Shown: one piece after another, positions 1 to 64,000 of the stretch
Position numbering within the stretch: position 1 is the first letter of the stretch
How the letters are laid out: each line of letters begins with the position of its first letter
Origin: an uncultured Acidobacteriota bacterium
Lineage (GTDB): Bacteria > Acidobacteriota > Vicinamibacteria > Vicinamibacterales > UBA2999
Assembly (NCBI GenBank): GCA_963734635.1
Contig: CAVTIA010000014.1
Coordinates: 720,192 to 784,191 of the forward strand
Reading direction: 5' to 3'
Length of the DNA: 64,000 nucleotides
Made by a program: the position numbers and the translations under genes
Notes under the pieces: model-generated
What the model was told of the DNA's origin: nothing
Seen by the model: only the letters and a program-made list of their open reading frames with translations
Databases searched by the model: none

Positions 1-26
1 GTAAATCCGTCAATGTCATTGCCAGA

Positions 27-972
27 TTAGCCCCGTTCCTTCGTCAGCATGTGCGACAGATCGAAGTCGAGGCAGGGCGGGTCTTCCAGGTAAGGCGCAT
101 CGCTCGTATTGAGCGGCATTGCCCGGGGATCCATCTCCCACGGCTCCATCAGCACGTCCGGATCGTGGACGGTCGCCTGGTAATGCAGCGTGTTGCCCTC
201 GCGGCGCAGCCGCTCGACGACTCTCATGTTGTTCGTGTGGAACCATCCGGGCCAGCCCAGCCAGCTCACGTCGTTGAAGCCGATCACCTCGATGACGAGC
301 GTATCGCCCTCCCAGCGTCCAACGGAATCACCCATGAACGTCTGGTCCTGCGAGTTGACCGGATCGTGGGGGCGTCCGTCGGTGGGGATGACGCGCCAGG
401 TGTTCCTGTTCTGGTACAGCAGGACGACGTCCTTCGGAGTCTGGAGGATCCGCATTGGCGGGCCGAGTCGGGGAACTCCCGGCGGGAAACACGAGAACGT
501 CGTGTCTTCCTTGTTGCCGTTCTCATCCAGATACTGGACGCGTTCCCAGACTTCGGGCTTGTACAGCGGCGGGTTGCCGAAGGCCCGTTGCGTGAATCCA
601 GCGTCACGCTCCGAGTAAAGGTTGTTGCCGTGACGGTAGTTCGGCTGGCGCCCGACGATCTTCGCGTTTGCACTCACCCTGCCTGCGGCGAGCGCTGCCG
701 AGTACCTCCGAATAATGCTCGAACTGATGGACTTGTCCGTTCGGCTCGATCGCCTGCACTCCACCGGCGCCGCCTGCACCGCCGCCTCCACCTCCCCATC
801 GTCCGCTGAGATCCGGCTTCCCGTCGGAGGTACGCGGAGTGGGCGCCGAGGTGGATGGGGCATTCGAAGCTGGCCGTGTCTGTGCCGCAGCGTCGAGGTA
901 GATCAGCAGCAGCGACACGGCGGCCGCTCCGGCAACAGTGACAACAAAGCGACGAACGGGACCGCACGTCAT
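27..972 (-). pseudogene. secreted conserved hypothetical protein (paralog of 23330..24169); frame broken by an apparent 1-nt indel near 690-730
   Basis: Signal peptide and TPRTSDGKPDLSGRW lie in the 604..1038 frame (ATG 972 preceded by GAGGAG). VIPTDGRPHDP and GDSVGRWEGDTLVIEV lie in the 27..863 frame. Both parts are colinear with the intact paralog; 946 nt = 3n+1. Confidence 0.6.
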
Positions 973-986
973 GAAAGTCTCCTCGC

Positions 987-1412
987 TCACTTCGTATCCG
1001 CGCCCGTACTCGTGGCCTCGGACTTGTACTGGTGCCATAGATCGATCTTCCGGCCGTCCGGCAGGATGAACGTCAGGACATATCCATTCGGCGATTTGTC
1101 TCGAGCGCGCGCGACGATCGCCGTATATGTTTCACCCGTCTTGAACACGTCCCGTCCGCTGATCCCGATGTCGCGAAAGCCGCCCGGACCGGCGCCGGAG
1201 ATGGTCCAGGTCGTTACCTTGCCGCTCTCGTCCTTGACGTCCAGGAACCAGCGCACGTGCGGGTTGATCCACAGAACCTTCGTCAGCACGCCGGTGAGCG
1301 TGGCATGGTCGTCCTGGTCGAACGCGGCCTGAACGGCATGATGAGCCCGCAGGTCCGCCGCTGCCCAGAGCAGCGCGCCCAGTATCAATGCCCCCGCAAA
1401 TCCGTAACGCAT
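987..1412 (-). CDS. DUF6152-like small secreted protein
   Basis: 141 aa with signal peptide ending ...DLRA|HH. Shares TGVLTKV..W.NPH...LDV blocks with 24264..24701 and 46652..47068. Confidence 0.75.
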   Translation of the reverse strand: MRYGFAGALILGALLWAAADLRAHHAVQAAFDQDDHATLTGVLTKVLWINPHVRWFLDVKDESGKVTTWTISGAGPGGFRDIGISGRDVFKTGETYTAIVARARDKSPNGYVLTFILPDGRKIDLWHQYKSEATSTGADTK

Positions 1413-1439
1413 TGCCGACCTCCTCGAGAAATTCGTTGA

Positions 1440-2342
1440 CTAGCGCGCTGCCGCAGCTTTCTTGATGTTTTCGGGCACTGGCATCACGACGTAAGGATTA
1501 TATGTCTGGCTTTTGGTCAGCGTCAGATCCATGAGCTTGACGCCGTTCCGCTCGGCGACGATGCGGCGAGGAAGAAGGGCGTCACTCTTGTAATCGTCGG
1601 CGTTCAAATCGCGGTAATCCGAGTACGTGATGACGGTGACCGCATTGTTGAGGCGTACCTCGACGCGCTCGATCCTGTGGCTGAAGTAGCGACGTACACC
1701 CGTGGGCATGGTGTGAAACAAGAAATTCTCCGGGTCCAGCGTCGCCTTCACGGTGCCACTCTGCAGTGGAGCAGGGAGGGGGAACGTGATCACGGGCTTG
1801 CCGCCTTCCGTTGAGAACATTGCTTTGGCGCCAGCCAGCCGCGCCGCCTTGATCACCCCTTGCGGAAGCGTCCAGGCTCGCAGCAGCCGCTCCTGGGCAG
1901 ACTGGTTCATCGGCGTCGCATTGCGACCTGGCTCTGTCTCGTCCCACGCCAGCTCGCCTGCTACCACCTGCACATGCCGATCAGCTTTCTGTCCTCCGGC
2001 TGCGGCACACGCGAAATCGACGCGCATCGCCGGTACTGGATGTTTTTCCCGCCGATCCGCGGCAGGATACCGAACGCTCGCGCGGTAGTCCGTCAATTGA
2101 CAGTTCCGGCCCTGGACGTCGATCGATCCGGTGGCCCAATACTCGAACGTGACGACGCCGTCCCGCTCCTGAGGGCCGCGAATCATGCCGATGGCGTCGG
2201 CCGCTTTATAGAGGGCGGACTCGAGATCGGTTGCCGGTTGCGCCGGCGGGAATGCAGCCTGCGGTGCCTGCGCCGCCAGCGGCGCTCCGACGAGAACCGC
2301 GAGCACAAAAGGGATGACCAGGACGGATGCGACTCTTTGCAT
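1440..2342 (-). CDS. secreted hypothetical protein
   Basis: 300-aa ORF with signal peptide (VLVGAPLAAQA). Its C-terminal ITYSDYRDL block resembles MDYSDFRDV in the C-terminal domain of 47267..48448. First gene of a 3-gene minus-strand run. Confidence 0.6.
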   Translation of the reverse strand: MQRVASVLVIPFVLAVLVGAPLAAQAPQAAFPPAQPATDLESALYKAADAIGMIRGPQERDGVVTFEYWATGSIDVQGRNCQLTDYRASVRYPAADRREKHPVPAMRVDFACAAAGGQKADRHVQVVAGELAWDETEPGRNATPMNQSAQERLLRAWTLPQGVIKAARLAGAKAMFSTEGGKPVITFPLPAPLQSGTVKATLDPENFLFHTMPTGVRRYFSHRIERVEVRLNNAVTVITYSDYRDLNADDYKSDALLPRRIVAERNGVKLMDLTLTKSQTYNPYVVMPVPENIKKAAAAR

Positions 2343-2420
2343 GCGATCTCCCAGGTTCGCGGCCGTTGCCGCGGTCGCGATGCTAGTCGAATTCGCCGTC
2401 AGGGTTCAAGGCGCTCGCGA

Positions 2421-2482
2421 GTACGTAGTGTCCGCCTTCAGGCGGACCACGATCGGTCCGGCTAAAGCCGGACACTACGTAC
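2421..2482. repeat. two adjacent REP-like hairpins (GTAGTGTCCGCCTTCAGGCGGAC and GTCCGGCTAAAGCCGGACACTACGTAC)
   Basis: Perfect 6-7 bp GC stems around CTTCAG/CTAAAG loops. The same motif occurs at 49660, 58456 and 58497. Confidence 0.7.
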
Positions 2483-2508
2483 CAAGGCGCCCGAGGCACC
2501 GTAGTCCC

Positions 2509-3654
2509 TCACCGCTGAAATTCGATGAACCGCTCCGAACGGCCGGTGACGAAAAATCGCGCGCGCCGGTCCGCGTCCTTGTCGGAGCCAATGGCAGGCT
2601 CGAGTCCGGCGACCTGCGGATACCAGCCTCCGCCGTTCATGATCTTCTGCGGTGCGCTCCACGCTCGTGGATCGCTCAGCGTCTCCGCGTACGAGACGTA
2701 GATCCCTTCGTTGTTGAACGACTCGTCCCGCGCCCGGTTCAGCAGCATCACGTACCGCTCCAGATACCGGTTCCAGTGCACGGACGGTCCCCAGAACGCA
2801 TCGGCGGTCGCCTGACCATCGTGCCACGGTCTGACAGGAGGCCAGAGCGGCGTGCCGCTGGGATACTCCCAGGTTTCAGCGTCCGCCAGGCCAGTCACCT
2901 GCCGTGGCGGCAGCCACGCGCCGTCGCGCCAAATCGATACACGCCCGACGGGGGCATCCCGATCGGCCCATGCCAGACGTCCTATCGCCACACCCTGATC
3001 GGATGGCACGTTCGAATATTGGCTGATGAACAGGAACAGATCGCGTCGATCGGCCGAGAGCATCGCGCTGACGTCGCCAACGCCGCCGATGACGTAGCGG
3101 TTGGTCGATGCGCACGCGTCGGTCCCCGGCGGCGCTTCGAAGATGACTCCCAGGTCCTCCCAGCTTCCGCCCTTGTCGGTGGAGCGGAGGGCGCCGACTC
3201 TCGGAACGGAGCGATCGGGCCGGCCACAGGCAAACGCCGGCGTCTCGTGATGGTAATACCCGTACCACGCTCCGGCGTCATCAGGAATGATGCTCTCGAT
3301 CCAGATTCCATGTCCCGGGTGCCGCACGATGGTGACCGGTCCCTGGTCCTGCATCTCGGTCAGCGCCCATCCAGACAGCAGCGATGGCACGCCGCCCCAT
3401 GAAGCGAGCGCAAACAATCGCCACCTGCCCTCCACGAGGTCCCACGTCATCGGCACGTTCGAATCGATCGCACCTGGCATGACGAGGCGCGGCGCTTCAA
3501 CGAGCCGCGCCAATGGCAGCCGCTCCTGCTGTGCATCGATGACGGCAAGCGTGAGGACGAAAAAGGCGAGGACCGGGAGAGAACGCAAGGAAGAAACGTT
3601 ATACAAGGCGCGCGGGAGGCGGCACAAGCCACAATCCCGCCACGCCCCTCTCAC
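2509..3654 (-). CDS. secreted hypothetical protein with one BNR/Asp-box-like motif
   Basis: 381-aa ORF with a hydrophobic N-terminus (LPVLAFFVLTLAVIDA) and STDKGGSWED resembling an Asp-box. Start codon uncertain. Confidence 0.5.
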   Translation of the reverse strand: MRGAWRDCGLCRLPRALYNVSSLRSLPVLAFFVLTLAVIDAQQERLPLARLVEAPRLVMPGAIDSNVPMTWDLVEGRWRLFALASWGGVPSLLSGWALTEMQDQGPVTIVRHPGHGIWIESIIPDDAGAWYGYYHHETPAFACGRPDRSVPRVGALRSTDKGGSWEDLGVIFEAPPGTDACASTNRYVIGGVGDVSAMLSADRRDLFLFISQYSNVPSDQGVAIGRLAWADRDAPVGRVSIWRDGAWLPPRQVTGLADAETWEYPSGTPLWPPVRPWHDGQATADAFWGPSVHWNRYLERYVMLLNRARDESFNNEGIYVSYAETLSDPRAWSAPQKIMNGGGWYPQVAGLEPAIGSDKDADRRARFFVTGRSERFIEFQR

Positions 3655-3692
3655 ATCCGGCGCGTGGCGATCCAGCGCGCCGGATATGAACC

Positions 3693-4838
3693 TCAGCGAA
3701 TGCGCTGTGCGGCGTCGTGCGGCGCGCGGCCCGTTTCAATCAGCGTCTTCATCCGCGCAAGATCCGCATCCAGGCCGTGCTTCGGGTCAACTCCGAAAGC
3801 AGTCGCCACCTCATGGCCCAACCATCCTGCTGGCGGGTTGTACGTCATCCGAATGTGCACGCGGGTTCGCCCGTCTGCCTCCGGATCGAAGCGGACCACA
3901 CCCGCGTGCGCGACGGCAGAACCCGGCAGTGTCCGCCACGCAATCGTCTGATTGGGGACCGCATGCGTAACCTCGGCGTCGAATTCGACGGTCGTCCCGG
4001 CCGGGCCCGCGACCTTCCAGTGAGACTGCATCGGACGGCGGTCGCTCGACCGGACGTCGTAGACGCGCGACATGAATCGGGGAAAGTTCTCGTAAAGCGA
4101 CCAGAATGCGTAGACCTCGCCGACTGGCGCATTGATCAGGATGGTTTTCTGCAGATCCACGGCGCGCCGCCGGTCGCTGATGCCGAAGAGGCGCTTTGTC
4201 GGCAGGTTGGTTGCCGCCCGCGCCGCGAGTCCTGCACCGAGGAGCACTGCGATGGTTCCTGCGGCAGTACGTTTCCCCAGCCCGGCGACCATCATCGCAG
4301 CGCCAGCCGTTCCCAGCACGACTCGAGTGGTGGGCGCCCAATGCGGCTGCAACGCATCGAAACGGCTCGTGGCCGGCGGCCGGCCACCCTGCAGTGAGGG
4401 GATGTTGCCCGCGCGTTCGTGACGCTCGAGCTCGTCGATAACGTCGCAGACACCATCGACGCGCCGGATGGCACGAATCAACGAGTCCGCTTCGCGGTCG
4501 AGGATCGGTCCGCGCATCGTGACGATGCCGTCGTCGGACGTCACCTCAACGGCATGTGGATGCGAGACGACCCGCCCGAGCTTGGACCGGACCCGCTCGA
4601 CGACCACCGCATCGTCGACATCGTCGTGTCGGAACGGACTACGCAGCGATGCCGCGGTTCCATACGTCCGATGCAGCATGTCGCGGCCTACCGTGCCGAT
4701 CGCGCGGCGCGTGATCCTCGCAGAATGGGTCACGGTGTCGCGGATCCGGGCGCGCCGACGCGCCCCTCGGCCGGGGTCGAGAAAATACGTGAGGCCGGCC
4801 CCTACGCCGGCGCCAGCGAGCAGCGAGCGCGTCTTCAT
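3693..4838 (-). CDS. BON domain + SRPBCC (cyclase/dehydrase-like) domain protein
   Basis: ATG 4838 preceded by GGAGGG. BON-like VERVRSKLGRVV...VEVTSDDGIVTMRGPI, then SRPBCC-like ILINAPVGEVYAFWSLYENFPRFM. Confidence 0.7.
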   Translation of the reverse strand: MKTRSLLAGAGVGAGLTYFLDPGRGARRRARIRDTVTHSARITRRAIGTVGRDMLHRTYGTAASLRSPFRHDDVDDAVVVERVRSKLGRVVSHPHAVEVTSDDGIVTMRGPILDREADSLIRAIRRVDGVCDVIDELERHERAGNIPSLQGGRPPATSRFDALQPHWAPTTRVVLGTAGAAMMVAGLGKRTAAGTIAVLLGAGLAARAATNLPTKRLFGISDRRRAVDLQKTILINAPVGEVYAFWSLYENFPRFMSRVYDVRSSDRRPMQSHWKVAGPAGTTVEFDAEVTHAVPNQTIAWRTLPGSAVAHAGVVRFDPEADGRTRVHIRMTYNPPAGWLGHEVATAFGVDPKHGLDADLARMKTLIETGRAPHDAAQRIR

Positions 4839-4851
4839 GGCACACCCTCCA

Positions 4852-5376
4852 TCATGCGCAAAGGCCGTCGCCCTTTCGCAGAATATCGCGCAGCCACCAT
4901 TCGGCCTTCTCATGAATCTGGACGGTGCGCGAGAAGAGATCGACGGAGCCGGGGTCGTCATGCTCGTCGGCGATGCGGGCGCCACGCCGCAGCTCGGAGA
5001 TCACGATCAGCAGCTGCCGATCAGCCTCCTCGACCATCTCCCGCATATTCGCCTGCGCCGCAGCAGGCGACACACTGGCCAGATTTGCGGCATCGAGAAG
5101 ATGCCCCGGGGGGTCCTGTCCGATCATCCGCACGCGTTCAGCAAGCTCATCGATCGTCCCGAGGACCTCTTCCGCGAACTTATCGAACAGCTTGTGCATG
5201 TCTCGAAAGAGCGGACCGAACGTCTGCCAGTGGTAGTGCTTGTAATTCGCATAGAGAACGAACGCATTGGCAACTTGCCTGCGGAGCTCCTGCACGACCG
5301 GATTGTTCGGGTCGTTCTCGCGGGACAGCTCATGCGCAAGCGCGCTGGTATCTCGACTCGATGTTGTGTTTCGCAT
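4852..5376 (-). CDS. dps: Dps-family ferritin-like DNA-protection protein
   Basis: ANYKHYHWQTFGPLFRDMHKLFDKFAEEV and DPGSVDLFSRTVQIHEKAEWWL are typical Dps helices. The start could also be GTG 5418. Confidence 0.8.
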   Translation of the reverse strand: MRNTTSSRDTSALAHELSRENDPNNPVVQELRRQVANAFVLYANYKHYHWQTFGPLFRDMHKLFDKFAEEVLGTIDELAERVRMIGQDPPGHLLDAANLASVSPAAAQANMREMVEEADRQLLIVISELRRGARIADEHDDPGSVDLFSRTVQIHEKAEWWLRDILRKGDGLCA

Positions 5377-5488
5377 GTGACGGCGCGGAGCAATTCCCGC
5401 GCCGGGCTGGTGCAGCACTCGTACGAGTGGTGCGGGTTCCGCGAGTCGGAGCTGCGAACCGCAGCGGACCCCGCCAAAAAAAGAAGAG

Positions 5489-6595
5489 TTACAGCGAGGC
5501 GAGATATGCGGCGATGGCGATCATCTCGTCGGGACTGAGTTTCGAGACGACCGGCTCCATGATCGCGCTGCGTCGCGTGCCCTGCTGATAGTTGTATAGC
5601 TGCCGTACGGTGTAGCTGACGCTGCGGTCGGCGATCGGCGGCACATCACCCGCGCCGAGCAGATTCGCGCCGTGGCATGCCGCGCACTGCATTGTCGTAC
5701 CGCCACCCGTGGTGACGAGCGCCTTGCCTCGTCCGAGGGTGCCGTGTGGCACGTAAGCCACGAAACCCCCTTTAGGATCGCGCAGCCGTTCGGTGCGATC
5801 AGGAAATTCCGGCACCTCGATGAATCGCCGGCCCAGCGGCTCGGTGTCCTGGCCGAGCGGTATGAACAGGCCGGCGGCAGACTGACGCGTCCGTGGCGCC
5901 ATGTCGCTCTCGACGACCTTGACCCACGGCTTCCACGCGATGGCCGAGTAGTACTGCGCGGCCGCCCTCATCTCCGCCTCGGTGAGGAACCGGGCGATCT
6001 GAGCCATCTCAGCATGATTGGCCTTCCTGGGATCGGCGCTCGTGCGCCCGCCGCTCCTGAACAGTGCGAGCTGCTGCAGGAAGTAGTTGACCGGAAGAGC
6101 GGTCACGTGGCCGTTCTCGGGCTTGCCCTGGCCGTTGTGGTAATGGCAATGCGCGCAGGCACGCAGCCGGTCGCTCTCGCGGCCGCGCTGCACGATGTCG
6201 GGCACTGGCGACGGATGCTCGCCGGGGTACCAGTCGGCCGGGTCGTAGTGCGCCTGGATCTGCGTAATCGTGAACACACGGTCGCTGCCCGGAAGGCGAA
6301 GCAGCGCGGGATCGTCCTCCCAGGGCCGACCAGGCCGCGAGCAGGTGTACGGCTTCGCGTCCGGGGGACAAGGTGGTGGCAGGGGATCGGGTCCTGGTGT
6401 GACGTAGCCGTACGCCCACGGCAGCGGGTTCGGTGCGGGTACCTGACCCGCGGCTACCGCCATCCCGATAACGGTGACGAGTAACAGCACAAACGCCCCG
6501 GCCGCCCGCGCGGAGCGCGGGCAATCAAACGCTGCACGAGCGAGGCGGAGCCGCGCCGCATGCTCGCTGGTCTGAGGCGAAGCCTCGCTCGTCAT
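5489..6595 (-). CDS. dihaem c-type cytochrome, secreted
   Basis: Two CXXCH motifs (CAHCH, CAACH). Paralog of 48700..49704 with a shared ending [10 protein letters not shown]. The ATG overlaps the mdh stop (ATGA). Confidence 0.8.
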
Positions 6596-7533
6596 ACGGC
6601 CAGTGCTTCGATGAGCTCCCGGATGGAGGCGGCGGACTTATGGAGCGCCGCCTTCTCGTCTGCAGTCAGCTTGAGCTCGATGATCTGCTCGACGCCACGT
6701 GCACCGAGCTTCACCGGCACACCCATGAAGATGTCGTGTAAGCCGTACTCGCCCTCGAGGTAGACCGCGCACGGGAGAATCTTCTTCTGATCCCTGAGGA
6801 TAGCCTCCACCATCTCGACCACCGCAGCGGAAGGCGCGTAATAGGCCCCGCCGATCTTCATCAGGTTGACGATCTCGGCACCGCCGTCGCGCGTGCGCTG
6901 GTTGATCGCGTCGATGCGCTCCTTGGGCAGCAGCTCGGGCAGCGGAATGCTCGCCACCGTCGTATACCGCGGGAGCGGCACCATCGTGTCCCCATGGCCA
7001 CCCAGCACCAGCGAGTGGACGTTCGCTACCGAGACGCCGAGCTCCTGCGCGACGAATGTACTCATGCGGCCCGAATCGAGCACGCCCGCCATCCCAATCA
7101 CGCGATGCTTCGGAAAGCCGCTCAGCTTGAACGCCGCGTGCGCCATCGCGTCGAGCGGGTTCGTCACGATGATCAGAATGGCATCGGGGGAGTGTTTGAC
7201 GACCGGGCCGACGACCGCCTTGACGATGTTGTAGTTGCCCTGCAGGAGATCGCTCCGGCTCATACCAGGCTTTCGCGGGAACCCGGCTGTAACCACGATG
7301 ACGTCGCTGTTGGCGGTTTCACGGTAGTCGCCGTCCCGCGAGGTGAAGCCGATCGCATTCACGTCCGACCCGATGATCGGCGTCGATTCGAGCATGTCGA
7401 GTGCGCGTCCGGCCGGGATCCCTTCCAGCACGTCGGCCAGCACGACGTCCGCCAGACCGCGATCGATGATCCGCTGCGCCGCAGTGGCTCCAACAGCCCC
7501 GCCCCCGCCGACGATGGTGACTTTTTTTCGCAT
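6592..7533 (-). CDS. mdh: malate dehydrogenase (LDH-like type)
   Basis: [19 protein letters not shown] dinucleotide fold, [16 protein letters not shown]; 313 aa. Confidence 0.9.
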
Positions 7534-7543
7534 CTGCCCCTCT

Positions 7544-7578
7544 GTCCGCGCGCAGGCTGAAGCCTGCGCGCTACGGAC
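7544..7578. repeat. REP-like hairpin GTCCGCGCGCAGGCTGAAGCCTGCGCGCTACGGAC
   Basis: Long GC stem around a CTGAAG loop. Related copies at 9200, 29324 and 29454. Confidence 0.7.
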
Positions 7579-7586
7579 AAAAATTT

Positions 7587-7613
7587 CCTCCGTGTCTCTG
7601 TGTCTCCGTGGCC
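7587..7613. repeat. word-repeat tract (GTGTCTC[CT]GTG words)
   Basis: CCTCCGTGTCTCTGTGTCTCCGTGGCC. The same words occur at 14756..14777, and in reverse complement at 46536..46561. Confidence 0.6.
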
Positions 7614-7629
7614 CGTGAGCTGTCCGTGA

Positions 7630-8797
7630 TCACGCTGACTGATACAGCTTCGTCAGCACGAACTCGCGATGGCCCATCACCTCGGCGCACGTGAGCCGTC
7701 CGTTGCACGTCCGGACGACCATGTCGATGAGTTGATCGCCCGCCTTGTCGAGCGTCAGCTCGCGTCGCAGGATCCCCGATACGTCAAGATCAATGTGCTC
7801 CACCATCGTCCGCGCCGTCTTCGGGTTCGCGGTGAGCTTGATGACAGGCTCGATCGGGTTGCCGATGACGTTCCCTTGCCCGGTCGGAAAAAGGTGAACG
7901 ACGAAACCGGCCGCGGCCTGAAGCGTGATGCATTCCGCTGCGGCCGACGACGTGTCCATGTAATAGAGCCCGGGGCCTTTCGACGGCGCTTCCGCCGGTT
8001 TGAGCACATCGATGAACTTGCTCTTCCTGCCGATCTTCTGCAGGTTCCCAAACGCTTTTTCCTCGATGGTGGTCAGACCGCCTGCGATGTTGCCCTTGGT
8101 CGGCTGCGATTCCGACAGGTCGCTGGTCTTGTGGCGGTTGATCACCTCCTGGTATGCGTTGAAGACGCTGCATGAACTTGCCACGCACCTCGGGAGTGGC
8201 CGCCCGATCGGCGCACACCATCTCGGCGCCCGTGAGCTCCGAGGTTTCGCCGAAGCAGGTCGTCACGCCCATCGGATCGAGCTTGTCGATCAGATTGCCG
8301 ACCGTCGGACACGACGCGAGCCCTGAAGTGGTGTCGCTCTCTCCACACTTGGTGGAGATGAAAGCTTCTTCGATGGAGCACTTCTCGCGCTGCCGCTCCG
8401 ATGCCCACTGCATCAGTTCGCGCGCCTTGCGCGAGGCGTTGGCAATAGTGGTGATGTCGCCATGTTCTTCGATGGAGAAGCCGGCGACGGGCTTGCCGGT
8501 TTTCGCGATGCCGTCGACAACCCGACCTGTCCAGGACGGCTCGATACCGATGACCACGCAGGCTGCCACATTAGGATTCGACCCCGTACCGATGAGCGTG
8601 CGGAAGAACAACTCGAGATCCTCACCGAACTGCAGCCGACCGTAGGCATGGGGGAGCGCCAACGTGCCCTTGATGTTGTGCGCCACCGCCTCGCACGCGG
8701 CATTCGAAAGGTCATCGAGCGGGAGAATGACTACATGATTACGAACGCCGACGCGCCCGTTTTCGCGTCGGTATCCATAGAATTCGTAGCGTCCCAC
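7630..8797 (-). pseudogene. UxaA-family (altronate/galactarate-type) dehydratase large subunit; apparent 1-nt indel near 8165-8185
   Basis: GTG 8797 lies 1 nt after the small-subunit stop. The N-terminal part ([21 protein letters not shown]...) is in the 7790..8866 frame and the C-terminal part (...[21 protein letters not shown]) in the 7630..8184 frame; 1168 nt = 3n+1. Confidence 0.75.
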
Positions 8798-8798
8798 G

Positions 8799-9083
8799 TC
8801 ACCACCTTTTGGTCTTGAGATTGTGCACGTGCACGTGGCGGCCCTTCGGAATGTCGGCCACGGCACGACCCACGTCGTACCCGTACTTCAGCACCGTGTC
8901 GCCGCTCTTGATGTCCGCCAGCGCGATCTTGTGTCCGAGCGGCACGGTGTCGAGCGCTTTCACGCGGATCGTCTCGTCGGTTTCCATGATCCAGCCGGTC
9001 AGTTCTTTGTTCGGTTGTATGTCTTCCACGACGGCAACGCCGACCGTGTCGGCCTTGTCGTGCACGATGAAATCAGTCGGCAT
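8799..9083 (-). CDS. UxaA-family dehydratase small subunit (SAF domain)
   Basis: 94 aa; [16 protein letters not shown]...[19 protein letters not shown] is typical of the SAF/UxaA N-terminal module. Confidence 0.8.
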
Positions 9084-9114
9084 TTTGCTGGTTGCAGTTG
9101 TTGGTTGGTGGTTG

Positions 9115-9224
9115 TTGGCCGCGCACGCTGAAGCGTGCGCTCTACGATTGCCGTTAACTGTTGGCCGCGCACGCTGAAGCGTGCGCTCTACGATTGCCCG
9201 TAGCGCGCAGGCTTCAGCCTGCGC
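9115..9224. repeat. array of three REP-like hairpins (two 38-nt copies at 46-bp spacing plus a GTAGCGCGCAGGCTTCAGCCTGCGC hairpin)
   Basis: TTGGCCGCGCACGCTGAAGCGTGCGCTCTACGATTGCC occurs at 9115..9152 and again at 9161..9198; third hairpin at 9200..9224. Confidence 0.75.
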
Positions 9225-9227
9225 AAT

Positions 9228-10931
9228 CTAATAGCTAAACACATATACCGCACCCGAGTCGTCCGCGGAGTTGTCGGCCTGATTGCCACCGATGCCTTTC
9301 GATGAGCCATCCTCGTTGTGCGCGCCGACCGCCATGATTCTGCCGTCGGTGCTCAGTGCCACGGCGCTTCCGAACTCGTCGCCCGCCTCCGTGTTGGACC
9401 CCTTCACGTAAGCTCGCTGTGTCCAGGTCGCCCCGCTCCGCGTGTAGAAATACACCGCACCCGATTCCTCCGCCTGCTTGCGCTGCTCGCGCCACGGATC
9501 GAGATGGTCGACGATGAGGAAGGGTTGCGGTTCCGGTGCACGGACGCCCTGGGCCGCATTGTCCTCGAGGTACGCGGTTACGGCGAGCGTGTTGCCGTCG
9601 CCGCTCAGTGCGAGCTTCACACCGAACGAGTTGTACGGACGAGGATTGTTGGCCTTGATGAACGCCTGCTCGGTCCACGTCGTCCCGGATCGCACGAAGA
9701 CGTACGCCGCTCCTACCCAGATGTTTGCAGCGCCGCGAGGTGGTGAATCGTTGTCGCACCCTGGAGGATTGATGCCGGGCGTCAGGCAATCCTCATCACC
9801 GGCGCCCGCCGCTACCGTGTTCCCGTCGTCGCTGATCGCGACGACGTATCCGAGCTGATCGGTGGCTTCGGTGCGGGATCCTTTGATGTATGCCTGCTGC
9901 CTCCATGCGCCATCACTGCGCGCGAACACGTACAACGCGCCGGCGCCGCCAGCGGTGTTGTCGCGCGGACCGTTGATGGTTCGTCCAGAGCCCCGTTCGT
10001 CGAACGCGCTGGTCACGAGCGTGTGGCCGTCAAAGCTCAGAGCTACCGCAAACCCGAGCATATCGCCGGCCTGAAGGTGCGAGCCCTTGAGGTACGCCTG
10101 CTGCGTCCACGAGGCGCCCATCCGGTTGAATACGTACACCGCCCCGGCGGACTGCTGCGAATCGTCGCGCTCGTTGCCGTTTACCTGCTGCGCCGCACCG
10201 TCTTCCGAGATTGCGCCCACGGCGAGTGTGTTGCCGTCGCCGCTCAGCGCCAATGAATAGCCGAACTGATCGCCGTCGCCGGGCACTTCGCCTTCTCCGG
10301 CCCTTCCGGTGTTCGAGGCTTTGATGTACGCCTGTTGCGTCCACGTGCTTCCCGCGCGACTGAAGACGTATACAGCGCCTGCCTGGCGGAGCGAGTTGTC
10401 GTTCTGATCGCCGTTGATTCCGGTTGCCGCGCTCGATTCCCAGGGCGCAGCGACAGCCAGGGTGTTGCCATCCCGGCTCAAGGCCACCGAGGCGCCAAAG
10501 TGATCGCTCTGGTCCGCATTCGAAGCCTTGATATACGCCTGTTGCACCCAGGAGCTGCCCTGGCGGGCGAACATGTACACAGCGCCGGATGCGTAGGCTG
10601 AATTGTCGTTCTGGTTTCCGTTGACGCCTGTCGAGCCACTGCTTTCGTACGGCGCGCCGACAACCATCGTGCTGCCGTCGCCGCTCAGGGCAATCGAATT
10701 GCCATTGTGACCCTGGTTGCCGCCGCCGTCGGCGAAGTAGTCGTAGGCCTCCGCGTTCGATGCCTTGATGTAGGCAGTCTGTTTCAGGGGCAGTAAGGGT
10801 GTCGCGGTTCGCACCTGCGATGATAGATGCCCTTCCGCGACAAGGATGATAGCCAAGGCGATGGCGTGGTGAATGTATCGTTCACGCTTCTGGGTTCTCC
10901 GTTCTCCGTTCGTGTTCAGGTTCGGTTCCAT
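9228..10931 (-). CDS. FG-GAP/integrin-like repeat beta-propeller protein, secreted
   Basis: About 8 repeats of W.QQAYIKASN...D.FG.SVALS.DGNT.AVGA..E.S..G.NGNQ.DNS...GAVYVF. The start is uncertain: the first in-frame ATG (10931) lies inside the palindromic element. Confidence 0.75.
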   Translation of the reverse strand: MEPNLNTNGERRTQKRERYIHHAIALAIILVAEGHLSSQVRTATPLLPLKQTAYIKASNAEAYDYFADGGGNQGHNGNSIALSGDGSTMVVGAPYESSGSTGVNGNQNDNSAYASGAVYMFARQGSSWVQQAYIKASNADQSDHFGASVALSRDGNTLAVAAPWESSAATGINGDQNDNSLRQAGAVYVFSRAGSTWTQQAYIKASNTGRAGEGEVPGDGDQFGYSLALSGDGNTLAVGAISEDGAAQQVNGNERDDSQQSAGAVYVFNRMGASWTQQAYLKGSHLQAGDMLGFAVALSFDGHTLVTSAFDERGSGRTINGPRDNTAGGAGALYVFARSDGAWRQQAYIKGSRTEATDQLGYVVAISDDGNTVAAGAGDEDCLTPGINPPGCDNDSPPRGAANIWVGAAYVFVRSGTTWTEQAFIKANNPRPYNSFGVKLALSGDGNTLAVTAYLEDNAAQGVRAPEPQPFLIVDHLDPWREQRKQAEESGAVYFYTRSGATWTQRAYVKGSNTEAGDEFGSAVALSTDGRIMAVGAHNEDGSSKGIGGNQADNSADDSGAVYVFSY

Positions 10932-11051
10932 GTTCGGGGTTCGAGGTTCGGCGTTCGAGGTTCGCCCCATGAACATGGAACGTTGGAACCTTGAACCCAC
11001 AACCGAACGTGAACACGAACAGAGAAATGTCAGAACCGAGAAGCGTGAACG
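10879..11051. repeat. ORF-less hairpin copy (173 bp) of the 37667..38357 element
   Basis: Termini CGTTCACGCTTCTGGGTTCTC... and ...GAACCGAGAAGCGTGAACG are reverse complements and match the termini of the ORF-bearing element. Confidence 0.7.
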
Positions 11052-11066
11052 ACGCATCATTTGACG

Positions 11067-12758
11067 CTAATACACGAACACATACGCCGCGCCGGAATCG
11101 GCCGCCGAATTGTCGGCCTGATTGCCGTTGATTCCTGTCGCCGCGCTGTCCTCGCCATGGGCGCCGACCACCATCACGTGCCCGTCGGTGCTCAGCGCCA
11201 ATGAGCTTCCGAATTCATCGCCCGCGTCCGCGTTGGCGGCTTTGACCCACGCGCCAGCCGTCCATCTGGTGCCGCTGCGCGTGTAGAAGTACACGGCGCC
11301 GGATTCTTCCGCTTCGTTCCGGTGCTCACGCCAGCCGTTCAGCATGTCCTGAATGAGGAATTGCTGGACCATCGGCGGCCGGATACCACGGCCTCCGTTG
11401 TCCTCGAGGTACGCTGAGATCGCGAGCGTATTCCCGTCGCCGCTCAGGTCGAGCCTGACGCCAAACGAGTTGTACGGCCGTGCGTTGGGCGCCTTGATGA
11501 ATGTCTGCTCCGACCAGGTGGTGCCGTTTCGAACGAACACGTACGCTGCGCCCACCCAGATGTTCGCGCCCCGGTTGGGCGGTGCATCGTCGGCACAGCC
11601 GGGAGGATCGATGCCCGGCGTCAGGCAGGCCTCGTCGCCGGAACCGACGGCGATCGTATTGCCGTCGTCGCTGATGGCCGTCGCAAAACCAAAGCCGTCG
11701 CTGGTTTCACCCTTTGAGCCTTTGATGTACGCCTGTTGGCTCCAGGTTCCGCCCTGACGCGCGAAGACATAGAGCGCGCCGGAATTCTGCGACTCGGTGT
11801 TGTCGGGAGGATTGATTCCCCTGCCGCCACCGTCTTCGTCGAATGCGGCGGCGGCGAGTGTGTTGCCGTCGAAGCTGAGCGCCACCGAAAACCCTAGACC
11901 GTCCCCTGCGCCCATGTTCGCGCTCTTGACGTAGGCCTGCTGCGCCCACGTAGTGCCCGTCCGCGCGTACACGTAAACCGCGCCGGCAGACTGCGCCGAG
12001 TCGTCGCCCTGGTTTCCATTGATCTGTTGCGCCGCGCTGTCTTCGCTGATGGCACCGACCGCCAACGTGTTGCCATCGCCGCTCAGCGTCAGCGAAAAGC
12101 CGAACTGGTCGCCGTCGCCCACGAGCGTGCCTTCGCTAGCCTTCCCCGTGTTGGACGCCTTGATGTAGGCCTGCTGCGTCCAGGTCGTACCGGTACGGGT
12201 GAAGACGTAGACAGCGCCGGACTGCGGGATCGAGTTGTCGTTCTGGTTGCCGTTGACCCCCGTAGCGCCGCTCGCTTCCCAATGGGCGGCAATCGCCATC
12301 GTATTGCCGTCGCGGCTCAGCGCGACCGACGAGCCGAAATGATCACTCTGACCGGGGTTGGAGGCCTTGACGTACGCCTGCTGCGTCCACGAATCGCCCT
12401 GGCGGACATACACGTAGACGGCTCCAGACGCGTAGACGGAGTTATCGCGCTGGTTGCCATTGACCCCGGCGGCGCCGCCGCTCTCGAACGCCGCGCCGAT
12501 GGCCATTGTGGTGCCGTCGCCATTCAGCGCGATCGACGTTCCCGTGTGACCCTGGTTTCCGCCCCCGCACGCGAAATGGTCGTAGGCTTCCGCGTTCGAC
12601 GCCTTGATATACGCCACCTGTTTGAGCGGCAGCACCGGCGGCACTTCCTTGTTCAGCGTCGGCGCCTGCGCAATCAGGTAGCCCGGAATGAAGAGAAGCA
12701 CGACGAGGGCGGCTATTCCGCCGGGATGCCGCATTACACGAGCGCTGATCCGTGACAT
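11067..12758 (-). CDS. FG-GAP/integrin-like repeat beta-propeller protein, secreted
   Basis: ATG 12758 is preceded by AAGGAG that overlaps the upstream TAA. Signal peptide IAALVVLLFIPGYLIAQA; same repeat unit as 9228..10931. Confidence 0.8.
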   Translation of the reverse strand: MSRISARVMRHPGGIAALVVLLFIPGYLIAQAPTLNKEVPPVLPLKQVAYIKASNAEAYDHFACGGGNQGHTGTSIALNGDGTTMAIGAAFESGGAAGVNGNQRDNSVYASGAVYVYVRQGDSWTQQAYVKASNPGQSDHFGSSVALSRDGNTMAIAAHWEASGATGVNGNQNDNSIPQSGAVYVFTRTGTTWTQQAYIKASNTGKASEGTLVGDGDQFGFSLTLSGDGNTLAVGAISEDSAAQQINGNQGDDSAQSAGAVYVYARTGTTWAQQAYVKSANMGAGDGLGFSVALSFDGNTLAAAAFDEDGGGRGINPPDNTESQNSGALYVFARQGGTWSQQAYIKGSKGETSDGFGFATAISDDGNTIAVGSGDEACLTPGIDPPGCADDAPPNRGANIWVGAAYVFVRNGTTWSEQTFIKAPNARPYNSFGVRLDLSGDGNTLAISAYLEDNGGRGIRPPMVQQFLIQDMLNGWREHRNEAEESGAVYFYTRSGTRWTAGAWVKAANADAGDEFGSSLALSTDGHVMVVGAHGEDSAATGINGNQADNSAADSGAAYVFVY

Positions 12759-12769
12759 ACGCCAACTCC

Positions 12770-14644
12770 TTACTCGCGGAATTTCACGATGAGGTGCGCT
12801 TTGTTGGATGTTCCGTTGCCCCACTGGAGTCCGATTTCCGGATGAAGCGGCCATGGATTCCGAACGACGATGTCGTGCCAGCCGGGCTCGCGGAGAAGAC
12901 TTCCGTCGATCACGACCTGCAGCTCGGATCCGCTCACGGCCTTGTACGACACTGGAACGCCTTTGAACAATACCTGCGAGCGCCGCACGAAATTAAAACC
13001 ACGAAGGGTGACCGTTGCCGACGCCGTGCCCTCGGTGACCATCAGCGGGGTGATCGACTCGATTGCCGGCTGCGGTGACTCGATGGGATTCGGCAGCGGC
13101 TGGCCCGGCCCGACCGGGCGATTGCCGTTGAAGCGTCCGCCGCTCCCGTTAAAGGCGACGGGCCGGAACGCGTTGACCCAGAGCAGCGCGTCGACCGGGG
13201 TATTCAGTTCTGACTCGCGCTTGAAGACCGGGTTGTAGCCGGCGCTGTATCCGAGCTGGACGCGCTTGCCGTTGAAGATGACGGTGTCCACCTGCTTCAG
13301 GTTTTCGACATTCTGCAACGGATCCGCGTTGACGATGACGATGTCCGCGATTTTACCGGCCTCGATCGTGCCGAAGTCCTTGCCGCGATCGATCGACTCA
13401 GCAGCCCACTTCGTGGCGCCCTGGATGATCTGCATCGGCGTGATGCCTGCCTCGATGAAAATCAGCATCTCGTGGATCAGACTGTTCCCGGGTACCCGCT
13501 GCGGATTCGTGTTCGCGCCCGGCAGCACGTGACCGCCGGCGTCGGCGAACATCTTGTGGAAGCGCAGCGCATTCCGATATCCCTGGAGTCTGCGCTCGCG
13601 CACCGCGCCAGTTCCGCCGGGCCGGCCACGATAGACGGCGAGCGCCGTTTCGACCCGCTCGGGCGGGTAGTAGGAGAGGAGCGCAGGATCCGCCGTCTCG
13701 AAGAACCGGCGATCCTCGAGCGCAAACTTGTCCCAGTCTCGCTGGAAGCCGCCGTAGGTGGCACGGAACGTCGGCGTCAGGGCGACATTCTGTTTGACGA
13801 GCAGCGCGATCAGCTCCCTGGCCTTCGCCTCGTCCATCTCGGAATACAGGTCGGCCTCGTTTCGCGGGTCGTCTTCGCTCGTGACCGGCGTCCGGGCGAC
13901 CGTGCGGCCGATTCCGGCCGAATGCGGCAGGTTGCGTGTGCCGAGCATTGCGGCTTCGAGAGGTCCGAGGATGGGCCCATACGCCCGCATGAATGTCGGC
14001 TTTCCGAGCCTTCGCGCCTCGTCCGCCCCCGCCTTGTAGATCTCCATCGGCAGGCCGCCTTCGGCGAACTGAATCATGTCGGCTCCCAGTTCGACCCAGG
14101 CGCGGACGAGCTCACGCGCCTCCTGGCCCGTCTTTGGGGTTCGCCCGGGCGTGCCAGGCGTTTCGAGGCCGGTGCCGCCAACGGGTTCGGTGGTGAACCT
14201 CGAAAGGCCGGTGAACGGACGCGGCCCGCGTACGAACCCCTTGTGCACCGCGTCCCGGTGCGGCGCGCCGATTTCGCCCGCTATGCCGACGTCAATCGTG
14301 GACGTGATGCCGTAGTTCAGCATCACCTCGCCGTAATACCAGTTGTAGCTGACCTGTGCATCCCACAGTCCGGGCAGGATGAACTTGCCGTCCGCACGAA
14401 TCACCTGCGCACCAGCCGGAATCGCAGTCTGGCCTCGACGCGAGACGCTGGTGATTCGATCGCCCTGGACGATGACCAGCGCGTCGATTACCGGCGTTCC
14501 GCCGTTACCGTCGATAAGGGTGCCTCCGTCAATTACCAGCGGCGCTGGCGCCTGCGCGTCGACCAGGCCGGGCATGATCCCGGCGAGCGCCATGGCGCCG
14601 ACCACGGCCAGAGAGCGGAGAAGGACTGATGCTCGCATTCGCAT
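12770..14644 (-). CDS. secreted amidohydrolase-family metallohydrolase with C-terminal Ig-like (IPT/TIG-type) domain
   Basis: GGTLIDGNGG...ADGKFILPGLWD and GKIADIVIVNADPL are amidohydrolase N- and C-terminal signatures. The tail VTLRGFNFVRRSQVLFKGVPV resembles IPT/TIG. Confidence 0.7.
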   Translation of the reverse strand: MRMRASVLLRSLAVVGAMALAGIMPGLVDAQAPAPLVIDGGTLIDGNGGTPVIDALVIVQGDRITSVSRRGQTAIPAGAQVIRADGKFILPGLWDAQVSYNWYYGEVMLNYGITSTIDVGIAGEIGAPHRDAVHKGFVRGPRPFTGLSRFTTEPVGGTGLETPGTPGRTPKTGQEARELVRAWVELGADMIQFAEGGLPMEIYKAGADEARRLGKPTFMRAYGPILGPLEAAMLGTRNLPHSAGIGRTVARTPVTSEDDPRNEADLYSEMDEAKARELIALLVKQNVALTPTFRATYGGFQRDWDKFALEDRRFFETADPALLSYYPPERVETALAVYRGRPGGTGAVRERRLQGYRNALRFHKMFADAGGHVLPGANTNPQRVPGNSLIHEMLIFIEAGITPMQIIQGATKWAAESIDRGKDFGTIEAGKIADIVIVNADPLQNVENLKQVDTVIFNGKRVQLGYSAGYNPVFKRESELNTPVDALLWVNAFRPVAFNGSGGRFNGNRPVGPGQPLPNPIESPQPAIESITPLMVTEGTASATVTLRGFNFVRRSQVLFKGVPVSYKAVSGSELQVVIDGSLLREPGWHDIVVRNPWPLHPEIGLQWGNGTSNKAHLIVKFRE

Positions 14645-14701
14645 TTCAGGAAAGTGTGAGGAGCGCCATTATGGTCAACCGGCGAAAGATCGGTCAATTC
14701 A

Positions 14702-14777
14702 GGTTGTAGGTGGTAGTCGGTAGGTGGTAGTCAGGGTGGCCCGGGCGTTTGACCCGTGTCTCCGTGTCTCCGTGGCC
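14702..14777. repeat. composite word-repeat tract (GGTAGGT/GGTAGTC words, then GTGTCTCCGTG words)
   Basis: GGTTGTAGGTGGTAGTCGGTAGGTGGTAGTC ... GTGTCTCCGTGTCTCCGTGGCC. The word types are shared with 42279..42370 and 7587..7613. Confidence 0.6.
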
Positions 14778-16432
14778 TGTCGCTTGTGGGTCATAGTGTT
14801 GAAAGTTTGAGAACGAGCCATTTTCGTGCAGACCTGCTCGCGGGGGCCACTGTGGCGCTGGTGGGGCTTCCGCAGTGCCTGGCCTACGCGACGATGTCTG
14901 GGCTTCCCCCTGCATACGGGCTTGCGACTGCCGTTGTTCCCGGACTCGTCGCCTCGATCGCCGGGCGGAGCCGCTACGTCATCACCGGCCCGACCAACAC
15001 CACGGGCCTCCTCGTTCTTGCCGCCCTGGTGCCGTTTCTCGGCTCGAACGGGCTGCTGGCGCCGGACGGCCTCGGCCGGCTCGCGACGCTCACCCTGCTC
15101 TGCGGTGTTCTCAGAATCGCCCTGGCGCTGAGTGGGGGAGCCGTCCTCGTTCGATTCATTCCCGAGTCGGTGCTCACAGGCTTCACGATCGGGGTCGGTA
15201 TTCTCATCGGCGTCATGCAGCTCGATGAGGCGCTGGGTCTTCCCGCGGTAAATGGGGCAGGTGGGTGGGACGAATACCGCGGGCTAACATCGCTCGTGGC
15301 GGAGGGCGCGCGCCCGTCGCCTCTTGCCGGCCTCGTGACGCTCGTATCAATCGCCGCGGTCGGGCTCGGTCAACGCATGTGGCGGCGTCTGCCCGCTGCA
15401 CTGATCGTCGTGGCTTCCGCAGCAGCAGCCGCGTGGGCGTTCGGACTCGATGCCAGGTTTGGATTACCTCTCGTCAGCGACCGCACGGCCGTGCCAGGCG
15501 GGTGGCCGACGGGTGCGCTGCCCGATTTGCGCCCGACCGTGATCGCAAGCCTGCTGGTGCCGTCGGCGGCGATCGTGCTCCTCGGCACCCTCGAGCTGCT
15601 CGTCAGCGTACGGGCGGATGATTCGCGACCCCACGTCCCGCGTGAGATCCTGGCGCAGGGATGGGCGAACGTCGCGGGCAGCGTCGCCGCTGCGTTTCCG
15701 GCGTCGGCGAGCCTGACGCGCTCGGCCCTGCTGCGGTTTGCGCGTCCGCACAGTCGTGCTGCGGCCGCGTTTGCGGCGCTTCTCACGCTGCCCGTGCTGC
15801 TGTTTGGCTCCCGACTGATTGCGTATATTCCCCAGGCGACCCTGGCGGGTGTTCTGATCGTCATTGCGGCCGGTATGGTGCGGCAGCCGACGGTCGGACG
15901 CGTCTGGAGAGCGTCCCCCGTGAGCCGCCTGCTGCTTGGCACCACAGCGGTCAGCACGCTCGTGCTGCCGCTTGCATGGGCGGTGTTCGTTGGCGCGGGC
16001 CTGGGCCTGCTTATTCATTTGGCCAGAACGAGCGCACCGCGGGTCCGCGCCCTGACCTTCAAAGACGATCGGCTTGTGCCCGTTGACGATGGACAGAATC
16101 CATCGGTCGTCGTGCTCGAGGTATCTGGCGCCGTTCACTACGCCGCCGTGGAGCCGCTGCTCGAGGACGCCGAACGGCATCTGCCGTCCGCCGTAGCCCT
16201 TGTCATTGTCGATCTCTCATACGCGCACGAGCTGCGGTTTACCGGCGTGCGCGCCCTCGAATGGTGGGCCGCCGATCTCGAACGTCGCGGCATTCGGCTG
16301 CGCATCGCTGGCGTGACGCCAGAGGTGCGCGACTTGTTCGAAGGCAGCGACAGTCAGCTCGCGTACACGATGTGGGAACCCGAGCCGGGGCGCAGCGCGT
16401 GGAAGTGTTTTCGTGAGGCGGGTGGGGAGTGA
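14756..16432 (+). CDS. SulP-family anion transporter with C-terminal STAS domain
   Basis: RADLLAGATVALVGLPQCLAYA is the SulP N-terminal signature, followed by multiple TM segments and a STAS-like tail. The real start may be GTG 14786 or TTG 14807, because 14756 lies in a repeat. Confidence 0.8.
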   Translation: MSPCLRGLSLVGHSVESLRTSHFRADLLAGATVALVGLPQCLAYATMSGLPPAYGLATAVVPGLVASIAGRSRYVITGPTNTTGLLVLAALVPFLGSNGLLAPDGLGRLATLTLLCGVLRIALALSGGAVLVRFIPESVLTGFTIGVGILIGVMQLDEALGLPAVNGAGGWDEYRGLTSLVAEGARPSPLAGLVTLVSIAAVGLGQRMWRRLPAALIVVASAAAAAWAFGLDARFGLPLVSDRTAVPGGWPTGALPDLRPTVIASLLVPSAAIVLLGTLELLVSVRADDSRPHVPREILAQGWANVAGSVAAAFPASASLTRSALLRFARPHSRAAAAFAALLTLPVLLFGSRLIAYIPQATLAGVLIVIAAGMVRQPTVGRVWRASPVSRLLLGTTAVSTLVLPLAWAVFVGAGLGLLIHLARTSAPRVRALTFKDDRLVPVDDGQNPSVVVLEVSGAVHYAAVEPLLEDAERHLPSAVALVIVDLSYAHELRFTGVRALEWWAADLERRGIRLRIAGVTPEVRDLFEGSDSQLAYTMWEPEPGRSAWKCFREAGGE

Positions 16433-16897
16433 CGTGATCGAACGGGACATCGTGGTCGTCGGCGCCGGTCCAGTAGGTCTCACTGCCGCGTTGGCGGTGC
16501 GCGCAACTGGTCGACCCGTGACGGTCGTTGACGCAGGCGCCCGCGATCGCGTCAGGCCCGGCAGCCGCGCCATCTTCCTGCACCGCGTCACCCTGGAGCT
16601 CCTCGAGGACATCCGCAGCGGTCTCGGTGCTGAGCTCGTACGACGCGGTCTGGTATGGCGCACGAAGCGGACGCTTTACCGTGGGCGTGAGGTGTACCGG
16701 CGAACTACAAGCCGGTTGCGGCGGGAATTTAACTCGGTGCGAGCACATGGCCTCCTGCTTTCCGGAGGCCCGTCGCGGCAGTGGCCGAATGAGCCTCTGC
16801 CCGAGTGACGCGAGAAGCGACGGGAACCTTGCTCATGGCCTTGACGGTGTACGGTCGAAGCGACAAGATGGCGTGTCTGAAGCCAGTGAGCGCGCCC

Positions 16898-17455
16898 ATG
16901 CACGACTTGACGGCGCTGCTGAATGCCTGGAGCGCAGGCGATCCTTCCGCCCGCGACCAGCTCATGACGGTCGTGTATCAGGAGCTGCGCCGGCGGGCGG
17001 CGGGGCAGCTGCGCGGCGAACGCCGCGGGCACACGCTGCAGCCGACGGCCCTCGTGCACGAGGCCTATCTGCGGCTGGTCGATCAGCGGCGGATCGTGTG
17101 GCAGAACCGCGGGCAGTTCTTCGGGGTCGCGTGTCAGATGATGCGGCGCATCCTGGTCGATCGGGCCCGCGCGCATCGCATGGCAAAGCGATCGGGGCAA
17201 TGGGCACGCGTCACCCTTGACGAGGCGGTAAGGTCGACGCCGCCGGTCGACGTCGACGTGCTCGATCTCGACGCCGCGCTCACACGACTGGCGGCCTTCG
17301 ATCCCCGGAAGAGTCAGCTCGCTGAGCTCCGATTCTTCGGAGGCCTGTCACTCCAAGAGGCCGGCGAGGTCGTCGGCATCTCCATGGCAACCGCCGAACG
17401 GGACTGGCAGGCGGCGCGAGCGTGGCTGCTCAAGGAGCTGCGGGGTGAGGACAGG
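16898..17455 (+). CDS. ECF-type RNA polymerase sigma factor (kinase-associated, TIGR02999/ECF43-like)
   Basis: LLNAWSAGDPSARDQLMTVVYQELRRRA, HTLQPTALVHEAYLRL and region 4 LSLQEAGEVVGISMATAERDW. There is no stop before the kinase ATG at 17456. Confidence 0.8.
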
Positions 17456-17738
17456 ATGACACCTGAGCGCTGGCGGCGGGTAACCGAGGTGTTCCATGCG
17501 GCGCGGTCGCACGACGCAGCGACCCGTGCGCAATACCTCGATCAGGCCTGTGCTGGTGACCGCGCCCTCCGCGACGAAGTCGGCGCGATGCTGGCCGCAG
17601 AATCCGACGCCGGGCAATTTGGTGAAAGCCCCGTGCATGTTTCCACCGACCGCGTGCGACGGCTCGAATCCGGCACGATGGTCGGTTCGTACCGCATCGA
17701 CAGGTTGATTGGCGCCGGTGGCATGGGGGAGGTCTATG
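17456..17738 (+). pseudogene. 5' stub of a Ser/Thr protein kinase gene, truncated in the glycine loop
   Basis: MTPERWRRVTEVFHAA...YRIDRLIGAGGMGEVY, after which the sequence becomes the monooxygenase C-terminal part in another phase. Confidence 0.75.
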
Positions 17739-18724
17739 CCTTCGGCGACGAACCTGCCTCAAGTCGTTACGGAAGCCGTGCTGCTGCAGGCGTGCATGGA
17801 CACTGGCGTCGAGTTTGTCTGGAACGCGGAGTTCGTAACTGCAAGGGCTGACGATCGCAACGTTGTTCTTGACACCATTGACGGGCGCCGTATCAGCGCC
17901 CGCTATGTGATCGGCGCGGACGGTGCGCGTTCAGTCGTGCGCGAGTCAACGGGGCTGCGTCTCGAGGGGCCACGAACGTCGAACGCTTACGTAATCGTCG
18001 ACGTTGCCGAAGATCCTGTCGCGCCGCTCCCGCTCGAGCGCGTGTTTCATTACGAGCATCCGCAGGTTGGATTTCGTAATGTGCTGTTCGTCCCGTTTGC
18101 GGGTCACTGGCGCGTCGATTTGCAGTGTCATCCTGACGACGACCCGGACGAGTACAGCTCTGATGCGGGCGTACGCGATTGGCTGGCGCGCGTGATGCCC
18201 GCGAAGTACGCGGATCGCGTGACATGGGTGTCGTCCTATGTCTTTCGACAGGCGATCGCAAGCTCGTTCGCCGACGAAACCCGACGTGTGCTGCTGGTGG
18301 GAGAGGCCGCGCATCTGTTTGCGCCGTTTGGCGCGCGTGGCCTCAATTCAGGCGTCGCCGACGCGGTGATGGCGGCGCGGGCGATAGATTCGGCCCTGCG
18401 TGCTGAAAGGCCCGCCGCTGCGGCCGCGTCTGTCGACGAGTTTGCGGTCGCCCGCCGCGCGGCAGCCGCTCGCAACCGGGCGGCCTCATCTGCCGCGCTC
18501 GCCCACCTGCAAGCCGCCTCACCGGCCCGGCGCCGGCTGCGCCGCGCAGCTGCCAGAGTGGCGCCGTTTGTGACCTCGGCGGGCCGCTGGCTCGACCGAG
18601 CGCCATTCGGACCCCGGCTCGGCGAGCCGGATCGCTATGGAATGCACTACTAGAGCAACCGGACGCATCGGCGCGTCAGGGCGACTGAGCGTCGCGATCG
18701 GCAAAAACGCCGCAGGCAACCTTT

Positions 18725-18837
18725 CGTTCACACTTCTGTGTTCTCCATTCTCTGTTCGTGTTCACGTTCGGTTCGAAGTTCGAGGCGCGGTCGAACCTGA
18801 ACACGAACCGAGAAGTGAGAACCAGGAAGCGTGAACG
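18725..18837. repeat. ORF-less hairpin copy (113 bp) of the 37667..38357 element
   Basis: The left arm CGTTCACACTTCTGTGTTCTCCATTCTCTGTTCGTGTTCACGTTCG and the reverse complement of the right arm agree at most positions by eye. Confidence 0.75.
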
Positions 18838-18843
18838 TCGGTC

Positions 18844-20153
18844 TCAAAACCTCCGATTGATCCAAGCGGCCGCGTAGTCGTAGAAATTCTTCACCGTGTT
18901 CGAGTACTGCCCCGGTACGGATTCGCAGGACACGCACGGTGTTTGGCCATGTTCAGCACCCTCAACGACTACGAAGTCCTTGTCGGAGCTGGCGGCGAGC
19001 TCATAGTGGATCTCGTTATCACGGACGAAATAATGCGCGCCCATCGCGGCTACCAGCAGCGGCACGCGGATCTTTGGCAAATGACACGGAGGGGAATTGT
19101 TGCTCGAGCAGTGGTCAATTCGATCCATGGAGTCGGTCGCCCGAATGGCGTTCGCGCTCAAGAACGACTTGATGGTCAGGAGAGCCGTCCCGTTCGCGAA
19201 TGAGACATTCTCTTGCGCCAGCTGCGGAGCCGCGCGACGAACGCTTTCCACGATTTGCGTCACCACTGTTCCGTCATTCTTGAGTAACTTTCGCGGCTTG
19301 GCTGTGCTGTGGTGGACGCTCAGATCGAGTTGCATCAGGCGGCCACCGACTCCCCTGGGAACCACGAAGGCGTCATCGTCCGGGTACAGGTATTTCGCGT
19401 CCTTCATTCGGGTCTGCCTGTCCATCGCCAGATCGATCAACCTGTTCATCCGCTCCGCCTGTGCCTTGAAGTACTTGGTCTTGAACTCTTCGCTATAGGA
19501 GGACGGTCCCTTAGGGTTGTACCCGTTCCTGGGATTGAATGGATCCAGACTCGGATCGAGTTGATCTGGCCGACTTTCGTTTGTAACAGCAGGATTGAGG
19601 CTCCTGAGTGCATTGACAGGGTTGCCTGGATGCGCGTCGACCAGAATCAGGCCATCGGCTGGAGCCAGCCCGCCAAGCTCATTCCCGCACTGCACAAGCT
19701 TCTCAGGTCCGCGGCACACGGACGGTCCGTTTTCGGCGACGCTCTCATAGAACGTCATCGTCGCGCCACCGCCGCTCCAGCCCCAGAGAATGATCTTCGT
19801 GATTCCCGGCTGTTTCTTGAGAAACTGCACGCCCGCGCTGACGTCCAGCGGGATGGTCTCGAACCGGACCAGCGCCTCGTTGTTGTCCGACCTGGGGTTC
19901 ATGCACAAGACCGCAAATCCCCTTCTGGACAGCTCTGTGCAGGCGAGTGCGCCCATGAAGTTCGATGTCCGGTGCATGACGAGGATGGCAACGTGAGGCA
20001 CAGGGTCCGCGGCATCAGGCAAGTAGAACGCGCCCTTCACGGACGCGGGCACGCCGGGGAATCGGATGTACCGCGGGTTGCTCTGCGCGACTGCAGGCCA
20101 GCGATAAGACCGAGACTTGCAAGGGCAATCGACGCACGTGCTGTCCAATTCAT
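18844..20153 (-). pseudogene. secreted alpha/beta hydrolase; apparent 1-nt deletion near 20090 separates the signal peptide from the body
   Basis: ATG 20153 gives MNWTARASIALASLGLIAGL, then the frame shifts into ...AVAQSNPRYIRFPG of the 18844..20148 ORF. GWSGGG is the nucleophile elbow. Confidence 0.65.
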
Positions 20154-20356
20154 GCGAGTGCTCTCGTTATGGTGCTCTCTCGAAAGCGACGACGTACAGA
20201 TGCCACTGCTTCGGAATCACCGTAACCGGCGCTTCAAACGTGAGGAGGTCTTGAAATCCGCATTGACGGCTTTGCTCGTCGGGGCCGCAAGGTACCGCCG
20301 CCCGTCGCCATTGCGCGACGCGCGCCTGTCGGTCTCGTGCTCGAGCAGAGTGCCTG

Positions 20357-20681
20357 TCAGCCGTCAACTCGGACAAGTTCCCCAGCCTTGATCTTGGTCA
20401 GAGCGTCGAGAATCCGAGGTACCGAGCGGTCGAAGTTCCTGCAGCCGATTCCTTCGCACCCGCACCACGACAACGCCAATCCCTGACGTCCGAAGGTTCT
20501 GCTGGAACTCGAGATGCTGATCGACCGTGCGCAAGACCTCGAAACGCTCTGCAACCATGAGTTTGAGCAGTTCGCCGTTGCGTTTCGATGACCACCCCAT
20601 CTCGACCACATGCCGGACGGCGTGGCCAGGCAGATCGTTCTTCAGCCGCTTGGGAACACACTCATCGAGCAACAGCAGCAT
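20357..20681 (-). pseudogene. DUF5615-like (PIN-like) protein; apparent 1-nt insertion near 20423
   Basis: MLLLLDECVPKRL... is in one frame and the expected C-terminus VPRILDALTKIKAGELVRV in the 20357..20611 frame; 325 nt = 3n+1. Confidence 0.65.
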
Positions 20682-20889
20682 GAGCCTCGGTCATTTCGCG
20701 GGCCAGCTCGAGCGCCGCAACTGCCTGCTCACGGGTTACAGAAGGAAAATCTTCGAGAAAGTCGTCCAGCGAGTCTCCGCCTTCAAGGTAGTCGTAAAGA
20801 TTCTTGACGGGCACCCGCGTACCTACGAACACTGGCGTGCCGCCCAAAATCTCAGGATCGCTGTGGACCACCGGCGGTCTATCGGGCAT
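20662..20889 (-). CDS. DUF433-like protein
   Basis: 75 aa; DPEILGGTPVFVGTRVPVKNLYDYLEGGDSLDDFLEDFPSVTREQ is the DUF433 signature. Overlaps the downstream gene by 20 nt. Confidence 0.75.
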   Translation of the reverse strand: MPDRPPVVHSDPEILGGTPVFVGTRVPVKNLYDYLEGGDSLDDFLEDFPSVTREQAVAALELAREMTEAHAAVAR

Positions 20890-20997
20890 CTGGACGATCT
20901 ACCTTGAGTATACGTCTCGTGCCATCTGGTGCGGGCAACGGTGACCGACCGCGCCGTAGAAGGCGCTGGACCCACCGACGATGGGACGGAAAGGGCG

Positions 20998-23262
20998 TCA
21001 GCGCCCGTCACCGCCGGGCAGTTTCAGCCGTGTCAGCAGCGCCGGAAACCCGGGATGCGCGCGGATCGCGTCGTATTCCGGGTCACAACCGAGCCGCCCG
21101 AGGAACCCGTTGCCATCGCTGATACCGCGATTGAGCCACTCGATCGCCTCGTCCGTGCGATTCATGCCGACCAGTACACGTCCGCCACCCAGCAGGGTGC
21201 GATGTATTCGGTGTCACTGCGCGTCAGCAGTTCCTGCAGCGCGCGTTCGGCGTCGGCGGTCCGCCCGGCCCGGGCGTACGCGAAGCCGAGCGTCGAGACG
21301 AGCACCGGCTGGCGATCGCCCACGCTGACCGCGCGTTCCGCGGTGACGACCGCCTCGTCGCTGCGCCCGCTGGCGGCCTGGAAAAGCGCCCTGATCCAGT
21401 GCGGGAACGCGGCCTCGCGCTCGAACTCGAGGGAGAGTCGTGTATAGCGATCCGCGCGCTCGAAGTCGCGACTCCAGTACGCGACGCCGCCCGCAAGGTA
21501 GGCGATCACGGCGGAATCAGGCTCCAGCGCCACGGCAGCGTCCGCGGCGCGCACCGCGTCGTCCGGGCGCCCGACGCACGCCCAGAGCAGCCCGAGATAG
21601 GCCTGGCTCACCGCAAGCTTCGGATTGAGCGCGAGGGCGCGCTGATAGCCGGCTTCGGCGGCGGCGTAATCGTTCCGGATCCACTGGGCGGTGGCCCCGA
21701 CGCTGTGGTGCGCTTCGGCCAGCGAGGGGTCGAGCGCCAGGGCGCGATCGGCTGCGGCGATGGCGAGCGGCCCGAGTTCCCGGCCGGGCCGCACACCGTA
21801 AATGGCCATCACCGTATAGCAGTCGGCGATGCCGGCGTGCGCGAGCGCATAATCGGGATCGGCGGCCGCCGCCTTCTCGAAACACTCGAGCGCGGTCCGC
21901 AGGTGCCACCGGTTGCGTCGGGCCCAGTGGTACCGGCCCTTGAGGCAGAGCGCGTAGGCCTCGGGGTTGTCGGTGGCCTTCCGCACGAGTGGCGTGTCAC
22001 TGCCGCGCGTCAGTTTCACGCGGAGGCGTTCGGCGACGGTGCGGGCGATCTCGTCCTGCACGGCGAAGACATCGTCGAGGTCGCGGTCGTAGCGCTCCGT
22101 CCACAGCTCATATCCGTCGCCCACGTTGGTGAGCTGCGCCGTGATGCGCACGCGGTTCCCGGCCTTGCGGACGCTGCCCTCGACGACGTGCTGGACGTTC
22201 AACCGCTGACCAATCTCCGCGATGTCCAGCCCCTTCTCATGGCAACGCATCGCGGAGGTCCGGGAGGCGACCTGCAACGCGCCCAGCGCCGAGAGCGCAG
22301 TGATGATTTCGTCGGCGATGCCCTCGCAGAAGTACTGCTGATCGCCGGCGGGGCTCGAGATCCTTGAACGGCAGCACGGCGAGCGACGGCAGGGCCCTGG
22401 CGGCCGGGTGGTGACCGCCGCTCGACTGCCGCGCGCGCAGGATGGCGCGAAGCTCGTCGACGATGTCTCTTGCATGCTGGGGCCTCGCTTCAGGCGCCTT
22501 GGACACGGTCCGCGCGATCAGACGCTCGAGTCCGGAGGGGAGGTTCGCCACGAAGCCCCGTAGCGGCACGTCTTTGTTGAGAATCGCGTCGAAGATGACG
22601 GCAGTCGTGCTCCCGGCAAACGCCGGACGGCCGCTCAGCATCTCGTAGAGCACGAGCCCGAACGAGAAGATGTCGCTCCGCCCGTCCACCACGTCCCCTC
22701 GCGCCTGCTCCGGCGACATGTAGGCCACGGTGCCGAGCACGTCGCCGGCAACGGTCAAGCCTGCCTGGGTGACATCCACGGGAACGTCGGTCCGCTTCGC
22801 GAGGCCGAAGTCGAGTACTTTCGCGTGGCCGGCCGGGGTCACGATGATGTTGGCCGGCTTCAGATCGCGGTGCACGACGCCGCCGGCGTGCGCCGCATGC
22901 AGCGCGTCCGCGATCTCGATGGCCAGCGCCAACGCCTCGTCCAGCGGCATCGGGCGGCCGGCGATGCGCGCCGCGAGGGTGTCGCCATCGACGAGTTCCA
23001 TGGCGATGAAGTGCCGGCCGTCGACTTCGCCGACATCGTAAACCGTGCAGATGTTCGGATGATTGAGCGCGGCCGCGGCCCGCGCCTCGCGGCGCAGCCG
23101 TTCGGCGGAGCTCGGCCCCCGGCCATCCTCGGGAAGGAACTTCAGTGCTACGGGTCGATCGAGGCGGACGTCGATTGCGCGATACACGACGCCCATGCCG
23201 CCAGCGCCCAGTGGAGCAACGATCTGGTAGACGCCGAGACGCGTGCCGGGGAGAAGGCTCAC
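20998..23262 (-). pseudogene. Ser/Thr protein kinase with C-terminal TPR region; two apparent frame breaks (near 22355 and near 21175)
   Basis: [16 protein letters not shown] and [19 protein letters not shown]|[17 protein letters not shown] continues in the 21162..22475 frame. The tail MNRTDEAIEWLNRGI...DPEYDAIRAHPGFPALLTRLKL is in a third frame, ending at TGA 20998. Confidence 0.75.
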
Positions 23263-23329
23263 GTGCGGGATTATACGGGCGGCACGTCAGGCGGCCGCAG
23301 AAGGCCGGTGTGGCTGACGGTGCGGTGCG

Positions 23330-24169
23330 TCAGCGGGGTTGCGCCTGATCGGGCGACCGCATGAACAGCGACGGCCGCTTCAGGTACTCCTGATAGCGGG
23401 CCGGATCCAGGTTGTTTTCCGCACAGACGTACTCGCGGACGCGAACGCCCTCGCGGAGCATGAGCGTGCGGCGAATCGTCCACGGCTTGGCGAGCAGCTC
23501 CGGATCCTCGATCACCGCCTCGTAGTTCAACTGATCCTTGTCGATGCGCGTATAACGTTCGGTGATGTGCAGCTTGTCGCTGCTGACGATGCCGGCGGCG
23601 AGCCAGTTGCCCTCCTTGAAGTTGTTGACATCGACGACGAGCGTGTCGCCATCCCACCGCCCAACGGAGTCGCCTTGGTACGTCGGTTCGGCATCATCGG
23701 GGTGTGGGCGGCCGTCGGTGGGAATGATTCGGACGGCATTGAAGTACTCGTAGATGATGACGACCTGCCCGGGCGTCTGTACGAACTGAATCGGGAAGAG
23801 GATAACGCCGGTCATCCGCGGACCGGCCGAAGGCAGGCAATACGCCGTCGGATCGTCGATCGAACGCCGGTTGAGCAGCTCCTGCGTGCGCTGTCGCGCC
23901 GATGGCAGCAGTGATGGCGGCTCGTTCTGCGGGCCGCCCCCCTGTCCAGGCGCCGACGGGTCCCATTCGCCGCGCTTCGGGCTCGACTGGTACACACCGT
24001 TCAAGTCGACCCTGCCGTCTGGGGTTCGCGGCGTGGCAGCCTGTGGCGGAAGGGCAGCATTCCCCGGCGACGTTTGGGCGACCGCGGAAGCAATCAGCAC
24101 CAAGGACGCGATGACCACCACGGCGACGACGCCGGCGGCGCCTGTCACGCGGGCACTCATGCCACTCAT
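23330..24169 (-). CDS. secreted conserved hypothetical protein (intact paralog of 27..972)
   Basis: ATG 24169 (or 24160), signal peptide VVAVVVIASLVLIASAVA, then IIPTDGRPHPDD and GDSVGRWDGDTLVVDV. Confidence 0.7.
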   Translation of the reverse strand: MSGMSARVTGAAGVVAVVVIASLVLIASAVAQTSPGNAALPPQAATPRTPDGRVDLNGVYQSSPKRGEWDPSAPGQGGGPQNEPPSLLPSARQRTQELLNRRSIDDPTAYCLPSAGPRMTGVILFPIQFVQTPGQVVIIYEYFNAVRIIPTDGRPHPDDAEPTYQGDSVGRWDGDTLVVDVNNFKEGNWLAAGIVSSDKLHITERYTRIDKDQLNYEAVIEDPELLAKPWTIRRTLMLREGVRVREYVCAENNLDPARYQEYLKRPSLFMRSPDQAQPR

Positions 24170-24263
24170 CCTAGACTCGCGGAGCGCGTCCCCCCAACCA
24201 CTGGGCTGACAGCAAGGACGAGGCTCCATCGATCGGAATATCAAGGGCGAGTTCTTGGCTAAT

Positions 24264-24701
24264 TCAGTTACCCGGCGCGACGGCAGCGCCTTCACCGGTT
24301 CCGGACAGAGGTCCAAAGAACAGATGTTTGCCGCTGGGCAGCGTGACCTCTCGTCCCAACGCAAAGGGAGAATCGTCCCGCGCGCGCCATCCGACAACCG
24401 TCAGGGTGTCACCGATTTTGATGGTTCCCTCCCGCGACCAGCCCGTGCGGTAGAGCACGACTGACGGGTAGCCTTCGAATACCCAGGCCACCACTGCCCC
24501 GTCCTTCTCCTTGACGTCCAGGTACAGATGACTGTGAGGATTGGTCCACTGCACCTTGGTCAGGACACCGGTGATGGTGACCGGCTTGTTGGCGTCGAAG
24601 GTTGCTCCGAAGGAGTGATGCGCCCAGACAGGCGCCGCACCACTGAGCGCCGCGAACAGCGCGAGGCCGGACGCCACCGCGAAAACCGGACAGGTACGCA
24701 T
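24264..24701 (-). CDS. DUF6152-like small secreted protein
   Basis: ATG 24701 preceded by AAGGAGG; signal peptide ...APVWA|HHSFGATFD; 145 aa. The rest of the 369-aa track ORF upstream is non-coding-looking. Confidence 0.8.
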   Translation of the reverse strand: MRTCPVFAVASGLALFAALSGAAPVWAHHSFGATFDANKPVTITGVLTKVQWTNPHSHLYLDVKEKDGAVVAWVFEGYPSVVLYRTGWSREGTIKIGDTLTVVGWRARDDSPFALGREVTLPSGKHLFFGPLSGTGEGAAVAPGN

Positions 24702-24797
24702 GCGGCCTCCTTGAAGGTGGTGCCATTCTAGAGCAGAACTCTGTTGTCCATCTCTTCGGCAGATGGCGATATGCTGGGTGGAACCGGAGGGTCTCGC

Positions 24798-25970
24798 ATG
24801 AAGTGGATGGTGACGATGTGTGCGCTCGTGGGCTGGGTCGCGGGTGGGGTGTCGGCCTCCGCGATCACGGGCGATCAGCCAGAGTTTCGTAAGCTCGCCG
24901 AGGACGTCTATGCCTACATCGGCAAGCTGAACGACTCGAACGCGATGGCCATCGTGACCACCGAAGGGGTCGTCCTCGTGGACACTGGCAACAACACGAC
25001 GGACACGCGCGAACTGCTGAAGCATGTCCAGTCGGTCACGAGGCAACCGGTGCGCTACGTCGTCATCACCCAGAATCACAATGACCATTCCGGCGGCGCC
25101 GCGCTCTTCTCGCCCCCGGCAAAGACCATCGTCCATGAGCGGGTCGCGAAGCAGTGGGCCAGCCTGAAGCCCCATCAGATCACCGCGTGGCGGCGGCGCT
25201 TCCCCGAGCGGACGGCGGCGCTCGAACGCCTGAATCCGACCGACACCATCCAGAGCGTCGGGAATCAGTTCACGCTTCGTCTGGGCGGCAAAGAGATTCA
25301 GTTGATCTACGTCGAGGACGAATACAATCCCGGCGACATCGCGGTCTGGCTGCCGAAGGAGCGCATCCTGCACGCGTCAATGGCGGGCTACAAAGACCGC
25401 CATCCCGACATCCGTCCCGACTACAGCCATGGGACGACTGAAGGGCTGCTGAAGCAACTGAAGACGTACCTGGCGCTGCGCCCCGCGACCGTCGTCCCGG
25501 CGCACGGGCCGGTGGGCGGCGGGTGGCTGCTGGAGGGCATGATCGAGTACTACCTGCTCGCCCGCGACCAGGTGCAGGAGATGATGAAGAAGGGGGTGCC
25601 GCTGGCCGCCGTCGAAAAGGAGTTTCAGATGAAGTCGTTCAGCGGGTGGGATCGCACCGAGCACCTGCCTTGGATCGCGGCGACTATCCATCGCGAGCTG
25701 CAGGGTCTCGGGCCGCAGGTCATCACGGTCGCCGAACGGCGGCTCAGCGGCGTCGTTTCGAGCGCTGTTCAGGATGGCCGGTTTGTAACCGTGACCACCG
25801 GCGACGGGACGCAGGTGCGACTTCGCGTCACCGGCGACACAGTGTTCGAAGGGATCGGCGACCGGACCGAGATCAGGTCGGGGATGAAGGTGTCAGCGGC
25901 GTACGAGGTGCCCGACGGCATCGTGCCGGCGCTCGGCTTCGATACCCTCGAATTAACGGTGTCCCGCTGA
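24798..25970 (+). CDS. secreted MBL-fold metallohydrolase with extra C-terminal domain
   Basis: ATG 24798 preceded by GGAGGG; VVLVDTGNN...VVITQNHNDHSGG is a variant HxHxDH motif. Confidence 0.65.
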   Translation: MKWMVTMCALVGWVAGGVSASAITGDQPEFRKLAEDVYAYIGKLNDSNAMAIVTTEGVVLVDTGNNTTDTRELLKHVQSVTRQPVRYVVITQNHNDHSGGAALFSPPAKTIVHERVAKQWASLKPHQITAWRRRFPERTAALERLNPTDTIQSVGNQFTLRLGGKEIQLIYVEDEYNPGDIAVWLPKERILHASMAGYKDRHPDIRPDYSHGTTEGLLKQLKTYLALRPATVVPAHGPVGGGWLLEGMIEYYLLARDQVQEMMKKGVPLAAVEKEFQMKSFSGWDRTEHLPWIAATIHRELQGLGPQVITVAERRLSGVVSSAVQDGRFVTVTTGDGTQVRLRVTGDTVFEGIGDRTEIRSGMKVSAAYEVPDGIVPALGFDTLELTVSR

Positions 25971-26008
25971 GCGACGTCGCAGGGCCTCAAGTGGCCTGAG
26001 CGGCGGCG

Positions 26009-27721
26009 CTAGTCGAGCGGCTCCAGCTTCACGATAGAGCCACCGTGATTGCTGCCGACCCAGAACGTCACCGGGCTGGTGGAGTTGTCCACCCACACGC
26101 GCCGGATATTGGTCGGGTTGGGGAGAAGGTACTCCGTGAACCGACCGGTCTTCGTATCGAGCCGCACGATCCGGTCGTTCATCATCGATCCAGTCCACGC
26201 CTCGCCGTTCTTGTCGATGACGACGTCGTAGGGGTTGGACCAGGCTGTGGGAACAGGCCATTCCTTGATCTGCTTCGTCCTCGGGTCGAGCACTCCGATG
26301 GCGTTGCCGTCGTATTCGGCAAACCACAGGCGGTTCTGGTTGTCGACGCTTCCCCGGCGCGGCCGCGAATTCGGGATCGCCGTGCGGAGGATCTCCAGTT
26401 TCTTCGTGGCGCCGTTGAGGATGCCGATGTTCGCGGCGTTGAAGTCGAGCATGTACAGATTGTTGTTGTGGTCGGCGTTGATGCCGTAGGAGCCGATCGT
26501 GCGCTTCGTCTCGGGGTCGGCAAAAGTGCCGAAGTTCTCCCAGGTGCTCGTCGCAGGATCCAATCTCAGAATCTGCGCTCGGTCGGAGTTCTTCACCCAC
26601 ACCTTGCCGTCGACGTGCGAGAAGGTCGGCGAGGCGAAGGACTGCTGCGTGGCATCGGTCTGCCATTCCTTCGGGACGGACCAGGTCTGGACCTTGCCCG
26701 TCTTTCTGTCGAGTTTCGCGACGCCGCCCTGATACATCAGGGCGACCCAGAGGTTGCCATCCCGGTCGAACTCGAGATCGAGCGTCCCGACGGGGAATCC
26801 GTCCTTGATCTGTGGAATCGGATATTCGGTGACCTTGCCGGTCTTGGGGTCCATCTTCCCCACGAAGAGCGCGCCGAAGTCCGAGTACCAGACCATGCCG
26901 TCGGCGTCGACGACGACGTCATGCGGCTCGATGGTCGTGCGCGGCAGATCGTATTCGGTGACAACCATGCGCGTGCCGCGCCCCGAGGGGCGCGGCAGCG
27001 TCTTGAACGCGTAGTCGTGCATCGGCCCATCGCCCAGGTTGACGGTGGCCAGCCATTCGGCGGCGGCTTTCGCCCGGGTATCAGCGCCCATGCCGCCTTC
27101 GCCCCCCATGGCGTTGCCTGCGCCCCCGCCCAGATTGCGCCGCGCCGTACCCACGAGCCGCTGTGGACGCTGCAGTGTGCTGCCGGGATAGTAGCCAGCC
27201 ATCCGCTCGAGGACCTGCAGGAACTGCCCGGCGTCGTGCCTGGAATTCACGATGGGCGTGTAGGAATGGCAACTGTTGCAGGAGAGCAGGAACTTCTTCT
27301 GCTGATCGGAGCCGGGCATGCTCGCCAGCCACTCGGCGTTGGTGAGCTGCGAGGCGAGATCCTTCGTCGGACGCAGCGTGAGGTCCGCGTTCGCCGTTAC
27401 GCCGGGGCGCACATCGATCGCAGTCCGCCCAGGGAGCTCGTAACCGATCGCGCGGATCCTCAGCGCGTATTCGCCCGGCTCGAGCTTCGCCGCAGGGAAG
27501 CTGTAACGGCCCGTGTCGTCGGAGACGACTGAAATGGCGGCGGTGGAGCCGCTCTTTCTGGCGGTGACCACCACGCCTTCCATGGGGCCTTCCTGTTCGG
27601 AGTTGACACGACCGGTCAGGGCCACGCCGGCCTGCGCCTGCGTCGACGACCAGCCCCATCCAGTGTGGATGACGAGCGCCGTCAGTCCAACGACCGCGGC
27701 AAGCCCTAGAGTCTTTCGCAT
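26009..27721 (-). CDS. CarboxypepD_reg-like domain + CXXCH haem motif + beta-propeller (NHL/virginiamycin-B-lyase-like) secreted protein
   Basis: GRVNSEQEGPMEGVVVTARK...DDTGRYSF, then LSCNSCH, then repeated D.DG.VW-type blades; 570 aa, intact. Confidence 0.7.
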   Translation of the reverse strand: MRKTLGLAAVVGLTALVIHTGWGWSSTQAQAGVALTGRVNSEQEGPMEGVVVTARKSGSTAAISVVSDDTGRYSFPAAKLEPGEYALRIRAIGYELPGRTAIDVRPGVTANADLTLRPTKDLASQLTNAEWLASMPGSDQQKKFLLSCNSCHSYTPIVNSRHDAGQFLQVLERMAGYYPGSTLQRPQRLVGTARRNLGGGAGNAMGGEGGMGADTRAKAAAEWLATVNLGDGPMHDYAFKTLPRPSGRGTRMVVTEYDLPRTTIEPHDVVVDADGMVWYSDFGALFVGKMDPKTGKVTEYPIPQIKDGFPVGTLDLEFDRDGNLWVALMYQGGVAKLDRKTGKVQTWSVPKEWQTDATQQSFASPTFSHVDGKVWVKNSDRAQILRLDPATSTWENFGTFADPETKRTIGSYGINADHNNNLYMLDFNAANIGILNGATKKLEILRTAIPNSRPRRGSVDNQNRLWFAEYDGNAIGVLDPRTKQIKEWPVPTAWSNPYDVVIDKNGEAWTGSMMNDRIVRLDTKTGRFTEYLLPNPTNIRRVWVDNSTSPVTFWVGSNHGGSIVKLEPLD

Positions 27722-27792
27722 GGAAGCCTCCCAGCCGGGCCAATCTTAGGCCTTCCCGCCCGGTTTGGCCAATGCAGGGGCATGTATTATTT

Positions 27793-27829
27793 GAGCGTTC
27801 GGATCGTTCGAACGTTCGGGCGTTCGGAG
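27793..27829. repeat. CGTTCG word-repeat tract upstream of 27836
   Basis: GAGCGTTCGGATCGTTCGAACGTTCGGGCGTTCGGAG, with a central palindrome CGTTCGAACG. Confidence 0.5.
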
Positions 27830-27835
27830 TGCATC

Positions 27836-28914
27836 ATGAAACGTCTTCTCACACTCGCCATTGCGCTATGTACAGGGGTTGCGCCGGCGCTCGGCCAGAC
27901 GAGCTGGCCGAATCAGCGTGAGGCCGACTTCGTCCTGCGTAACTACCGCTTCGGCAGCGGGGAGACGCTCGCAGAGCTGCGCATCCACTACATCACGCTC
28001 GGCACTGCACGGAAGAACGCTGCTGGCGAAATCGTGAACGGTGTGCTGCTGCTGCACGGTACGAGCGGATCCAGCACCTCCTGGCTGCAGCCGACACTGG
28101 CGAACGAGTTGTTCGCAGAAGGGCAGCCGCTCGACGCGTCACGTTACTTCGTGATCATTCCAGACGGCATCGGTGCGGGTGGATCCAGCAAGCCGAGCGA
28201 TGGCCTACGGGGCGATTCCCGCACTATCGCTACCGCGACATGGTGGAAGCTCACTACCGCCTCGTCACCGAAGGCCTGGGCATTCGGCATCTACGCCTCG
28301 TGCTCGGTACGTCGATGGGCGGGATGCAGACGTGGATGTGGGGCGAGATGTATCCCGACTTCATGGACGGGCTCGTCCCGATCGCCAGTCAGCCGAGTGC
28401 GATGAGCGGCCGCAACTGGCTCACGCGTCGCGTTCGGATCGAGGCTATTCGCAACGATCCCGACTGGAATGGCGGCAACTACGAGAAGAATCCCACGCGG
28501 TATGTCTACACACTGCCGCTCGCATCACTGATGACGGAAAGCGTCGTCAGGATTCAGGAGACCGCACCGACGCGCGAAGCGGCTGACGCGCTCTATCAGC
28601 GGCTGGTCGAAGAAGCGAAGAAGAACGACGCGAACAACCAACTCTACGCGATCGAGGCGGTCATGGACTACGACCCCTCGAAAGATCTGAACAAGATCAG
28701 GGCGAGTCTCCTCGCGATCAATTTCGCAGACGACGCGCTCAATCCACCGGAGCTGGGGGTGCTCGAGCCGGCCATCGCGAAGATTCCGCATGCCCGGTAC
28801 GTGATGCTCCCCGCGGGGCCCGATACGCACGGCCACTATACGTATTTCCGTGCCGCCCTGTGGAAGTCGCATCTCGCGGAATTCATGAACACTCTGGAGG
28901 CCACACGGGAATGA
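27836..28914 (+). pseudogene. secreted alpha/beta hydrolase (homoserine-acetyltransferase/MetX-like fold); apparent 1-nt deletion near 28215
   Basis: ...KPSDGLRGD is in the 27782..28405 frame and FPHYRYRDMVEAHYRL...GTSMGGMQ in the 28240..28914 frame; 1079 nt = 3n+2. Confidence 0.7.
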
Positions 28915-29327
28915 GGAAAGTTGCATTGCTCACGGGCGCGATCGCACTGGTTGCCTTGTCGATTGCGGCGGCACAGACCAAAACGGTCTGGGACGGCGTC
29001 TACAGCGAAGCGCAGGCAGGCCGCGGCAAGAAGTCGTACATCACGCACTGCGCGTCGTGCCACAACGAGGGGCTGCAGGGCGGTGACCTCGCGCCGGAGC
29101 TGAAGGGGGAGAGCTTCCTCCTGCGCTGGAACGACAAGTCGATGTTCGAGTTCGTCGATCGGGTGCAGAAAACGATGCCGCAGGACAATCCCGGTGGGCT
29201 GAACGCGCAGGAGAACGGCGACATCGTCGCGTATATCCTGCAGGTGAACAAGATGGCGCCCGGCTCCGCGGATCTTTCGTCGGACGCAGCGGCGCTGAAG
29301 GCGATCACCATCACGAAATCCAAGTAG
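28911..29327 (+). CDS. monohaem c-type cytochrome, secreted
   Basis: The ATG overlaps the upstream stop (ATGA). Signal peptide, CASCH, and NGDIVAYILQVN. The stop TAG lies inside the GTAG of a REP hairpin. Confidence 0.8.
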   Translation: MRKVALLTGAIALVALSIAAAQTKTVWDGVYSEAQAGRGKKSYITHCASCHNEGLQGGDLAPELKGESFLLRWNDKSMFEFVDRVQKTMPQDNPGGLNAQENGDIVAYILQVNKMAPGSADLSSDAAALKAITITKSK

Positions 29328-29349
29328 CGCGCAGGCTTTAGCCTGCGCG
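29324..29349. repeat. REP-like hairpin GTAGCGCGCAGGCTTTAGCCTGCGCG
   Basis: GC stem around a CTTTAG loop; same family as 7544 and 9200. Confidence 0.7.
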
Positions 29350-29421
29350 GGATCCCTTACGTGGGGCGGGTGCCGCCAAGCGGCGTAATACCACGCGAGG
29401 CGGACCCGCCGGAGATACACA

Positions 29422-30495
29422 ATGTCGAAAATCCGAATCGCCGTCCTTATGCCCGCGCAAGCTAAAGCTTGCGCGCTACTGGTCGCTTTGCTTGCGGTGC
29501 TCCCACTAGCACACCTGTCTGCCCAACAGCGCGGCCGTGGCGCCGGCGGCCGGGGCAATGCACCCGAGTTTCCGACCGACCTGCAGTGGTCGAGCAACGC
29601 CGAAACGCAGCGGCGTGTGGCGACGGCAATGAAAATTGCCGGTTCGGATCTGGTTCCACAGGCCAAGATGTTCTGCACCGCGACGGGTCCGCAGCGCATG
29701 GCGGTGGCGAGACAAGCGGCCGGTCTGCCGCCCATGCCGAACGTCGTGGTCGAGCCAACCCGCGTGTTCGACAACATGTGGTGGATCGGCATGACGTCCC
29801 AGAACGTCTGGGCGATCACGACCAGTGAAGGCATCATCCTGCTCGACACGATGAACAGCTCGGATGAAGCGCGCGATGTGATTGTCGCGAGCATGAAAAA
29901 GGTGGGCCTCGATCCGGCGCAGATCAAGTACATCGTCATCGGTCACGGTCATCCGGGACAGTCGGATCACACCGGCGGCGCGCTGCATCTGCAGAAGACG
30001 TACGGCGCCAAGGTGGTGATGAGCCCGATCGATGCCAAGCTCGTGTTGCCGACGCAGCGTGCCGATCGTCCGCTCGCGGTGCCCGACATCGACGCCGTTC
30101 ACGGGCAGAAGCTCACGCTGGGCGACACGACGCTGACCTTGGCTCATATTCCGGGCCATACGCCCGGCACAATGGGGGTGATTGTGCCGGTGAAGCTGCG
30201 AGGCGCCTCGCATTCCGTGATCGTGCTGGCGGCCACGCAGATGCCCACGCGCGAGTCGCTGATCCAGTTCGAGAAGGTCTTCACCGAGTTTGCGAAGCCG
30301 ATGAAGGTGGAGGCCTCACTCAACATGCATGCGAACGGCGTGCAGAACGACCTCGAGTTCCTGGAGCAGATCCGCAAGAACCCGAACGGTCCGAACCCGT
30401 ATCTCTACGGACCCGAGCGCTTCAGCCGGTGGATGGACATCATGATCGAGTGCGGCAGGGGACGGCTGGCGGCACTGGGAGTGAGCACGAACTGA
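29422..30495 (+). CDS. secreted MBL-fold metallohydrolase
   Basis: IILLDTMNS...IVIGHGHPGQSDHTGG (HxHxxxDH). The start may be ATG 29422 or ATG 29449. Codons 11-19 are encoded by a REP-like hairpin (29454..29479). Confidence 0.7.
   Translation: MSKIRIAVLMPAQAKACALLVALLAVLPLAHLSAQQRGRGAGGRGNAPEFPTDLQWSSNAETQRRVATAMKIAGSDLVPQAKMFCTATGPQRMAVARQAAGLPPMPNVVVEPTRVFDNMWWIGMTSQNVWAITTSEGIILLDTMNSSDEARDVIVASMKKVGLDPAQIKYIVIGHGHPGQSDHTGGALHLQKTYGAKVVMSPIDAKLVLPTQRADRPLAVPDIDAVHGQKLTLGDTTLTLAHIPGHTPGTMGVIVPVKLRGASHSVIVLAATQMPTRESLIQFEKVFTEFAKPMKVEASLNMHANGVQNDLEFLEQIRKNPNGPNPYLYGPERFSRWMDIMIECGRGRLAALGVSTN
29454..29479. repeat. REP-like hairpin CGCGCAAGCTAAAGCTTGCGCGCTAC inside the 5' end of a CDS
   Basis: Perfect stem GCGCAAGC/GCTTGCGC with a TAAA centre, translated as PAQAKACAL. 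Confidence 0.6.
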
Positions 30496-30502
30496 TCCTC
30501 GT

Positions 30503-30550
30503 CGTTCACACTTCTGGGTTCTCGGGTTCTCTTGGGCGTCTGCGTTCTTC
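30503..30550. repeat. solo left arm of the 37667..38357 element family
   Basis: CGTTCACACTTCTGGGTTCTCGGGTTCTC... with no matching right arm; lies between two convergent genes. Confidence 0.55.
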
Positions 30551-30794
30551 AGCCCAGGGTCGAAATGATGCGCGCGCGTTCCTCCTCGGAGAAGTCGTCT
30601 CCGTAGAGACGCTCGAAAAGCCGCGCGCGCAGGGCGTGGTGGCTGATGGCCGGCTCGCCGGCCCGGATGCCGGCGACGGCCAGTGCCCGCGCGAGATCGA
30701 ACATCTCGCATGCCATGCGCACCCGATCGCTGCCGGACCGCCGCGCCAGCAGCGCGTCGAGTCTGGCTGCAATCTCCCGGGGCGTATCGTTCAT
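30549..30794 (-). CDS. small alpha-helical hypothetical protein (81 aa)
   Basis: The ATG overlaps the stop of the upstream nucleotidyltransferase-like gene (ATGA). No recognisable motif. Confidence 0.5.
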   Translation of the reverse strand: MNDTPREIAARLDALLARRSGSDRVRMACEMFDLARALAVAGIRAGEPAISHHALRARLFERLYGDDFSEEERARIISTLG

Positions 30795-31377
30795 GATTCC
30801 ACCTCCCGCAGCAGACCGTCGACCGACAGAAGAGCCGCCGATCGGTCCAGATAGGCGCGATCGAGGGTGGTGCGCTGGAACATGATACGCCGCGGACGTC
30901 GCGCAACTGGATCTCGGAGTGGCTGTCGCTCGCCCACGACGAGCTTGACAGGATGAGGTCTTCCGGCGCCACGATCCAGAGCGGATGCCCGTCCACCTCG
31001 ACGAGGCGCCGCCGCCCGAATTCCTCGAGACGATACGCCGTGTCCTTCAGGACGACGAAATCCACCTTCACAATCGCGTCGCGATGAATCACGTTGAAGA
31101 GGGTCCGGCGGGAGATGGCGGCGCGGAGCGTCTCGACATCGGCTCCGAACTCGTCGCCGAGCGCCGCGGCGAGCCGGGTTGCATCGGCCGGCTCCAGTTG
31201 CACGACCACGTCGATATCCCTGGTCATGCGCGGGTGGCCGTAATGACCCGCCGCGATCGACCCGGTGATCATGTACGGGATTCGCGCCGCATCGAGCCGG
31301 CCCGTCACGAGCTTCAGGACGGACAATTGATCCTGAGGCGGGTCGCTCACGACGGAGTGTACCACCCCATCGGGCAC
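30791..31377 (-). pseudogene. minimal nucleotidyltransferase-fold protein; apparent 1-nt deletion near 30888
   Basis: ITGSIAAGHYGHPRMTRDIDVVV matches the G[GS]x9-13DxD NTase motif. ...SEIQLRDVRG then continues as IMFQRTTLDRAYLD in the 30791..31399 frame. The GTG 31377 start is tentative. Confidence 0.55.
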
Positions 31378-31432
31378 GGACGGCCGCTCCACCACGCACC
31401 TCGCTATAATCTGACCCGCTCCCGCACGAGAC

Positions 31433-34099
<2,667 letters not shown>

Positions 34100-34155
34100 G
34101 CGCGATCACTTCACATCGGACAGGCCTGTTCAGATATCGCTCGTGGGAGGCACCT

Positions 34156-34440
34156 ATGAGCCAATCATGCCGTCTCGCATTTCTGGTTTGCCTGTGTCTC
34201 GTCGGGACACTTGGCTCAGTCGCCTGAAAGCACCCTCGCATTGTTTGGTGTCTCCGTCGTCCCCATGAACTCGATGCGATGTACTCGGTCGTAAGCGACG
34301 CGACTGAACATCTCGCCGGATGGGAAACGGTTCTCAGCCGTCACGGAACGCGCCCCAAGTGAACAGCCGCACATCATTGTCGTGCACACCTGGTTCGAGG
34401 AGTCGAAGCGTCTGTGCGCGAGAACTGAGAACCTGTCGTT
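34156..34440 (+). pseudogene. gene debris: signal peptide, amidohydrolase-like N-terminal fragment and a PD40-protein C-terminal tag in three different frames
   Basis: GGGAGG-ATG 34156 gives MSQSCRLAFLVCLCLVGTLGSVA then a stop. Other frames read AQSPESTLALFGVSVVPMNS and QPHIIVVHTWFEESKRL (compare IVLNFFDELRRRVP at the end of 31433..34099). Confidence 0.4.
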
Positions 34441-34464
34441 CACACGTGTGAACTGAGAACGCGT

Positions 34465-34645
34465 CGTTCACACTTCTCGGTTCTGCGTTCTCAGTTCCTG
34501 TTCACGTTCGGTTCGGTCCGGTCCGGCGAAGCCGAACACTACGAACTGCCGGTCGCACGCGCACCTGAACAAGCGAACTCAGAACGCGAACTCTGAACCG
34601 AACCTGAAGCACGAACCGAGCACCGGGAACGTAGAAGTGTGAACG
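34465..34645. repeat. ORF-less hairpin copy (181 bp) of the 37667..38357 element
   Basis: Termini CGTTCACACTTCTCGGTTCTGCGTTCTCAG... and ...GGAACGTAGAAGTGTGAACG. An extra partial terminus CGTTCACACGTGTGAAC lies at 34437..34453. Confidence 0.7.
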
Positions 34646-34664
34646 ACGACGAGGCGTTCAGCGT

Positions 34665-35375
34665 TCAGACCGCCACCCCCACCGTGAACGTCGCGTTGTA
34701 CCCCGTCGTCGGGCTGCCCGTCACGTTTGCCATTTCTGACGCCACGCTGTCGGCGAACACGTTGTCACGCGCGTTGGCCGTCGGGTTCTGACCCTTCGGC
34801 GCGTATACACCCGTCGAGTACAAAGCTGCGGTCAGGCTCTCGGGAAATGCAATCTGCGTCACCTTTACCGATCTGCCGTTCATCGTCACGTCGACGTGGA
34901 TGTGCGTGGCGCGTCCCTGGTACCAGCCCGGGTAGATCGTCGTGAAGGTCACCCGCCCCGAGCTGTCACTGGTCTGAATGCCGCGCAGGAACGTTTCGGA
35001 CACGCCGTTGTAGCCAGGCTGGGCGTATTGCGAGTAGTGGCCGTCTGCATCGCACTGCCAGATTTCCACGTTTGCGCCCGCGACGGGACTGCAGCCATTG
35101 TTCACGTTCACCACGCTGATCGTCAGCGTCAATGGAGCGCCGGTCTTACCTTCGCGGATGTCGCTTCTGAAAAGATCCGTCAGCGAAGGGTAGGGCCCGA
35201 CGGTTTCGGATGGCGACACCGCACAGGCTGCATTTGTGCCCGTCGTGGTCGTCGCGGCGGCCGCTTCCACAGTGCTCGGGCCAGTCGGCGTCTCTCCGCA
35301 GCGAATCAGCGAAAGCGCCGCACCCGAAGCGCCCAACATGCCCAGCGCCTCGCGGCGTGTGAGTCTTTGTTTCAT
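34665..35375 (-). CDS. Tat-exported intradiol ring-cleavage dioxygenase-family protein
   Basis: ATG 35375 preceded by GGAGGA; MKQRLTRREALGMLGA is Tat-like; VGPYP, EIWQCDADGHYS and GRATHIHV are intradiol dioxygenase blocks. Confidence 0.7.
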   Translation of the reverse strand: MKQRLTRREALGMLGASGAALSLIRCGETPTGPSTVEAAAATTTTGTNAACAVSPSETVGPYPSLTDLFRSDIREGKTGAPLTLTISVVNVNNGCSPVAGANVEIWQCDADGHYSQYAQPGYNGVSETFLRGIQTSDSSGRVTFTTIYPGWYQGRATHIHVDVTMNGRSVKVTQIAFPESLTAALYSTGVYAPKGQNPTANARDNVFADSVASEMANVTGSPTTGYNATFTVGVAV

Positions 35376-35520
35376 CTCCACATCCTCCAGTGGTGTGATT
35401 CCACTGGAAAGGTGTTGTCCATCCGTTGGGGGTGTACAAAAAGAGTATGGCAGCCGGACACGAAAGCTTCATGAAGCTGTCACAGTTTCGCAGTACTTCT
35501 CCGTTTGAATTCAGGCATCG

Positions 35521-36978
35521 ATGAAGCCTCCTGCGCACGGCCGCCGGTCCACGCTGTACGGGAGCTTCTACTGGCGTCTCGGGATCAGCTTCGTCGTGTT
35601 CGTGCTTGCGGTGCTCGTTGCGCAGAGCGTCATGTTCAGCTACATCCTCGCGGGAACGAACGCGCGGAATCCTTCTCTTTCACCCAACAATCTGGCCACC
35701 TCGGCCGCTGCCGAGGTTGGGGCCGCCCTGACCGCCAACCCGGACCTGGATCTGGGCGCGTATCTGACCAGCCGCTATGGCCGCGAGCCTTGGCCTGTCT
35801 TCGTCGTCATGAGTGACGGTTCGGTCTCCGGCAACTCGACTCGGGCGCTGTCGGATGACATTCGGCGATCGGCTCAGTCCGCGCTTCGAGGCACGGGTAT
35901 CGACCGGGGCAGCACGCCGGCGCCCGAGGGGCCTGTGGTCACCGCTCCCATCCAGGTAGGCGGCGAGCTGCGCGGCCTGGTAGTGCTGCCGCCACCGCCG
36001 CCGGGTGGGGTACTGCGAGACGTGGGCCGTCTGCTATCGCTACCGGGCACGATCGTCCTGGTGATCGCGACGCTTGTTGCCGTCGTCATCATCTTCGCTC
36101 CAGCGCGGCGCCGTCTCTCGGCGCTCGAGGATGCGGCCGAACGTTTGGGTGCCGGCGATTTGACCGCGAGGGCGCCCGGCGAAGGCGGCGATGAAATCGC
36201 GCGCGTGTCGCGCGCGTTCAACCGCATGGCCGAAGACCTTGCCACGCGCGACGAGGCGCTGCGCGCGTCGGACCGATTGCGCCGCCAGATGCTCGCCGAC
36301 GTTTCCCACGAGCTGAAGACGCCGCTGACGGCGATGCGCGGCTACGTCGAGACCCTGCGCATGCCTGAAGTGGCGCTGGACGAGAATCGACGAGCCAGGT
36401 ACCTCGAGACGATCGAGTCCGAGACGCTTCGGCTCGATCGCATCGTGAAGGATCTCCTCGATCTGGCGAGGTACGAAAACAACGTGGCGCCGCTCGACGT
36501 CCGCGTTTTCGACGTGGCTCGGCTGTTCGACAACGTCGTTCGACGACACGAGCACGACACGAGCACGCGGCACATCACGGTATCTTCCGAGGTTGAAGGC
36601 GGCGCTGATCAAATCGTTGGCGACCCCGATCGCATCGAACAGGTCGTCGAGAACCTGGTAACGAACGCCGTCCGCCACACACCTGAGGGGGGCCGAATCG
36701 AGCTGCGTGCCGGAATGGCGAATGAGTGTGCGGTGCTGTCGGTGGCGGATTCCGGCAGCGGCATCGCGCCGGAGCACCTGCCGTACGTATTCGACCGCTT
36801 TTACAAAGTGGATCCCGCACGCGCGGCGGCAGGAGCGGGCAGCGGGCTCGGACTGTCGATTGCGAAAGCGATTGTCGTACGCCACGGCGGCACAATCGCA
36901 GTTGCCAGCGCACCGGGCAGCACGAGATTCACCATCTCGCTGCCTCAGGCGGCTCACTCAACGTCGACGAATTTATAG
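35521..36978 (+). CDS. sensor histidine kinase (TM-HAMP-HisKA-HATPase)
   Basis: H-box SHELKTPLTAMRGY, N-box VENLVTNAVRHT, G-boxes DSGSGI and GSGLGLSIAKAIV. Confidence 0.9.
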   Translation: MKPPAHGRRSTLYGSFYWRLGISFVVFVLAVLVAQSVMFSYILAGTNARNPSLSPNNLATSAAAEVGAALTANPDLDLGAYLTSRYGREPWPVFVVMSDGSVSGNSTRALSDDIRRSAQSALRGTGIDRGSTPAPEGPVVTAPIQVGGELRGLVVLPPPPPGGVLRDVGRLLSLPGTIVLVIATLVAVVIIFAPARRRLSALEDAAERLGAGDLTARAPGEGGDEIARVSRAFNRMAEDLATRDEALRASDRLRRQMLADVSHELKTPLTAMRGYVETLRMPEVALDENRRARYLETIESETLRLDRIVKDLLDLARYENNVAPLDVRVFDVARLFDNVVRRHEHDTSTRHITVSSEVEGGADQIVGDPDRIEQVVENLVTNAVRHTPEGGRIELRAGMANECAVLSVADSGSGIAPEHLPYVFDRFYKVDPARAAAGAGSGLGLSIAKAIVVRHGGTIAVASAPGSTRFTISLPQAAHSTSTNL

Positions 36979-37673
36979 CCGACACCCCAGGCGGTCAGGA
37001 TTAGCTCCGGATCCTGCGCGTCGCGCTCGATCTTCCGGCGCAGCCTGCTGATGACCGTGTCCACGGTGCGTTCGGTCACGTAGGTGTCGTCGCTCCAGAC
37101 GTTCTGGAGCAGCGCTGCCCGGCTGAAGACGATCCCTGGCCTGCGGGCGAGCTGATACAGGAGGTCGAACTCCTGGCGGGTCAACTCGATCGGGGCGCCG
37201 CGTACGATCGCTTCGCGCCGCTCCGGGTCGAGCTGCACGTTCGCGGCCGACGTGCGCTTCCGCGCCGGGGCCGGGCTGTCGTCGTCACGGGCGTGCCGCC
37301 GTGTGATGGCGTTGACGCGTGCGATGAGCTCGCGGATGCCGAAGGGCTTGGTGAGGTAGTCGTCTGCACCGCTTTCGAGCCCCAACACCTTGTCAGATTC
37401 CGTGTCGCGCGCGGTCAGCATCAGGATTGGGGTGCTGACGTTCGGTCCGCCCGTCCGGATCGCGCGGCACAGCGAGACTCCGTCCAGGCCCGGCAGCATG
37501 ACGTCGAGAATCACGAGGTTGTACGCGCTCTCGCGAAGGCGGCGCAGCGCCTCGCGACCGTCGGCGGACTCTTCGACTTCGAACCCGGCGAGCTCGAGGT
37601 GCAGGCGCAGCAGATCACGTACGGGAAGCTCGTCCTCGACGACGAGGGCGCGGCGCGAAAAGCCGTCGTTCAC
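36954..37673 (-). CDS. OmpR-family response regulator
   Basis: ALVVEDE...ILDVMLPGLDG receiver domain plus winged helix TVDTVISRLRRKIE...TAWGVGYKF. The GTG start lies within the element terminus. Confidence 0.9.
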   Translation of the reverse strand: MNDGFSRRALVVEDELPVRDLLRLHLELAGFEVEESADGREALRRLRESAYNLVILDVMLPGLDGVSLCRAIRTGGPNVSTPILMLTARDTESDKVLGLESGADDYLTKPFGIRELIARVNAITRRHARDDDSPAPARKRTSAANVQLDPERREAIVRGAPIELTRQEFDLLYQLARRPGIVFSRAALLQNVWSDDTYVTERTVDTVISRLRRKIERDAQDPELILTAWGVGYKFVDVE

Positions 37674-38357
37674 ACTTCTCAGCTTCTCCGTTCTCAGTTC
37701 GTGTTCACGTTCAGTTCCGGCGTTCAGAGTTCACCTTTCCGAGGTTCGACGTTCTTGCACCTGCATTCGCGCAAGCCGTGCAAATTCTGCGTACCTGACC
37801 CGAATAGGCGAGCAATCATGGCCTGAAGACCTTGGCACTCGGCGTGCTCCGTTGCGCACCATGGGCGTACACCGATTCACGGAACTACGCGCCTGGCAGG
37901 CCTGCAACGTTTACAAGAATGCAGTCTATCGACTCTGCGAGCAAGGATCGCTCTCGACAGACTGGAAGCGTCGAGGACAGCTCGAAGATTCGGTATCTGG
38001 TCCACCCGGACACATCGCCGAAGGGTTCGGCAGATTCAACCCGGCCGACTTTGCACGCTTCGCCGTAATCGCGCGGTCGTCGCTCATGGAATCGCAGAAT
38101 CATCTGCGAGACGCGGTCGATAAGGGCTACATCACCGAAGACATTCGCCTCGAACACGACAAGCTTGCCGAGGCCGCTCTCGAGGAGGTCACCGGACTGC
38201 TGGAGTACCTTCAGTCTCCCGAGGCGCTGCGAAACGCTCGCCGCGCCCGTGAACGCCGCATCGCGTCAAGATCCGAACGCCGAACCAAGAACCCGAACAA
38301 CGAACCAGAACCGAACCTGAACACGAACCGAGAAGCGAGAACCGAGAAGAGTGAACG
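37667..38357. mobile_element. 691-bp element bounded by about 50-nt imperfect inverted repeats and carrying a four-helix-bundle (23S-IVS-type) gene
   Basis: The left arm starts CGTTCACACTTCTC and the right arm ends GAGAAGAGTGAACG. The arms are reverse complements, and the same termini bound ORF-less copies at 10879, 18725 and 34465. Confidence 0.6.
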
Positions 38358-38361
38358 ATAG
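37861..38361 (+). CDS. four-helix-bundle protein (23S rRNA intervening-sequence protein family)
   Basis: FTELRAWQACNVYKNAVYRL...GHIAEGFGRFNPADFARFAVIARSSLMESQNHLRDA is typical of the family. The last ~35 codons are arm-encoded low complexity. Confidence 0.75.
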   Translation: MGVHRFTELRAWQACNVYKNAVYRLCEQGSLSTDWKRRGQLEDSVSGPPGHIAEGFGRFNPADFARFAVIARSSLMESQNHLRDAVDKGYITEDIRLEHDKLAEAALEEVTGLLEYLQSPEALRNARRARERRIASRSERRTKNPNNEPEPNLNTNREARTEKSER

Positions 38362-38367
38362 TTTGCT

Positions 38368-40650
38368 TTACCGCGTCGCCGTCGCCGCCGTCGTCACTCT
38401 GACCGGCTGCACCATGGCGCCGTTGCCCGCCGTGTCCCATGCGGCAAATCGGACCCACTTCTTGCCCGTGGCGTCGAACGGAATCTCGAAGCGCTTCCGG
38501 CCAAGCGGCGCGAGCTCTGTGGCGGGGATGATCTGGCGATCGATCTTGGCGCCGTCGCCCCACACGACCTCGACGAACTCGAGCGGGAACGTCCATTCGA
38601 GATCGGCCACGATCGTGCGCTTGGCTCCTGCACCCTGCACCGCGTAGTTGGATATGAGCACTTCGCCCGACGTCCAGAAGTAGTCGCCACGCTTGACCGA
38701 ATCGATGATCGAGTCCCAATTGCCGCTGCTTGCGAGCGGGAGGGTGTCGAGCTTCACGTACTGCACCGGGCTGTTGGCGTAGAAGTCGTCGCCCGGCCCC
38801 TGCTCGTACGTTTCGGTGATCGCCTGGATGTATTTGAGCTGGCCCGGCTTGTCGGCCATCCAGTTGTTCATCTCGTCCAACAGCGTCTGGCAGCGGATCT
38901 CGCACAGGCGCTGCTCAGAGCCGTCGAGGCCCATGCCCCATCGGACGCCGATGCCGCGGTAGTTGTCGTCGATGAAGTAGCCGCGATCCTTGATGGCGTC
39001 CGGATAACCTGTCGACCCCTTTGATCGGGGATGCGGCATGAAGATCAGCAGGTTCTCGCGGCGGACCATCTCCATCATCTCGTCAGGTCCGGCGATTCGA
39101 TAGACCTTGCCGTATGTCGGGTGATTCTCGACGAACGGCTGATCCGGCTTGCGATCCGGCAGCCAGTAGACCGGCTTGGAGACCAGCAGATCGTTGTGGC
39201 CGCCGATGCCCCCAGCCGCCCCTTCTTCGTTCGGCATAATCAGAAAGTTCTTGTCCGAATGGCGTCTCGCGACTTCGTAGTAATCGGCGAGCGTCTTGAG
39301 ACGGTCTTCGCGCGGAAGACCAAAGCCAAGCCCGCTGCCGTCAATGGGCGCGAAGATATTGACGCCCGCCGCCTTGACGACGTCGAAGTCGTGAAGGCGT
39401 ACGTCGAGGCTGCCACCCTGTCGTCGCAACCGGCCCACCAGCGCTGAGTGAAAGTGGGTGGCCATCACCTGATAGCCTGGCAGCGGTTTGAACTTGTCGT
39501 CGCGGGTAAATGCCAGCGCTCCCCTGGCCGCGCCATCGGCGGGCGTAGCGCTCACGTACAAGTAGACCGGCATCCGCTGCCACGTGCCCGGCCGCGCGCT
39601 GCGCAGCGCGAAGTTCTGCCGCGTGTCCTCTGCACCGCGACCCATGTCCTCGGGGCTCGATTCCGCTTCCGGCTGTCTGACGCCGAACGAATAGCTCGAC
39701 GCGCCGTCCTTGCGGTAGTAGACGTAGCCCTGGTTGAACGAGACCTCGCGCGACCAGAAGAAGTTGTGAGGCGGCGGGAACGCGGCAATCGAGCCCGCGG
39801 CTCCTTCGGCGACGACGAGCCGGTTCTGCGCGCGGAGCGGCACGATGTCAGTGTTCTGTGCACCACCGAATCGGTAGTCCTGCCAGATGTTCGACACGTC
39901 GCGCCACGCGACGCGCGACGCCGCGTCGATTCGCAGCCCCTTGAGTCCGCCTTCGTACTTGTAAGCTACCGAGTCGACGTCGGTCTTGGCGATTACCTCC
40001 TGCTCGATGAGGTTGGTGCCTCGGTAGATCGAGTATTGCAGGCGGCCATTGAACACTCCAAGCTGCACTCCGTCGAAGCTGACCTCCAGGCGCGCTCCAT
40101 TCGTCTTGACGTCGCAGCCGCGCGCGGCATAGGCGGCGGTCGCGCGCTTGATCTCCTCCGGTTTTCGCGGGAGGGCCGGCTGATCGAGAAGCCCCTTCGG
40201 GGGAGGAATCGCATTCATCCGCGTGTTTTCGAGCGGCTCTGTATTGAGCGGCGCGTCCCAGAAGGCGTCCCACTTGATGCTGTCGATCAACTCCTTCGTC
40301 AGTTCGACCTTCAGGCCGCGCAGCGGCTGGAGCTGCTGCTCGGTGACCCGGCGGACACCGCTGACCACGCGGTAATCCGGCGTGACACCCGTAGCGACGA
40401 CCTTCCAGTCCCCCCGCTGCGGCCGCACGGCGAGCTCCGCGATCGTCGGAACTCCGCTCATCACGGTCATCCGCAGTCTGACCTGTTGTCCGGAGTCGCC
40501 GTCCCATGTGACCGTCAGCGCATCGTTTGCAACGGTGGCGGTCAGGCCGGGAGCTGGACGGTAGTCGCTCAGATTGCAGGTGAGCGGATCTGCGGATGCC
40601 GCAGCAGACGTGAACAGCAGCATGGCGACTGTCGCGAAGGGTGCTCTCAT
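38368..40650 (-). CDS. large secreted hypothetical protein (760 aa)
   Basis: Signal peptide MRAPFATVAMLLFTSAAASA; long uninterrupted ORF with coding-like composition; no motif I can name. Confidence 0.6.
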   Translation of the reverse strand: MRAPFATVAMLLFTSAAASADPLTCNLSDYRPAPGLTATVANDALTVTWDGDSGQQVRLRMTVMSGVPTIAELAVRPQRGDWKVVATGVTPDYRVVSGVRRVTEQQLQPLRGLKVELTKELIDSIKWDAFWDAPLNTEPLENTRMNAIPPPKGLLDQPALPRKPEEIKRATAAYAARGCDVKTNGARLEVSFDGVQLGVFNGRLQYSIYRGTNLIEQEVIAKTDVDSVAYKYEGGLKGLRIDAASRVAWRDVSNIWQDYRFGGAQNTDIVPLRAQNRLVVAEGAAGSIAAFPPPHNFFWSREVSFNQGYVYYRKDGASSYSFGVRQPEAESSPEDMGRGAEDTRQNFALRSARPGTWQRMPVYLYVSATPADGAARGALAFTRDDKFKPLPGYQVMATHFHSALVGRLRRQGGSLDVRLHDFDVVKAAGVNIFAPIDGSGLGFGLPREDRLKTLADYYEVARRHSDKNFLIMPNEEGAAGGIGGHNDLLVSKPVYWLPDRKPDQPFVENHPTYGKVYRIAGPDEMMEMVRRENLLIFMPHPRSKGSTGYPDAIKDRGYFIDDNYRGIGVRWGMGLDGSEQRLCEIRCQTLLDEMNNWMADKPGQLKYIQAITETYEQGPGDDFYANSPVQYVKLDTLPLASSGNWDSIIDSVKRGDYFWTSGEVLISNYAVQGAGAKRTIVADLEWTFPLEFVEVVWGDGAKIDRQIIPATELAPLGRKRFEIPFDATGKKWVRFAAWDTAGNGAMVQPVRVTTAATATR

Positions 40651-40670
40651 CGGGATCTCCAGCGTGAGCC

Positions 40671-40715
40671 AGTCAGTAAGTCAAAAGTCAAAAGTCAGAA
40701 GTGAAAAGTTAAAGG
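40671..40715. repeat. AAAGTC word-repeat tract
   Basis: AGTCAGTAAGTCAAAAGTCAAAAGTCAGAAGTGAAAAGTTAAAGG, about 7-nt period, unusually AT-rich for this DNA. Confidence 0.5.
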
Positions 40716-40722
40716 AAGCGTT

Positions 40723-42273
40723 CTACCGTGTGGTCGTAATCACCTCTTCCGGCACGCACGAGAAGTTCGCCTCATCATCGGTGCTGCCGGTTCCCTTCCA
40801 GCGCGCGACCTCGCCAAACGGACAGAGTGGGCGTGTGCGGTCCACTTTTCCGTCTCTTATTCGTGAGGCAACGAGGCGCGTTGGTTTCTGGCCTTGCTCA
40901 ACCCACTGTTCTATGGCGGCCATCCGGTCGAAACGGTCAGGGCCCGGACCGCCCTGGCAGTGATACACACCCGGCATCATGAACAAGGCTATCGACGCAT
41001 CGGCCTGTGATCCGACAGTGGTCAGGACGTTGCGGAAATACATTGTGCTGTTCTGCGGCGTGACCTGCGGGTCGGCCCAGCCGTGCCACATCAACAGCTT
41101 GCCCCCACGGTCGAAGAACGGCTTCAGGTTCGCGTCGTCTGATGCGAGCAGGCCATTGTCGGCGCGGGTTGCGGTCTCCATGTCCGTCGCAACATTGAAT
41201 CGCGCCGGATTCCATGACCGGTCGAACGCGACGTTCTTCAGCGCGGTGACCGCGTTGTTCAGAGGTTCCGGACCGCCGATGGTGTCCCACTCGAGCTCGG
41301 CTCCCGGCCAGAGGTGTCCCTCGAAGAGAACTGCCCCTGTCGAAGGGTGCCGGACCGGAGAGAGCATGGCCTTCGCCGATTGAATCTGAGGCGCAGTGAG
41401 GCACGAGGGGCTGTCGCCGTCCTTGCATGCGAGCACCTGCGGGTCGAAGGTGCACTTCGTGGGATTCTCAATGACGCCGTCTTTCACCCCGTCGAGGCCG
41501 TCACATGCCTGCAGCACCGCCTCGTGAATCATCGGATACTTCGACGCGGGAATCGCGCTCCCGGGCGCGCGATTCATCGCCTGGTTCACCGCGAGACGCC
41601 CGGCGTGCATTCGCATGGAGTTCCACGCGGAGGCGCCCGCGACAATCCCGTCGAAGTCCTGCGGATATCGCTGTGCGGCGGTGATGCCCTGTCGGCCTCC
41701 CTGCGAACATCCATTGAAGTACCAGTACCGCGGCGCACTGCCGTAGAACGCGGGGACCACCGCCTTTGCCGCCGCGGTCATTTCGTGAATCGCGCGATAG
41801 GCAAAATCAATGAGCTTCTCTGGATGTCCCGGTGCGAAGTCCGCATTGTTGCCCATGTGGCCGGTGTCGGTTCCAACGGTCGCGTAGCCGGCAGCGAGTG
41901 CTGCAGCCATCGACGGATACGGAATGGTGCCGGCCCAGCCGCCGTTGCCAACCGCTTGCAGCCGCTCGTTCCAGCCGGACGCGGGGAGCCACACCTCGAC
42001 CTTGATGTCGGAATCGGGACTGGGCGTCAGTGAGGCCGCGATCCGACAGAACGACGGAAGCGCGGCGTACGCCCGGGCCGCGGCGGCAGGCGGTGGGTTT
42101 CCTGGCGGTGTGAACTGACCGGCGGCGATGGTTTCTGCCGCCGTGATCTTTGTGTCAGGGAGCGTGAGGCGGAGGAGCTCCTCGCACGTAGCGGCCCGAG
42201 CCGGAGACGCCGACGCAATCGCGAAGGCCCCGGCCAACACCATGGCAAATGTGGTCCTCACGATTGACTCCAT
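40723..42273 (-). CDS. tannase/feruloyl-esterase-family alpha/beta hydrolase, secreted
   Basis: FNGCSQGGRQGITAAQRYPQDFDGIVAGASAWN is the family's nucleophile block; 516 aa with signal peptide. Confidence 0.8.
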   Translation of the reverse strand: MESIVRTTFAMVLAGAFAIASASPARAATCEELLRLTLPDTKITAAETIAAGQFTPPGNPPPAAAARAYAALPSFCRIAASLTPSPDSDIKVEVWLPASGWNERLQAVGNGGWAGTIPYPSMAAALAAGYATVGTDTGHMGNNADFAPGHPEKLIDFAYRAIHEMTAAAKAVVPAFYGSAPRYWYFNGCSQGGRQGITAAQRYPQDFDGIVAGASAWNSMRMHAGRLAVNQAMNRAPGSAIPASKYPMIHEAVLQACDGLDGVKDGVIENPTKCTFDPQVLACKDGDSPSCLTAPQIQSAKAMLSPVRHPSTGAVLFEGHLWPGAELEWDTIGGPEPLNNAVTALKNVAFDRSWNPARFNVATDMETATRADNGLLASDDANLKPFFDRGGKLLMWHGWADPQVTPQNSTMYFRNVLTTVGSQADASIALFMMPGVYHCQGGPGPDRFDRMAAIEQWVEQGQKPTRLVASRIRDGKVDRTRPLCPFGEVARWKGTGSTDDEANFSCVPEEVITTTR

Positions 42274-42278
42274 AAGAA

Positions 42279-42370
42279 GTAGGCAGTAGGCGGTAGGCGG
42301 TAGCGTAGGCAGTCGACGGTAGCGTTTCTGCCACGGACTACGAACTACGACCTACCACCTACCGACTAAC
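42279..42370. repeat. GGTAGGC word-repeat palindrome
   Basis: Left GTAGGCAGTAGGCGGTAGGCGGTAGCGTAGGCAG; right CTACGAACTACGACCTACCACCTACCGACTAACC is its approximate reverse complement. Confidence 0.6.
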
Positions 42371-42375
42371 CGAGT

Positions 42376-44545
42376 TCAGCGCGCCAGTGGATCCGGACGC
42401 ATCTGGAACTTGTACACCTTCGGCAGCGTGCCCTTCCCGCCTTCGATGTGCCACGGTGTTCGGTTCGCAGACGTCGTCCAGAGTCCGCGTCCCTTCCAGC
42501 CAGCGCGTGGATCGTCGATGCGGCCATCGATCTGCTTCACGAAGAAGCCGATCGGGTATGGCACGCGCGCCACGGCCCACTTGCCGTTCTGGAGTACGAG
42601 CAGCGCGTCGGAGAGGTTGCCGGTTGCGATTGGAACGTTCTTCCCGGCGCCCAGCGAGTCGTACTTGTCCACCCAGTTGTAGTAGTTGGAGTCCGCGGCG
42701 CCCGATTCTGGGCTGCCACCCTTGAAATTCGGACCTGGCACCGTGTAGAAGGACCACCCCTCCTTGCACTGCTTGCCGGTGGCATTCGGCCCGTTCAACG
42801 GTGCTTTGCACTTGCGTCGATCGAAGCTGGCGTAGTGCCCGCTGGCCAGCACGGTCCAGACGACGCCGTTCCCGTCGACGTCCAAGCCGCGAGGCTGATA
42901 CACATGCTGTCCTGGCACCTGTCCGGTACGGCACCTCGTAGATCTCCGCGAGCGTCGTCGTTGGCGGATTCGATCCGAGCGAGACTCGAACGATGGCGCC
43001 CGGCATTTCGTTGGCGTCGCCCCAAATCGCTCCGTCGGACGGGCTGACCGCGATCGCGTAGAAGCTGGTATCGATCCGCTTGTCCTTGGTCGGATCGACT
43101 GCGGCATCGGGCTCTACCCACGCATCCTGCTTGCCGTTGCCGTTGGTGTCGAGAATGAGCGGTGCCCAGCCTTGTGCCTTCTGCGGGTCGCGCGACTCGT
43201 CGAGCACCTTCGTATTGACCCAGCCCACGACGCCGCCGTTGCCCGACCAGATCGTGTTGTTGGCATCGTGCGCGAAGTTCAGGTGGAAGGTGCCGAAGCA
43301 CGTGTCAACGATGGTCCACTGCTTCGTCGCCGGGTCGTAAACCGTGTACTGCCGTCCGCTGTTGTTGAGCGGGAACAGTTTGGCCGACGGATGCGTCGAG
43401 CCCTCTTTGCAGAAGGCCGGCTGCGCGGCGGGGGCGCGAGTACGCGTGGTGTTCCAGGTGCGTCCCTTCTGGTCCATCACGTTGCTGTGTCCGATGACCC
43501 GGCTCGTCCAGTAGATCTCCTCACCCCAGTACGGCGAGGCAACACCGATCTTGGACGGCTGCGGCTGCAGCTTTTCGTCGAGCACAGGGATCTTCACCTG
43601 CGTGAACTTGTGCTGCATCGGATCCAGGATCGTCATGTTGTCCGAGCTGTTCTCGTGCACGCCGTAGACTGGCCCGTTCGCATTCACCGTTGGATTGCGC
43701 TTGTCGCTCGCGACGGCGTCGTGGAAGTACTCGCGATCCGTCGCCCAATCCCAGACTGTGACGACGAAGTTCCGTTCGACGCCCTGCGGCCGCGGCGGCG
43801 CCTGCGGGAGCTCGCCGCCGGCAACCCGGTCGGTCCAGTCGGCGAACATCTTGAGCACGCGATCACGGCCGAATCGGTTCGTGTTCGCGTACATGCCCGC
43901 GCCGCCATCGATCCCGGCCTGCAGCCGGTGATTCCAGGCCTCGACCGAGTTCCCGAACTTGCCGAGGTTCTGCGGCATCTCACGCGTCGCCTTGTTGCCC
44001 ATCTGGTGGCACGGCGTGCAGGTGGACGTCTTGATGTTGTTGATCCACATCGCCTGGCTGCGCATCGCCTCGGAAATGCCGTTCCCCTTGGCGCCGGTGC
44101 CGGGGAACTCGCTCTTGTCCGGCGGCTGCACGAGTGCATACCAGTAGTTGGCCGGGTAGTATTCGGCCGCGGCACGCGGGTTCGGCGCGAGCGTCGCCGT
44201 CAGGTTCACTGTCCGGCCAGGAGCGCTCATCGTCTTCGCCGAATCGACGAGGCCGTAGCCGCGGACCCACACGTTGTAATTGCCTTTAGGCAGGTCCGGG
44301 ATCACGTATCGGCCGCGATCGTCGGTGACGACGATGCGAGCCATCTTCGTCGGCAGATCCGTGGTTTCCGCAATCACCCAGACGCCGGCTTCGGGACCTT
44401 TCGTGCTGGTCACGACGCCGCCGATATCATCACTGTCGATGCGAGGGGCATTGCCGCCCTGTGCGGTCGCCCTCGTCATTGATACGGCGAGGAATGCTGC
44501 GAGCGCCAGGCCGAGCACCCCCAGGGACAAGGTCCGTCTCTTCAT
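42376..44545 (-). pseudogene. CarboxypepD_reg-like + CXXCH + beta-propeller secreted protein (paralog of 26009..27721); apparent 1-nt indel at 42905-42935
   Basis: ATG 44545 preceded by AGGAGGGAG; GGVVTSTKGPEAGVWVIAE...DDRGRYVI; TCTPCH. ...AEIYEVPY switches to ...HVYQPRGLDVDGNGVVW in the 42376..43107 frame; 2170 nt = 3n+1. Confidence 0.7.
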
Positions 44546-44645
44546 CGTGGCTCCCTCCTGCCTGTTTATCCGCCTCCGCCAGCGTCGGGGAAGTCGGGCG
44601 ATCCGCGATTTTATCCCTAAACCGGTTTCATCACTCACTCACGCA

Positions 44646-44689
44646 CCCCAGGCACCTCTAGGCGCCCCAGGCACTTCAGGCACCTAACC
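44646..44689. repeat. AGGCACC word-repeat tract
   Basis: CCCCAGGCACCTCTAGGCGCCCCAGGCACTTCAGGCACCTAACC; the same words occur at 47246..47283. Confidence 0.55.
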
Positions 44690-44723
44690 ATGAGGGCTCA
44701 GAACCGGAGCAGACGGGTGACGG

Positions 44724-46339
44724 TTATCTCGCGAACACGTACACGGCGCCTGACTCATCCACCGAGTTGTCGGCCTGATTGCCGTTGACGCCGGTGGCCC
44801 CGCTGTCTTCGCCGCGGGCGCCGACTGCGAGAGTCCGGCCGTCGCGGCTGAGCGCGACGGATCCTCCGAACTCGTCGTACGCCTGCGTGTTCGAGCCTTT
44901 CATGTATGCCTGCTGCGCCCACATCGCGCCAGAACGCGCGAACAGGTAGACAGCCCCGGCCTCCTCACCGGATTCATCCTTCTGGTTGCCGTTGATGCCT
45001 TGCGCCGCGCTGTCTTCGTTCTGCGCGCCGGCGACCAGCGTGTTGCCGTCGCCGCTCAGCGCCAGCCGAACGCCGAACCAGTCGTTCTGTCCGGTATTCG
45101 ACGCTTTGATGTAGGCCTGCTGCGTCCAGGTGGTGCCAGTGCGCACGAAGATTGCCACTGCGCCGGCAGACTGGTTGGCCTTCTGGTCGGCCGCTCCGGT
45201 GTCGGACGGGGCATTGACGACACCTGTGCACAGACAATCCTCGTCGATGGATCCCATAGCCAGCGTGTTGCCGTCGTCGCTGATCGCCACCGACACTCCC
45301 CACGAATCGCCGCCTTCCGAGTTCCACGTCTTCAGGTACCCTTCGCGCGTCCACGTCGAGCCTTTGCGGACGAGGACGTATACGGCGCCGGATCCATTGC
45401 GCATCGTATCGATCGGAGCGTTTACGCTTCTGCCGGATCCGCCCTCGTCGTACACGCCGATCGCGAGCGTGTTGCCGTCGGCATTGAGCGCGAGGGAGTA
45501 GCCGAACTGATCGCCTGCGGTGCCCATCGGCGGCGCTTCTGACTTGATGTAGGCCTGCTGGGTCCATGCAGTTCCGCTGCGCGCGTAGAGGTACACGGCA
45601 CCAGCGGTGAGCGCGGACTCGTCCTTCTGGTTCCCGTTGATCCCGCTCGCGTTGCTATCTTCGCTTGGCGCGCCCACCGCGAGCGTGTTGCCGTCGTCGC
45701 TGAGTGCGACGGAGAAGCCGAACTGATCACCTTCGCCCGGAAGGTCGCCTTCGCCCGCATTGCCCGTGTTCGACGCCTTGATGTACGCCTGCTGCGTCCA
45801 GGTGTTGCCGCGCCGCGTGAACACGTACGACCGCGCCGGCCTGAGGAATCGAATTGTCTGTCCTGGTTGCCGTTCACCCCTGTTGCGCCGCCCGACTCCC
45901 AGAACGCGCCGACCGCCATGGTGTTGCCGTCAGCGCTCAGCGCAACGACGTTGCCGAAGTGGTCGCCGTTTCCCGCGTTGGAGGCTTTCACGTACGCCTG
46001 TTGTGTCCAGGTCCCACCGTTGCGGGTGAAGACGTAGACGGCGCCGGAATTGTAGGCATCGTCATTCGTTTGATTGCCGTTAACTCCGCGCGCGCTGCTG
46101 CTCTCGTGCTGCGCGCCGACGGCGATGGTATTGCCGTCGCCGCTGACGGCAACGGCGTTGCCAATGTGGCCGTCGAGCGCTCCGCCTTCGCCGAAGTGAT
46201 CGAACATGCCCGGGTTCGACGCCTTGATGTATGCGATCTGTTTCGGGATTCCCGGCCCCTGTGCGACGACCACCGGTGCAAGGATGGCTAGAACGGACGA
46301 ACAGCAAACGAGCGCGGCCGCGAGAAACCTCGGGCTCAT
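44724..46339 (-). pseudogene. FG-GAP/integrin-like repeat protein (third paralog); two apparent 1-nt insertions about 32 nt apart (near 45860 and 45828)
   Basis: ATG 46339 and signal peptide FLAAALVCCSSVLAILAPVVVAQG. GVNGNQD | DNSIPQAGAV | YVFTRRGNTW needs three successive frames; 1616 nt = 3n+2. Confidence 0.7.
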
Positions 46340-46535
46340 GAATGCCTCCGACTGGACCGCTATGCGGCTCGAAAACCCGCGAATCTTGTACTCGTTATGA
46401 ATCCGCATAGCGGTCCTGGGCGCGCGGAGCGCACCAAGAAGACGCTGCCAATCAGCCAAGGGCATTCTCGCCGGAAATCAAGGGCAGGCCCTTGGCTGGG
46501 TGGATGATGACGAAAGGCGGATTGTACAGAAATCA

Positions 46536-46561
46536 GGCCACAGAATCACAGAGACACAGAG
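46536..46561. repeat. word-repeat tract, reverse complement of the GTGTCTC words
   Basis: GGCCACAGAATCACAGAGACACAGAG. Confidence 0.55.
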
Positions 46562-46603
46562 CGAACGTTGCCCTGTATCTCGGGGCTTCTGCGGCCCGTA
46601 CAT

Positions 46604-46651
46604 CCGGAAGCTCTGAAGGATTCCGGAGACTCGGAAGCCTGAAGCTTCCGG
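46604..46651. repeat. two small hairpins with CTGAAG cores (REP-like)
   Basis: CCGGAAGCTCTGAAGGATTCCGG and CGGAAGCCTGAAGCTTCCG. Confidence 0.5.
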
Positions 46652-47068
46652 CTACTGCGCGTTCGGCGCCGGCTGTCCGTAGTTCGCGTTCTGCATCACC
46701 ACCTTGCCCGAATCGGCGAGGATGACGCGCGCGCGCTCGGTGAGGTTCATGTACGGCGCGCCGCTCTTCAGCCGTCGGCCGGTCAGTGTCACCTTCGTTC
46801 CAGGCTTCACATCGTTGGTCCAGCCGCTCTTAATGAGCTGCTGCGCGCCCCCCATCTCAGCCTGCCAGCGTACGTTCTTTCCTTCGGTGGCCACGTCGAG
46901 CACGAGAATCGAGTGGGGGTTGACCAGCTGTGTCTCGACGACGGTTCCCGTGATCTCTAGGACCTCTTCGATGTAGCGGCCCGCATCGCCGTGGTGCGCC
47001 CATGCGGCGCCCGAAAGGACGAGAGAGCCAACGGCCATACCAACCGCAAAAATTAGAGTCTTCTTCAC
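46652..47068 (-). CDS. DUF6152-like small secreted protein
   Basis: GTG 47068 preceded by AGGAGGGG; signal peptide ...SGAAWA|HHGDAGRY; LVNPHSILVLDV block. Confidence 0.75.
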   Translation of the reverse strand: MKKTLIFAVGMAVGSLVLSGAAWAHHGDAGRYIEEVLEITGTVVETQLVNPHSILVLDVATEGKNVRWQAEMGGAQQLIKSGWTNDVKPGTKVTLTGRRLKSGAPYMNLTERARVILADSGKVVMQNANYGQPAPNAQ

Positions 47069-47245
47069 TGCCAATCCCCTCCTGCCGGTGCAAGACACGC
47101 GTTCGAAGGGAGCCTGTCTGCCGACTGTTTTCACTATACTCTCCGGCCGCCTCGGCAGCAAACTACAATGCGTGAGTGCCTGTAGTGCTTGACGGTCTTA
47201 ACGTGCCCGGGCCCGGCGTGCCAAAACGTGCGAACGTGGCTAAAC

Positions 47246-47283
47246 GTGCCTGAGCACTCAGGCACCTTAGGCGCCTAGGCACC
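47246..47283. repeat. AGGCACC word-repeat tract
   Basis: GTGCCTGAGCACTCAGGCACCTTAGGCGCCTAGGCACC; overlaps the annotated 3' end of 47267..48448. Confidence 0.55.
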
Positions 47284-48448
47284 TTGTAGCGTTAATACGG
47301 CTTCGGCGGTCCCGGTCCGCGTATCGCGTCGCGTCGATCGTCACGTTCGCCTGCACGTCGCTCAACTCGAAGTTCGACCGTCCGTCGAGCCAGGTCATCG
47401 TCCATTTGAACGGAAGCTTGACGCCAGCCACGTCGCGGAAATCAGAGTAGTCCATCTGAACCGGCAGACGTCCCACCGGAGAAGGGGTCGACCGGACGAC
47501 GCGTGTCAGCAGGCCTGTTTCTTCATCGAAGTACAGCGTCACGAGCGCGGCACCTTTGTTTCCTTGAACCGCCAGCACCGTCCGGTCGTTGATGAAATCG
47601 CTGCTGGAACGCGTGTTCGTCAACGCCCCTTTGATGTTGGCGGGAAACATCAGCTCTGCGTCGGCTCTGGCCGAGTCGAGCTCTGCACCATGTAGCTCCA
47701 TGACCGCAACAGGCTTGAACGGTGCCGAAACCCAGCTGGCTGTTCCACTGAAGATGGTCGTATTGTCGCCTGCTTCCTTGTCGCGGACGATCACGGCTCT
47801 CTGATTCGGCGCCTTCGCGTAGATTTCCACCGGGCGCGGGAAGCCTTCGGGCCCGTAGCCGGAATAGGTTCCCTTCGCCGTGTAGCTGGTGAGCTTCGCG
47901 ACACGATCCGCACCTCCGACCGCCTGCAGGTACTTGTCGAGGATCTGGGCTGCCGTTGGCGTCCCCGGGGGTCCCGGTGCCAGCATCACGTCGAGCTCGT
48001 CGAGCTGTGGCGTGCCATAGAGCATCACGAGACTCGGGGTGACTTTGGGCCGGTTGCTGCCGCGGTGGCAGGAGAAGCAGGTCACAACCTGACGTCCGCC
48101 GAAGTACTGCTTGTTGATTTCGGTCATGATCGTGACCATGCGGCGGGCCGTCTGCTTCCGCGGGCTGACGTCCTTGGCGTAATTCGCCCAGTCGTTGGAT
48201 GACGCGGTGTGGCAGTCCTCGCATGAGAACCCGAGCGCTGCCGAAAACACGCCCATCGTTCCCATGAACTCGTCCACCGGGATGCCGCGAAGCACAGTGA
48301 CGTTCTTGAACACGTTTTCCGCCAACAGCTGGCTCTGTGCCGCCGGTTGAACGGAGCCGGCCTGACCGCTGACGAACGCCACGGCCGTCGCCCACACGAC
48401 AGCCGTGCCCACGGCACTCCAGACAATCTGTCTCGATCCAAACCTCAT
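47267..48448 (-). CDS. secreted c-type cytochrome (reaction-centre cytochrome-c-subunit-like N-domain) with an additional C-terminal domain
   Basis: VFKNVTVLRGIPVDEFMGTMGVFSAALGFSCEDCH and VVTCFSCHRG. The last ~20 codons (RDRRSRINATRCLGA) look non-native; an alternative frame ends ...GPGPPKPY at TAA 47292, so the 3' end is uncertain. Confidence 0.7.
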   Translation of the reverse strand: MRFGSRQIVWSAVGTAVVWATAVAFVSGQAGSVQPAAQSQLLAENVFKNVTVLRGIPVDEFMGTMGVFSAALGFSCEDCHTASSNDWANYAKDVSPRKQTARRMVTIMTEINKQYFGGRQVVTCFSCHRGSNRPKVTPSLVMLYGTPQLDELDVMLAPGPPGTPTAAQILDKYLQAVGGADRVAKLTSYTAKGTYSGYGPEGFPRPVEIYAKAPNQRAVIVRDKEAGDNTTIFSGTASWVSAPFKPVAVMELHGAELDSARADAELMFPANIKGALTNTRSSSDFINDRTVLAVQGNKGAALVTLYFDEETGLLTRVVRSTPSPVGRLPVQMDYSDFRDVAGVKLPFKWTMTWLDGRSNFELSDVQANVTIDATRYADRDRRSRINATRCLGA

Positions 48449-48699
48449 GTCGCCTCCGATACGATCGTTCCCATTCTCCAGTACGATCTACTTTGCCCGA
48501 AGAGGGGCAGTTTACCCCGTGTTTTCAAGGGGGCAAAGGCTGCGCCAGTCCGAATGTAATGGCCCGTCTGAAGAAGGCGCGCGATGGCGTTCGGTCGGTG
48601 CGGCTTTTTTCGCACGCAGGCCGGAATTCCTCCCGCGAGCCACAGAGAACACAACCCTGCCCTCGGCTGGTTTATGATGGCCCCCGCACCGGAGGTGTT

Positions 48700-49704
48700 A
48701 TGCGAAGAATCCTGTGGGTCGTGACTGCGGCTGCGTGTGCAACGTTGTCGGTCAGCGTTGCATCACAACAGGCCGCCACAGGCATGTACCCCGACAAGCC
48801 GTGGGCGTTCCCGGCGCAGATCGAGAAACCGTTTCCCCCGGACGCCGCGCCCAAGACGGTGCCGGGGAGCTCGAAGAAATATACGGAAAAAGAAATCGAT
48901 GATCTGATGAACCCGCCGGATTGGTTCCCCGATCAGCATCCGACGCCGCCGCAGATCGTCATGAAAGGACGTGGCGGGGCGATGGCGTGCGGCGCATGCC
49001 ACCTGATGTCGGGGCTTGGCCATCCTGAATCGTCAGGCCTGACGGGCCTGTCGGCGCCCTACATCGTCCAACAGATGATCGATTTCAAGAACGGCACCCG
49101 GAAGGACGTCACCGGCAAGCGCATGAACGGAATCGCCATGGAAATGACCGACAAGGAAATCCAGGAGGCGGCCGAGTATTTCGCGGCGCTTCCGGTGCGC
49201 GCATTCCAGAAGGTCGTCGAGATGGACATGGTTCCGAAGACGTTCCTCGCCAACGGGCGCATGCGCTTCGTCGATCCGGGCGGCGCGATGGAGCCGATCG
49301 GGGCGCGAATCATCACCGTGCCGCAGGAGGTCGAGCGCGTGCGGCTGCGCGACCCGTACGTCGGGTTCCTGTCCTACGTGCCGACGGGCAGCCTCGCTCG
49401 CGGCAAGAACCTCGTCGAGACCGGCGGCGGCAAGACGATGAACTGCGCGCTCTGTCACGGCGCCGGATTGAAAGGGCAGGCGTCAATCCCGCGACTGGCC
49501 GGGATGCATCCGATTTACACGGCGCGCCAGCTTTACTGGTTCAAGGACGGAACTCGCAGTGGTCCCGACGCGGCGCTGATGAAGCCATGGGTGGCGTCGT
49601 TGAATGACGACGACATCGTCGCGATCTCGGCGTATCTGGCTTCGCTGCGAGCCGTAAAGGTCCGGCTAAAGCCGGACACTGATCGTTACGTAGGTCGTAG
49701 GTAG
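48700..49704 (+). CDS. dihaem c-type cytochrome, secreted (paralog of 5489..6595)
   Basis: ATG 48700 preceded by GGAGGTG; CGACH and CALCH. The 18 C-terminal codons after AYLASL are encoded by REP hairpins. Confidence 0.8.
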   Translation: MRRILWVVTAAACATLSVSVASQQAATGMYPDKPWAFPAQIEKPFPPDAAPKTVPGSSKKYTEKEIDDLMNPPDWFPDQHPTPPQIVMKGRGGAMACGACHLMSGLGHPESSGLTGLSAPYIVQQMIDFKNGTRKDVTGKRMNGIAMEMTDKEIQEAAEYFAALPVRAFQKVVEMDMVPKTFLANGRMRFVDPGGAMEPIGARIITVPQEVERVRLRDPYVGFLSYVPTGSLARGKNLVETGGGKTMNCALCHGAGLKGQASIPRLAGMHPIYTARQLYWFKDGTRSGPDAALMKPWVASLNDDDIVAISAYLASLRAVKVRLKPDTDRYVGRR

Positions 49705-49718
49705 TGTCCGGCCCGGAC
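49660..49718. repeat. REP-like hairpins (GTCCGGCTAAAGCCGGACACT ... GTAGTGTCCGGCCCGGAC)
   Basis: Same motif as 2456..2482 and 58497..58535. Confidence 0.7.
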
Positions 49719-49719
49719 G

Positions 49720-52131
49720 TTAGGTGCCCGCCCGCAGCCTCCCAAACGCAGGTGGCGGTACGCGACGCCGTGACGCCGCTTCGTACGCCGACGCAACTCT
49801 CAGGATTCGATCTTCGGCACCAGGTTCTGCTCTGAACACAAGCGAGAAGGGCAGTCCCGGTGCAGGCAGCATTGTCGGCGTGTTGTTGTTCGTCGCTACA
49901 TACCTTCGCTTATCCGGACTCAACGTGAACGTCGCGTCGTACACTTCGCGCACGTAGCCCGCCGGTATGAGCACCTCCGTCTCGCCAGCATACGGTCCCA
50001 TGCGGAGTTCGCCGCGAGTGTTCCCCGGTGGGCCCGGCTGCGGTGCGAGACCTATCTTTCCGGGTGGCAGCGACGTGTGGAGACGCACGACAACGTCCAG
50101 TCGGTTCTCCTGAATCACTTTCATGTCGACCCGTCGCAGGAGCTCGCGCAGCATGATTCGCTCGGCGACGCCGTCGCGTTCTCCGGGTGGACTGACGACG
50201 TTGTCGGACTCTTCCCAGTTCTTCCACCAGGCACGTTGTTCGTCGCTCCAGAACTTCGAGCGTGCGTTCAGCGTCGGCCAGTCGACGAGCGTTTCCTTGA
50301 AGCCTCGCGCCTGCCAGTCAGCCGCCCGACGTGAGAGGTATTGCACAACATGGAACCTGAATTGCCGTTCGGTTGCGAGCGTTTGGATAGTACGGATGTT
50401 CAGATTCTTTGGCGGCGAAATCCGTCCGTCGGCGAGCGCCACCATGTAATCGGCCGGTGCGAGCGTTCCTGATCCGAATACCTTGCCCGGCGCAAACTCC
50501 GTCGGTTTGATCATCGTTGCGACATCCGGAAAGACCGGTTGTCCCGCATTCGTCACCCGGAACAGCAGACTGGGAAAGAAGACGGGAACGAGCTCTGCCA
50601 AAGCGCGGGTATAGGTCGTCCGCATGTTTTCGACAGCCGGATCGTCGGGCCAGAGCGGATCGACGGATTCGACGAGGGTCGCGCCAAGGCGCGCACCCAG
50701 GACTTCTTTGATCTCGCGCGCCGCGGCCATGGCGATCGGCTCATCGGCCTTCACGTCCGGGAAGGTCAGCATCGACTCGCGGATGACCCCTATCCGGATC
50801 CCTTTCAGGGATCCTGCCGCGCCAGGCATCGCAGCATTCACCGCGTACGAGTCACCGAGCACACTCGTGCGTGGCACGGTGGTAAACACGTCGCGAGAGT
50901 CGTAGTAGCCGTCCTCCGGATCCTTCAATGCATCGAGGACCTTGGCCGCGTCCGTCACGCTGCGGCAATGAATTCCGGCCCGATCATTGTGAATGTCGGC
51001 GCCGATCGCGCCACCCAGGAACGACACCATCGATTTGTGGGGAAGTATCAACGCCACCGAATTGTGATTGGCGGGCCCGCGGCACGACATGCTCGTTTCC
51101 TCGCAGATGCTGCACATGACGAGGTTCGTGCTGACGGATGCACCAGAGCCCGAGCTGGAGCCGAGCGACGCGGCCCGGGTCGTGTCGTAGGAGTTGGCGA
51201 CATTGCCGCTCCAGCTGCTTCGCTGATATCCAAGGTCGGAGACCAGAATTTGATCCGGTTCATTTCGGCCGGGCGGCGCAGCGGGGATGCCGTTGTATTC
51301 CGTGTTCACCGCCTTTGCGTAGATGATGGCGCCCTTGTCACGCAGCTGGGCCACCAATGTGTGATCCCGAGCAGGGAAGTCGATGTCGTACCGGGCGTCG
51401 GCGGCAGCCGTCGTCCGCATATCTTTCGTGTCGTACGGATCCTTGAATGAGAACGGAATGCAGTAAAGCGGGAGTCTGGCGAGATCGGGCCGCGCACCAT
51501 ACTGTGCATCGAGCTCTGCAGCGCGTTCAAGCGCGTCTGGCTGCGCGCGGAACTCCTCGCAGACCGCGGGCGATCCGGTCGGTAACGGGCCGGCGGACCG
51601 GGCCCTGTCGCGATCGCCTTTGCACGTGACCGAGCGCTCGCCGCGAAGATTGAGGGTGCCGAGGGCATTGACCTGTCCAGAGTTCGGAGTTCCCACTGTC
51701 ATGCCGTACTGCTGCTGTACCTCCGGGTCCGAGGCCGTTGCTTCCATCCGGCCAAGTTCGATGGGCGGACCGGTGTACTCGTCGTAATTCGGCAAGAGCG
51801 ACGACACAGCGACTGTTTCGGTGGGAAACCTGAGCGGCGATCCCGCCCTCACGGTGCCTCGAGCGGAAGCGACCGGAGCGCCGTCCCGAGTCACGAGCCG
51901 GTCGCTCGTACCGTTGTAGGCTTTCGCGCGCTCGATGTAGGTCGCGACGAGTGCGCGGCACGTGATCTGTCCGCTTTGGATCGCCTGATGTACATCCGAG
52001 ATCGTGGTCTCCATGATCTCGAAACCACCTGGCTGTGACTGCGCACCCTGGGACTGCACCAGCAGACTGGCGAGCGCGACGCCGAAGAGTATCAGCGGGA
52101 CGATGAACAGCGCTCGTTTGCCGATCGACAT
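49720..52131 (-). CDS. large secreted amidase-signature-family protein
   Basis: 803 aa with signal peptide; [15 protein letters not shown] resembles the GGSSGG amidase-signature core. Confidence 0.65.
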   Translation of the reverse strand: MSIGKRALFIVPLILFGVALASLLVQSQGAQSQPGGFEIMETTISDVHQAIQSGQITCRALVATYIERAKAYNGTSDRLVTRDGAPVASARGTVRAGSPLRFPTETVAVSSLLPNYDEYTGPPIELGRMEATASDPEVQQQYGMTVGTPNSGQVNALGTLNLRGERSVTCKGDRDRARSAGPLPTGSPAVCEEFRAQPDALERAAELDAQYGARPDLARLPLYCIPFSFKDPYDTKDMRTTAAADARYDIDFPARDHTLVAQLRDKGAIIYAKAVNTEYNGIPAAPPGRNEPDQILVSDLGYQRSSWSGNVANSYDTTRAASLGSSSGSGASVSTNLVMCSICEETSMSCRGPANHNSVALILPHKSMVSFLGGAIGADIHNDRAGIHCRSVTDAAKVLDALKDPEDGYYDSRDVFTTVPRTSVLGDSYAVNAAMPGAAGSLKGIRIGVIRESMLTFPDVKADEPIAMAAAREIKEVLGARLGATLVESVDPLWPDDPAVENMRTTYTRALAELVPVFFPSLLFRVTNAGQPVFPDVATMIKPTEFAPGKVFGSGTLAPADYMVALADGRISPPKNLNIRTIQTLATERQFRFHVVQYLSRRAADWQARGFKETLVDWPTLNARSKFWSDEQRAWWKNWEESDNVVSPPGERDGVAERIMLRELLRRVDMKVIQENRLDVVVRLHTSLPPGKIGLAPQPGPPGNTRGELRMGPYAGETEVLIPAGYVREVYDATFTLSPDKRRYVATNNNTPTMLPAPGLPFSLVFRAEPGAEDRILRVASAYEAASRRRVPPPAFGRLRAGT

Positions 52132-52239
52132 GAAAACCTCCTGCCCAGAAACACATCAGGCGGGGGGCGCTTCATCTTTACGCCTCCCCGCCTGAACGAC
52201 TCGATCGCGCGGACGATCCGAAAACCCGAACGATTCAGC

Positions 52240-53163
52240 TCATTTCGTCTCGTTGTAGATCGTCTGCGCGTCCGCGCGAATGCGCGCCGGCTGCGCCATG
52301 TACCCGGTTGGTGGCTTCCAGCTGTTCGCGAAGTCATCCACCGATTTACCCGCCTTCTTGGCCTCCTGAACAGCCGTTACGTAACCGCGAATGAACTGGA
52401 TGTAGTTCTTGAGATCGGCGTTCGTGCTAGGCGCGTTGCTATGACCGTTCACGATCACGTCGGCGTTCTTCTCCGTGAAGGCCAATGCCTTCGTCAGTGT
52501 GTCCGCATAGCCCGTGCCGGTGCCGCCGTTGTTCGAGTCCATGATCGGCAGCTCGTTCCCTGGGAATACGTCCGCGATGTGGAATATGCGATGCGCGGGG
52601 AAGAACACCATGGCATCACCATTGGTGTGGGCACGGCCGAAATACATGAGATCGATCTGCTCGGCGCCGCTGCCAATCGTCATCTTGTCGGTGAACGTCC
52701 GCTTGGCCAGCCCCTTGCCGTTGTTCTCTTTGAAGATGTTGCGCGGATTCGGGTTTGGCGCTGCCGACGAGTTCGGCCGCATCTCTTTCATGTTGGCGGC
52801 GGTGTTCGCGTGCGTGACGATGTCCACTTCAGCCGGGAACTCAACATTGCCGCTCACGTGATCGCCGTGCGTGTGCGTGTTGACGATCATCATCACCGGC
52901 CGGTTGCTCACCTTTTTGATCGCGTCGAGCAGCGGCTGCCCCCATCCGGGATTCTTCGTGTCGACGACGATCACGCCTTTGGCGGTTATGAAGACGGAGC
53001 TGTTCCCGCCGCCACCCTTCATGACGAACAGGTTGTCTTTCAGCTTGTCGATTTCAACGACCATCGGCGCTTGCTGTCCGGCCGGTGGCTGCTGCATCGC
53101 GGCGGCCGTCAGCGTCAGACTACCCAGGGCCACGAGCGTGCCCAGTACGATCCGCCTTCTCAT
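52240..53163 (-). CDS. secreted MBL-fold metallohydrolase
   Basis: ATG 53163 preceded by GAGGAGG; VIVVDTKNPGWG...IVNTHTHGDHVSGN. Confidence 0.8.
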   Translation of the reverse strand: MRRRIVLGTLVALGSLTLTAAAMQQPPAGQQAPMVVEIDKLKDNLFVMKGGGGNSSVFITAKGVIVVDTKNPGWGQPLLDAIKKVSNRPVMMIVNTHTHGDHVSGNVEFPAEVDIVTHANTAANMKEMRPNSSAAPNPNPRNIFKENNGKGLAKRTFTDKMTIGSGAEQIDLMYFGRAHTNGDAMVFFPAHRIFHIADVFPGNELPIMDSNNGGTGTGYADTLTKALAFTEKNADVIVNGHSNAPSTNADLKNYIQFIRGYVTAVQEAKKAGKSVDDFANSWKPPTGYMAQPARIRADAQTIYNETK

Positions 53164-53204
53164 GGAAGCCTCCTCAGCAGTGAACATCATAGGCCCACTG
53201 CTCA

Positions 53205-53263
53205 GAAAGTGGAAAGTGCAAAGTACAAACTTTTCAATTTGCACTTTGCACCTTGTACTTCTC
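53205..53263. repeat. GCAAAGT word-repeat palindrome
   Basis: GAAAGTGGAAAGTGCAAAGTACAAACTTTTCAATTTGCACTTTGCACCTTGTACTTCTC; the arms are self-complementary. Confidence 0.6.
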
Positions 53264-53275
53264 TTCGTTACTTCG

Positions 53276-56185
53276 CTAGAAAGTGAACCTGAACCCGAAC
53301 TGCATCGTGCGGTACTCTCCGGCCGTCGGCAGCAAGTAGTTTTGGATCAGGCTCTCTTGCAAGCCGAGCGTATAGTTGGTCCGGTTGAACAGGTTGAAGA
53401 CCTCCGCGATGGCGGTGAGCGACATCGTCCCAGGCAGCGGAACCCGCTGCCGCAGGCTCAGAGAGGTCCGATTCTCTTTCGGGCCGAGCTCCGCGTTGCG
53501 CGGCACGATCGTCCCATTCGGTCGCAGGCGGGCGCTGCCGCCGCCGAAGGCGCGCACATCCCCCCCGTAGCTCGTGGCGAGCCGGTTGCCGGCGCCGAAG
53601 TAGTGCAGGCCGCTCACCTGGAAGCCGAAGCCGACCTGCCAGATGCCGCTGAGCACCAGGCGATGACGCCGATCATCCTGCGAGAACCCCCATTCGCCGC
53701 CGAGATCCGGCTGCGTCTCGAACGCGACCGGACTGAGGCCCTGGAACGGGTAGGAGTCGGAGTTCCAGAGTCCCGACAGCGTATACGTCGCCGACGCCTG
53801 CCAGTTGTTGCTCATTCGCTTGCTGAAAGCGGTCTGGAGCCCGTGGTAGGAGGACTCGCCCGTGTGGACGCTCATCGAGGTGTTGCCCCATCGGGGATCG
53901 ACTCGGCGGGCGCGGTCAGCCGCGGGGTAGTTGGCGCCGGTGGCCGGGTTGAAGGTCAGGTTGACGTTGTCGATGACGTCCTTTTCGTCCCGCCCTTGGG
54001 TATACACGTAGTCGGCCTCGACGGCCATCGTGCCGCCAAACTGCCTCTGCATACCGATTGTGGTCTGCCATGTTCGCGGCACGTGGATGAACTCGAACGG
54101 TCCGCGGAACTCTTGGAGCGCACGCGTCAGGCAGGGCGCCGCGCCGGCGAAGCCGCGGGCCTGCCATGCCGCGAAATTCGCAGCCTGTGCAGGCGAGTCA
54201 CAGAACGTGGTCAGCGCCTGCTCGTAAGTGGGCAGCCCCTGCCCGTTCGTCGGGTCGAGCGCAAAGTTGGCGCGGCCATCGTTCAAATATTCGATGTTGG
54301 CAATCTGGGCGTTGCCGGTGGCAAACGAGAAATCCGCGCCGATCGCGTCGCCATAGTACAACCCCGACCCGCCGCGGATGACCGTACGCTCGTTCAGTTG
54401 AAACGCGAAGCCGACCCTGGGCTGGATGTTATTGAGATCCTCCGGCATTCCGGCAGACTGCCACGGTGCCACTTCGACGTCGTTGGCGAAGCTGTGGAGC
54501 GAGGCGTCCCACCGCAGGCCGAGATTCAACGTCAGCCGGTCCGAGATTCTCCAGTCGTCCTGCGCCCACGCGCCCGTTTTGTACGAATCGAGCAGCACAT
54601 TGAAGTCGCCGATGCCGATGGTGTATCTCACCACGAGTGGCGAAATGGCTGCGAGATTCCACGTGTCGGCGTTGAACGGGTCGGGGAACCACGCTGTCAG
54701 CTGCGCGGCCGTTGGCAGCGGCCCTCCGCGGGCGTCGATGATGCCCATGCAGTTCCGGCAGTTCGCCTGTATCTGATGGCGCTTCAGGAACTCTGCGCCC
54801 GCGCGCAGATCGTGACGGCCGCGTGCTTCATACGAGAAGGTGAAATCGTCGCGGAAGGTCCAGACCGTCTGGTCCTGGTGCCGGGGATGGTTCGCGTTGC
54901 CGGTGACGTTGAATCCGGTGAACGAAATGCGCGGCGACCCCGTGGTGATGCCGTTCGCCTTCTGCCAATGGTTCGACCAGGTTGTCGGATTGGCATTGGC
55001 CAGGTTGAAGAACGCATAACCGACCTTCGCCTCGTTCACAGCACGATTCGAGATCACGTGCGTCAGCTGACCCATGCCTTCGTTGTTGTGCTCGACGGTC
55101 GTATTCGTGGCCGCCGGGCTGTTGTTCGCCGCAGGCAAGCCGAACGGCTCAAAGAACCGTCCCCAGGTGCCTTTGCCCATCAGCCGGATCTCGTTCGAGA
55201 GCTGGTAGTCGCCACGAACGTTGGTCAGCTTGATCGTCCTGTCGCCGTGCAATTCCTTGTTGAAGACGGGGAACGGCGTATTCCAGATGCTGCTGCGTGG
55301 CTCGCGCTCGTACTCGAAGTTGCCGAAATAATGCAGCTTGTCTCTGACAATCGGGCCGCCGGCGGCGGCACTGAATTGCTGGTTGTTTATTGGGACGACG
55401 CGCTTGAGAACCGGCTCGTCGGCGTTGAGGCGGTTGTGGCGGAAGTTGGTGCGGAACAGTCCCGAAAGCTGATTCGTGCCGGACTTCGTGATCACGTTGA
55501 CCTGTACGCCAGACGTTCGCCCCTGAGTCGCGTCGAAGCGATTCGTCAGGTACTGGAACTCGGCGATCGCGTCCTGGCTGTAGCGCGGCTGGTTGCCGGT
55601 GCCGATTTCATTCGACACCTGCTGTCCGTCCATGTTGAGCTGGAACTCACGCGCCTCGCCGCCGTTCCGGTCGGGTAGGGGTGTCACCGCGTTGCTGGAG
55701 CTCGTGCGGCTGCCCGGCGCCAGCATTGCGAGCGCGAGCCAGTTCCTTCCGTTCGCCGGCAGCTCCTGCACCTGCGTTGGATCGATGTTGCCCCCAAGGC
55801 TCGACGTCGTCACGTTGAGCAGCGGCGCGTCCGCCGTTACGGTGATCGTCTCCTGCACCGTGGACGGCTTAAGCTCGGCGTTGATGGACGCCGTCTGGCC
55901 CACGAGCACCTGCACGCCCGTCTGCGTCACGATGGTGAAGCCCGAGAGCTCCATCGTGATGCGGTAGGCCCCGACACGCACCGGGATGCGGTAGATACCC
56001 AGGGCATCCGTGACGGCCGTAAAGGTGTTGCCGGTCGCGTCGTTGACAGCGGTCACGGTTACGCCGGGCAGTACACCTCCCGTCGCGTCAGTAACAGTAC
56101 CCGTCAGTGTGGCTTCCTGCGCGAATGCCATCACCGGAAGTGCGAGAAGAATGCCGACGATCAGGAACCGCCTTACACACTTCAT
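53276..56185 (-). CDS. TonB-dependent outer-membrane receptor with N-terminal CarboxypepD_reg-like domain
   Basis: Signal peptide, GTVTDATGGVLPGVTVTAVNDATGNTF...GIYRIP, plug-like region, and a long beta-barrel ending ...MQFGFRFTF. Confidence 0.85.
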   Translation of the reverse strand: MKCVRRFLIVGILLALPVMAFAQEATLTGTVTDATGGVLPGVTVTAVNDATGNTFTAVTDALGIYRIPVRVGAYRITMELSGFTIVTQTGVQVLVGQTASINAELKPSTVQETITVTADAPLLNVTTSSLGGNIDPTQVQELPANGRNWLALAMLAPGSRTSSSNAVTPLPDRNGGEAREFQLNMDGQQVSNEIGTGNQPRYSQDAIAEFQYLTNRFDATQGRTSGVQVNVITKSGTNQLSGLFRTNFRHNRLNADEPVLKRVVPINNQQFSAAAGGPIVRDKLHYFGNFEYEREPRSSIWNTPFPVFNKELHGDRTIKLTNVRGDYQLSNEIRLMGKGTWGRFFEPFGLPAANNSPAATNTTVEHNNEGMGQLTHVISNRAVNEAKVGYAFFNLANANPTTWSNHWQKANGITTGSPRISFTGFNVTGNANHPRHQDQTVWTFRDDFTFSYEARGRHDLRAGAEFLKRHQIQANCRNCMGIIDARGGPLPTAAQLTAWFPDPFNADTWNLAAISPLVVRYTIGIGDFNVLLDSYKTGAWAQDDWRISDRLTLNLGLRWDASLHSFANDVEVAPWQSAGMPEDLNNIQPRVGFAFQLNERTVIRGGSGLYYGDAIGADFSFATGNAQIANIEYLNDGRANFALDPTNGQGLPTYEQALTTFCDSPAQAANFAAWQARGFAGAAPCLTRALQEFRGPFEFIHVPRTWQTTIGMQRQFGGTMAVEADYVYTQGRDEKDVIDNVNLTFNPATGANYPAADRARRVDPRWGNTSMSVHTGESSYHGLQTAFSKRMSNNWQASATYTLSGLWNSDSYPFQGLSPVAFETQPDLGGEWGFSQDDRRHRLVLSGIWQVGFGFQVSGLHYFGAGNRLATSYGGDVRAFGGGSARLRPNGTIVPRNAELGPKENRTSLSLRQRVPLPGTMSLTAIAEVFNLFNRTNYTLGLQESLIQNYLLPTAGEYRTMQFGFRFTF

Positions 56186-56214
56186 TCGAGCCCTCCTCAG
56201 GGGTCATTTCCGTT

Positions 56215-57288
56215 TTACGACGATGTGATACGAAGCAGCTTGATCAAGTTCCCGCCAAGAATCGCTTCCTTGTCCGCATTGCTCAGCCAGGACGCATTGA
56301 GGACGAGATCCACGGTGACCGGCCAGTTCAGCGGGTTGTCCGTGCCGTAGACGATCTGGCTCACGCCCAGCTCGTTCACGAGGTGCTTCAGCCCCTCGTC
56401 CGAGAAGACCATCGTGTCGACAAGGATCTGCGATCGCAGATACTCCCTCGGCTTCTTTTTGTTGGCACAGTTGGCGTTGTTCCGAACCTCGCACGCCACG
56501 TCGGTGCGCATGACATACGACGGCAGGTATCCGCCGGCGTGCGCTGCACCCACCTTGAGGTTGGGATGCCGGTCGAAGACGCCGTCGAAGATCAGCCGCG
56601 TCAGGAAATACGTCGTCTCGAGCGGGTTGCCGATGATGTTGCCGAGATCGCCGCGACCCTCAAGGGCGTCTTCCTTGATGATGTTCTCGGCGCCGCCCGG
56701 GTGCATAAACACTACGACACCGAGCTCCGCGGCTTTGGCCCAGAACGGATCGAACTTGGGCAGTGAGAGATCCTCGCCGTTCACGTGACCGCCGATTGCT
56801 GCGGCACGCAAACCGAGACGCTTGACACCGTCCTCGAGCTGCTGTGCAGCCAGATCGGGGAACTGCAGCGACGACGACGCCATCGCGACGAAGCGATCCG
56901 GATACTGCGCCACGAATTTCGAGAGGCCCTCGTTCTGCGCTCGAACGATGCGATTGGCCAGGTCGCGATCCTTGACCTCCCACCACCAGAAGCCGTTGAT
57001 GCTGAGCACCTGGACGTCGATGCCCTGTTTGTCGATGAGTGCGATGCGGTCGGGACCGAGCGGACGCCCGCCACCCTGCTTGGCCCACTCCGTGCCCTTC
57101 ACAACAGGATCGACTTCGGGCACTGTCGCGTGGGCATGAATATCGACGACGCGCACGCGGCGGCCACCGATGCTCACCTGCCGGCGAGTCGCAGGTGCTT
57201 GTACTGCGGCAACGTCACCGCGCCCGAACGCGTACATCCCTGCCGCAGCTCCCGCAACGGTCTTGAAGAAATGTCTGCGATTGGACAT
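56215..57288 (-). CDS. Tat-exported amidohydrolase_2-family protein (copy 1 of 3)
   Basis: MSNRRHFFKTVAGAAAG twin-arginine signal; RVVDIHAH metal motif; colinear with the next two genes. Confidence 0.75.
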   Translation of the reverse strand: MSNRRHFFKTVAGAAAGMYAFGRGDVAAVQAPATRRQVSIGGRRVRVVDIHAHATVPEVDPVVKGTEWAKQGGGRPLGPDRIALIDKQGIDVQVLSINGFWWWEVKDRDLANRIVRAQNEGLSKFVAQYPDRFVAMASSSLQFPDLAAQQLEDGVKRLGLRAAAIGGHVNGEDLSLPKFDPFWAKAAELGVVVFMHPGGAENIIKEDALEGRGDLGNIIGNPLETTYFLTRLIFDGVFDRHPNLKVGAAHAGGYLPSYVMRTDVACEVRNNANCANKKKPREYLRSQILVDTMVFSDEGLKHLVNELGVSQIVYGTDNPLNWPVTVDLVLNASWLSNADKEAILGGNLIKLLRITSS

Positions 57289-57302
57289 ATGAGAACCTCG
57301 TT

Positions 57303-57372
57303 CTGGTCTTTAGTCTCTGGTCTCTGGTCTTTAGTGACCAAAGACGAAAGACCAAAGACGAAGACCAAAGAC
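57303..57372. repeat. GGTCTTTAG/GACCAAAGAC word-repeat palindrome
   Basis: CTGGTCTTTAGTCTCTGGTCTCTGGTCTTTAGT followed directly by GACCAAAGACGAAAGACCAAAGACGAAGACCAAAGAC. Confidence 0.65.
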
Positions 57373-57377
57373 ATTGT

Positions 57378-58445
57378 TTATGACGTAATCCGCAACAACT
57401 TCATGAGATTGCCGCCGAGAATCTGTTCCTTCTCCGCGTTGGTGAGTGTCTTGTCGTTGATCACGTAATCAACATTGACCGGCCATCCGAACGGGATGTC
57501 GGTGCCAAAGACGATTTGGCCGGTACCCATCTCGGCAACCAGATGCCGCAGGCCGTCCTCGGTGAACACCATCGTGTCGGCGAGAATCTGCGACCGCATG
57601 TACTCGCTCGGTTTCTTCTTGATGATGCACTTCTGGTTCGGCCGCCCGCACGCGACTTCCGTTCGTCCGAGGTACGACGGCAAGTAACCGCCCCCGTGCG
57701 CGCCGCACACGCGCAACGCGGGAAACTTGTCGAACGTGCCGTCGAAGATCAACCGCGACAGGAAGACCGTCGTTTCGAGTGGGTTGCCGACGATGTTCCC
57801 CAGGCCGCCGGCTCCGGCAAGCGCGCCGTCCTTGAGGAGATTCTCGGAGCCGTTCGGATGCATGAAGACGAGCTGCCCCATCTCGGCGGCCTTCGCCCAG
57901 AACGGATCGAACTTCGGCAGCGACAGGCTCTCGCCGTTGACGTGGCCGCCAACGGTCACGCCACGCGCGCCGTACTTCGTCACCGCCTCTTGCAGCATCT
58001 CCGCGGCAAGATCGGGAAACTGCAGCGGAATGGATGCCATGCCGACGATCCGGTCGGGATGCATCCGGTTCCATTTCGCGAGCGTCTCGTTGTGATAGCT
58101 GCAGATGGCGCGCGCCAGGCCGCGATCCTTCGCTTCCCACCACCAGAAGTCGTTGACGCTGACCGCTGCAATGTCGATCCCCAGCTTGTCGAGGACCGGG
58201 ATGCGGTCGTCGAGACTCGGCCCTTTCATGTACTCCTCGAAGGGAGTCCCTTTGACAATTTCGGCCGGGATCGGCATGTCCCAGTGGTTGTGCACGTCGA
58301 TCACGCGCACGCGACGACCGCCGATCGTGATCTGACGGCGCGCGGGCGCCTGCATTGCGGATGTGCGCGTGAAGCCGCGTCCCGCGGCGTACATCGCCAC
58401 AGTCGCGCCCGCGATCGTCTTGCAGAACTGTCTGCGATTTGGCAT
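57378..58445 (-). CDS. Tat-exported amidohydrolase_2-family protein (copy 2 of 3)
   Basis: ATG 58445 gives MPNRRQFCKTIAGATVA; RVIDVHNH. The 20 extra N-terminal codons in the track ORF (YVVSAFRRT) are REP-encoded. Confidence 0.75.
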   Translation of the reverse strand: MPNRRQFCKTIAGATVAMYAAGRGFTRTSAMQAPARRQITIGGRRVRVIDVHNHWDMPIPAEIVKGTPFEEYMKGPSLDDRIPVLDKLGIDIAAVSVNDFWWWEAKDRGLARAICSYHNETLAKWNRMHPDRIVGMASIPLQFPDLAAEMLQEAVTKYGARGVTVGGHVNGESLSLPKFDPFWAKAAEMGQLVFMHPNGSENLLKDGALAGAGGLGNIVGNPLETTVFLSRLIFDGTFDKFPALRVCGAHGGGYLPSYLGRTEVACGRPNQKCIIKKKPSEYMRSQILADTMVFTEDGLRHLVAEMGTGQIVFGTDIPFGWPVNVDYVINDKTLTNAEKEQILGGNLMKLLRITS

Positions 58446-58455
58446 ATCAGCTCCG

Positions 58456-58535
58456 GTCCGCCTGAAGGCGGACACTACGTACGTCGCGTAGGGCTTGGCG
58501 GACACTACGTACGTAGCGTCCGGCTTTAGCCGGAC
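58456..58535. repeat. REP-like hairpins (GTCCGCCTGAAGGCGGACACTACGTAC ... GGCGGACACTACGTACGTAGCGTCCGGCTTTAGCCGGAC)
   Basis: Same family as 2421..2482 and 49660..49718. Confidence 0.7.
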
Positions 58536-59603
58536 TCACGATGTAATCCTCAGCAGCTTCGTGAGATTGCCGCTGAGAATCTGTTCTTTCTCCGCGTCGC
58601 TGAGAAACGGTGCATTGAGCACCAGGTCCACGGTCACGGGCCAGTTGAACGGGTTGTCCGTGCCGTAGACGATCTGACCAACGCCCACTTCAGCTACGAG
58701 GTGGCGCAGTCCCTCTTCCGAGAAGATCATCGTGTCGATAAGGATTTGCGACCGCAGGTACTCCTTCGGCTTTTTCGTGTTGGCGCATTTCGCGTTGTTA
58801 CGCACATCACACGCGACGTCCGTGCGCATGACGTACGACGGCAGGTAGCCGCCCGCATGCGCCCCGCACACGCGCAGCCGCGGGTGACGGTCGAACACGC
58901 CGTCGAAGATCAACCGTGTGAGGAAATACGTCGTCTCGAGCGGATTGCCGATGATGTTGCCGACATCGCCTCGTCCGCGCCAGGCGCCTTCTTTGATGAT
59001 GTTGTCGGCGCCGCCCGGGTGCATGAACACGAGCTCACCCATTTCGGCCGCCTTGGCCCAGAACGGATCGAACTTGGGCAGTGAAAGGTCTTCGCCGTTG
59101 ACATGCCCGCCCAGCGTGACACCGCGCGCGTTGAAACGAGTGACCGCATCCTGCAATATCTCGGCAGCCAGTTCCGGGAATTGAAGCGGAACCGACGCCA
59201 TCGCGACGAAGCGGCCGGGGTACTTCTTCACCCACTGCGCCAGTCCTTCGTTCTGTGCGTTGCAGATGGCGCGCGCGAGCCCCTGGTCCTTGACGCCGTA
59301 CCACCAGAAGCCGTTGATGCTCAGGGCCTGAACATCGAGGCCCTGCTTGTCCATGGCAAGGATGCGCTGGTCCAGGCCGGGATTGCCTCCGGCCTGCTTC
59401 TCGAATGGCGTGCCTTTGACGACATCGCCCAGCGGAATGTCCGTGTGGGCATGCACGTCGACGACCCGAACACGGCGTCCCGCAATCGAGACCTGCCGGC
59501 GTGCCGCGGGCGCCTGCGCCTCGCCCGGCCGACCGTGGCCGATGACGTATAGACCGGCAGTCGCACCGCCGACGCTCCTGAAGAAATCTCTTCGATTAGG
59601 CAT
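58536..59603 (-). CDS. Tat-exported amidohydrolase_2-family protein (copy 3 of 3)
   Basis: MPNRRDFFRSVGGATAG; RVVDVHAH; 355 aa. Confidence 0.75.
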   Translation of the reverse strand: MPNRRDFFRSVGGATAGLYVIGHGRPGEAQAPAARRQVSIAGRRVRVVDVHAHTDIPLGDVVKGTPFEKQAGGNPGLDQRILAMDKQGLDVQALSINGFWWYGVKDQGLARAICNAQNEGLAQWVKKYPGRFVAMASVPLQFPELAAEILQDAVTRFNARGVTLGGHVNGEDLSLPKFDPFWAKAAEMGELVFMHPGGADNIIKEGAWRGRGDVGNIIGNPLETTYFLTRLIFDGVFDRHPRLRVCGAHAGGYLPSYVMRTDVACDVRNNAKCANTKKPKEYLRSQILIDTMIFSEEGLRHLVAEVGVGQIVYGTDNPFNWPVTVDLVLNAPFLSDAEKEQILSGNLTKLLRITS

Positions 59604-59740
59604 GGGTGCTCCTTGAATGAATCAAGAGGAGTAAGTAGGTGAGCGAACTCTACACCTGACCGGGGTCAGGGGGAAGGGGGTGGGAAGGGTTATGCTATGG
59701 GGTCCTTTTACAGGTTCCTCAGATCAGGGAAGGAACGCTT

Positions 59741-62074
59741 ATGAAGCTGTGCAGGATGATGTCAGTGCTCCTCGTTGTGCTCGGCGGCCTCGCGTCGGAC
59801 GCCGCGGCACAGAACGCGGCCGCGAGGGCCACTCCCCCGTCGGCCATTCCTACCGTGTCGCTCGCGAACATCGCCCGCCAGGGCTTTTGGTATGCCGGCG
59901 GCAAGTACGTCGGGGAGCTCGGTGAAGAGAAAGAAGCCACCATGGGCGGTGCCATGTACGTGGAAGTCATGGTGCCCAAGCAGATCAGGTCGCCGTACCC
60001 GATCGTATTCGTCCACGGCGCGGAAGGGAGCGGCGTCGCCTGGCTGCAGACGCCCGACGGACGCCCCGGCTGGGCCTACAACTTCCTCGACATGGGCTAT
60101 GTCGTCTACTTGACCGATGTCCCGACGCGCGGCCGCTCGCAGTACGTGCCGGGCGTCGATGGCGCCCTCAACTATCGGACGGCGCCGATCCTCGAACAGA
60201 ATTTCACCGCCTCCGCGTCCCGCGGCAATTTCCCGGCGGCCAAGAAGCACACGCAGTGGCCCGGCCCGGGCCGCATGGGCGACGCGGTGTTCGACGAGTT
60301 CGCCAAGAGCCAGGTACAGTATTCGGCGGGCGGAGCCCGGAATGAAGCGCTGACGCGCGACGCGTACGTGGCGCTGCTCGACGCGATCAACACGCCGGTC
60401 ATCCTGTTGACCCACTCGCAAGGGGGGACCGCTGGCTGGCTGGTCGCCGACGCCCGGCCCAGTCTCGTCAAAGCCATCGCGACCGTCGAGCCGCAGGCGC
60501 CGCCGATCCGCAGCGTCGATAACGTGAAGGTGGCCTACAACCAGGGCGGCGGTCTCGCATGGGGCGTCGCCAACAGCCCTATCGCCTACGAGCCGGCCAT
60601 CGCCGACGCGACAGAGCTTCAGACCACGCTCGAGGCGCAGGCGCCCTCGGCCGACAAGGTGCCCTGCTACGTGCAGCAGGAGCCGGCTCGCAAGCTGAAG
60701 AACCTGCAGCGCATCCCGGTGCTGTTCCTGTCGATGGACGCGAGCTACCACCGCGCGTACGACCACTGCCTGGCGAAATGGCTCAATCAGGCAGGGGTCA
60801 CGACGCAGTACGTCGAACCGGAAACGGTCGGCATCTCGGGCAACAGCCACGTGATGATGCTCGAGAAGAACAGCGCCGATATCGCCAGGTACATCGGCAA
60901 CTGGCTCGGCACCAACGCGCGGCCCGGCCGCGGCGAGAACACGTCGCGTGCCGTGCCGCCGAAGACGATCCCGACTTTTTCAGTCGAGGACATCGCGCGC
61001 AAAGGCGTCTTCCACGCCGGGGGCGAGTACTGGGGTGAGGGCGACCGCCGCGTGATGCGCGGCGCGATGTACACGGAGGTATGGGTGCCGCGCCAGATCC
61101 GGCATCCCAACCCGATCGTGCTGTTCCACGGCAACGGGCAGACCGGTGTCGACTGGCTGCAGACGCCAGACGGGCGCGCGGGCTGGGCCTACAGGCTCAT
61201 CGAAGAAGGCTTCGTCGTCTACATGGTGGACTATCCCGCGCGCGGGCGGTCGGGCTACGTGCCCCTGCCGGGGGCGGACGGCAAGACGCCGCTCGACGGC
61301 AACCTCGGCATCCGCACGGCGCTCGAGATCGAACGCATCTGGACCAACGCGCGCGAGCGGGGCGATTTTCCGCTGAAGATGAACCACACCCAGTGGCCCG
61401 GTTCCGGCAAGATGGGCGACCCGGTGTTCGATTTCTTCATGAAGACCCAGGTGCAGTTTGCCGGCGCGACCGGGCAGCTGGTTCGCGCGGCTGGCGTCGC
61501 GTTGCTCGAGCGAATCGGAACGCCGGTCATTCTGTTCACTCACTCACAGGGCGGAGGATTTGGTTTCGACATCACCGAGGCGCGTCCGCAGCTCGTTCGG
61601 GTGATGGTGACCGCCGAACCCGGAGGGCCGCAGTTCGGCGGCGCTGATACTGCCAAGGTGACGGCCGGTCCGCGGAATCCGAATTCGTGGGGTCTGACGA
61701 ACAACCGCTACGAATACGATCCGCCGGCCAGTTCACCTGCGGACCTGCAGGTGGTACTGGAAGAGAAGTCCGACAGGCCGGATGAGGTGCGTTGCTGGAT
61801 GCAGGTGGAACCGGCGCGCAAGCTGGCGAAATGGAAAGGTATGCGCGTGCTCGCAATATCCGCCAGCGGAACGTATCACCGGGTATATGACCCGTGCATC
61901 CCGAAGTTCCTCAATCAGGCAGGCGTCAGAACCGATTTCGTGCGCCTCGAGGACGTGGGTATCAGCGGGAACAGCCACATGATGATGTCCGAGAGGAACA
62001 GCGACGACGTCATCGAGTTCGTCGTCGGGTGGATCCGCAAGAATGCGCCGGCAACGGTGACTGGCACGAGATAG
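59741..62074 (+). CDS. secreted protein made of two tandem alpha/beta-hydrolase modules
   Basis: The two halves are colinear (IARQGFWYAGGKY...THSQGGTAGW versus IARKGVFHAGGEY...THSQGGGFGF); 777 aa. Confidence 0.75.
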   Translation: MKLCRMMSVLLVVLGGLASDAAAQNAAARATPPSAIPTVSLANIARQGFWYAGGKYVGELGEEKEATMGGAMYVEVMVPKQIRSPYPIVFVHGAEGSGVAWLQTPDGRPGWAYNFLDMGYVVYLTDVPTRGRSQYVPGVDGALNYRTAPILEQNFTASASRGNFPAAKKHTQWPGPGRMGDAVFDEFAKSQVQYSAGGARNEALTRDAYVALLDAINTPVILLTHSQGGTAGWLVADARPSLVKAIATVEPQAPPIRSVDNVKVAYNQGGGLAWGVANSPIAYEPAIADATELQTTLEAQAPSADKVPCYVQQEPARKLKNLQRIPVLFLSMDASYHRAYDHCLAKWLNQAGVTTQYVEPETVGISGNSHVMMLEKNSADIARYIGNWLGTNARPGRGENTSRAVPPKTIPTFSVEDIARKGVFHAGGEYWGEGDRRVMRGAMYTEVWVPRQIRHPNPIVLFHGNGQTGVDWLQTPDGRAGWAYRLIEEGFVVYMVDYPARGRSGYVPLPGADGKTPLDGNLGIRTALEIERIWTNARERGDFPLKMNHTQWPGSGKMGDPVFDFFMKTQVQFAGATGQLVRAAGVALLERIGTPVILFTHSQGGGFGFDITEARPQLVRVMVTAEPGGPQFGGADTAKVTAGPRNPNSWGLTNNRYEYDPPASSPADLQVVLEEKSDRPDEVRCWMQVEPARKLAKWKGMRVLAISASGTYHRVYDPCIPKFLNQAGVRTDFVRLEDVGISGNSHMMMSERNSDDVIEFVVGWIRKNAPATVTGTR

Positions 62075-62087
62075 GTTGGGGATTTCA

Positions 62088-62188
62088 GGCTTCGGGCTTT
62101 AGGCTGTAGGCTTTGGGCTTCGTCTGGTTGTCACCTCGCGCTTCACGCGGGTCGCACGCCGAGAGCCAAGCGCCTAAAGCCCAGAGCC
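62088..62188. repeat. GGCTTT/AAAGCC word-repeat palindrome
   Basis: Left GGCTTCGGGCTTTAGGCTGTAGGCTTTGGGCTTCG; right GCCGAGAGCCAAGCGCCTAAAGCCCAGAGCC. Confidence 0.6.
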
Positions 62189-62216
62189 ATGGGCCGTTCT
62201 TTGGAGGATAGACATC

Positions 62217-63503
62217 ATGCGTAAGCGTACGTGGTTCGTGGTGACGGCCGCTCTTGCCCTGACCGCAGCGTTCCTGCTCGGCAGGTGGCTGACACCTGTG
62301 CCGGTTGAGGCGCAGCAGCAGCCGACCCGGGTTGCAGCGGTACCAGGTGAAAAGGGTGGCCAGGATATGTACGGCGGCTATGAGCCCGTCACGGGCTGGC
62401 CGAAGCCGTTGTCCTCGGTGCCTGGCGTTGGCAAGTGGACGTGGGGCGCGGGACAGGGCGTCTTCGCCGAGAGCCCGAACCGCGTGTTCGTCCTTCAGCG
62501 CGGCATGCTGCCGGAGGTCGAGCGTCCCAAGACAGTGAAGATCGCGCCGAGCGTCGAGTTCCCGATCGGTCGCCTGCCATGGCGCGACGCAACGTCCGCG
62601 AGCCCGCCTGGAGCGCTGTTCAAGCAGGGCACGCAGGAGCCGGGCGACGATCTCGACGCCGGGCAACCGGATGTCGATTACAAGTGGGGCCGGATCATCA
62701 ACGTCATCGATGCGCAGGGAAACCACATCGAAGACTGGACGCAGTACGACAAGATGTTCCGACGCCCGCATTCGGTGTTCGAGAGCCCGTACGATCCGCA
62801 GAAGGACGTGTGGATCGTCGACGACTATCGGCACGCGATCTTCCGCTTCAGCAACGACGGCAAGAAGCTGTTGCAGACGATTGGCACGCCGAACGTGCCG
62901 GGCACGGACGCAACCCATTTCTACCGCCCGACGTTCATCGCGTGGGCGCCGAACGGCGACTTCTACGTCGCCGACGGCTATCAGAACACTCGCGTCGTGA
63001 AGTTCGATCGCACCGGCAAGTACCTGATGGCCTGGGGCGAGCGGGGTGAGAACGGCAAGGAGACACGTCTCGGTTATTTCAACAACGTCCACGGCGTCGC
63101 AGTCGATCCGCAGACCGGCCGTGTGTTCGTGAACGATCGAGGCAATCGCCGCATCCAGGTGTTCGATGCCAACGGCAAGCCGCTGGACAGCTGGAGCGTC
63201 GGGGCACCGCCTGCGGACATCCATCTTGTGTACATGGACGGCTCGCGGATGTTGTGGGCGTTCGATCGCGCCTCGTCGAAGATGATCAAGTACGACCTGA
63301 GCGGAAACCTGCAGTACACCTGGGGCATGTGGGGCAACGCGGGCGGTTTCTGGGGCGTGCACGGGATGCACGTCGATTCCGAAGGCAACTTCTACGTGGC
63401 CGAAGTCGACAATGGCGGCGCACAGAAGTTCCGTCCTCGCGCCAGCGCAAACCCAGCGTTCCTGCTGACCAAACCAGCGGCGCCGGCAACGGGAACAAGG
63501 TAG
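62217..63503 (+). CDS. NHL-repeat beta-propeller protein (peptidylglycine-amidating-lyase-like)
   Basis: APNGDFYVADGYQNTRVVKFD, VHGVAVDPQTGRVFVNDRGNRRIQVFD and GNFYVAEVDNGGAQKF are NHL-type blades. Confidence 0.65.
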   Translation: MRKRTWFVVTAALALTAAFLLGRWLTPVPVEAQQQPTRVAAVPGEKGGQDMYGGYEPVTGWPKPLSSVPGVGKWTWGAGQGVFAESPNRVFVLQRGMLPEVERPKTVKIAPSVEFPIGRLPWRDATSASPPGALFKQGTQEPGDDLDAGQPDVDYKWGRIINVIDAQGNHIEDWTQYDKMFRRPHSVFESPYDPQKDVWIVDDYRHAIFRFSNDGKKLLQTIGTPNVPGTDATHFYRPTFIAWAPNGDFYVADGYQNTRVVKFDRTGKYLMAWGERGENGKETRLGYFNNVHGVAVDPQTGRVFVNDRGNRRIQVFDANGKPLDSWSVGAPPADIHLVYMDGSRMLWAFDRASSKMIKYDLSGNLQYTWGMWGNAGGFWGVHGMHVDSEGNFYVAEVDNGGAQKFRPRASANPAFLLTKPAAPATGTR

Positions 63504-63513
63504 GGCGACGGAT

Positions 63514-63625
63514 CGTCTTTAGTCTTTCGTCTTTGGTCTTTGGTGGGGCCCGGCAAAGCGCCGGGCCCCTTGTTTTTTCCGATCCATGGGCGAGACTAAG
63601 GACCACAGACCAAGGACCAGAGACC
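63514..63625. repeat. GTCTTTGG/CCAAGGAC word-repeat palindrome enclosing a terminator
   Basis: Left arm CGTCTTTAGTCTTTCGTCTTTGGTCTTTGGT (63514..63544); right arm GAGACTAAGGACCACAGACCAAGGACCAGAGACC (63592..63625). Confidence 0.6.
63545..63578 (+). terminator. rho-independent terminator
   Basis: Perfect 10-bp stem GGGGCCCGGC / GCCGGGCCCC with a 5-nt loop, followed by TTGTTTTTT, 42 nt after the stop of 62217..63503. Confidence 0.8.
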
Positions 63626-64000
63626 TCCTTTTGATCTACCTCCTCTTCTTCCTCTCCGGCATCAGCGGCCTGATCTATCAGGTCGTCTGGGTACGCGTCT
63701 TCGGCAACGTCTTCGGCAACACGATCTATTCGGCCTCGATCGTCGTCGCGGTGTTCATGCTCGGTCTTGGTGTGGGCAGCTACGTGGTGGGCGCCTGGGC
63801 AGACCGCCGCTACGCCCGACTCCGTTTGTTCGAATTACGTCCAGGCTCGGCCGAGCCTCGCTCGAACGCCGATGCGCCTCCGCATTCGTTGCTGCGCGTG
63901 TACGGCACGTTCGAAATCGTCATTGCGGCGATGGGACTGGCGATTGCGGCGGTGCTGCCACACCTCGGAGCAGTGTCGGCGCTCGTTTCCAGTTATGTAC
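63586..64000 (+). CDS. membrane protein, N-terminal part of a spermidine-synthase-like/fused-MFS family (partial, runs off the window)
   Basis: LLIYLLFFLSGISGLIYQVVWVRVFGNVFGNTIYSASIVVAVFMLGLGVGS is typical of that family. The ATG 63586 frame is open to the window end; the first 12 codons are repeat-encoded. Confidence 0.6.
   Translation, partial: MGETKDHRPRTRDLLLIYLLFFLSGISGLIYQVVWVRVFGNVFGNTIYSASIVVAVFMLGLGVGSYVVGAWADRRYARLRLFELRPGSAEPRSNADAPPHSLLRVYGTFEIVIAAMGLAIAAVLPHLGAVSALVSSYV

Follow-up and report, generated by a model that had tools for sequence, protein, structure and literature searches.

Three Modules on the Minus Strand

The window analyzed here, a stretch of 64,000 nt, carries three small gene modules on its minus strand, which together comprise three genes for DUF6152 proteins (D), two for a Pfam-less partner of ∼280 aa (A), one for a second partner (B), and one for a c-type cytochrome (C). 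Module 1 has the order B-D-A, beginning with B (1440..2342), which encodes a secreted 300-aa protein of a family with no Pfam model, and continuing through D1 (987..1412), which encodes a secreted protein with a predicted OB fold, to A1 (27..972). Module 2 is a D-A pair in which D2 (24264..24701) precedes A2 (23330..24169), the gene for a secreted 279-aa protein that models as a calycin-type beta-barrel. In module 3, which has the order C-D, the first gene is C (47267..48448), encoding a two-heme c-type cytochrome with a B-like C-terminal domain, and it is followed by D3 (46652..47068), which has a GTG start. A sequence-only reading of the window had proposed a DUF6152-centered module that occurs three times, and the profile scores agree with this: D1, D2, and D3 match PF19649 at 57.6, 95.9, and 65.9 bits, all above the gathering score of 27 bits that was applied to the three genes. 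The common strand and tight spacing that it described are likewise found, with every module gene on the minus strand and intergenic gaps within modules of 27, 14, 94, and 198 nt. A1 ends in a stop codon only 26 nt short of the window edge, and module 1 is probably cut by this edge, with the loss of a C gene there. Because the D copies are only 24-40% identical to one another, the three modules are ancient paralogs, and this same divergence rules out a recent segmental duplication. As judged from the sequences, a conserved cassette of soil Acidobacteria, whose products are exported by Sec, is present in the window (from a bacterium of Vicinamibacterales type) as three diverged, paralogous copies.

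The reading of 27..972 as a paralog of the A2 gene was correct as to kinship (38% identity over 152 aa, E = 3e-33, 27..863 against 23330..24169) but not as to a single open reading frame. A1 is split over two frames, 604..972 (the N-terminal 122 aa) and 27..863. An intact ortholog (L005, 7580-8533) is 88% identical, with the frame switch falling between HYSE and YSAAL, and the intact orthologs locate a single extra base near window position 705. We considered a programmed frameshift and set it aside, since a second frameshift is seen in an unrelated gene and assembly indels or decay are likelier. Further same-strand overlaps of open reading frames elsewhere may be additional frameshifts.

Conservation of the Cassette across Genomes and Metagenomes

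Linkage was measured from loci selected by A, loci selected by B, and six sampled D genes. D is contiguous with A on the same strand in 52 of the 80 A-selected genome loci. Among the B-selected metagenome loci, D or A follows B in all 69 that extend at least 500 nt downstream, both D and A are present in all 45 that extend at least 1500 nt, and C is found as well in 28 B-selected loci, in the orders B-D-A-C or B-A-D-C. Five of the six diverse D genes that we sampled have A or an A-sized neighbor, two of these being confirmed by HMM and three judged by size and the lack of a Pfam match; the D gene at L089 has two small membrane DUF6644 partners in place of A, together with a TonB-dependent receptor. 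Three unrelated loci (L003/L004, L078, and L086/L087) encode D+A fusion proteins, always with D at the N-terminus, and both L001 and the P0338 contig show a 4-nt overlap between the D and A genes. Orthologous loci L003, L004, L005, L093, and L095 have the order B-D-A(-C), and D-A linkage spans Acidobacteriota and Gammaproteobacteria. More than 100 independent loci of other genomes and metagenomes repeat these gene orders, which places the cassette beyond chance. Its core is the D-A pair, often extended by B and by C. Whether DUF6152 is linked to each of the two partner families had been set beforehand as a check on the proposed module, and the linkage holds for A (52/80), for B (45/45), and in the three fusions.

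The cassette families have many paralogs per genome, with tandem duplications of A, and the surrounding genes vary, so that no pathway context for the cassette emerges from its neighborhoods.

The DUF6152 Protein

D is ∼115 aa long with a predicted signal peptide, and all three window copies match PF19649; a Pfam scan of D returned no family besides DUF6152, with neither CusF_Ec nor BOF among the matches. In an alignment of 34 diverse D sequences, A-H-H and N-P-H are invariant and are accompanied by conserved Trp, Asp, and Glu residues, while no conserved Met was found. Of 79 D domains in the collected loci, 77 contain the HH motif, 76 of these having a small residue at position -1, and 100 of 104 database proteins contain it too; in all but one of the 77 D domains with HH (76), NPH follows at a distance of 24-29 aa. 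D1 has HH directly after LRA at the predicted cleavage site, as well as the NPH motif. From sequence prediction, a His would be the first residue of mature D, straight after the signal peptide. The combination of an invariant HH at the cleavage site with an invariant NPH suggests that D carries an N-terminal-histidine metal site, for which His28, His29, and His56 of the modeled protein are candidate residues.

The AF2 model of D2 is an OB fold (pLDDT 85.7) with an N-terminus of low confidence (mean pLDDT 61 for residues 21-30). Foldseek ranks the LysRS anticodon-binding domain, SSB, PriB, and Stn1 as closest to this model, all with weak scores (best E = 4e-3), and a profile search of D against PDB sequences gave nothing meaningful. 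D agrees with Pfam DUF6152 (PF19649) in scoring above the cutoff, in length, and in its AHH and NPH motifs. That family has been without a described function, structure, or partner, to which we add the conserved operon and the reading of the N-terminal His-His.

Binding of Ni, Cu, or Zn has been demonstrated for secreted proteins in which the signal peptide is directly followed by His (PMC12537917). D resembles such metalloproteins (the histidine-brace proteins LPMO, CopC, PmoD, and YcnI, and the signal-strapping DUF4198, DUF6702, Ang-1, and Ang-2; PMC12537917) in having a signal peptide followed by an invariant His, in its periplasmic or secreted location, and in a second invariant His ∼26 residues after the N-terminal one. 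It differs from them in that the described examples are of the beta-sandwich type (DUF4198), whereas D models as an OB fold and has no sequence similarity to them; DUF6152 is absent from the families of PMC12537917. CusF/SilF-type metallochaperones and BOF (YgiW) are, like D, small periplasmic OB-fold proteins. On the face of its barrel, CusF binds Cu(I) through His, Trp, and Met residues (His/Met/Met/Trp). D, in contrast, lacks conserved Met ligands and a CusF_Ec match, and it has an N-terminal His-His and different partners.

Partner A

The A family comprises more than 5637 relatives (clusters at 90% identity) and has no Pfam model. A Pfam scan of 40 members at E values up to 5 gave only noise, and the A profile found no meaningful match among PDB sequences. 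Ahead of the barrel is an N-terminal region of ∼90 residues with a conserved PRxxDGxPDLxG motif, and a disulfide is conserved, corresponding to the Cys111-Cys249 pair of A2. The AF2 model of A2 has a pLDDT of 71.5 overall and mostly 76-95 over barrel residues 126-238. The top Foldseek matches are all calycins (SAHS, UnaG, a Bacteroides lipocalin, and FABP-like proteins), although the scores are weak (E of at least 3e-3, TM 0.44-0.49 per target). A (∼250 aa) models as a possible calycin-type up-and-down beta-barrel, as in the superfamily of lipocalin, FABP, avidin, SAHS, YceI-like, and ZinT proteins; it differs from these in its additional N-terminal region, in having no sequence relationship to them, and in the weakness of the structural scores. 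A and B are unrelated to each other by hhalign, and neither has invariant metal ligands or invariant clusters of His, Cys, or Met.

Partner B and the Cytochrome C

B carries a YSDYRD domain of ∼270 aa and has 238 relatives, the named ones all from Acidobacteria. It matches no Pfam or NCBIfam model, and a Pfam scan of 30 members at E values up to 5 gave noise. In C, the N-terminal ∼135 residues are a cytochrome domain (CytoC_RC, E = 7.8e-13; NF033196, 73.4 bits against a cutoff of 70) with the heme motifs CEDCH and CFSCH, and residues ∼150-393 are a B-like domain; two CXXCH motifs occur in every complete C homolog. The C-terminal domain of C belongs to a family of 3354 representative clusters with no Pfam model.

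The similarity between the YSD[YF]RD blocks of B and C, which had also been named in advance as a check, is borne out through an intermediate family, while direct comparison is weak. BLASTP of B (1440..2342) against the cytochrome (47267..48448) is not significant (a 9-mer, E = 0.38), direct HMM cross-searches give less than 10 bits, and direct hhalign gives a Prob of 7-11% with P = 0.003-0.005, colinear over 206-208 columns. The bridge is the N-domain of fusions to metallo-beta-lactamase (MBL) fold domains, which hhalign aligns with B (Prob 99.1%, E = 4.5e-19) and with the C-terminal domain of C (Prob 96.8%, E = 2.9e-10), and it is only because this N-domain connects the two that their homology is established. 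On these profile alignments, the YSD[YF]RD block is a sign of whole-domain remote homology.

Neither profile, B or the C-terminal domain, found a relative among PDB sequences. Both domains may be LolA-like. Of 27 C-terminal-domain members, 8 match DUF6544 (best 7e-5), and DUF4292 and LolA_like match one member each, all below the Pfam threshold; the C-terminal domain also shares with the LolA/LolB-like superfamily a similar size and a layout of an N-terminal helix followed by a beta-rich part. To our knowledge, no LolA-type protein is fused to a diheme cytochrome or an MBL domain. The cytochrome domain resembles the homologs of the reaction-center cytochrome c subunit from nonphotosynthetic organisms (NF033196, CytoC_RC) in passing the cutoff and in its CXXCH motifs, but C has only two heme sites and an attached noncytochrome domain of 245 aa.

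The first partner in module 3 had been read as a fusion of the B-type partner to a two-heme cytochrome. The two-heme domain and the B-like domain are both present, but the idea of a variant that replaces B does not hold, since C commonly co-occurs with B. From the gene orders, C is a separate cassette member that accompanies B, often in the same operon (B-D-A-C), and no substitute for it. Beyond the 28 B-selected loci, C lies in or adjoining D/A cassettes at 8 further loci. L170 has an ortholog of C with the same C-D synteny, and the gene after it is 77% identical to D3. C is near just 7 of the 80 A-selected loci and is absent from one clade of B-D-A loci, so the redox link is not universal.

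Proposed Function and Alternatives

We tentatively favor a periplasmic relay of a metal center and a cytochrome with ligand-binding barrels, a reading that we regard as plausible. Cleavage by signal peptidase would leave mature D starting with His-His, and this pair, together with the Asn-Pro-His of the loop that follows strand 1 and the conserved Trp, Asp, and Glu, would form a metal site on the OB face. D would act in a complex with A, as the overlapping stop and start codons and the natural D+A fusions suggest. A poorly soluble ligand or substrate could occupy cavities in A, in B, and in the C-terminal domain of C, and the hemes of C could pass electrons to or from the metal center or the bound ligand. 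The suggestion that the cassette may handle electrons, as the sequence-only reading hinted, is strengthened by the regular presence of C and by a second recurrent cytochrome nearby (see below). Among the N-terminal-His proteins, LPMOs have c-type cytochrome domains as possible electron donors, which is comparable to the placement of C beside D; a passage of PMC10916295 that cites Branch 2021 states that such a domain can reduce a histidine-brace enzyme. A literature search on the components (DUF6152/PF19649, DUF6544, and a histidine brace on an OB-fold) found no paper, and the cassette appears undescribed so far; metal binding, complex formation, and electron transfer are the functions that we infer for it.

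A somewhat unlikely alternative is that the metal is captured and handed off with no catalysis. D would then be a periplasmic scavenger or chaperone, like anglerase, DUF4198, CopC, or YcnI, and would pass the metal to A/B or to a transporter, with the cytochromes merely tuning the redox state of the metal (Cu(II) to Cu(I), Fe(III) to Fe(II)) or being unrelated. The invariant N-terminal His-His does resemble that of proteins that bind Ni, Cu, or Zn for transport (PMC12537917), and TonB-dependent receptors lie near 12 of the 80 loci and adjoin proteobacterial D genes; at L089, D stands beside the two small membrane proteins and such a receptor. The frequency of these receptors looks, however, near chance expectation for these genomes by rough estimate, and the neighborhoods have no recurrent metal regulator, P-type ATPase, or ABC importer. 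Metal-homeostasis systems are usually single copy, whereas here we see many diverged paralogs and tandem A duplications, and the lack of invariant His, Cys, or Met clusters in A and B also argues against a hand-off to them.

It is unlikely that the cassette lacks a functional metal site and serves to shuttle or process hydrophobic ligands. In such a system, A and B/C would ferry lipids, quinones, pigments, or products of aromatic breakdown through the periplasm to hydrolases, of which the fused MBL domains are an example, and D would be an OB-fold adaptor whose His-His serves folding or docking. The calycin-type fold predicted for A, the weak LolA_like, DUF4292, and DUF6544 matches of the C-terminal domain of C, the fusions of B-like and A-like domains to SoxH-like MBL domains beside D/A genes, and neighborhoods rich in hydrolases (tannase-like, amidase, sulfatase, GH88) all suit a shuttle. 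Yet it leaves unexplained the exact position of His-His at the cleavage site, the constant N-terminal placement of D in the fusions, and the dedicated two-heme cytochrome, and the fold assignments on which it draws are weak.

We consider it a long shot that D is the metal subunit of a new class of periplasmic oxidoreductase, with a histidine-brace-like OB center of Cu or another transition metal that is reduced by C and that acts on poorly soluble or aromatic organic compounds of soil presented by A and B/C; different substrates would then account for the large number of diverged paralogs in each genome. That the modules are no functional unit at all, and only chance neighbors from large family expansions in Acidobacteria, would fit the many copies of each family per genome and the varying surrounding genes, but is highly implausible in view of the same-strand adjacency in 52/80 and 45/45 independent loci, the fusions, the overlapping stop and start codons, and the conservation across Acidobacteriota and Gammaproteobacteria.

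Acidobacteriota are a dominant and poorly understood soil phylum. All four component families are large and common in its soil members, and the conserved operon joins these four families of hypothetical proteins into one testable unit; A (>5,600 clusters at 90% identity) and the B/C domain (>3,300 representative clusters) are both large families with no Pfam model. If the metal site of D is true, the principle of metal binding by an N-terminal histidine would be placed on an OB fold, and if the site also has catalytic activity, soil bacteria might prove to have a new route for oxidizing recalcitrant organic matter.

Other Genes near the Modules

A secreted MBL-fold protein is encoded on the plus strand at 24744..25970 (Lactamase_B, E = 5.5e-17), divergent from module 2. 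The MBL gene holds the same position in L002 and L006, and other loci encode, next to D/A genes, fusions of an MBL domain with a B-like or A-like domain; membership of this protein in the cassette is possible. The models TIGR04558/TIGR04559, for SoxH-like zinc metallohydrolases of the quinoprotein relay type, are best for four of the five cassette-associated MBL proteins tested and a close second for the fifth, at 40-89 bits against cutoffs of 280-300; the window protein is nearest TIGR04559, far under its cutoff. TonB-dependent receptors (12/80 loci, about chance level by rough estimate) were rejected as cassette members, as were tannase-like esterases, Zn-dependent dehydrogenases, and Ser/Thr kinases (at most 6/80 loci each).

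Two further c-type cytochromes are loosely associated with the modules, one on the plus strand at 48493..49704, divergent from C (Cytochrom_C, E = 2.8e-14), and one on the minus strand at 5489..6595, 3.1 kb upstream of module 1. They are paralogs (E = 3.9e-63). In L170 a relative of 48493..49704 is placed divergently in the same way, and six metagenome loci have relatives close to B, for the most part on its upstream side.

The CarboxypepD_reg-CXXCH-beta-propeller genes that had been noted near modules 2 and 3 are both present on the minus strand, at 26009..27721, where the parts have Pfam matches, and at 42376..44545, which is frameshifted between 42900 and 42929, but their link to the cassette is weak (11 of ∼165 loci). 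The two are distant paralogs (24% identity, E = 2e-12) with aligned heme motifs. Relatives of the first lie near D/A/B in L002, L006, L070, L110, and L111, and relatives of the second are found in L008, L050, and L127.

Conserved Linkage of DUF6152 to Its Partners

The three DUF6152-centered modules proposed by the sequence-only reading are borne out by ORF lists and by Pfam scans of the window, with all three DUF6152 genes, here termed D, on the (-) strand. D1 (987..1412), D2 (24264..24701), and D3 (46652..47068, GTG start) score 57.6, 95.9, and 65.9 bits against PF19649, each above the gathering score of 27 bits, which makes D a member of Pfam DUF6152. Module 1 (27..2342) reads B-D-A, module 2 (23330..24701) D-A, and module 3 (46652..48448) C-D, with B at 1440..2342, C at 47267..48448, and gaps of 27, 14, 94, and 198 nt inside the modules. 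The partner in module 2 (A2, 23330..24169) is, as had been claimed, a paralog of that in module 1: over 152 aa, 27..863 and A2, the "IPTDGRPH / GDSVGRWEGDTLV" proteins, are 38% identical (E 3e-33). The D copies share only 24-40% pairwise identity and are thus old paralogs rather than a recent duplication.

One genome per species was scanned with an A profile, and the six-frame ORFs of the resulting 80 loci were searched with HMMs. These loci are mostly from Acidobacteriota (Vicinamibacterales, Bryobacterales, Terriglobia), with a few from Gammaproteobacteria. A DUF6152 gene is contiguous with A on the same strand in 52 of the 80, in the orders D-A (29), A-D (8), A-A-D (7), and D-A-A (5), plus longer arrays. 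Physical coupling of D and A is indicated by single-protein fusions at three unrelated loci (L003/L004 8388-9440, L078 448-1572, and L086/L087 3742-4869) and by a 4-nt overlap of the two genes in locus L001 and on the P0338 contig. We also examined the neighbors of six varied DUF6152 proteins, which align with the window copy at 38-46% identity. Five have A or an A-sized neighbor, HMM-confirmed as A in L086 and L088 and a Pfam-less gene of A size in the other three; the sixth (L089 4001-6037) has no A partner. In L089, DsbD_N and a LysR regulator precede DUF6152, and downstream come a DUF6644 protein, a Pfam-less ORF that is apparently also membrane-embedded, and the beginning of a TonB-dependent receptor; so different a set of partners could bear on DUF6152 function.

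A metagenome scan with a B profile gave 80 loci. The same-strand gene after B is D or A in all 69 with at least 500 nt downstream, and both follow B in all 45 with at least 1500 nt (26 B-D-A, 19 B-A-D). A C-type gene is present in 28 B-selected loci as well, usually in fourth place (B-D-A-C or B-A-D-C) and upstream of B in five, so that the cytochrome-fused C is a co-member of the cluster rather than the substitute for B that it had seemed. Every complete C-type gene in these loci carries two CXXCH motifs before the domain. The C-D order is kept in L170, where the cytochrome that is divergent from C in the window also precedes P0354, a 73-75% identical C ortholog, and a DUF6152 gene 77% identical to D3 comes 45 nt after it. 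The A scan of genomes, too, gave loci with C-type genes within or adjacent to D/A clusters: L070, L076, L081, L082, L083 (two copies, order C-D-A), and L084. Neighbor clustering in the 160 loci found no gene that recurs with the regularity of A, B, C, and D. The linkage of DUF6152 to both partner families, named beforehand as a test of the sequence-only reading, is conserved; D and A, which B and C often join, form a conserved exported cassette, and the four very probably make up one functional unit.

Frame Breaks and the Left Window Edge

The module 1 partner A1 (27..972) had been read as a single gene but occupies two reading frames. The stretch 604..972, which encodes the signal peptide and the first ∼90 residues, is out of frame with the rest (27..863), and comparison with unbroken orthologs at 88% and 74% identity locates a single additional base close to 705, between "...HYSE" and "YSAAL...". 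The gene 42376..44545 shows a frameshift as well when set against its homologs (between 42900 and 42929), which makes an assembly indel or gene decay more likely in A1 than a programmed frameshift. Overlapping same-strand ORF pairs (44724..45824 / 45422..46465; 21162..22475 / 22237..23262; 27782..28405 / 28240..28914; 7630..8184 / 7790..8866) suggest further frame breaks, and such breaks in the window stem either from indels in the assembly or from pseudogene accumulation in the organism. The A1 stop lies 26 nt from the left window edge, and the closest module 1 relatives with enough DNA (L093, L095, L005) are B-D-A-C, with C ∼0.4-0.5 kb past B-D-A; module 1 is therefore most likely cut at the window boundary, its fourth gene, C, probably lying just beyond.

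A Domain Shared by B and C

The YSD[YF]RD similarity between B and the C-terminal domain of C, likewise set as a test in advance, is weak when the two are compared directly. BLASTP of B against C (47267..48448) gave no support for it, and cross-family HMM matches stay below 10 bits, yet always fall at the same motif; hhalign gives Prob 7-11% and P 0.003-0.005, colinear over 206-208 columns. A third architecture connects the two. Beside DUF6152/A genes lie secreted proteins in which a B-like N-terminal domain is fused to a metallo-beta-lactamase (MBL) domain (L005 4393-5904, L057 57-1541, L021 2536-4242, and L040 4475-6121). This N-domain matches both the B and the C-domain profiles, and profile-profile comparison aligns it with B (Prob 99.1%, E 4.5e-19, 236 columns) and with the C-terminal domain of C (Prob 96.8%, E 2.9e-10, 207 columns). 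It thus ties B firmly to C by whole-domain homology, and YSD[YF]RD marks what profile comparison identifies as a shared ∼250-aa domain that comes in three arrangements: by itself (B), following a dihaem cytochrome (C), or preceding MBL.

The C-terminal domain family of C has 3354 representatives at E ≤ 0.001, and its outside similarity consists of sub-threshold matches to DUF6544, DUF4292, and LolA_like, so that a LolA-like nature is a lead rather than a result. The two-haem domain noted at the start of C genuinely belongs to the NF033196 cytochromes (73.4 bits, cutoff 70; CytoC_RC 7.8e-13; motifs CEDCH and CFSCH). B has 238 relatives, all named ones from Acidobacteria; a Cys81-Cys112 pair and, at the C terminus, a TYNPYVxxPxP motif are kept across 65 sequences (43-100% identity), in which no His is conserved.

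Signatures of D and A and a Possible Function

Invariant in an alignment of 34 diverse D members are Ala-His-His, where the signal peptide ends, Asn-Pro-His ∼26 residues on, and three Gly; Asp36, Trp52, Trp73, and Glu76 are nearly so. His-His is present in 77 of 79 D domains from all loci, with a small residue at -1 in 76 of the 77 and NPH 24-29 residues later in 76; the two domains lacking it are N-terminally incomplete matches (profile start 33 and 36). Among database DUF6152 proteins, 100 of 104 have His-His, and the four exceptions, which start with long nonhomologous stretches, are probably mis-called starts. D is the N-terminal domain, right after the signal peptide, in every fusion. The AF2 model of D is an OB fold (pLDDT 85.7, core >95) for which Foldseek finds generic OB agreement only (LysRS anticodon-binding domain, SSB, PriB, Stn1; best E 4e-3). 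Judged by secondary-structure position, NPH would sit in the loop that follows strand 1, and Trp73 and Glu76 on strand 3, the usual OB ligand face.

A free N-terminal His is a natural chelator. We propose, tentatively and at somewhat less than even odds for the scheme as a whole, that signal-peptide cleavage would bare His-His on D and that these residues, together with the NPH histidine, would form a metal-binding site on the face of the OB fold. A poorly soluble ligand would be held in cavities of A, B, and the C-terminal domain of C, and the two haems of C would link the cassette to periplasmic electron flow. The N-terminal signature of D is like that of histidine-brace and N-terminal-His metalloproteins, though the fold differs. 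In its predicted fold D is similar to CusF-type chaperones, though not in its ligands. In a 2025 study, an N-terminal-His signature led to new secreted Ni, Cu, and Zn proteins, which were verified (PMC12537917); DUF6152 is absent from that set. Pure metal capture and hand-off is an unlikely reading of the cassette. Many diverged copies per genome, together with tandem A genes, argue for substrate diversity over single-metal homeostasis.

At 90% identity, the A family amounts to >5637 clusters among scored candidates, and no Pfam model covers it. Its AF2 model has pLDDT 71.5 overall and 76-95 over most of the barrel (residues 126-238); the best structural matches, all with weak scores, are calycin-type (SAHS, UnaG, Bacteroides lipocalin, FABP-like), and A may be calycin-like. 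Across 173 sequences the N-terminal PRxxDGxPDLxG, a Cys111-Cys249 pair, GxxxGxWxGxTLVV, and a few charged residues are conserved, while His156 and His196 are kept in just 75-90%. A metal-independent shuttle or processing system for a hydrophobic ligand seems quite improbable for the cassette, and the bolder reading, an OB-fold metal oxidoreductase of a new class that would act on soil organic matter, is a longer shot still. Chance clustering is hardly credible, being contradicted by D beside A in 52/80 loci and by B with both D and A in 45/45. No described system joins the parts of D, A, B, and C, and we found no literature on any component, including any paper mentioning DUF6152 or PF19649. 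The sequence-only reading is supported in its linkage and its motif, and the function is what we infer.

Surroundings of the Cassette

The window is a piece of chromosome of Vicinamibacterales-like type: A2 is 91% identical in L006, and B is 100% identical in a soil metagenome contig. The window is rich in secreted hydrolases, cytochromes, and kinases and has one TonB-dependent receptor; such receptors lie near the cassette in 12/80 loci. Tannase-like esterases are near it in 6/80 A-selected loci, a mild enrichment, if any; 40723..42273 (-) encodes a secreted, 516-aa protein that is tannase/feruloyl-esterase-like by sequence, with no NCBIfam match. Both CarboxypepD_reg-CXXCH-propeller genes reported near the modules are present (26009..27721 and 42376..44545, two distant paralogs with 24% identity at E 2e-12 and with their haem motifs in register), but elsewhere they are just occasional cassette neighbors (11 of ∼165 loci), with full-length matches in L002, L006, L008, L050, L070, L110, L111, and L127.

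Two paralogous c-type cytochromes of 368 and 403 aa (E 3.9e-63) lie near module 1 (5489..6595, -) and, divergent from C, near module 3 (48493..49704, +), and both weakly match a "periplasmic diheme shuttle PdsA" model. Members of their family also turn up next to the cassette elsewhere: in L170 one is divergent from the C ortholog, and six B-selected loci (L092, L096, L106, L127, L126, L121) have one near B, mostly upstream.

An A-like + MBL fusion, also secreted, lies directly beside DUF6152/A genes (L076 7385-9346), and together with the B-like fusions it hints at a hydrolytic branch of the cassette system. The MBL domains of these fusions and the MBL 24744..25970 are nearest to SoxH-like TIGR04558/TIGR04559, far under the curated cutoff. 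The window holds three secreted MBL-fold proteins, two SoxH-like and one subclass-B3-like preceded by a small cytochrome c (the four at 24744..25970 (+), 52240..53244 (-), 28860..29327 (+), and 29422..30495 (+)); of these, the SoxH-like 24744..25970 is divergent from module 2, a position conserved in L002 and L006. Three large secreted FG-GAP-repeat proteins are also present, two in tandem (9228..11060, 11067..12854) and one directly downstream of D3 (44724..46465). Within a few kilobases of D-A pairs, both in the window (21162..23262, 31433..34099) and on two other contigs (L002 13792-15924 and the P0338 contig), there are Ser/Thr protein kinases that carry TPR or Tricorn/PD40 beta-propeller domains, a proximity that may simply mirror kinase abundance in Acidobacteria.

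Follow-up and report, generated by a model that had tools for sequence, protein, structure and literature searches.

In a stretch of 64,000 nucleotides from an uncultured Acidobacteriota bacterium of the Vicinamibacterales (the window), a gene for an FAD monooxygenase is broken in two by about 1 kb of DNA carrying an ECF sigma gene and the beginning of a Ser/Thr kinase gene. The question is where exactly this DNA begins and ends, where it came from, and by what process it entered the monooxygenase gene, if it is not a product of sequencing or assembly.

The interrupted monooxygenase gene

The monooxygenase gene lies directly behind a SulP/STAS sulfate-permease gene, an ORF at 14756..16432 on the + strand whose homologues in three related contigs (L001, L031 and L032), with PF00916 and PF01740, abut their monooxygenase genes in the same layout. 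Three + strand ORFs were found in the region, at 16413/16434-16808, 16805-17851 and 17709-18653. The 5' part of the monooxygenase gene (16434..16730, +) starts with GTG at 16434, carries GAGPVG, comprises codons 1-99 and the first base of Leu codon 100, and matches positions 3-75 of the PF01494 (FAD_binding_3) profile. The 3' part (17737..18653, +) consists of the last two bases of that Leu codon, codons 101-404 and the stop at 18653; it carries GADGARS and GEAAH...GARGLNSGVADA and matches profile positions 90-330. The pieces scored 37.4 and 117.6 bits, and 155.9 bits when joined, all beyond the family cut-off of 22, so that the first-pass annotation, which had described a split FAD monooxygenase gene at 16434-18653, was right on both pieces. 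The gene encodes the GxGxxG, DG and G(D/E)AAH motifs, as do those of group A flavoprotein monooxygenases (PF01494, p-hydroxybenzoate hydroxylase fold); unlike these, it is interrupted and frameshifted and has no full-length product. The nearest NCBIfam subfamily is NF006002 (PRK08132 FAD-dependent oxidoreductase), for which the joined sequence scored 204.1 bits, below the curated cut-off of 416.

The profile coordinates leave about 7-14 positions uncovered between the two pieces, which gave the first hint that the seamless join proposed earlier is too short. In that reconstruction, REVY was followed directly by PSATNLPQ in an ORF of 392 codons, taken to be of normal length. With this 392-aa sequence as query, hundreds of orthologues of 403-405 aa, with identities up to about 90%, were retrieved from Vicinamibacterales and from Acidobacteriota metagenomes. 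Alignment showed that every intact orthologue has 12 residues, RRTYKxPAxxxL, separating REVY from PSATNLPQ; the reconstruction is thus 12 codons short of every orthologue, and the comparison that had been suggested as a check on precise excision refutes it. In fact, the window retains these codons past 16697, reading CGG CGA AC- TAC AAG CCG GTT GCG GCG GGA ATT. Compared with L001, L002, L031, L032 and L009, it has lost one nucleotide at 16705/16706, where CGAAC[G/A]TACAAG of the relatives has become CGAACTACAAG. This deletion shifts the frame, and the family resemblance therefore appears to end after 16697.

When repaired, the monooxygenase shares 75-92% identity with ten orthologues aligned to it, of which nine seem to be intact, at 403-411 aa, and intact 404-aa orthologues are found in L001, L031 and L032 in the same SulP-monooxygenase layout. 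In the window, an uninterrupted ORF of about 400 codons is replaced by two parts split by 1,006 nt and by the frameshift at 16705/6, with a stop in the host frame at 16806, as the first-pass annotation had correctly noted. The product would run into an out-of-frame tail after 91 native residues, and the FAD-binding fold is missing from the 3' part. The gene is dead, a pseudogene of the PF01494 family.

Boundaries of the inserted fragment

The boundaries of the insert were set by BLAST of the window against related contigs. Positions 14808-16729 are collinear with L001 8396-10318 and positions 17739-18641 with L002 10115-11005, the latter part being aligned by L001 as well. Positions 16731-17736 are collinear with L002 6103-7109 at 92.0% identity, and L003, L004, L005 and L007 match them at 89.5%. 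The end points 16731 and 17736 were identical against six contigs (L002 and L003-L007) wherever the contig reaches, and L008 supports the right end point, 17736, only. The inserted fragment (16731..17736, +) is therefore 1,006 nt long and contains a leader, the ECF sigma gene and kinase codons 1-94, collinear with the relatives. The left boundary lies at 16730/16731 rather than at 16697/16698, and the 1,041 nt first attributed to the insert are the sum of these 1,006 nt and the 35 bases that are left of the 12 hidden codons. The two monooxygenase parts do lie in the same phase, as first reported, but only by accident, through the combination of 1,006 inserted nucleotides and a separate 1-nt deletion.

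The target site in orthologues reads GGGAATT-CTN-CCTTCGG, with CTA, CTC and CTT among the Leu codons and CTG in four of seven. The window reads GGGAATT-T, the insert, and TG-CCTTCGG, placing the break between bases 1 and 2 of Leu codon 100; the TG at 17737-17738 agrees with the CTG codon of L009, L012, L031 and L032. The two junctions coincide at one nucleotide of the target, which neither lost a base nor had one duplicated, save for at most one C>T change. The bases flanking the segment in the donor (G on the left, C on the right) differ from those of the target, leaving a microhomology of 0-1 nt.

The first-pass annotation had proposed an in-frame cassette of 1,041 bp (16698-17738), inserted at a 9-nt microhomology that encodes E-V-Y in each gene. 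Both genes do encode E-V-Y near the junctions, and the common phase of the monooxygenase parts spoke for the model. However, the two 9-mers match at only seven of nine positions and lie 33 nt from the true left junction. At least seven of nine positions of GAGGTGTAC are matched at 189 places in the window, and GAGGTCTAT recurs at 31505, in a kinase unrelated to this one, as part of the glycine loop. The pair is a coincidence, reflecting the conserved GEVY of kinase glycine loops. Furthermore, the 12 orthologue codons between EVY and PSATNL are kept in the window, in shifted frame, at 16698-16730, and donor homology begins only at 16731, which makes such a cassette extremely improbable. The sole evidence for the microhomology-mediated insertion or template switching then suggested is thereby lost, as the corrected junctions have only 0-1 nt common to both sides, unlike those by which MMEJ, FoSTeS and MMBIR are recognized.

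A mobile element, intron or intein is an equally remote explanation, in agreement with the first-pass annotation, which had discounted an IS, an intron and an intein. Insertion without target duplication is known in some element families. However, the segment is continuous with the operon flanks on both sides in six relatives, and its right end falls inside a kinase codon. Neither terminal inverted repeats nor flanking direct repeats were found at 16731/17736; Pfam revealed no transposase, reverse-transcriptase or Hint/intein domain in the region, and an Rfam scan of it gave no match at E<=1 save a spurious miRNA hairpin downstream. Of the features of an IS, MITE or transposon, terminal repeats, target duplication, transposase and multiple copies with the same ends are all missing, as are, for an intron or intein, a ribozyme structure and an open host frame. 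An IS200/IS605-like element, considered for a subterminal hairpin, was rejected on the same continuity of the segment with its flanks in relatives. No second copy or donor of the insert is present in the 64-kb window; a kinase-PD40 gene at 31433 was considered and rejected, being only a 70% paralogue with no sigma gene upstream.

Content of the insert

The fragment begins with the leader of the sigma gene (16731..16885, +), which has a hairpin at 16749-16770 and a block at about 16816-16865 conserved in L003; over the alignment with L003, 137 of 165 columns are identical (83%). The conserved block may be a promoter, and a sigma-70 scan of the leader found no promoter. Capture of a cDNA, in which the fragment start would correspond to a transcription start, was rejected, as more than 80 nt of the fragment precede the promoter-like block and a reverse transcriptase was not seen.

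The ECF sigma gene (16886..17466, +), which begins with a GTG corresponding to the start in its relatives, is of the TIGR02999/PF07638 type. It scored 212.8 bits against TIGR02999 (cut-off 126.15; profile 2-182 of 183), encompassing the full ECF sigma domain, and matched PF07638 with an E-value of 6e-55 (profile 1-184 of 185). The 5' stub of the Ser/Thr kinase gene (17456..17736, +) encodes an N-terminal extension and the glycine loop GAGGMGEVY; homology stops within codon 94, and the kinase in relatives goes on with ...GEVYRAHDTT. The insert thus has the content first described, a sigma gene followed by 94 kinase codons ending in GAGGMGEVY. In relatives the sigma protein has 193 aa and its gene overlaps the kinase gene by 11 nt. 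In the window a C present in all four aligned relatives is missing between 17449 and 17450, and restoring it yields a sigma stop, TGA, at 17464-17466. Due to this loss the normal stop is gone and the sigma is fused to the kinase stub, giving a chimeric ORF (16805..17851, +) made of the sigma, the kinase stub and 37 out-of-frame monooxygenase codons. The source assembly has this ORF annotated from ATG 16835 as a protein of 338 aa (P0121, 100% identical).

Differences between the insert and its relatives lie mainly at third codon positions, as they do in the monooxygenase parts. In the sigma gene they are distributed 9/4/26 over the three codon positions, with 26 synonymous versus 11 non-synonymous codons. 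This bias indicates that what was copied was a functional gene, and fairly recently, with little neutral decay since then.

Sigma factors of the ECF class encoded beside Ser/Thr kinases are thought to need phosphorylation by these kinases, as for EcfP/PknT and EcfK/PknS of ECF43, a group characterized by the lack of a DAED motif in sigma-2.2 (PMC8999054). The inserted sigma resembles ECF43 in its TIGR02999/PF07638 type, in the 11-nt overlap with the kinase gene seen in relatives and, judged by eye only, in a sigma-2.2 region, HTLQPTALVHEAY, without the acidic DAED motif. Unlike ECF43, the window copy has no kinase catalytic domain and, as assembled, no stop codon of its own; 94 kinase codons stand here against a full adjacent kinase in L002-L008. 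Because of the presumed need for a partner kinase, the orphan sigma copy is probably inactive, unless another kinase serves it.

The locus in related strains

Three layouts of the locus were observed. In type 2, seen in L002 and, for its left half, in L003-L006, the SulP gene is followed by a REP-like repeat, the sigma gene, the kinase-PD40 gene and then the monooxygenase gene, adding 4.4 kb between SulP and monooxygenase; the segment of L002 matching the insert sits 3-4 kb upstream of the target site. Only the last kinase-PD40 codons are left upstream of the monooxygenase gene in L009, which is a deletion derivative of type 2. In type 1, to which the window, L001, L031 and L032 belong, the SulP stop is only 1 nt away from the start of the monooxygenase gene behind it. 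Since the junction sequence is the same in all four, it represents an older deletion inherited by the clade, from which the upstream operon had disappeared before the members became about 10% divergent. The window is accordingly a type-1 genome that at a later time took up 1 kb from the type-2 segment, at a site 300 nt downstream from the type-2 location. The monooxygenase gene is also a mosaic among strains, the window being nearest to L009 around 18000-18250, which indicates that recombination between strains occurs at the locus. A recombination tract abutting the insert was considered and rejected, as no tract ends at a junction. Origins in several steps from a type-2 ancestor, either by tandem duplication and two deletions or by reintegration of a circle, were rejected as unparsimonious, because the two junctions coincide at one target nucleotide and the SulP|monooxygenase junction of type 1 is old in the clade.

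Replicative template switching of the FoSTeS/MMBIR kind could have generated the structure if a 3' end stalled at codon 100 had jumped to the operon, copied 1 kb and returned. The template would have been either a copy of the operon close by or a donor strand, contributed by a type-2 strain, that had paired. The position of the L002 segment 3-4 kb upstream of the target would explain the locality of the event, error-prone synthesis could yield a nearby 1-nt deletion, and the locus is mosaic among strains. Such switching is, however, normally primed by microhomology, of which there is none at either junction, and a local template requires an extra assumption, as the clade had lost the operon before the divergence of about 10%. 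Template switching is therefore doubtful.

Uniqueness of the junctions

The chimeric ORF and both junction k-mers were found in one assembly only; neither 241 million metagenome records nor the GTDB representative genomes contain them, the exact junction k-mers having been looked for in GTDB genomes and JGI metagenomes. P0121 forms a single-member cluster from one contig of 1,237,736 bp, and exact-protein look-ups of the window genes returned records only for P0121 and an 888-aa kinase, each from one 1.24-Mb contig. The 94-aa kinase stub as query gave a best match of 90% identity, the short matches being genuine kinases cut short rather than the chimera. The donor searches returned no copy with a nucleotide identity of about 95% or more, and a search for a genome of the same species found none, the best monooxygenase match being 79%. 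Two 1-nt deletions specific to the window (16705/6 and 17449/50) lie within 750 nt, and the other comparable sequence against L001, about 13 kb, has one indel, a dehydratase gene being split by an additional G at 8167. This local excess of indels fits the decay of a pseudogene, and equally a stretch with few supporting reads.

These observations raise the concern of an artefact, either a chimeric or aberrant long read or a co-assembly of strains with and without the operon. In its favour are the single occurrence across all databases searched, the local enrichment of 1-nt indels (16705/6 and 17449/50, compared with the one at 8167 in about 13 kb), and the nature of the donor, a strain-variable segment of the same locus, as a mixture of strains would supply. 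The source contig of 1.24 Mb is presumably metagenomic and built from long reads, to judge by its size and by the long-read MAG contigs related to it. On the other hand, the junctions have no sequence in common, so that a k-mer or overlap-graph misjoin cannot form them, and a graph-type assembly chimera is unlikely. A chimera formed by ligation or in silico would have one breakpoint and would not return to the exact target nucleotide, and the D|B and B|E adjacencies exist in neither the type-1 nor the type-2 layout. An artefact of sequencing or assembly is thus rather unlikely, and the chances that the insertion really took place in vivo are put at about three in four.

Origin of the insertion

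Based on the finding that both junctions occupy the same target nucleotide, which fits one concerted insertion at one break, a model is favoured in which a linear dsDNA fragment of 1,006 bp was ligated into a double-strand break at Leu codon 100, most likely by an NHEJ-type reaction (probability roughly 0.55). The flush junctions, their lack of more than 0-1 nt of microhomology and the single target position are those of NHEJ-type capture. In this model, a double-strand break would have opened inside Leu codon 100 of the monooxygenase gene, and a linear fragment with the leader, the ECF sigma gene and the first 94 kinase codons would have been ligated in by non-homologous end joining. The fragment stems from an orthologue of the operon found between the SulP and monooxygenase genes in sister strains, the donor presumably being a strain, or an ectopic copy, that still had the operon. 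The insertion would have destroyed the monooxygenase and left an orphan sigma copy without its kinase, and the two 1-nt deletions would either have accumulated afterwards or be local consensus errors.

Several points stand against end-joining capture. Only a single assembly carries the junctions, and the clustering of the two 1-nt deletions at the insert could signal thin read support rather than decay. Moreover, capture of a random fragment leaves unexplained why the donor is the target's own neighbour in sister strains. Among the 20 window ORFs scanned outside the locus, in 64 kb of a 1.24-Mb contig, no Ku or LigD was found.

The identity of the donor would be explained by a possible, still tentative route in which DNA of a type-2 strain paired with the chromosome via the SulP and monooxygenase flanks and a piece of the non-homologous 4.4-kb sigma-kinase segment was then joined flush to a break close by. 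Pairing of a type-2 donor at the locus through homologous flanks would be the most economical idea for how a neighbour of the target came to be captured.

Comparison with known processes

Events of template switching or MMBIR and of illegitimate transformation typically show 3-8 nt of microhomology, and recipient DNA is often deleted. Homology-facilitated and double illegitimate recombination have reportedly been seen during natural transformation of Acinetobacter baylyi. The event in the window resembles these in that non-mobile DNA entered a gene illegitimately and in that a related-strain donor acting through flanking homology is possible; it differs in its microhomology of 0-1 nt and in the loss of no recipient base.

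The closest parallel to end-joining capture comes from experiments in Sinorhizobium meliloti, where heterologous DNA entered a broken chromosome in an NHEJ-dependent manner (Dupuy et al., NAR 2019, PMC6379672). Common to Ku/LigD-type capture in S. meliloti and to the window are a linear fragment non-homologous to the target, a single break with flush or near-flush junctions, no target duplication and no machinery encoded by an element. In contrast to that experiment, the window event is natural and unselected and is deduced from one assembly. Its junctions are perfectly clean, whereas S. meliloti inserts sometimes have a small deletion at the insert end (PMC6379672), and its captured DNA is a strain-variable neighbour of the target instead of arbitrary DNA.

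Significance

For databases, the 338-aa "sigma" protein is a chimera, and the monooxygenase gene is to be annotated as a pseudogene. A gene broken by an illegitimate insertion of non-mobile DNA is an ordinary pseudogene, and the event is a new example of an already known kind of process that opens no new biological question. Homology-independent insertion has been demonstrated in the laboratory and has rarely been recorded base by base in the wild. If reads confirm the junctions, the window would offer a clean natural instance in which non-mobile DNA was inserted independently of homology, in an uncultured soil Acidobacteriota of the Vicinamibacterales, and would also illustrate the reshuffling of a strain-variable locus; if pairing through the flanks did bring in the donor, homology would have guided the delivery in the wild, and the integration after it would have been independent of homology.

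Disrupted and intact reading frames around the monooxygenase gene

The GD_AH-type dehydratase gene on the minus strand (about 7633-8887) is split into two frames at 8167, where the window carries one G more than L001, a relative contig in which, as in the window, the SulP gene stops 1 nt before the monooxygenase start. The L001 counterpart is intact, encodes 388 aa, and shares 97-98% identity with the window on either side of the extra G. The extra G is thus a frameshift of very recent date or else an error in the consensus. The region 21162-23262, also on the minus strand, holds a Pkinase ORF (22237-23262) and, in another frame, a TPR ORF (21162-22475) that shares 239 nt with it; together the two look like a single kinase-TPR gene broken by a frameshift. 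An intact gene for a Ser/Thr kinase with PD40 beta-propeller repeats, 888 aa in length, lies on the plus strand at 31433-34099; its architecture is that of the kinase of the donor sigma-kinase operon, while nucleotide identity between the two is only about 70%, and no sigma gene lies upstream of it.

REP-like repeats

A REP-like unit of ~50 nt that shows a GTTC periodicity (CGTTCACACTTCTCGGTTCTCCGTTCTCnGTTCGTGTTCACGTTCGGTTC) is arranged in inverted pairs in intergenic DNA of the window, at 10874-11058, 18720-18845, 34460-34652, 37660-37722 and 38304-38370. For the pair directly 3' of the monooxygenase stop, folding gives a long hairpin of -67.7 kcal/mol (z = -5.1). This ~50-nt unit is also present behind the SulP stop in three relatives: L002, which has the sigma-kinase operon between the SulP gene and the monooxygenase gene; L003, which shows the left half of that arrangement; and L009, a deletion derivative of it.

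Mosaicism of the monooxygenase gene

In L002, the monooxygenase gene (10001-11098 of that contig) has frameshifts of its own, one of them from a single nucleotide inserted some 25 nt upstream of the position that corresponds to the window's insertion site, and the kinase-PD40 gene has frameshifts too. The contig is noisy, and its gene calls are therefore not reliable at face value.

In the 3' part of the monooxygenase gene, the window tract at about 18000-18250 shares 90-95% identity with L009, against only 80-88% with L002, L001 and two further contigs of the L001 arrangement (L031 and L032), all four of which are alike among themselves there. The monooxygenase gene is a mosaic, and this pattern points to inter-strain recombination within it.

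Follow-up and report, generated by a model that had tools for sequence, protein, structure and literature searches.

DUF6152, a family of small exported proteins encoded three times in the window (the whole 64,000-nucleotide stretch of DNA from an uncultured Acidobacteriota bacterium that was analysed here), is a well-supported candidate for a new scaffold of N-terminal-histidine metalloproteins, one that would function as a module of two proteins. Two histidines are fixed at residues 1 and 2 of the predicted mature protein, a third, invariant histidine lies in an Asn-Pro-His loop, and this triad is lost when the domain is internal to a longer protein; together these features point to a metal site that would use the N-terminus. 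We estimate a probability of about one half for the whole explanation, that is, for a histidine-brace-like N-terminal metal site on an OB fold in a protein that operates with a co-encoded secreted partner.

Three DUF6152 precursors carry His-His at the predicted cleavage site

The sequence-only reading of this stretch had reported three DUF6152-like open reading frames, referred to herein as W1, W2 and W3, and all three are present on the minus strand with scores above the gathering threshold of the Pfam family PF19649/DUF6152 (27 bits). Exact translation also bore out its two central observations, that His-His follows the predicted signal-peptidase site in each paralogue, with an A-x-A-type motif directly before it, and that Asn-Pro-His (NPH) comes shortly afterwards, 23-24 residues later. 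W2 is the gene of the finding, and the three genes and their parts are as follows.

24264..24701, minus strand: W2, DUF6152 precursor of 145 aa (PF19649, 95.9 bits, E = 1.6e-27)
24621..24701, minus strand: W2 signal peptide MRTCPVFAVASGLALFAALSGAAPVWA, Sec type, with V-W-A before the cleavage site (translation, (-3,-1) rule)
24615..24620, minus strand: His1-His2 of the predicted mature W2 protein (translation and homologue alignment)
24534..24542, minus strand: W2 Asn27-Pro28-His29, predicted loop between barrel strands 1 and 2 (translation and AlphaFold2 model)
987..1412, minus strand: W1, DUF6152 paralogue of 141 aa (PF19649, 57.6 bits)
1344..1412, minus strand: W1 signal peptide MRYGFAGALILGALLWAAADLRA, ending in L-R-A (translation)
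1338..1343, minus strand: W1 His-His (translation)
1257..1265, minus strand: W1 NPH (translation)
46652..47068, minus strand: W3, DUF6152 paralogue of 138 aa with a GTG start, of a distinct subfamily (HHGDAGRY...LVNPH; PF19649, 65.9 bits)
46997..47068, minus strand: W3 signal peptide VKKTLIFAVGMAVGSLVLSGAAWA, ending in A-W-A (translation)
46991..46996, minus strand: W3 His-His (translation)
46913..46921, minus strand: W3 NPH (translation)

Cleavage before His-His was judged from the (-3,-1) rule together with the hydrophobic core of the signal peptide. The three window paralogues have in common only His1, His2, Asn27-Pro28-His29, some glycines and Trp46; Asp9 is absent from the W3 subfamily, and the alignment gives W1 a Ser in place of the usual Glu49. 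On translation, mature W1 and W2 contain neither Met nor Cys.

The pattern is a family trait

A search with W2 retrieved 113 homologues, every full-length one of which has the A/HH site (the slash marks the predicted cleavage) followed by NPH, and all 54 members of the alignment around W2 matched PF19649 in a Pfam search. Going by the names of the closest homologues, the source is probably an acidobacterium of the Vicinamibacterales. When a profile was run against 1.84 billion cluster representatives, 19,464 DUF6152 members were recovered (50% identity clusters, E <= 1e-3), and in 145 of the best 149 of these 19,464 profile matches His-His stands 22-30 residues ahead of NPH. The W3 subfamily, with 1,828 matches, keeps A/HH with NPH 23 residues on in 120 of 120 among the matches listed. 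One protein, P0114 (4,832 aa, 30 matched stretches), proved to be an unrelated repeat protein, its matches being confined to the last third of the profile at the C-terminal end, and it was excluded.

We then counted residues in a single HMM alignment of 388 non-identical homologues, pooled from the searches and from 140 DUF6152 domains in 120 genome loci. These loci, from GTDB species genomes, were picked by a degenerate DNA pattern ([FY]D..G..WTNPH) that holds no codons for His-His, so that the conservation of His-His is an independent test for the 140-domain subset. Whether position +1 is histidine throughout the family, a question raised by the three paralogues, is answered by this alignment: His1 is present in 387 of the 388 sequences and His2 in 386. 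NPH, which had been called invariant on the strength of the window proteins, is so at Pro28 and His29 (388/388 each) and nearly so at Asn27 (386/388). Position -1 is Ala in 370 sequences (95%) and Gly in 12, and position -3 is Ala, Val, Leu, Thr or Ile. The other strongly conserved positions in the 388 homologues are Ser3, Asp9 (98%), Gly18, Trp25, Trp46 and Glu49 (96%). The family alignment has no conserved Cys or Met, and 84% of members are Cys-free, so any metal site would be ligated by nitrogen and oxygen. Among signal-peptide-cleaved proteins, His occupies position +1 in only ~2.6% (PMC12537917). The A/HH...NPH pattern is thus a trait of the family and not a coincidence among paralogues.

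The family had been described as functionally uncharacterised, and our searches agree: no mention of DUF6152 was found in the literature searched, no solved structure matches it closely, and neither the 2025 'signal-strapping' survey of N-terminal-His proteins nor its supplements include it (PMC12537917). NCBIfam holds no model for the DUF6152 protein or for the partner described below.

Mature W2 is predicted to adopt an OB fold

An AlphaFold2 model of mature W2, computed from the 54-sequence alignment (pLDDT 88.9, pTM 0.81), has OB-fold topology, with a predicted barrel of five to six strands and one helix. By DSSP, residues 1-3 are coil and 4-7 a short helix; the barrel then begins with one long strand (8-24), after which come a loop (25-30, W-T-N-P-H-S), strands 31-37 and 43-49, a helix (53-58), and strands 72-80 and 86-93. 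The helix at 53-58 lies between strands 3 and 4, its place in the five-stranded closed barrel of the OB superfamily. Its N-terminus has a mean pLDDT of 78 over residues 1-10, and one residue outside the C-terminal tail falls below 50, which suggests low confidence for its first one or two residues. Foldseek comparison with the PDB returned weak OB matches (probability 1.0, E 6e-3 to 5e-2), among them LysRS anticodon domains, SSB, PriB and Stn1, with CcmE also among the weak matches; weak matches to Pfam OB families were obtained for 7-10 of the 54 alignment members. Sequence and profile searches of the PDB with DUF6152 and with the partner gave chance-level matches only (E <= 10 for the DUF6152 sequence), and the Pfam models for LPMOs, CopC (PF04234) and YcnI (DUF1775) had zero DUF6152 matches even at E <= 5.

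Domain order and coevolution fit a site with a free N-terminus

Eight proteins contain two DUF6152 domains in tandem, and in these the first domain keeps A/HH...NPH in 8/8 cases whereas the internal second domain has the full triad in 0/8. Four of the eight internal domains keep His-His with NPR, KPR, FPN or GGR at the NPH position, and the other four have lost His-His. The order of parts in fusions with the partner is likewise constant, being signal peptide, HH-DUF6152 (cleaved after Ala or Gly) and then partner in 7/7 fusions from the genome scan and in a 375-aa fusion from a metagenomic locus (L002, 6742..7869). Two caveats attach to the tandem proteins: the second domains could have degenerated through relaxed selection, and the four that keep His-His suggest that this pair may also have a role without a free amine.

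We also applied mean-field DCA to the 388 sequences (Meff ~315), using variable columns only. The analysis recovered the strand pairings beta2-beta3 (H31-V47, Y33-V47, D35-V43), beta1-beta4 (L20-L72, T17-T71, T15-T73) and beta3-beta5 (F48-A86). Couplings of the N-terminal segment were T7-S53, T7-A79 and F8-V47 (ranks 22, 23 and 33; ~3 SD, moderate), and those of the NPH loop were H31-V47, H31-F85, S30-V54 and S30-Y57. On these couplings, one mouth of the barrel would bring together residues 7-8, those that follow His29, the end of strand 3 (near Glu49), the beginning of the helix and the turn between beta4 and beta5. DCA is silent on the invariant residues themselves, and indirectly these couplings suggest that His1 and His2 may come within reach of His29. 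Strand 1 of a canonical OB fold begins at the end opposite to the L12 loop, so the proximity of N-terminus and NPH loop rests on the moderate couplings. Couplings between H1 and H29 and similar pairs of invariant columns appeared in a first DCA run; they were pseudocount artefacts and were discarded.

The tandem second domains, the fusion order and the coevolution signal are thus indirect indications, and they fit a site that would need a free N-terminus. A precedent for such chemistry exists in DUF4198, DUF6702, Ang-1 and Ang-2, in which an N-terminal His exposed by removal of a signal peptide chelates Ni or Cu (PMC12537917).

A secreted barrel protein accompanies DUF6152

Beside W1 and W2 lies a near-obligatory partner gene, which the sequence-only reading had missed and which is the strongest functional clue that we found.

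23330..24169, minus strand: W2 partner, a secreted protein of 279 aa from an unnamed family, starting 94 nt past the W2 stop
27..972, minus strand: W1 partner, starting 14 nt past the W1 stop (tblastn with the W2 partner)

The W2 partner carries the motifs C-x-P-x-G, R-I-I-P, G-x-S-x-G-x-W-x-G-D-T-L-V-V, E-R, D-P and Y-x-C-x-E-N. Compared by tblastn with the flank of W1, it matched 132..572 (E = 6e-30) and 802..909 (E = 5e-4). Three-frame translation showed that the frame of the W1 partner is broken once, the N-terminal part being in the frame of the ORF at 604..1038 and the remainder in the ORF at 27..863. Several window genes carry single frameshifts of this kind, which suggests errors of long-read assembly rather than pseudogenes.

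The partner family comprises more than 5,600 homologues of ~270-280 residues, all unnamed or 'hypothetical', and its conserved residues are two Cys, an Arg, G-x-S-x-G-x-W-x-G-D-T-L-V-V, Glu-Arg and Asp-Pro. The two Cys probably form a disulfide; a His, Tyr or Met that could serve as a ligand is not conserved. No Pfam family matched the partner even at E <= 5, including the haem-binding and lipocalin types. Its AlphaFold2 model (pLDDT 83) is a beta-barrel of ~9 strands, for which Foldseek against the PDB gave weak matches to CRBP, CRABP, FABP and nitrophorin (E >= 2e-3; TM 0.35 by query, 0.59 by target), hinting weakly at a calycin-like barrel; calycins are closed antiparallel barrels of 8-10 strands around a ligand pocket.

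Linkage of the two genes extends well beyond the window. Of the DUF6152 domains in the 120 GTDB loci, 68 are flanked by 1.3 kb or more on each side, and in 65 of these the partner is adjacent or fused (within 600 bp in 63, fused in 2). Gene order varies, the partner being downstream in 57 cases and upstream in 48, on the same strand. The pair is also found in an unrelated metagenomic genome (L002-L005), on another acidobacterial contig (L006) and on plasmids of Novosphingobium and Croceibacterium. Loci with the module span Acidobacteriota and Alpha-, Beta- and Gammaproteobacteria, and the taxa of the 120 loci include Bryobacterales, Vicinamibacterales, Terriglobia, Caulobacteraceae, Sphingomonadales, Steroidobacteraceae, Pseudomonas and Bordetella.

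Other neighbours differ between subfamilies

W3 has no partner gene nearby in a tblastn search of the window with the W2 partner. Its surroundings are instead as follows.

47267..48448, minus strand: c-type cytochrome with two CxxCH motifs (di-haem) and a CytoC_RC-like N-terminal part, directly upstream of W3 (PF02276, E = 7.8e-13)
44724..46465, minus strand: FG-GAP repeat protein downstream of W3 (PF14312), split here into two overlapping ORFs
48493..49704: second cytochrome c

In relatives the FG-GAP protein is contiguous (513-534 aa), and at least two further assemblies (L130-L132 and L133-L134) preserve the gene order cytochrome, DUF6152, FG-GAP. The haem-rich, redox-flavoured neighbourhood that had been attributed to all three DUF6152 genes holds for W3, with its trio of cytochrome c, DUF6152 and FG-GAP genes, but not for W1 or W2. 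A 300-aa protein upstream of W1 (1440..2342) was considered as a relative of the C-terminal part of the W3-upstream cytochrome and was rejected (BLASTP E = 0.16); among the 120 loci, neither of these two proteins was met again.

The only large recurrent class of neighbour besides the partner is a TonB-receptor-like gene (CarboxypepD_reg plus OMP_b-brl_4), found within 4 kb at 20 of the 120 loci. Genes of this class abound in Acidobacteriota, and their adjacency is at most suggestive. In Croceibacterium a TonB-dependent receptor gene follows the module, and in Pseudomonas mediterranea the operon runs from an outer-membrane barrel through the partner and DUF6152 to an alpha/beta hydrolase, cytochrome b561 being encoded close by. 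At ~6 of the 120 loci DUF6152 adjoins one or two genes for DUF6644, a four-helix membrane protein whose first helix has an invariant His. DUF6644 gave only a sub-threshold match to DUF2214, and a CopD-like identity was rejected (hhalign probability <1% against E. coli CopD, YebZ). The neighbours in the 120 loci include no recurrent gene for metal transport or metal regulation.

Comparison with known N-terminal-histidine and OB-fold proteins

A histidine brace, as defined in PMC10952591, is formed by the NH2 group and side chain (N-pi) of His1 and by the N-tau of a further His, with Cu bound in a T-shaped N3 geometry. The likeness to LPMO- and CopC-type sites proposed in the sequence-only reading survives at the level of this signature: LPMOs (AA9-AA17), CopC/YobA, YcnI and the CuB site of PmoB are likewise secreted, with His1 directly after the cleavage site and a further conserved His. 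It does not extend to the fold. LPMOs, CopC and YcnI are Ig/FnIII-like beta-sandwiches, whereas DUF6152 is predicted to be an OB barrel without a Pfam match to them, and it is a member of no known histidine-brace family. DUF6152 differs from the brace proteins also in having its second His at position 2 and an obligatory partner, and for DUF6152 both the metal and its geometry are putative. The histidine-brace reading is plausible and agrees with each of the sequence-based tests applied here.

Nearer in kind are DUF6702, DUF4198 and the Ang-1/Ang-2 'anglerase' domains, which are also bacterial DUFs known by an N-terminal His after the signal peptide (PMC12537917). DUF6702 uses His1, His28 and His32 (PMC12537917), a spacing much like that of His1, His2 and His29 in DUF6152, and DUF4198 adjoins TonB receptors (PMC12537917). 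In contrast to these beta-sandwich families, whose N-terminal His is kept by 65-79% of members (by 100% in Ang-1/2; PMC12537917), DUF6152 has it in ~100%, on a predicted OB fold, and a fused or adjacent barrel partner has been reported for none of them.

Small periplasmic OB-fold barrels are represented by CusF, BOF/YgiW and CcmE. CusF, a Cu(I)/Ag(I) chaperone, and CcmE carry metal or haem for a partner, and the haem-binding His of CcmE is C-terminal. The Cu(I) site of CusF is made of His/Met/Met(/Trp), whereas in DUF6152 neither Met nor Trp is conserved as a thioether/pi ligand and most members are Cys-free; CusF gave no PDB sequence match to DUF6152 (E <= 10) and is absent from the top 50 Foldseek matches. 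The CopC-CopD and YceI-cytochrome b561 pairs offer an analogy only, in that some DUF6152 genes are followed by DUF6644 and a b561 gene lies near the P. mediterranea operon, but DUF6644 has no detectable relation to CopD and is present at only ~6/120 loci.

Proposed mechanism and alternatives

In the explanation that we favour, DUF6152 would be exported by Sec and cleaved after A-x-A, leaving a small OB-fold barrel with His1-His2 free at its N-terminus. This terminal segment would fold back onto the mouth of the barrel where the rigid Asn-Pro-His loop lies, and there His1 (probably through both amine and imidazole), His29 and possibly His2 would form a mononuclear, N/O-ligated site for a divalent metal, to which Asp9 and Glu49 may contribute in most members. 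Such a site would be histidine-brace-like on a new scaffold, with Cu(II) as a first guess by analogy and Ni, Zn and Fe as further candidates. DUF6152 and the co-encoded secreted barrel protein, weakly calycin-like and probably ligand-holding, would constitute a two-protein periplasmic module, the companions in the W3 subfamily being instead the c-type cytochrome and the FG-GAP protein. Rather than cargo, the metal would be a cofactor, forming a redox or catalytic 'warhead' directed at whatever the partner holds; we consider this the likelier role because the centre is invariant while the partners are variable and multi-copy, because the neighbourhoods are of a catabolic or redox rather than a metal-homeostasis kind, and because W3 is paired with a cytochrome c.

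The histidines could also bind metal with the alpha-amine idle. In that case the side chains of His1, His2 and His29, with or without a carboxylate, would form an ordinary site for Zn(II), Ni(II) or Fe(II), for example; the N-terminal position would be incidental and DUF6152 would be a periplasmic metal-binding or hand-off protein. The combination of three invariant His with near-invariant Asp9 (98%) and Glu49 (96%) speaks for this possibility, a 3-His-1-carboxylate set being typical of metal sites, as do the His-His pairs retained in four internal second domains and the TonB-receptor-like genes (20/120 loci, and the Croceibacterium receptor), which recall the context of the Ni-binding DUF4198. 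We nevertheless regard it as unlikely: the absence of a full triad from all eight internal domains and the N-terminal placement of DUF6152 in every fusion are unexpected if a free N-terminus is irrelevant, and Ala stands directly ahead of His1 in 95% of sequences. Also against it are the lack of recurrent metal transporter or regulator genes nearby and the high number of paralogues, three per 64 kb here, which is unusual for metal homeostasis.

Binding or processing of an organic ligand together with the partner, by axial ligation of haem or another tetrapyrrole, by binding of an anionic group or by acid-base catalysis, would give the histidines a different task. The weak resemblance of the partner to retinol- and fatty-acid-binding proteins and to haem-binding nitrophorins, the presence of the OB-fold haem chaperone CcmE among the weak structural matches of DUF6152, the TonB-receptor-like and outer-membrane channel genes nearby and the cytochromes that flank W3 are all in keeping with this, but every fold match is weak (E >= 2e-3), no haem-binding or lipocalin family of Pfam is matched at E <= 5, and the partner conserves two Cys, an Arg, a Glu and an Asp rather than a His, Tyr or Met ligand. 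Strict placement of His-His at mature residues 1 and 2 is better explained by amine chelation, and we think an organic-ligand role improbable. A purely structural or processing role, in which His-His and NPH would provide signal-peptidase context or cap the barrel mouth with no ligand chemistry, seems to us very improbable indeed. The AlphaFold2 barrel is confident without any ligand and the conserved residues cluster at one mouth, as such a role would have it; yet signal peptidase I needs no His at +1 or +2, a +1 His occurs in only ~2.6% of cleaved proteins (PMC12537917), and three His that are invariant over 388 sequences from several phyla, otherwise 28-40% identical, go far beyond a structural preference.

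Extending the histidine-brace reading, DUF6152 and its partner might together be a two-component periplasmic metallo-oxidoreductase, in which a brace copper 'warhead' would receive electrons from c-type cytochromes or small membrane proteins and act on small, probably hydrophobic, substrates held by diversified calycin-like partners. We offer this as speculation and think it improbable.

Significance

N-terminal-histidine sites underlie LPMOs, sites related to particulate methane monooxygenase and copper trafficking proteins, and new scaffolds of this kind are actively sought, four having been reported in 2025 (Franco Cairo et al., Nat Commun, PMC12537917). If our explanation is true, DUF6152 would provide the first OB-fold example of such a site, and also the first example whose partner is obligatory and sometimes fused to it. 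With ~19,000 clusters at 50% identity the family is large, and soil Acidobacteriota, Caulobacterales, Sphingomonadales and Steroidobacteraceae are rich in it. Genetics could begin in culturable hosts, namely Paracoccus denitrificans PD1222 (WP_011751034.1), Pseudomonas mediterranea and Novosphingobium. Were the metallo-oxidoreductase reading true, the pair would be an enzyme system that uses a histidine brace but is distinct from LPMOs, widespread among soil Acidobacteriota and Proteobacteria. A definition of the pair would give an annotation to tens of thousands of genes now labelled 'hypothetical', and redox or uptake chemistry new to the periplasm might come to light.

A secreted partner family of DUF6152

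The secreted barrel protein encoded beside or fused to DUF6152 (the partner) occurs twice in the window.

23330..24169 (-): partner-family protein, secreted, ~270 aa, beside the DUF6152 paralogue W2
27..972 (-): partner-family protein, secreted, ~270 aa, beside the paralogue W1

A homologue search recovered >5,600 members of this family, for which adjacency or fusion to DUF6152 is near-constant. They share two invariant cysteines and the motif G-x-S-x-G-x-W-x-G-D-T-L-V-V, and their predicted barrel resembles calycins weakly. Neither Pfam nor NCBIfam has a model for the ~270-aa family, which appears to be a 'dark' protein family. In each of three genes near the DUF6152 paralogues, one of them a partner gene, one frameshift breaks the reading frame.

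~863..972: W1 partner
21162..23262: Ser/Thr kinase-TPR protein, contiguous (780 aa) in the related locus L088
44724..46465: FG-GAP protein, 513-534 aa in relatives

Indels from long-read assembly seem a better account of these breaks than genuine pseudogenes.

Tandem DUF6152 proteins

Two DUF6152 domains in tandem were found in the homologues P0115, P0119, P0120, P0121, P0126, P0128, P0149 and P0154. Four of these proteins retain an internal HH in their second domain, with NPR or KPR (n=2) and FPN or GGR (n=2) at the position of the NPH motif. In the NPR/KPR domains, arginine replaces the NPH histidine, and its side chain may mimic a lost metal.

Gene neighbourhoods of DUF6152

The subfamily of the third paralogue, W3, has a conserved gene trio of its own, found in the window and, in the same order, at loci L130-L134.

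44724..48448 (-): CytoC_RC-like di-haem cytochrome, DUF6152, FG-GAP_2 protein

A CBM9_1/DUF5916 protein is frequent near this trio. The commonest additional neighbours were TonB-receptor-like outer-membrane genes (CarboxypepD_reg + OMP_b-brl_4), present by raw count within 4 kb at 20 of the 120 scanned loci (L075, 300..3515, and 19 others); the nearest in the window (53276..56185) lies ~6 kb from W3.

At a minority of loci DUF6152 is directly flanked by DUF6644 four-helix membrane proteins, and there the barrel partner is sometimes absent. Examples are L008 (7322..7795, Paracoccus denitrificans PD1222 plasmid), L007 (3346..4321), L046, L049, L060, L098, L104 and L128. Helix 1 of DUF6644 carries an invariant histidine, and the proteins share a D-L-R-x-x-G motif and end in G-R-W-I; homology to CopD was not detectable.

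Ser/Thr kinases carrying PD40/Tricorn or TPR extensions adjoin DUF6152/partner modules on several acidobacterial contigs (window 21162..23262 and 31433..34099; L006; L088; the contig of P0098), which may simply reflect how common such kinases are in Acidobacteriota. A secreted protein of 137-139 aa (E-G-H-P-L-T-G-T-W-Y-G-D-W-G-P...), for which Pfam has no model, recurs next to DUF6152/partner clusters (L002, 9318..9737; L031, 6883..7290; three other loci).

On the Pseudomonas mediterranea chromosome, the module forms a compact operon.

L055, 4804..7441: outer-membrane barrel, partner, DUF6152, Abhydrolase_10

The outer-membrane barrel matches Alginate_exp weakly, and a cytochrome b561 gene and a second, divergent DUF6152 lie nearby. 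Since P. mediterranea is culturable, the module is open to study there.

Follow-up and report, generated by a model that had tools for sequence, protein, structure and literature searches.

A four-helix-bundle gene enclosed by inverted GTTC-type repeat arms in a Vicinamibacterales genome: a possible REPIN/RAYT-like partnership of gene and repeat

Results

The 64-kb stretch of DNA analyzed here (the window) comes from a genome of the Vicinamibacterales (Acidobacteriota). It contains a 691-bp unit (37667-38357) whose neighbors are a response-regulator gene (36954..37673, minus strand) and the gene of a 760-aa protein (38368..40650), that is, the unit lies outside any rRNA gene. Translation of the response regulator begins at a GTG codon that lies inside the left terminus of the unit. 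On the other side, the stop codon of the 760-aa gene, which is convergent, lies 10 nt away from the right-arm terminus. The unit holds a single open reading frame (ORF), which encodes a four-helix-bundle (4HB) protein of the PF05635 family, and neither a transposase nor an integrase. The original prediction, made from the sequence alone, had described such an ORF bracketed by imperfect inverted arms of about 50 nt, in the stem-plus-ORF layout of an rRNA intervening sequence (IVS), with no transposase or integrase and away from rRNA. Each of these points is borne out, with arms of 46 nt that pair in the predicted fold (Table 1). As a search of the whole window against Rfam at gathering thresholds returned no rRNA and no other family, the unit corresponds to no known RNA family.

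Table 1. Positions of the features of the 691-bp unit and of the ORF-less repeat copies in the window
Feature	Position	Strand	Basis or remark
Left arm	37667..37712	+	46 nt; nhmmer arm model 46.8 bits, motif search
Looser GTTC-type repeats running inward from left arm	37713..37752	+	Sequence
Small palindromic motif GCAAATTCTGC (GCAR-N2-4-YTGC)	37780..37790	+	Leader conservation
Sigma54-type -24/-12 promoter-like motif TGGCACTCGGCGTGCT (GG-N10-GC)	37833..37848	+	Leader conservation
4HB gene	37861..38361	+	166 aa + stop; PF05635 domain aa 8-114
GAAC-type repeats just inside right arm, in ORF 3' end	38262..38311	+	Direct-repeat families D2, D5
Right arm	38312..38357	-	Same 46-nt consensus on minus strand; nhmmer 47.5 bits
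ORF-less hairpin, 173 bp	10879..11051	.	Arm model; fold z = -10.2
ORF-less hairpin, 113 bp	18725..18837	.	Arm model; fold z = -7 to -8
Solo, truncated arm	30503..30531	+	8 nt after Lactamase_B stop codon
ORF-less hairpin, 181 bp	34465..34645	.	Arm model, comparison with L119

The left arm is composed of degenerate 6-8-nt GTTC-type units with the consensus CGTTCAC r CTTCT nn GTTCTC nn TTCTC n GTTCGT GTTCA s GTTCG. The palindrome at this arm reaches the GT at 37665-37666, and across the family the inverted repeat usually reaches 2 nt beyond the limits in the original prediction (GT/CGTTCAC...GTGAACG/AC), which is a small correction. The looser repeats that continue inward are found at the same place as GGTTCGG-type repeats in an alignment of 69 leaders and are mirrored by the GAAC-type repeats at the other end of the unit. 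The stretch 37684-37720 pairs with 38305-38341 at 84% complementarity.

The assignment of the ORF to the four-helix-bundle family, first proposed from the sequence alone, is upheld by profile searches, in which it scores 53.9 bits against PF05635 (gathering cutoff, 33.8), its only significant Pfam match, and 50.9 bits against TIGR02436 (cutoff, 24). The family is very large, with 7,994 matches at E <= 1e-5 from one query. A monomer model from AF2 (pLDDT 83.9, with the tail below 50) predicts a four-helix bundle with confidence, and Foldseek aligns this model with the four-helix bundles 2GSC (E = 5e-5, TM 0.86) and 2RLD (TM 0.83-0.86) and with Avd (4DWL/8UB7, TM about 0.8); 2GSC is also matched at the sequence level (E = 5.8e-10). 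Neither Pfam nor Foldseek detected a nuclease or recombinase fold in the ORF, and PADLOC and PHROGs profiles gave no match to defense or phage families. Beyond the domain there is a conserved arginine-rich helix (aa 120-140; 38218-38280), and the helix RNARRARERRI is among the many invariant residues of the homolog alignment. The disordered tail (aa 141-166) is translated arm, as the original prediction had noticed: 15 codons come from the right arm and about 17 more from the GAAC-type repeats inside it, and among homologs all three reading frames of the arm serve as tail. Judged from codon substitutions, the gene is under strong purifying selection (dN/dS median 0.084, maximum 0.17, n = 62), and its synonymous sites (dS) are saturated relative to most relatives. 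No second 4HB paralog was found in the window, where the sole weak match is an ORF reading through the 173-bp hairpin.

A promoter-like motif, TGGCACTCGGCGTGCT, ends 13 nt before the ATG of the 4HB gene, which would make the mRNA leaderless or nearly so. Its pattern GG[CT]A[CT]-N6-TGC is present in 61 of 69 leaders (0.3 in shuffles), in which the GG-N10-GC motif ends 12-20 nt before the ATG, and TGGCACTCGGCGTGCT is the only strict match in the 64-kb window. Similarity between the paralogous elements A and B begins exactly at this motif. The leader block GGCAY...RTGCT was also considered as a small stem, a reading that we rejected since there is no Y/R covariation; the block is consequently read as a -24/-12 promoter motif. 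Scans of the unit for sigma70-like promoters and intrinsic terminators found none, and 37500-38500 holds no terminator-like site. On the basis of this motif, the 4HB gene probably has a sigma54-type promoter of its own and may depend on sigma54. Further upstream, a small palindromic motif of the type GCAR-N2-4-YTGC, 80-140 nt before the ATG in 46 of the 69 leaders, is a candidate upstream activator site (GCAAATTCTGC here).

The terminus CGTTCACRCTTCT has 10 matches in the window at up to 1 mismatch, against 0.17 expected. The motif search recovers exactly the termini that had been predicted, namely those of the 691-bp unit, of three shorter hairpins, and of a solo arm. The tenth match, at 45419, is in coding sequence, is missed by the arm model, and probably arose by chance. 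The 173-bp hairpin is 16 nt after the stop codon of an FG-GAP gene (11067..12854, minus strand), and the 113-bp hairpin is between convergent genes, 7 nt from a stop at 18844. The right arm of the 181-bp hairpin is orthologous to the left arm of an intact paralogous 4HB element, B, in the close relative L119, and the hairpin is thus a remnant of a second element. The solo arm likewise goes back to element B: in L119, L115, and L001, its orthologous counterpart abuts Lactamase_B. Between the solo arm and the arm at 38357 lies a stretch of about 7.9 kb that the two bracket.

These copies belong to a repeat family of these soil bacteria that is found in at least 108 genomic stretches, nearly all of them from Vicinamibacterales/Acidobacteriota MAGs and many per MAG. 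Most of its hairpins lack a 4HB gene; the 84 arm pairs fall into size classes, 101-362 bp for those without the ORF and 691-749 bp for those with it. Their stems, of about 46 bp, carry no T-run. Of 194 termini, 45% follow a stop codon at a distance of at most 20 nt, compared with 3% of random positions (15-fold). As a test for target-site duplications, the boundaries of 149 pairs were compared for direct repeats of 2-6 nt, which occur at or below chance. One assembled locus, L194, ends inside a hairpin, an instance of hairpins breaking assemblies.

In 172 arms, the GTTC-type columns are about 100% conserved and the spacer columns are free, and this conservation stands beside saturated dS in the enclosed gene. 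The left arm is no more similar to the reverse complement of its own right arm (identity 0.859) than to shuffled partners (0.857 +/- 0.003), and compensatory covariation between the two arms is absent from this set. Hairpin formation is therefore not demonstrably selected, and we claim no selected RNA structure; the arms are constrained at the level of sequence and not of pairing. In the predicted fold of the whole unit, the arms are paired in both the MFE and centroid structures (z = -5.8); for the ORF-less copies, z ranges from -4.9 to -10. Arm identity is 0.877 within genomes and 0.864 between them, a difference reached by 0 of 1000 permutations, which amounts to a slight genome-specific homogenization of the arm sequences.

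Comparison of metagenomic loci with a homolog (52-85% protein identity) reveals a near-obligate linkage of gene and arms. Both arms are present at 46, thus at most but not all, of the 52 loci testable with the 46-nt arm model; taken singly, the upstream arm is present at 62 of 67 and the downstream arm at 61 of 65. The MAG loci L003 and L016 show the same linkage. Clustering of 68 loci by genomic context gives 13 groups, which track the protein tree, and the number of distinct contexts is at least 9-13. Paralogous two-component genes have probably led this clustering to join the window, L001, and L003 wrongly, as their neighborhoods differ on direct inspection. Position is largely conserved within protein clades, which together with saturated dS points to long vertical residence.

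Presence and absence vary at orthologous sites. This is not what the original prediction had named as the mark of ordinary conserved terminators, namely the same hairpins at every orthologous site. Another relative, L195, has an empty site. L119 carries the element of the window with a 195-bp internal deletion and retains an intact paralog B where the window keeps only the 181-bp hairpin and the solo arm, so that the window and L119 show reciprocal loss of paralogs. In L115, element B is in flipped orientation. Internal-deletion derivatives with real gene fragments occur in L119/L120 (484 bp) and L085 (496 bp), and the remnants of element B in the window are likewise internal-deletion derivatives. 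The loops of most short copies share only low-complexity GTTC repeats with full-element interiors, and for this reason the origin of those copies is not readable. Arms in L199 enclose Fic/MazE cargo. Recombination, deletion, and inversion between arms, and not transposition, explain much of the local variation. A single-inversion model relating L001 to the window was dropped because the gene orientations do not fit, and a clean history comes instead from the comparison with L119 and L115.

The same design was found in other phyla. Of 14 distant 4HB genes, 12 are significantly flanked (z = 5-19) by inverted arrays whose short tandem units are specific to the lineage, a thirteenth was positive in a separate analysis, and one was negative, in a sample that is small and consists mostly of cyanobacterial plasmids. 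In a control with 44 genes, only the 4HB gene and its immediate neighbor score for such arrays, whose tandem units are short and variable in copy number. On 12 cyanobacterial plasmids, the 4HB gene lies amid lineage-specific short tandem repeats. In Gemmatirosa (Gemmatimonadota), the repeat unit is GGCAGGAG. In Xanthomonas, Luteimonas, and Dyella (Xanthomonadales), inverted GGGAATC heptamers enclose a 4HB gene between accB and accC, a copy fixed at this single site across genera. 4HB genes in other phyla are mid-operon not only there but also between cas6 and cas4 and between cas10 and cmr3. The recurrence of the gene-in-repeat design with different units in three other phyla suggests, from sequence comparison, that the protein family and such repeats belong together.

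The GGGAATC heptamers are the dispersed repeat family of PMC4692102, which describes units of about 7 nt, often in convergent inverted pairs, intergenic, and of unknown function, and does not mention a link with the 4HB gene. Our literature search found no link of 4HB/S23p to heptamer, STRR, or flanking repeats; its coverage was incomplete, and an earlier description is possible.

Discussion

The features of the 691-bp unit recall several known systems, each of which differs from it in part. ORF-bearing IVSs of 23S rRNA, as in Leptospira and Coxiella, carry an S23p ORF in a stem that is excised by RNase III, and they are inserted in helix 25 or 45. The unit shares with them the PF05635 family and the layout, with the ORF in a loop that is closed by a long stem of paired terminal inverted repeats. 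Unlike an IVS, it lies between protein-coding genes, has its own sigma54-type promoter motif, and has arms of a family that is dispersed and includes many copies without an ORF. In the Coxiella IVS, heptamer repeats are next to the S23p ORF, which is apparently not expressed and decaying (PMC4990558), whereas the 4HB ORF here is under strong purifying selection.

The resemblance to REP/REPIN-RAYT systems is of another kind: the gene, usually single and for the most part inherited vertically, has on either side inverted copies of a repeat that is dispersed as extragenic palindromic doublets, mostly at gene 3' ends, and that differs in sequence by lineage. A RAYT is an IS200/IS605-type Y1 HUH transposase, however, and the product here is a small four-helix bundle for which no catalytic activity is known; in the arms, 6-8-nt units are arrayed in tandem, unlike the single palindrome of a REP. 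Avd of diversity-generating retroelements (DGRs) shares the fold and superfamily and is a basic, nucleic-acid-binding protein, a property that may extend to the 4HB protein by analogy, and solved relatives are pentameric. Sequence identity to Avd is only about 8%, and RT, template, and variable repeats are lacking nearby. Dispersed heptamers, among them the short tandem STRR of cyanobacteria, are a further parallel, with the inverted pair around the 4HB gene in the Xanthomonadales; in contrast to perfect heptamer arrays, the units here are degenerate and in fixed order within a defined 46-nt arm. Finally, terminal inverted repeats and short ORF-less copies, at least some of them internal-deletion derivatives, are shared with MITEs and autonomous insertion sequences, which differ from the unit in that it lacks target-site duplications and a transposase and shows no trace of recent bursts.

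We consider the best reading to be that the 691-bp unit is the resident, intact copy of a Vicinamibacterales repeat family that resembles REPs/REPINs and the non-rRNA counterpart of an ORF-bearing 23S IVS, in which gene and repeat form a REPIN/RAYT-like partnership with the 4HB protein as cognate repeat binder. For this explanation as a whole, we estimate a probability of roughly 0.45. The 4HB protein would recognize tandem GTTC/GAAC units sequence specifically, probably in single-stranded or hairpin RNA (or ssDNA), in the way that the structurally related Avd holds RNA within the DGR ribonucleoprotein. By analogy with RAYTs and REPINs, the gene, with one intact copy per genome, and the repeat family would be a coinherited pair. 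The hairpins may act at the RNA level like IVS or REP stems, as dsRNA processing or 3'-end stabilizing structures at gene ends that the 4HB protein could modulate. ORF-less copies would derive from ORF-bearing units by internal deletion plus an additional copying step, and recombining arms would generate inversions, deletions, and bracketed cargo. The 4HB fold has no known catalytic site and thus does not by itself account for the copying of repeats. An unlinked factor, such as a RAYT, RNase III, or a nucleoid protein, might just as well have its site in the arms, and both points weigh against the partnership. So do the lack of covariation between arms, the small cross-phylum sample with its one negative case, the decaying ORF of Coxiella, and the fact that 46 of 52 loci and not all of them have both arms.

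The original prediction likened the unit to an autonomous element with MITE-like derivatives. In a fuller form of this view, a selfish mobile element transposes whole by an undescribed mechanism, with the 4HB protein as mobility factor and the ORF-less hairpins as nonautonomous derivatives mobilized in trans; an old hypothesis of Ralph & McClelland (cited in PMC4990558) speaks for it. The MITE-like part of that view gains from the internal-deletion copies in L119/L120 and L085, and the discrete boundaries common to ORF-bearing and ORF-less copies, the empty site, the two paralogous elements within one clade, the variety of contexts, and the mid-operon genes of other phyla also fit mobility. 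Nothing shows an autonomous transposon, however: the ORF has no nuclease or recombinase fold, target-site duplication is absent, and recombination between arms accounts for much of the local variation. Since context tracks phylogeny and dS is saturated, relocation of the unit is rare, and the Xanthomonadales copy at one site across genera agrees with this. We therefore regard an autonomous element as unlikely. It is also rather improbable that the 4HB gene is a mere passenger, a small gene, selfish or neutral and of no relation to the repeats, that persists best in hairpin loops or is moved by arm recombination, with the REP-like hairpins maintained through something unlinked to it (a RAYT-type transposase, or selection for a function at mRNA 3' ends). 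Such a gene would suit arms that also enclose unrelated cargo, as with Fic/MazE in L199 and the 7.9 kb or so in the window, the majority of hairpins without a 4HB gene, and a placement at stop codons that is typical of REPs. It is hard to see why a passive passenger would recur in four phyla beside wholly different repeat units, given the negative control, and linkage that is near-obligate over 52-85% protein identity, strong purifying selection, and an own conserved promoter motif also speak against it.

Retro-copying has a more slender claim. Here a pentamer of the 4HB protein, like Avd, would serve an RT encoded elsewhere that copies hairpin RNA into DNA, which would spread the repeat into highly transcribed loci including rRNA genes. 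The structural similarity to Avd and the DGR ribonucleoprotein (4DWL, 8UB7), the arrays of short units with variable copy number, and insertion into transcribed regions (operons, rRNA) accord with this purely structural analogy, which we judge very unlikely, as no RT is present in any neighborhood inspected and poly-A or other hallmarks of retro-copying are missing. The unit is not itself a DGR, a candidate that fails for lack of an RT, of template and variable repeats next to the gene, and of long direct repeats in or around the unit. Ordinary conserved terminators or attenuators that flank a small gene by chance would account for hairpins right after stop codons, often between convergent genes. 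We consider this extremely improbable and the intrinsic-terminator reading effectively refuted, in view of the long stems without a U-tract, the empty terminator scan, the consensus held across genera in the whole family, and the presence/absence variation and deletion derivatives.

If the partnership of gene and repeat holds, it is possible, though we would put this forward only tentatively, that PF05635 proteins in general are cognate partners of dispersed short-tandem-repeat hairpin families, represented by the Vicinamibacterales GTTC arms, the Xanthomonadales GGGAATC repeats, the cyanobacterial STRR-type heptamers, and the Gemmatirosa GGCAGGAG unit. They would recognize their repeats sequence specifically and maintain or spread them, perhaps with a host polymerase or an RT in the manner of Avd, as a second, transposase-free REPIN/RAYT-like symbiosis, and ORF-bearing 23S IVSs would be copies that landed in rRNA helices.

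To our knowledge, the only functional anchors for the large PF05635/TIGR02436 family, whose function is unknown, are the 23S IVS and the Avd protein of DGRs. Two longstanding observations also lack an explanation, namely the dispersed heptamer repeats of cyanobacteria and Xanthomonas and the way in which rRNA intervening sequences arose. The linkage of the gene to lineage-specific repeat hairpins, reproducible in four phyla, joins these three puzzles, of protein function, heptamers, and IVS origin, into one testable hypothesis, that the protein binds the repeat that flanks its gene. The linkage also points to tractable organisms, such as Xanthomonas with XCC0516, a member of solved structure that is encoded between accB and accC. 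On the practical side, the hairpins break assemblies and mediate inversions and deletions. If true, the partnership would bring a case without a transposase into the REPIN/RAYT concept, in which populations of repeats within genomes are inherited vertically.

RESULTS

A conserved gene with a tail encoded by its own repeat

The window carries a single gene of the four-helix-bundle (4HB) family, no second copy being found in it, and the family assignment made in the original prediction was right: profile searches score its 166-aa product at 53.9 bits against PF05635 (cut-off, 33.8) and 50.9 bits against TIGR02436 (cut-off, 24). The AlphaFold model (pLDDT 83.9) comprises a four-helix bundle, a fifth helix (aa 120 to 140), and a disordered tail (aa 147 to 166), and Foldseek matches it to XCC0516 (2GSC; TM 0.86), BT_0352 (2RLD), and Avd of the DGR ribonucleoprotein (4DWL and 8UB7; TM about 0.8). 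Close homologs of the protein are from Vicinamibacterales and other Acidobacteria. It had also been noticed that the C-terminal end is encoded by the right arm, and indeed homolog tails translate that arm, with each of its three reading frames represented (EPNLNTNRE..., EPEHEPRTE..., and ...RTKNRT before the stop). As every frame is used, the tail is a product of incidental read-through, and the part of the protein that functions stops near residue 140; the final conserved segment among homologs is an arginine-rich helix, LRNARRARERRIASR, invariant or nearly so. In pairwise comparison with 62 homologs, median dN/dS is 0.084 and the highest value 0.17, with dS saturated for most of them. The 4HB gene is functional and self-contained.

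Features of the window
Feature	Position (strand)	Remark
4HB unit (element A)	37667-38357	691 bp
4HB gene	37861..38361	166 aa
Left arm; right arm	37667-37712 (+); 38357-38312 (-)	46 nt
GG-N10-GC motif	37833-37848	TGGCACTCGGCGTGCT; sole strict match in 64 kb
ORF-less arm pairs	10879/11051; 18725/18837; 34465/34645	
Solo truncated arm	30503-30531	
Outer inverted pair	30503-38357	~7.9 kb; solo arm after Lactamase_B and arm after 760-aa gene
Response-regulator gene	36954..37673 (-)	sole available start, GTG, within left terminus (GTGAACG, 37667-37673)
760-aa gene	38368-40650 (-)	highly conserved, with 2130 homologs at E <= 1e-50; zero Pfam domains
Lactamase_B gene	29422..30495	
ORFs adjoining solo arm	30549-30794 (-); 30931-31323 (-)	
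GTCCGCCTGAAGGCGGACACTACGTACG-type palindromes	2421-2482; 58456-58535	unrelated to the arms
Further intergenic inverted repeats	29323-29480; 62088-62188; 53206-53254	
tRNA-Glu(CTC)	53441-53531	ARAGORN; 91 nt, unusually long for bacterial tRNA-Glu

Arms, hairpins, and their placement

A model of the arm (46 nt), derived from the copies in the window, recovers the inverted arms that bracket the gene and every ORF-less recurrence originally listed. The terminus motif occurs 10 times in the window (0.17 expected), in which Rfam models detect neither rRNA nor any other RNA family. Folding of the whole unit pairs both arms (z = -5.8), and the short copies form long hairpins with imperfect pairing (z = -4.9 to -10). 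The repeat end supplies or overlaps the start of the response-regulator gene, whose GTG lies within the terminus. The outer inverted pair encloses a toxin-antitoxin-like pair, a Ser/Thr kinase, a hairpin, a dioxygenase, a histidine kinase/response regulator, and the 4HB gene.

Each arm consists of about seven degenerate units of 6 to 8 nt, following the pattern C GTTCAC r CTTCT nn GTTCTC nn TTCTC n GTTCGT GTTCA s GTTCG, and the palindrome is usually 2 nt longer (GT...AC). Across 172 arms, the GTTC-type block columns are 94 to 100% conserved, and columns 8, 14-15, 22-23, 29, and 41 are unconstrained. The left and right arms of an element resemble each other (0.859) no more than arms of different elements do (0.857 +/- 0.003), so there is no compensatory covariation; selective constraint acts on the sequence of each arm and not demonstrably on pairing. 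Arm identity is slightly higher within genomes than between them (0.877 versus 0.864, a difference reached in 0/1000 permutations), and 4HB-flanking and free arms of one genome share variants (e.g., TTCGGGGTTCG in comparison locus L128), which together indicate weak concerted evolution. With ORFs of at least 150 aa reading toward the terminus, 45% of 194 termini lie at most 20 nt after a stop codon, compared with 3% of random positions, and the rule holds for all five window copies. No target-site duplication was found at element boundaries.

The leader, from arm start to ATG, has a median length of 211 nt and contains GTTC-type repeats; 46/69 leaders also have small GCAR-N2-4-YTGC palindromes 80 to 140 nt upstream of the ATG. 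The best-conserved leader block is GGCAY-N5-RTGCTC, a GG-N10-GC motif present in 61/69 leaders (0.3 in shuffles) and ending 12 to 20 nt before the ATG. Its Y and R positions do not covary, which argues for a sequence motif over a stem. As the block resembles the sigma54 -24/-12 consensus, TGGCACG-N4-TTGCW, it may be a sigma54-type promoter, in which case the mRNA would be leaderless or nearly so. Scans of the unit detected neither a sigma70-like promoter nor an intrinsic terminator.

Distribution and linkage of gene and arms

Scanned for exact matches to the pattern CGTTCACRCTTCTNNGTTCT, GTDB species genomes yielded at least 108 stretches; among the matches listed, nearly all are from Vicinamibacterales/Acidobacteriota MAGs, many per MAG. 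Applied to the listed loci and to the window, the arm model gives at least 84 arm pairs and at least 51 solo arms, with an ORF-less class of 101 to 362 bp, a discrete class of 691 to 749 bp that contains the 4HB gene, and intermediate pairs of 496 and 1140 bp that carry gene fragments. A metagenome scan added 80 loci encoding homologs of 52 to 85% identity; on contigs long enough to test, the upstream arm is present in 62/67, the downstream arm in 61/65, and both in 46/52. A perfect full-length arm (51.7 bits) in L027 (CAZGLC010000101.1), labeled as a Bifidobacteriaceae MAG, is most likely on a mis-binned Vicinamibacterales contig. In a variant of the architecture that recurs in two lineages, the 4HB gene has a whole ORF-less hairpin immediately upstream and only a single arm downstream (L001, a Vicinamibacterales relative, 4756-4921; L218, Gemmatirosa, 520-615).

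History of the locus among relatives

In relatives, the 760-aa and Lactamase_B genes are convergent neighbors, and an orthologous empty site does exist: in L195 (protein 85% identical), their stop codons adjoin each other, and both arm and 4HB gene are absent. The gap holds differing cargo in L197, L198, and L199, and in L199 an arm follows each stop codon, the two enclosing an HTH/Fic/MazE segment (12275-14690). The junction is a variable hot spot (outer-membrane protein in L197, ODP in L198, empty in L195). L196 has a solo arm 10 nt downstream of the 760-aa stop, and in L194 (99% identical) an arm is in the same position and is cut off by the end of the contig.

The clearest comparison is with L119/L120 (88 to 95% nucleotide identity to the window). 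There, element A stands beside the 760-aa gene with the equivalent of 37853-38047 deleted, so that the first 62 codons are gone and the rest is 92 to 95% identical in an open frame. An intact paralogous element, B (82% nucleotide identity), follows the same response regulator, histidine kinase, and dioxygenase genes; its left arm aligns with the right arm of a window hairpin (34645..34574) and its right arm with the solo arm adjoining Lactamase_B (30525..30503). Element B lies between Lactamase_B and the kinase gene in opposite orientation in L115, and L001 also has a B-type copy. The clade thus once had two elements; the window has kept A, with B reduced to arms, and L119 has kept B, with A being lost. 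Internal deletion is thus a source of ORF-less copies. The segment between arms can flip, and arm-arm recombination deletes or brackets other genes. Among 68 loci, 13 context groups follow the 4HB protein clades, indicating rare relocation and mostly vertical inheritance.

The same design in other phyla

Distant PF05635 genes (30 to 55% identity to queries), from plasmids and Xanthomonadales chromosomes, have a significant inverted repeat between their flanks in 12/14 cases (z = 5 to 19). The arms are lineage-specific arrays of short tandem units, mostly heptamers (GGGAAAA, TTAGCTG, GTCAGGA, AGGAGATA, AGGTGAC, GGGAACA, GGGGTGT, and GGGAAGA). The Pseudanabaena gene was positive with a wider search window, and the test was negative for Nostoc PCC 7120 gamma. 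In a 49-kb control stretch with 44 genes, such flanks occur only at the 4HB gene and the gene next to it, and inverted arrays of the same heptamer, without an ORF, are found close by. Arms in Gemmatirosa (Gemmatimonadota) are GGCAGGAG / CTCCTGCC arrays.

In Xanthomonas citri, Luteimonas, and Dyella (L206, L222, and L224), the XCC0516 (2GSC) ortholog lies between accB and accC with inverted GGGAATC heptamers on either side, so that an accBC transcript would contain an IVS-like stem around the gene; the position is fixed across the three genera. GGGAATC is known as a dispersed repeat of Xanthomonas campestris and X. citri: the paper that describes it counts about 186 sites, about 70 of them as convergent pairs, and leaves the 4HB gene unmentioned (PMC4692102). 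In the Coxiella 23S rRNA intervening sequence (IVS), GACAGAT heptamers lie upstream of the S23p ORF, and the stem is cleaved by RNase III (PMC4990558). On cyanobacterial plasmids, 4HB genes lie inside cas operons (L205/L209, L212, and L211), separating cas6 from cas4 in Pseudanabaena and Anabaena sp. 90, and cas10 from cmr3 in Picosynechococcus, which is probably why metagenomic surveys list the family as cas-associated (PMC3936711, PMC10910872).

Other features of the window

Hairpin repeats of several families are plentiful in this genome. The GTCCGCCTGAAGGCGGACACTACGTACG-type family also occurs in L196 (12344-12372), where one unit immediately adjoins a solo GTTC arm. Further types are AGTAGCGCGCAGGCTTTAGCCTGCGCGGG, whose loop is 100 nt, a periodic palindrome of the GGGCTTTAGGC type, and, upstream of a tRNA, the A/T-rich palindrome AAAGTGCAAAGT. 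The two small ORFs beside the solo arm may be a toxin-antitoxin cassette: the 81-aa ORF has a sub-threshold match to an Rv0078B-related antitoxin (19.3 bits; cut-off, 27.1), and the other is nucleotidyltransferase-like by eye, with no Pfam match.

DISCUSSION

The findings fit a partnership of gene and repeat like that of REPIN/RAYT (dispersed palindromic repeats with a partner transposase) built on the architecture of an rRNA IVS. As in that system, the gene is vertically inherited, usually as a single intact copy, and nested in an inverted pair of a repeat family whose ORF-less copies are numerous at gene 3' ends; the 4HB system differs in having no transposase. It can be hypothesized, at a probability of roughly 45%, that the 4HB protein is the cognate binder of the tandem units in its arms. 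This reading draws on the conservation of arms as sequence, in periodic units, while synonymous sites saturate, from a repeat unit that changes whenever the 4HB lineage changes, and from the basic helix and Avd-like fold of the protein. On this view, the hairpins would work as RNA, forming stems for processing or stabilization like those of IVSs or REPs, and the sigma54 dependence of the gene and any copying mechanism are likewise conjectural.

The original prediction of an IVS-type element outside rRNA with ORF-less derivatives was fair, and its further step to an autonomous element was not borne out. True autonomous mobility is unlikely, given that target sites are not duplicated, the protein has no catalytic fold, and relocation is rare. 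We consider it similarly improbable that the 4HB gene is a passenger in an independently maintained REP family, as its linkage to repeats recurs across phyla. A role as an Avd-like cofactor of retro-copying, an idea drawn from structural analogy, is more doubtful still, and ordinary terminators are effectively excluded.

The arrangement is a variant of the rRNA IVS and of REPIN/RAYT. In the literature, which was incompletely covered, we found no paper linking PF05635 to flanking or dispersed tandem repeats, and the generality across phyla appears unreported. With this finding, the function of a large orphan family becomes directly testable.
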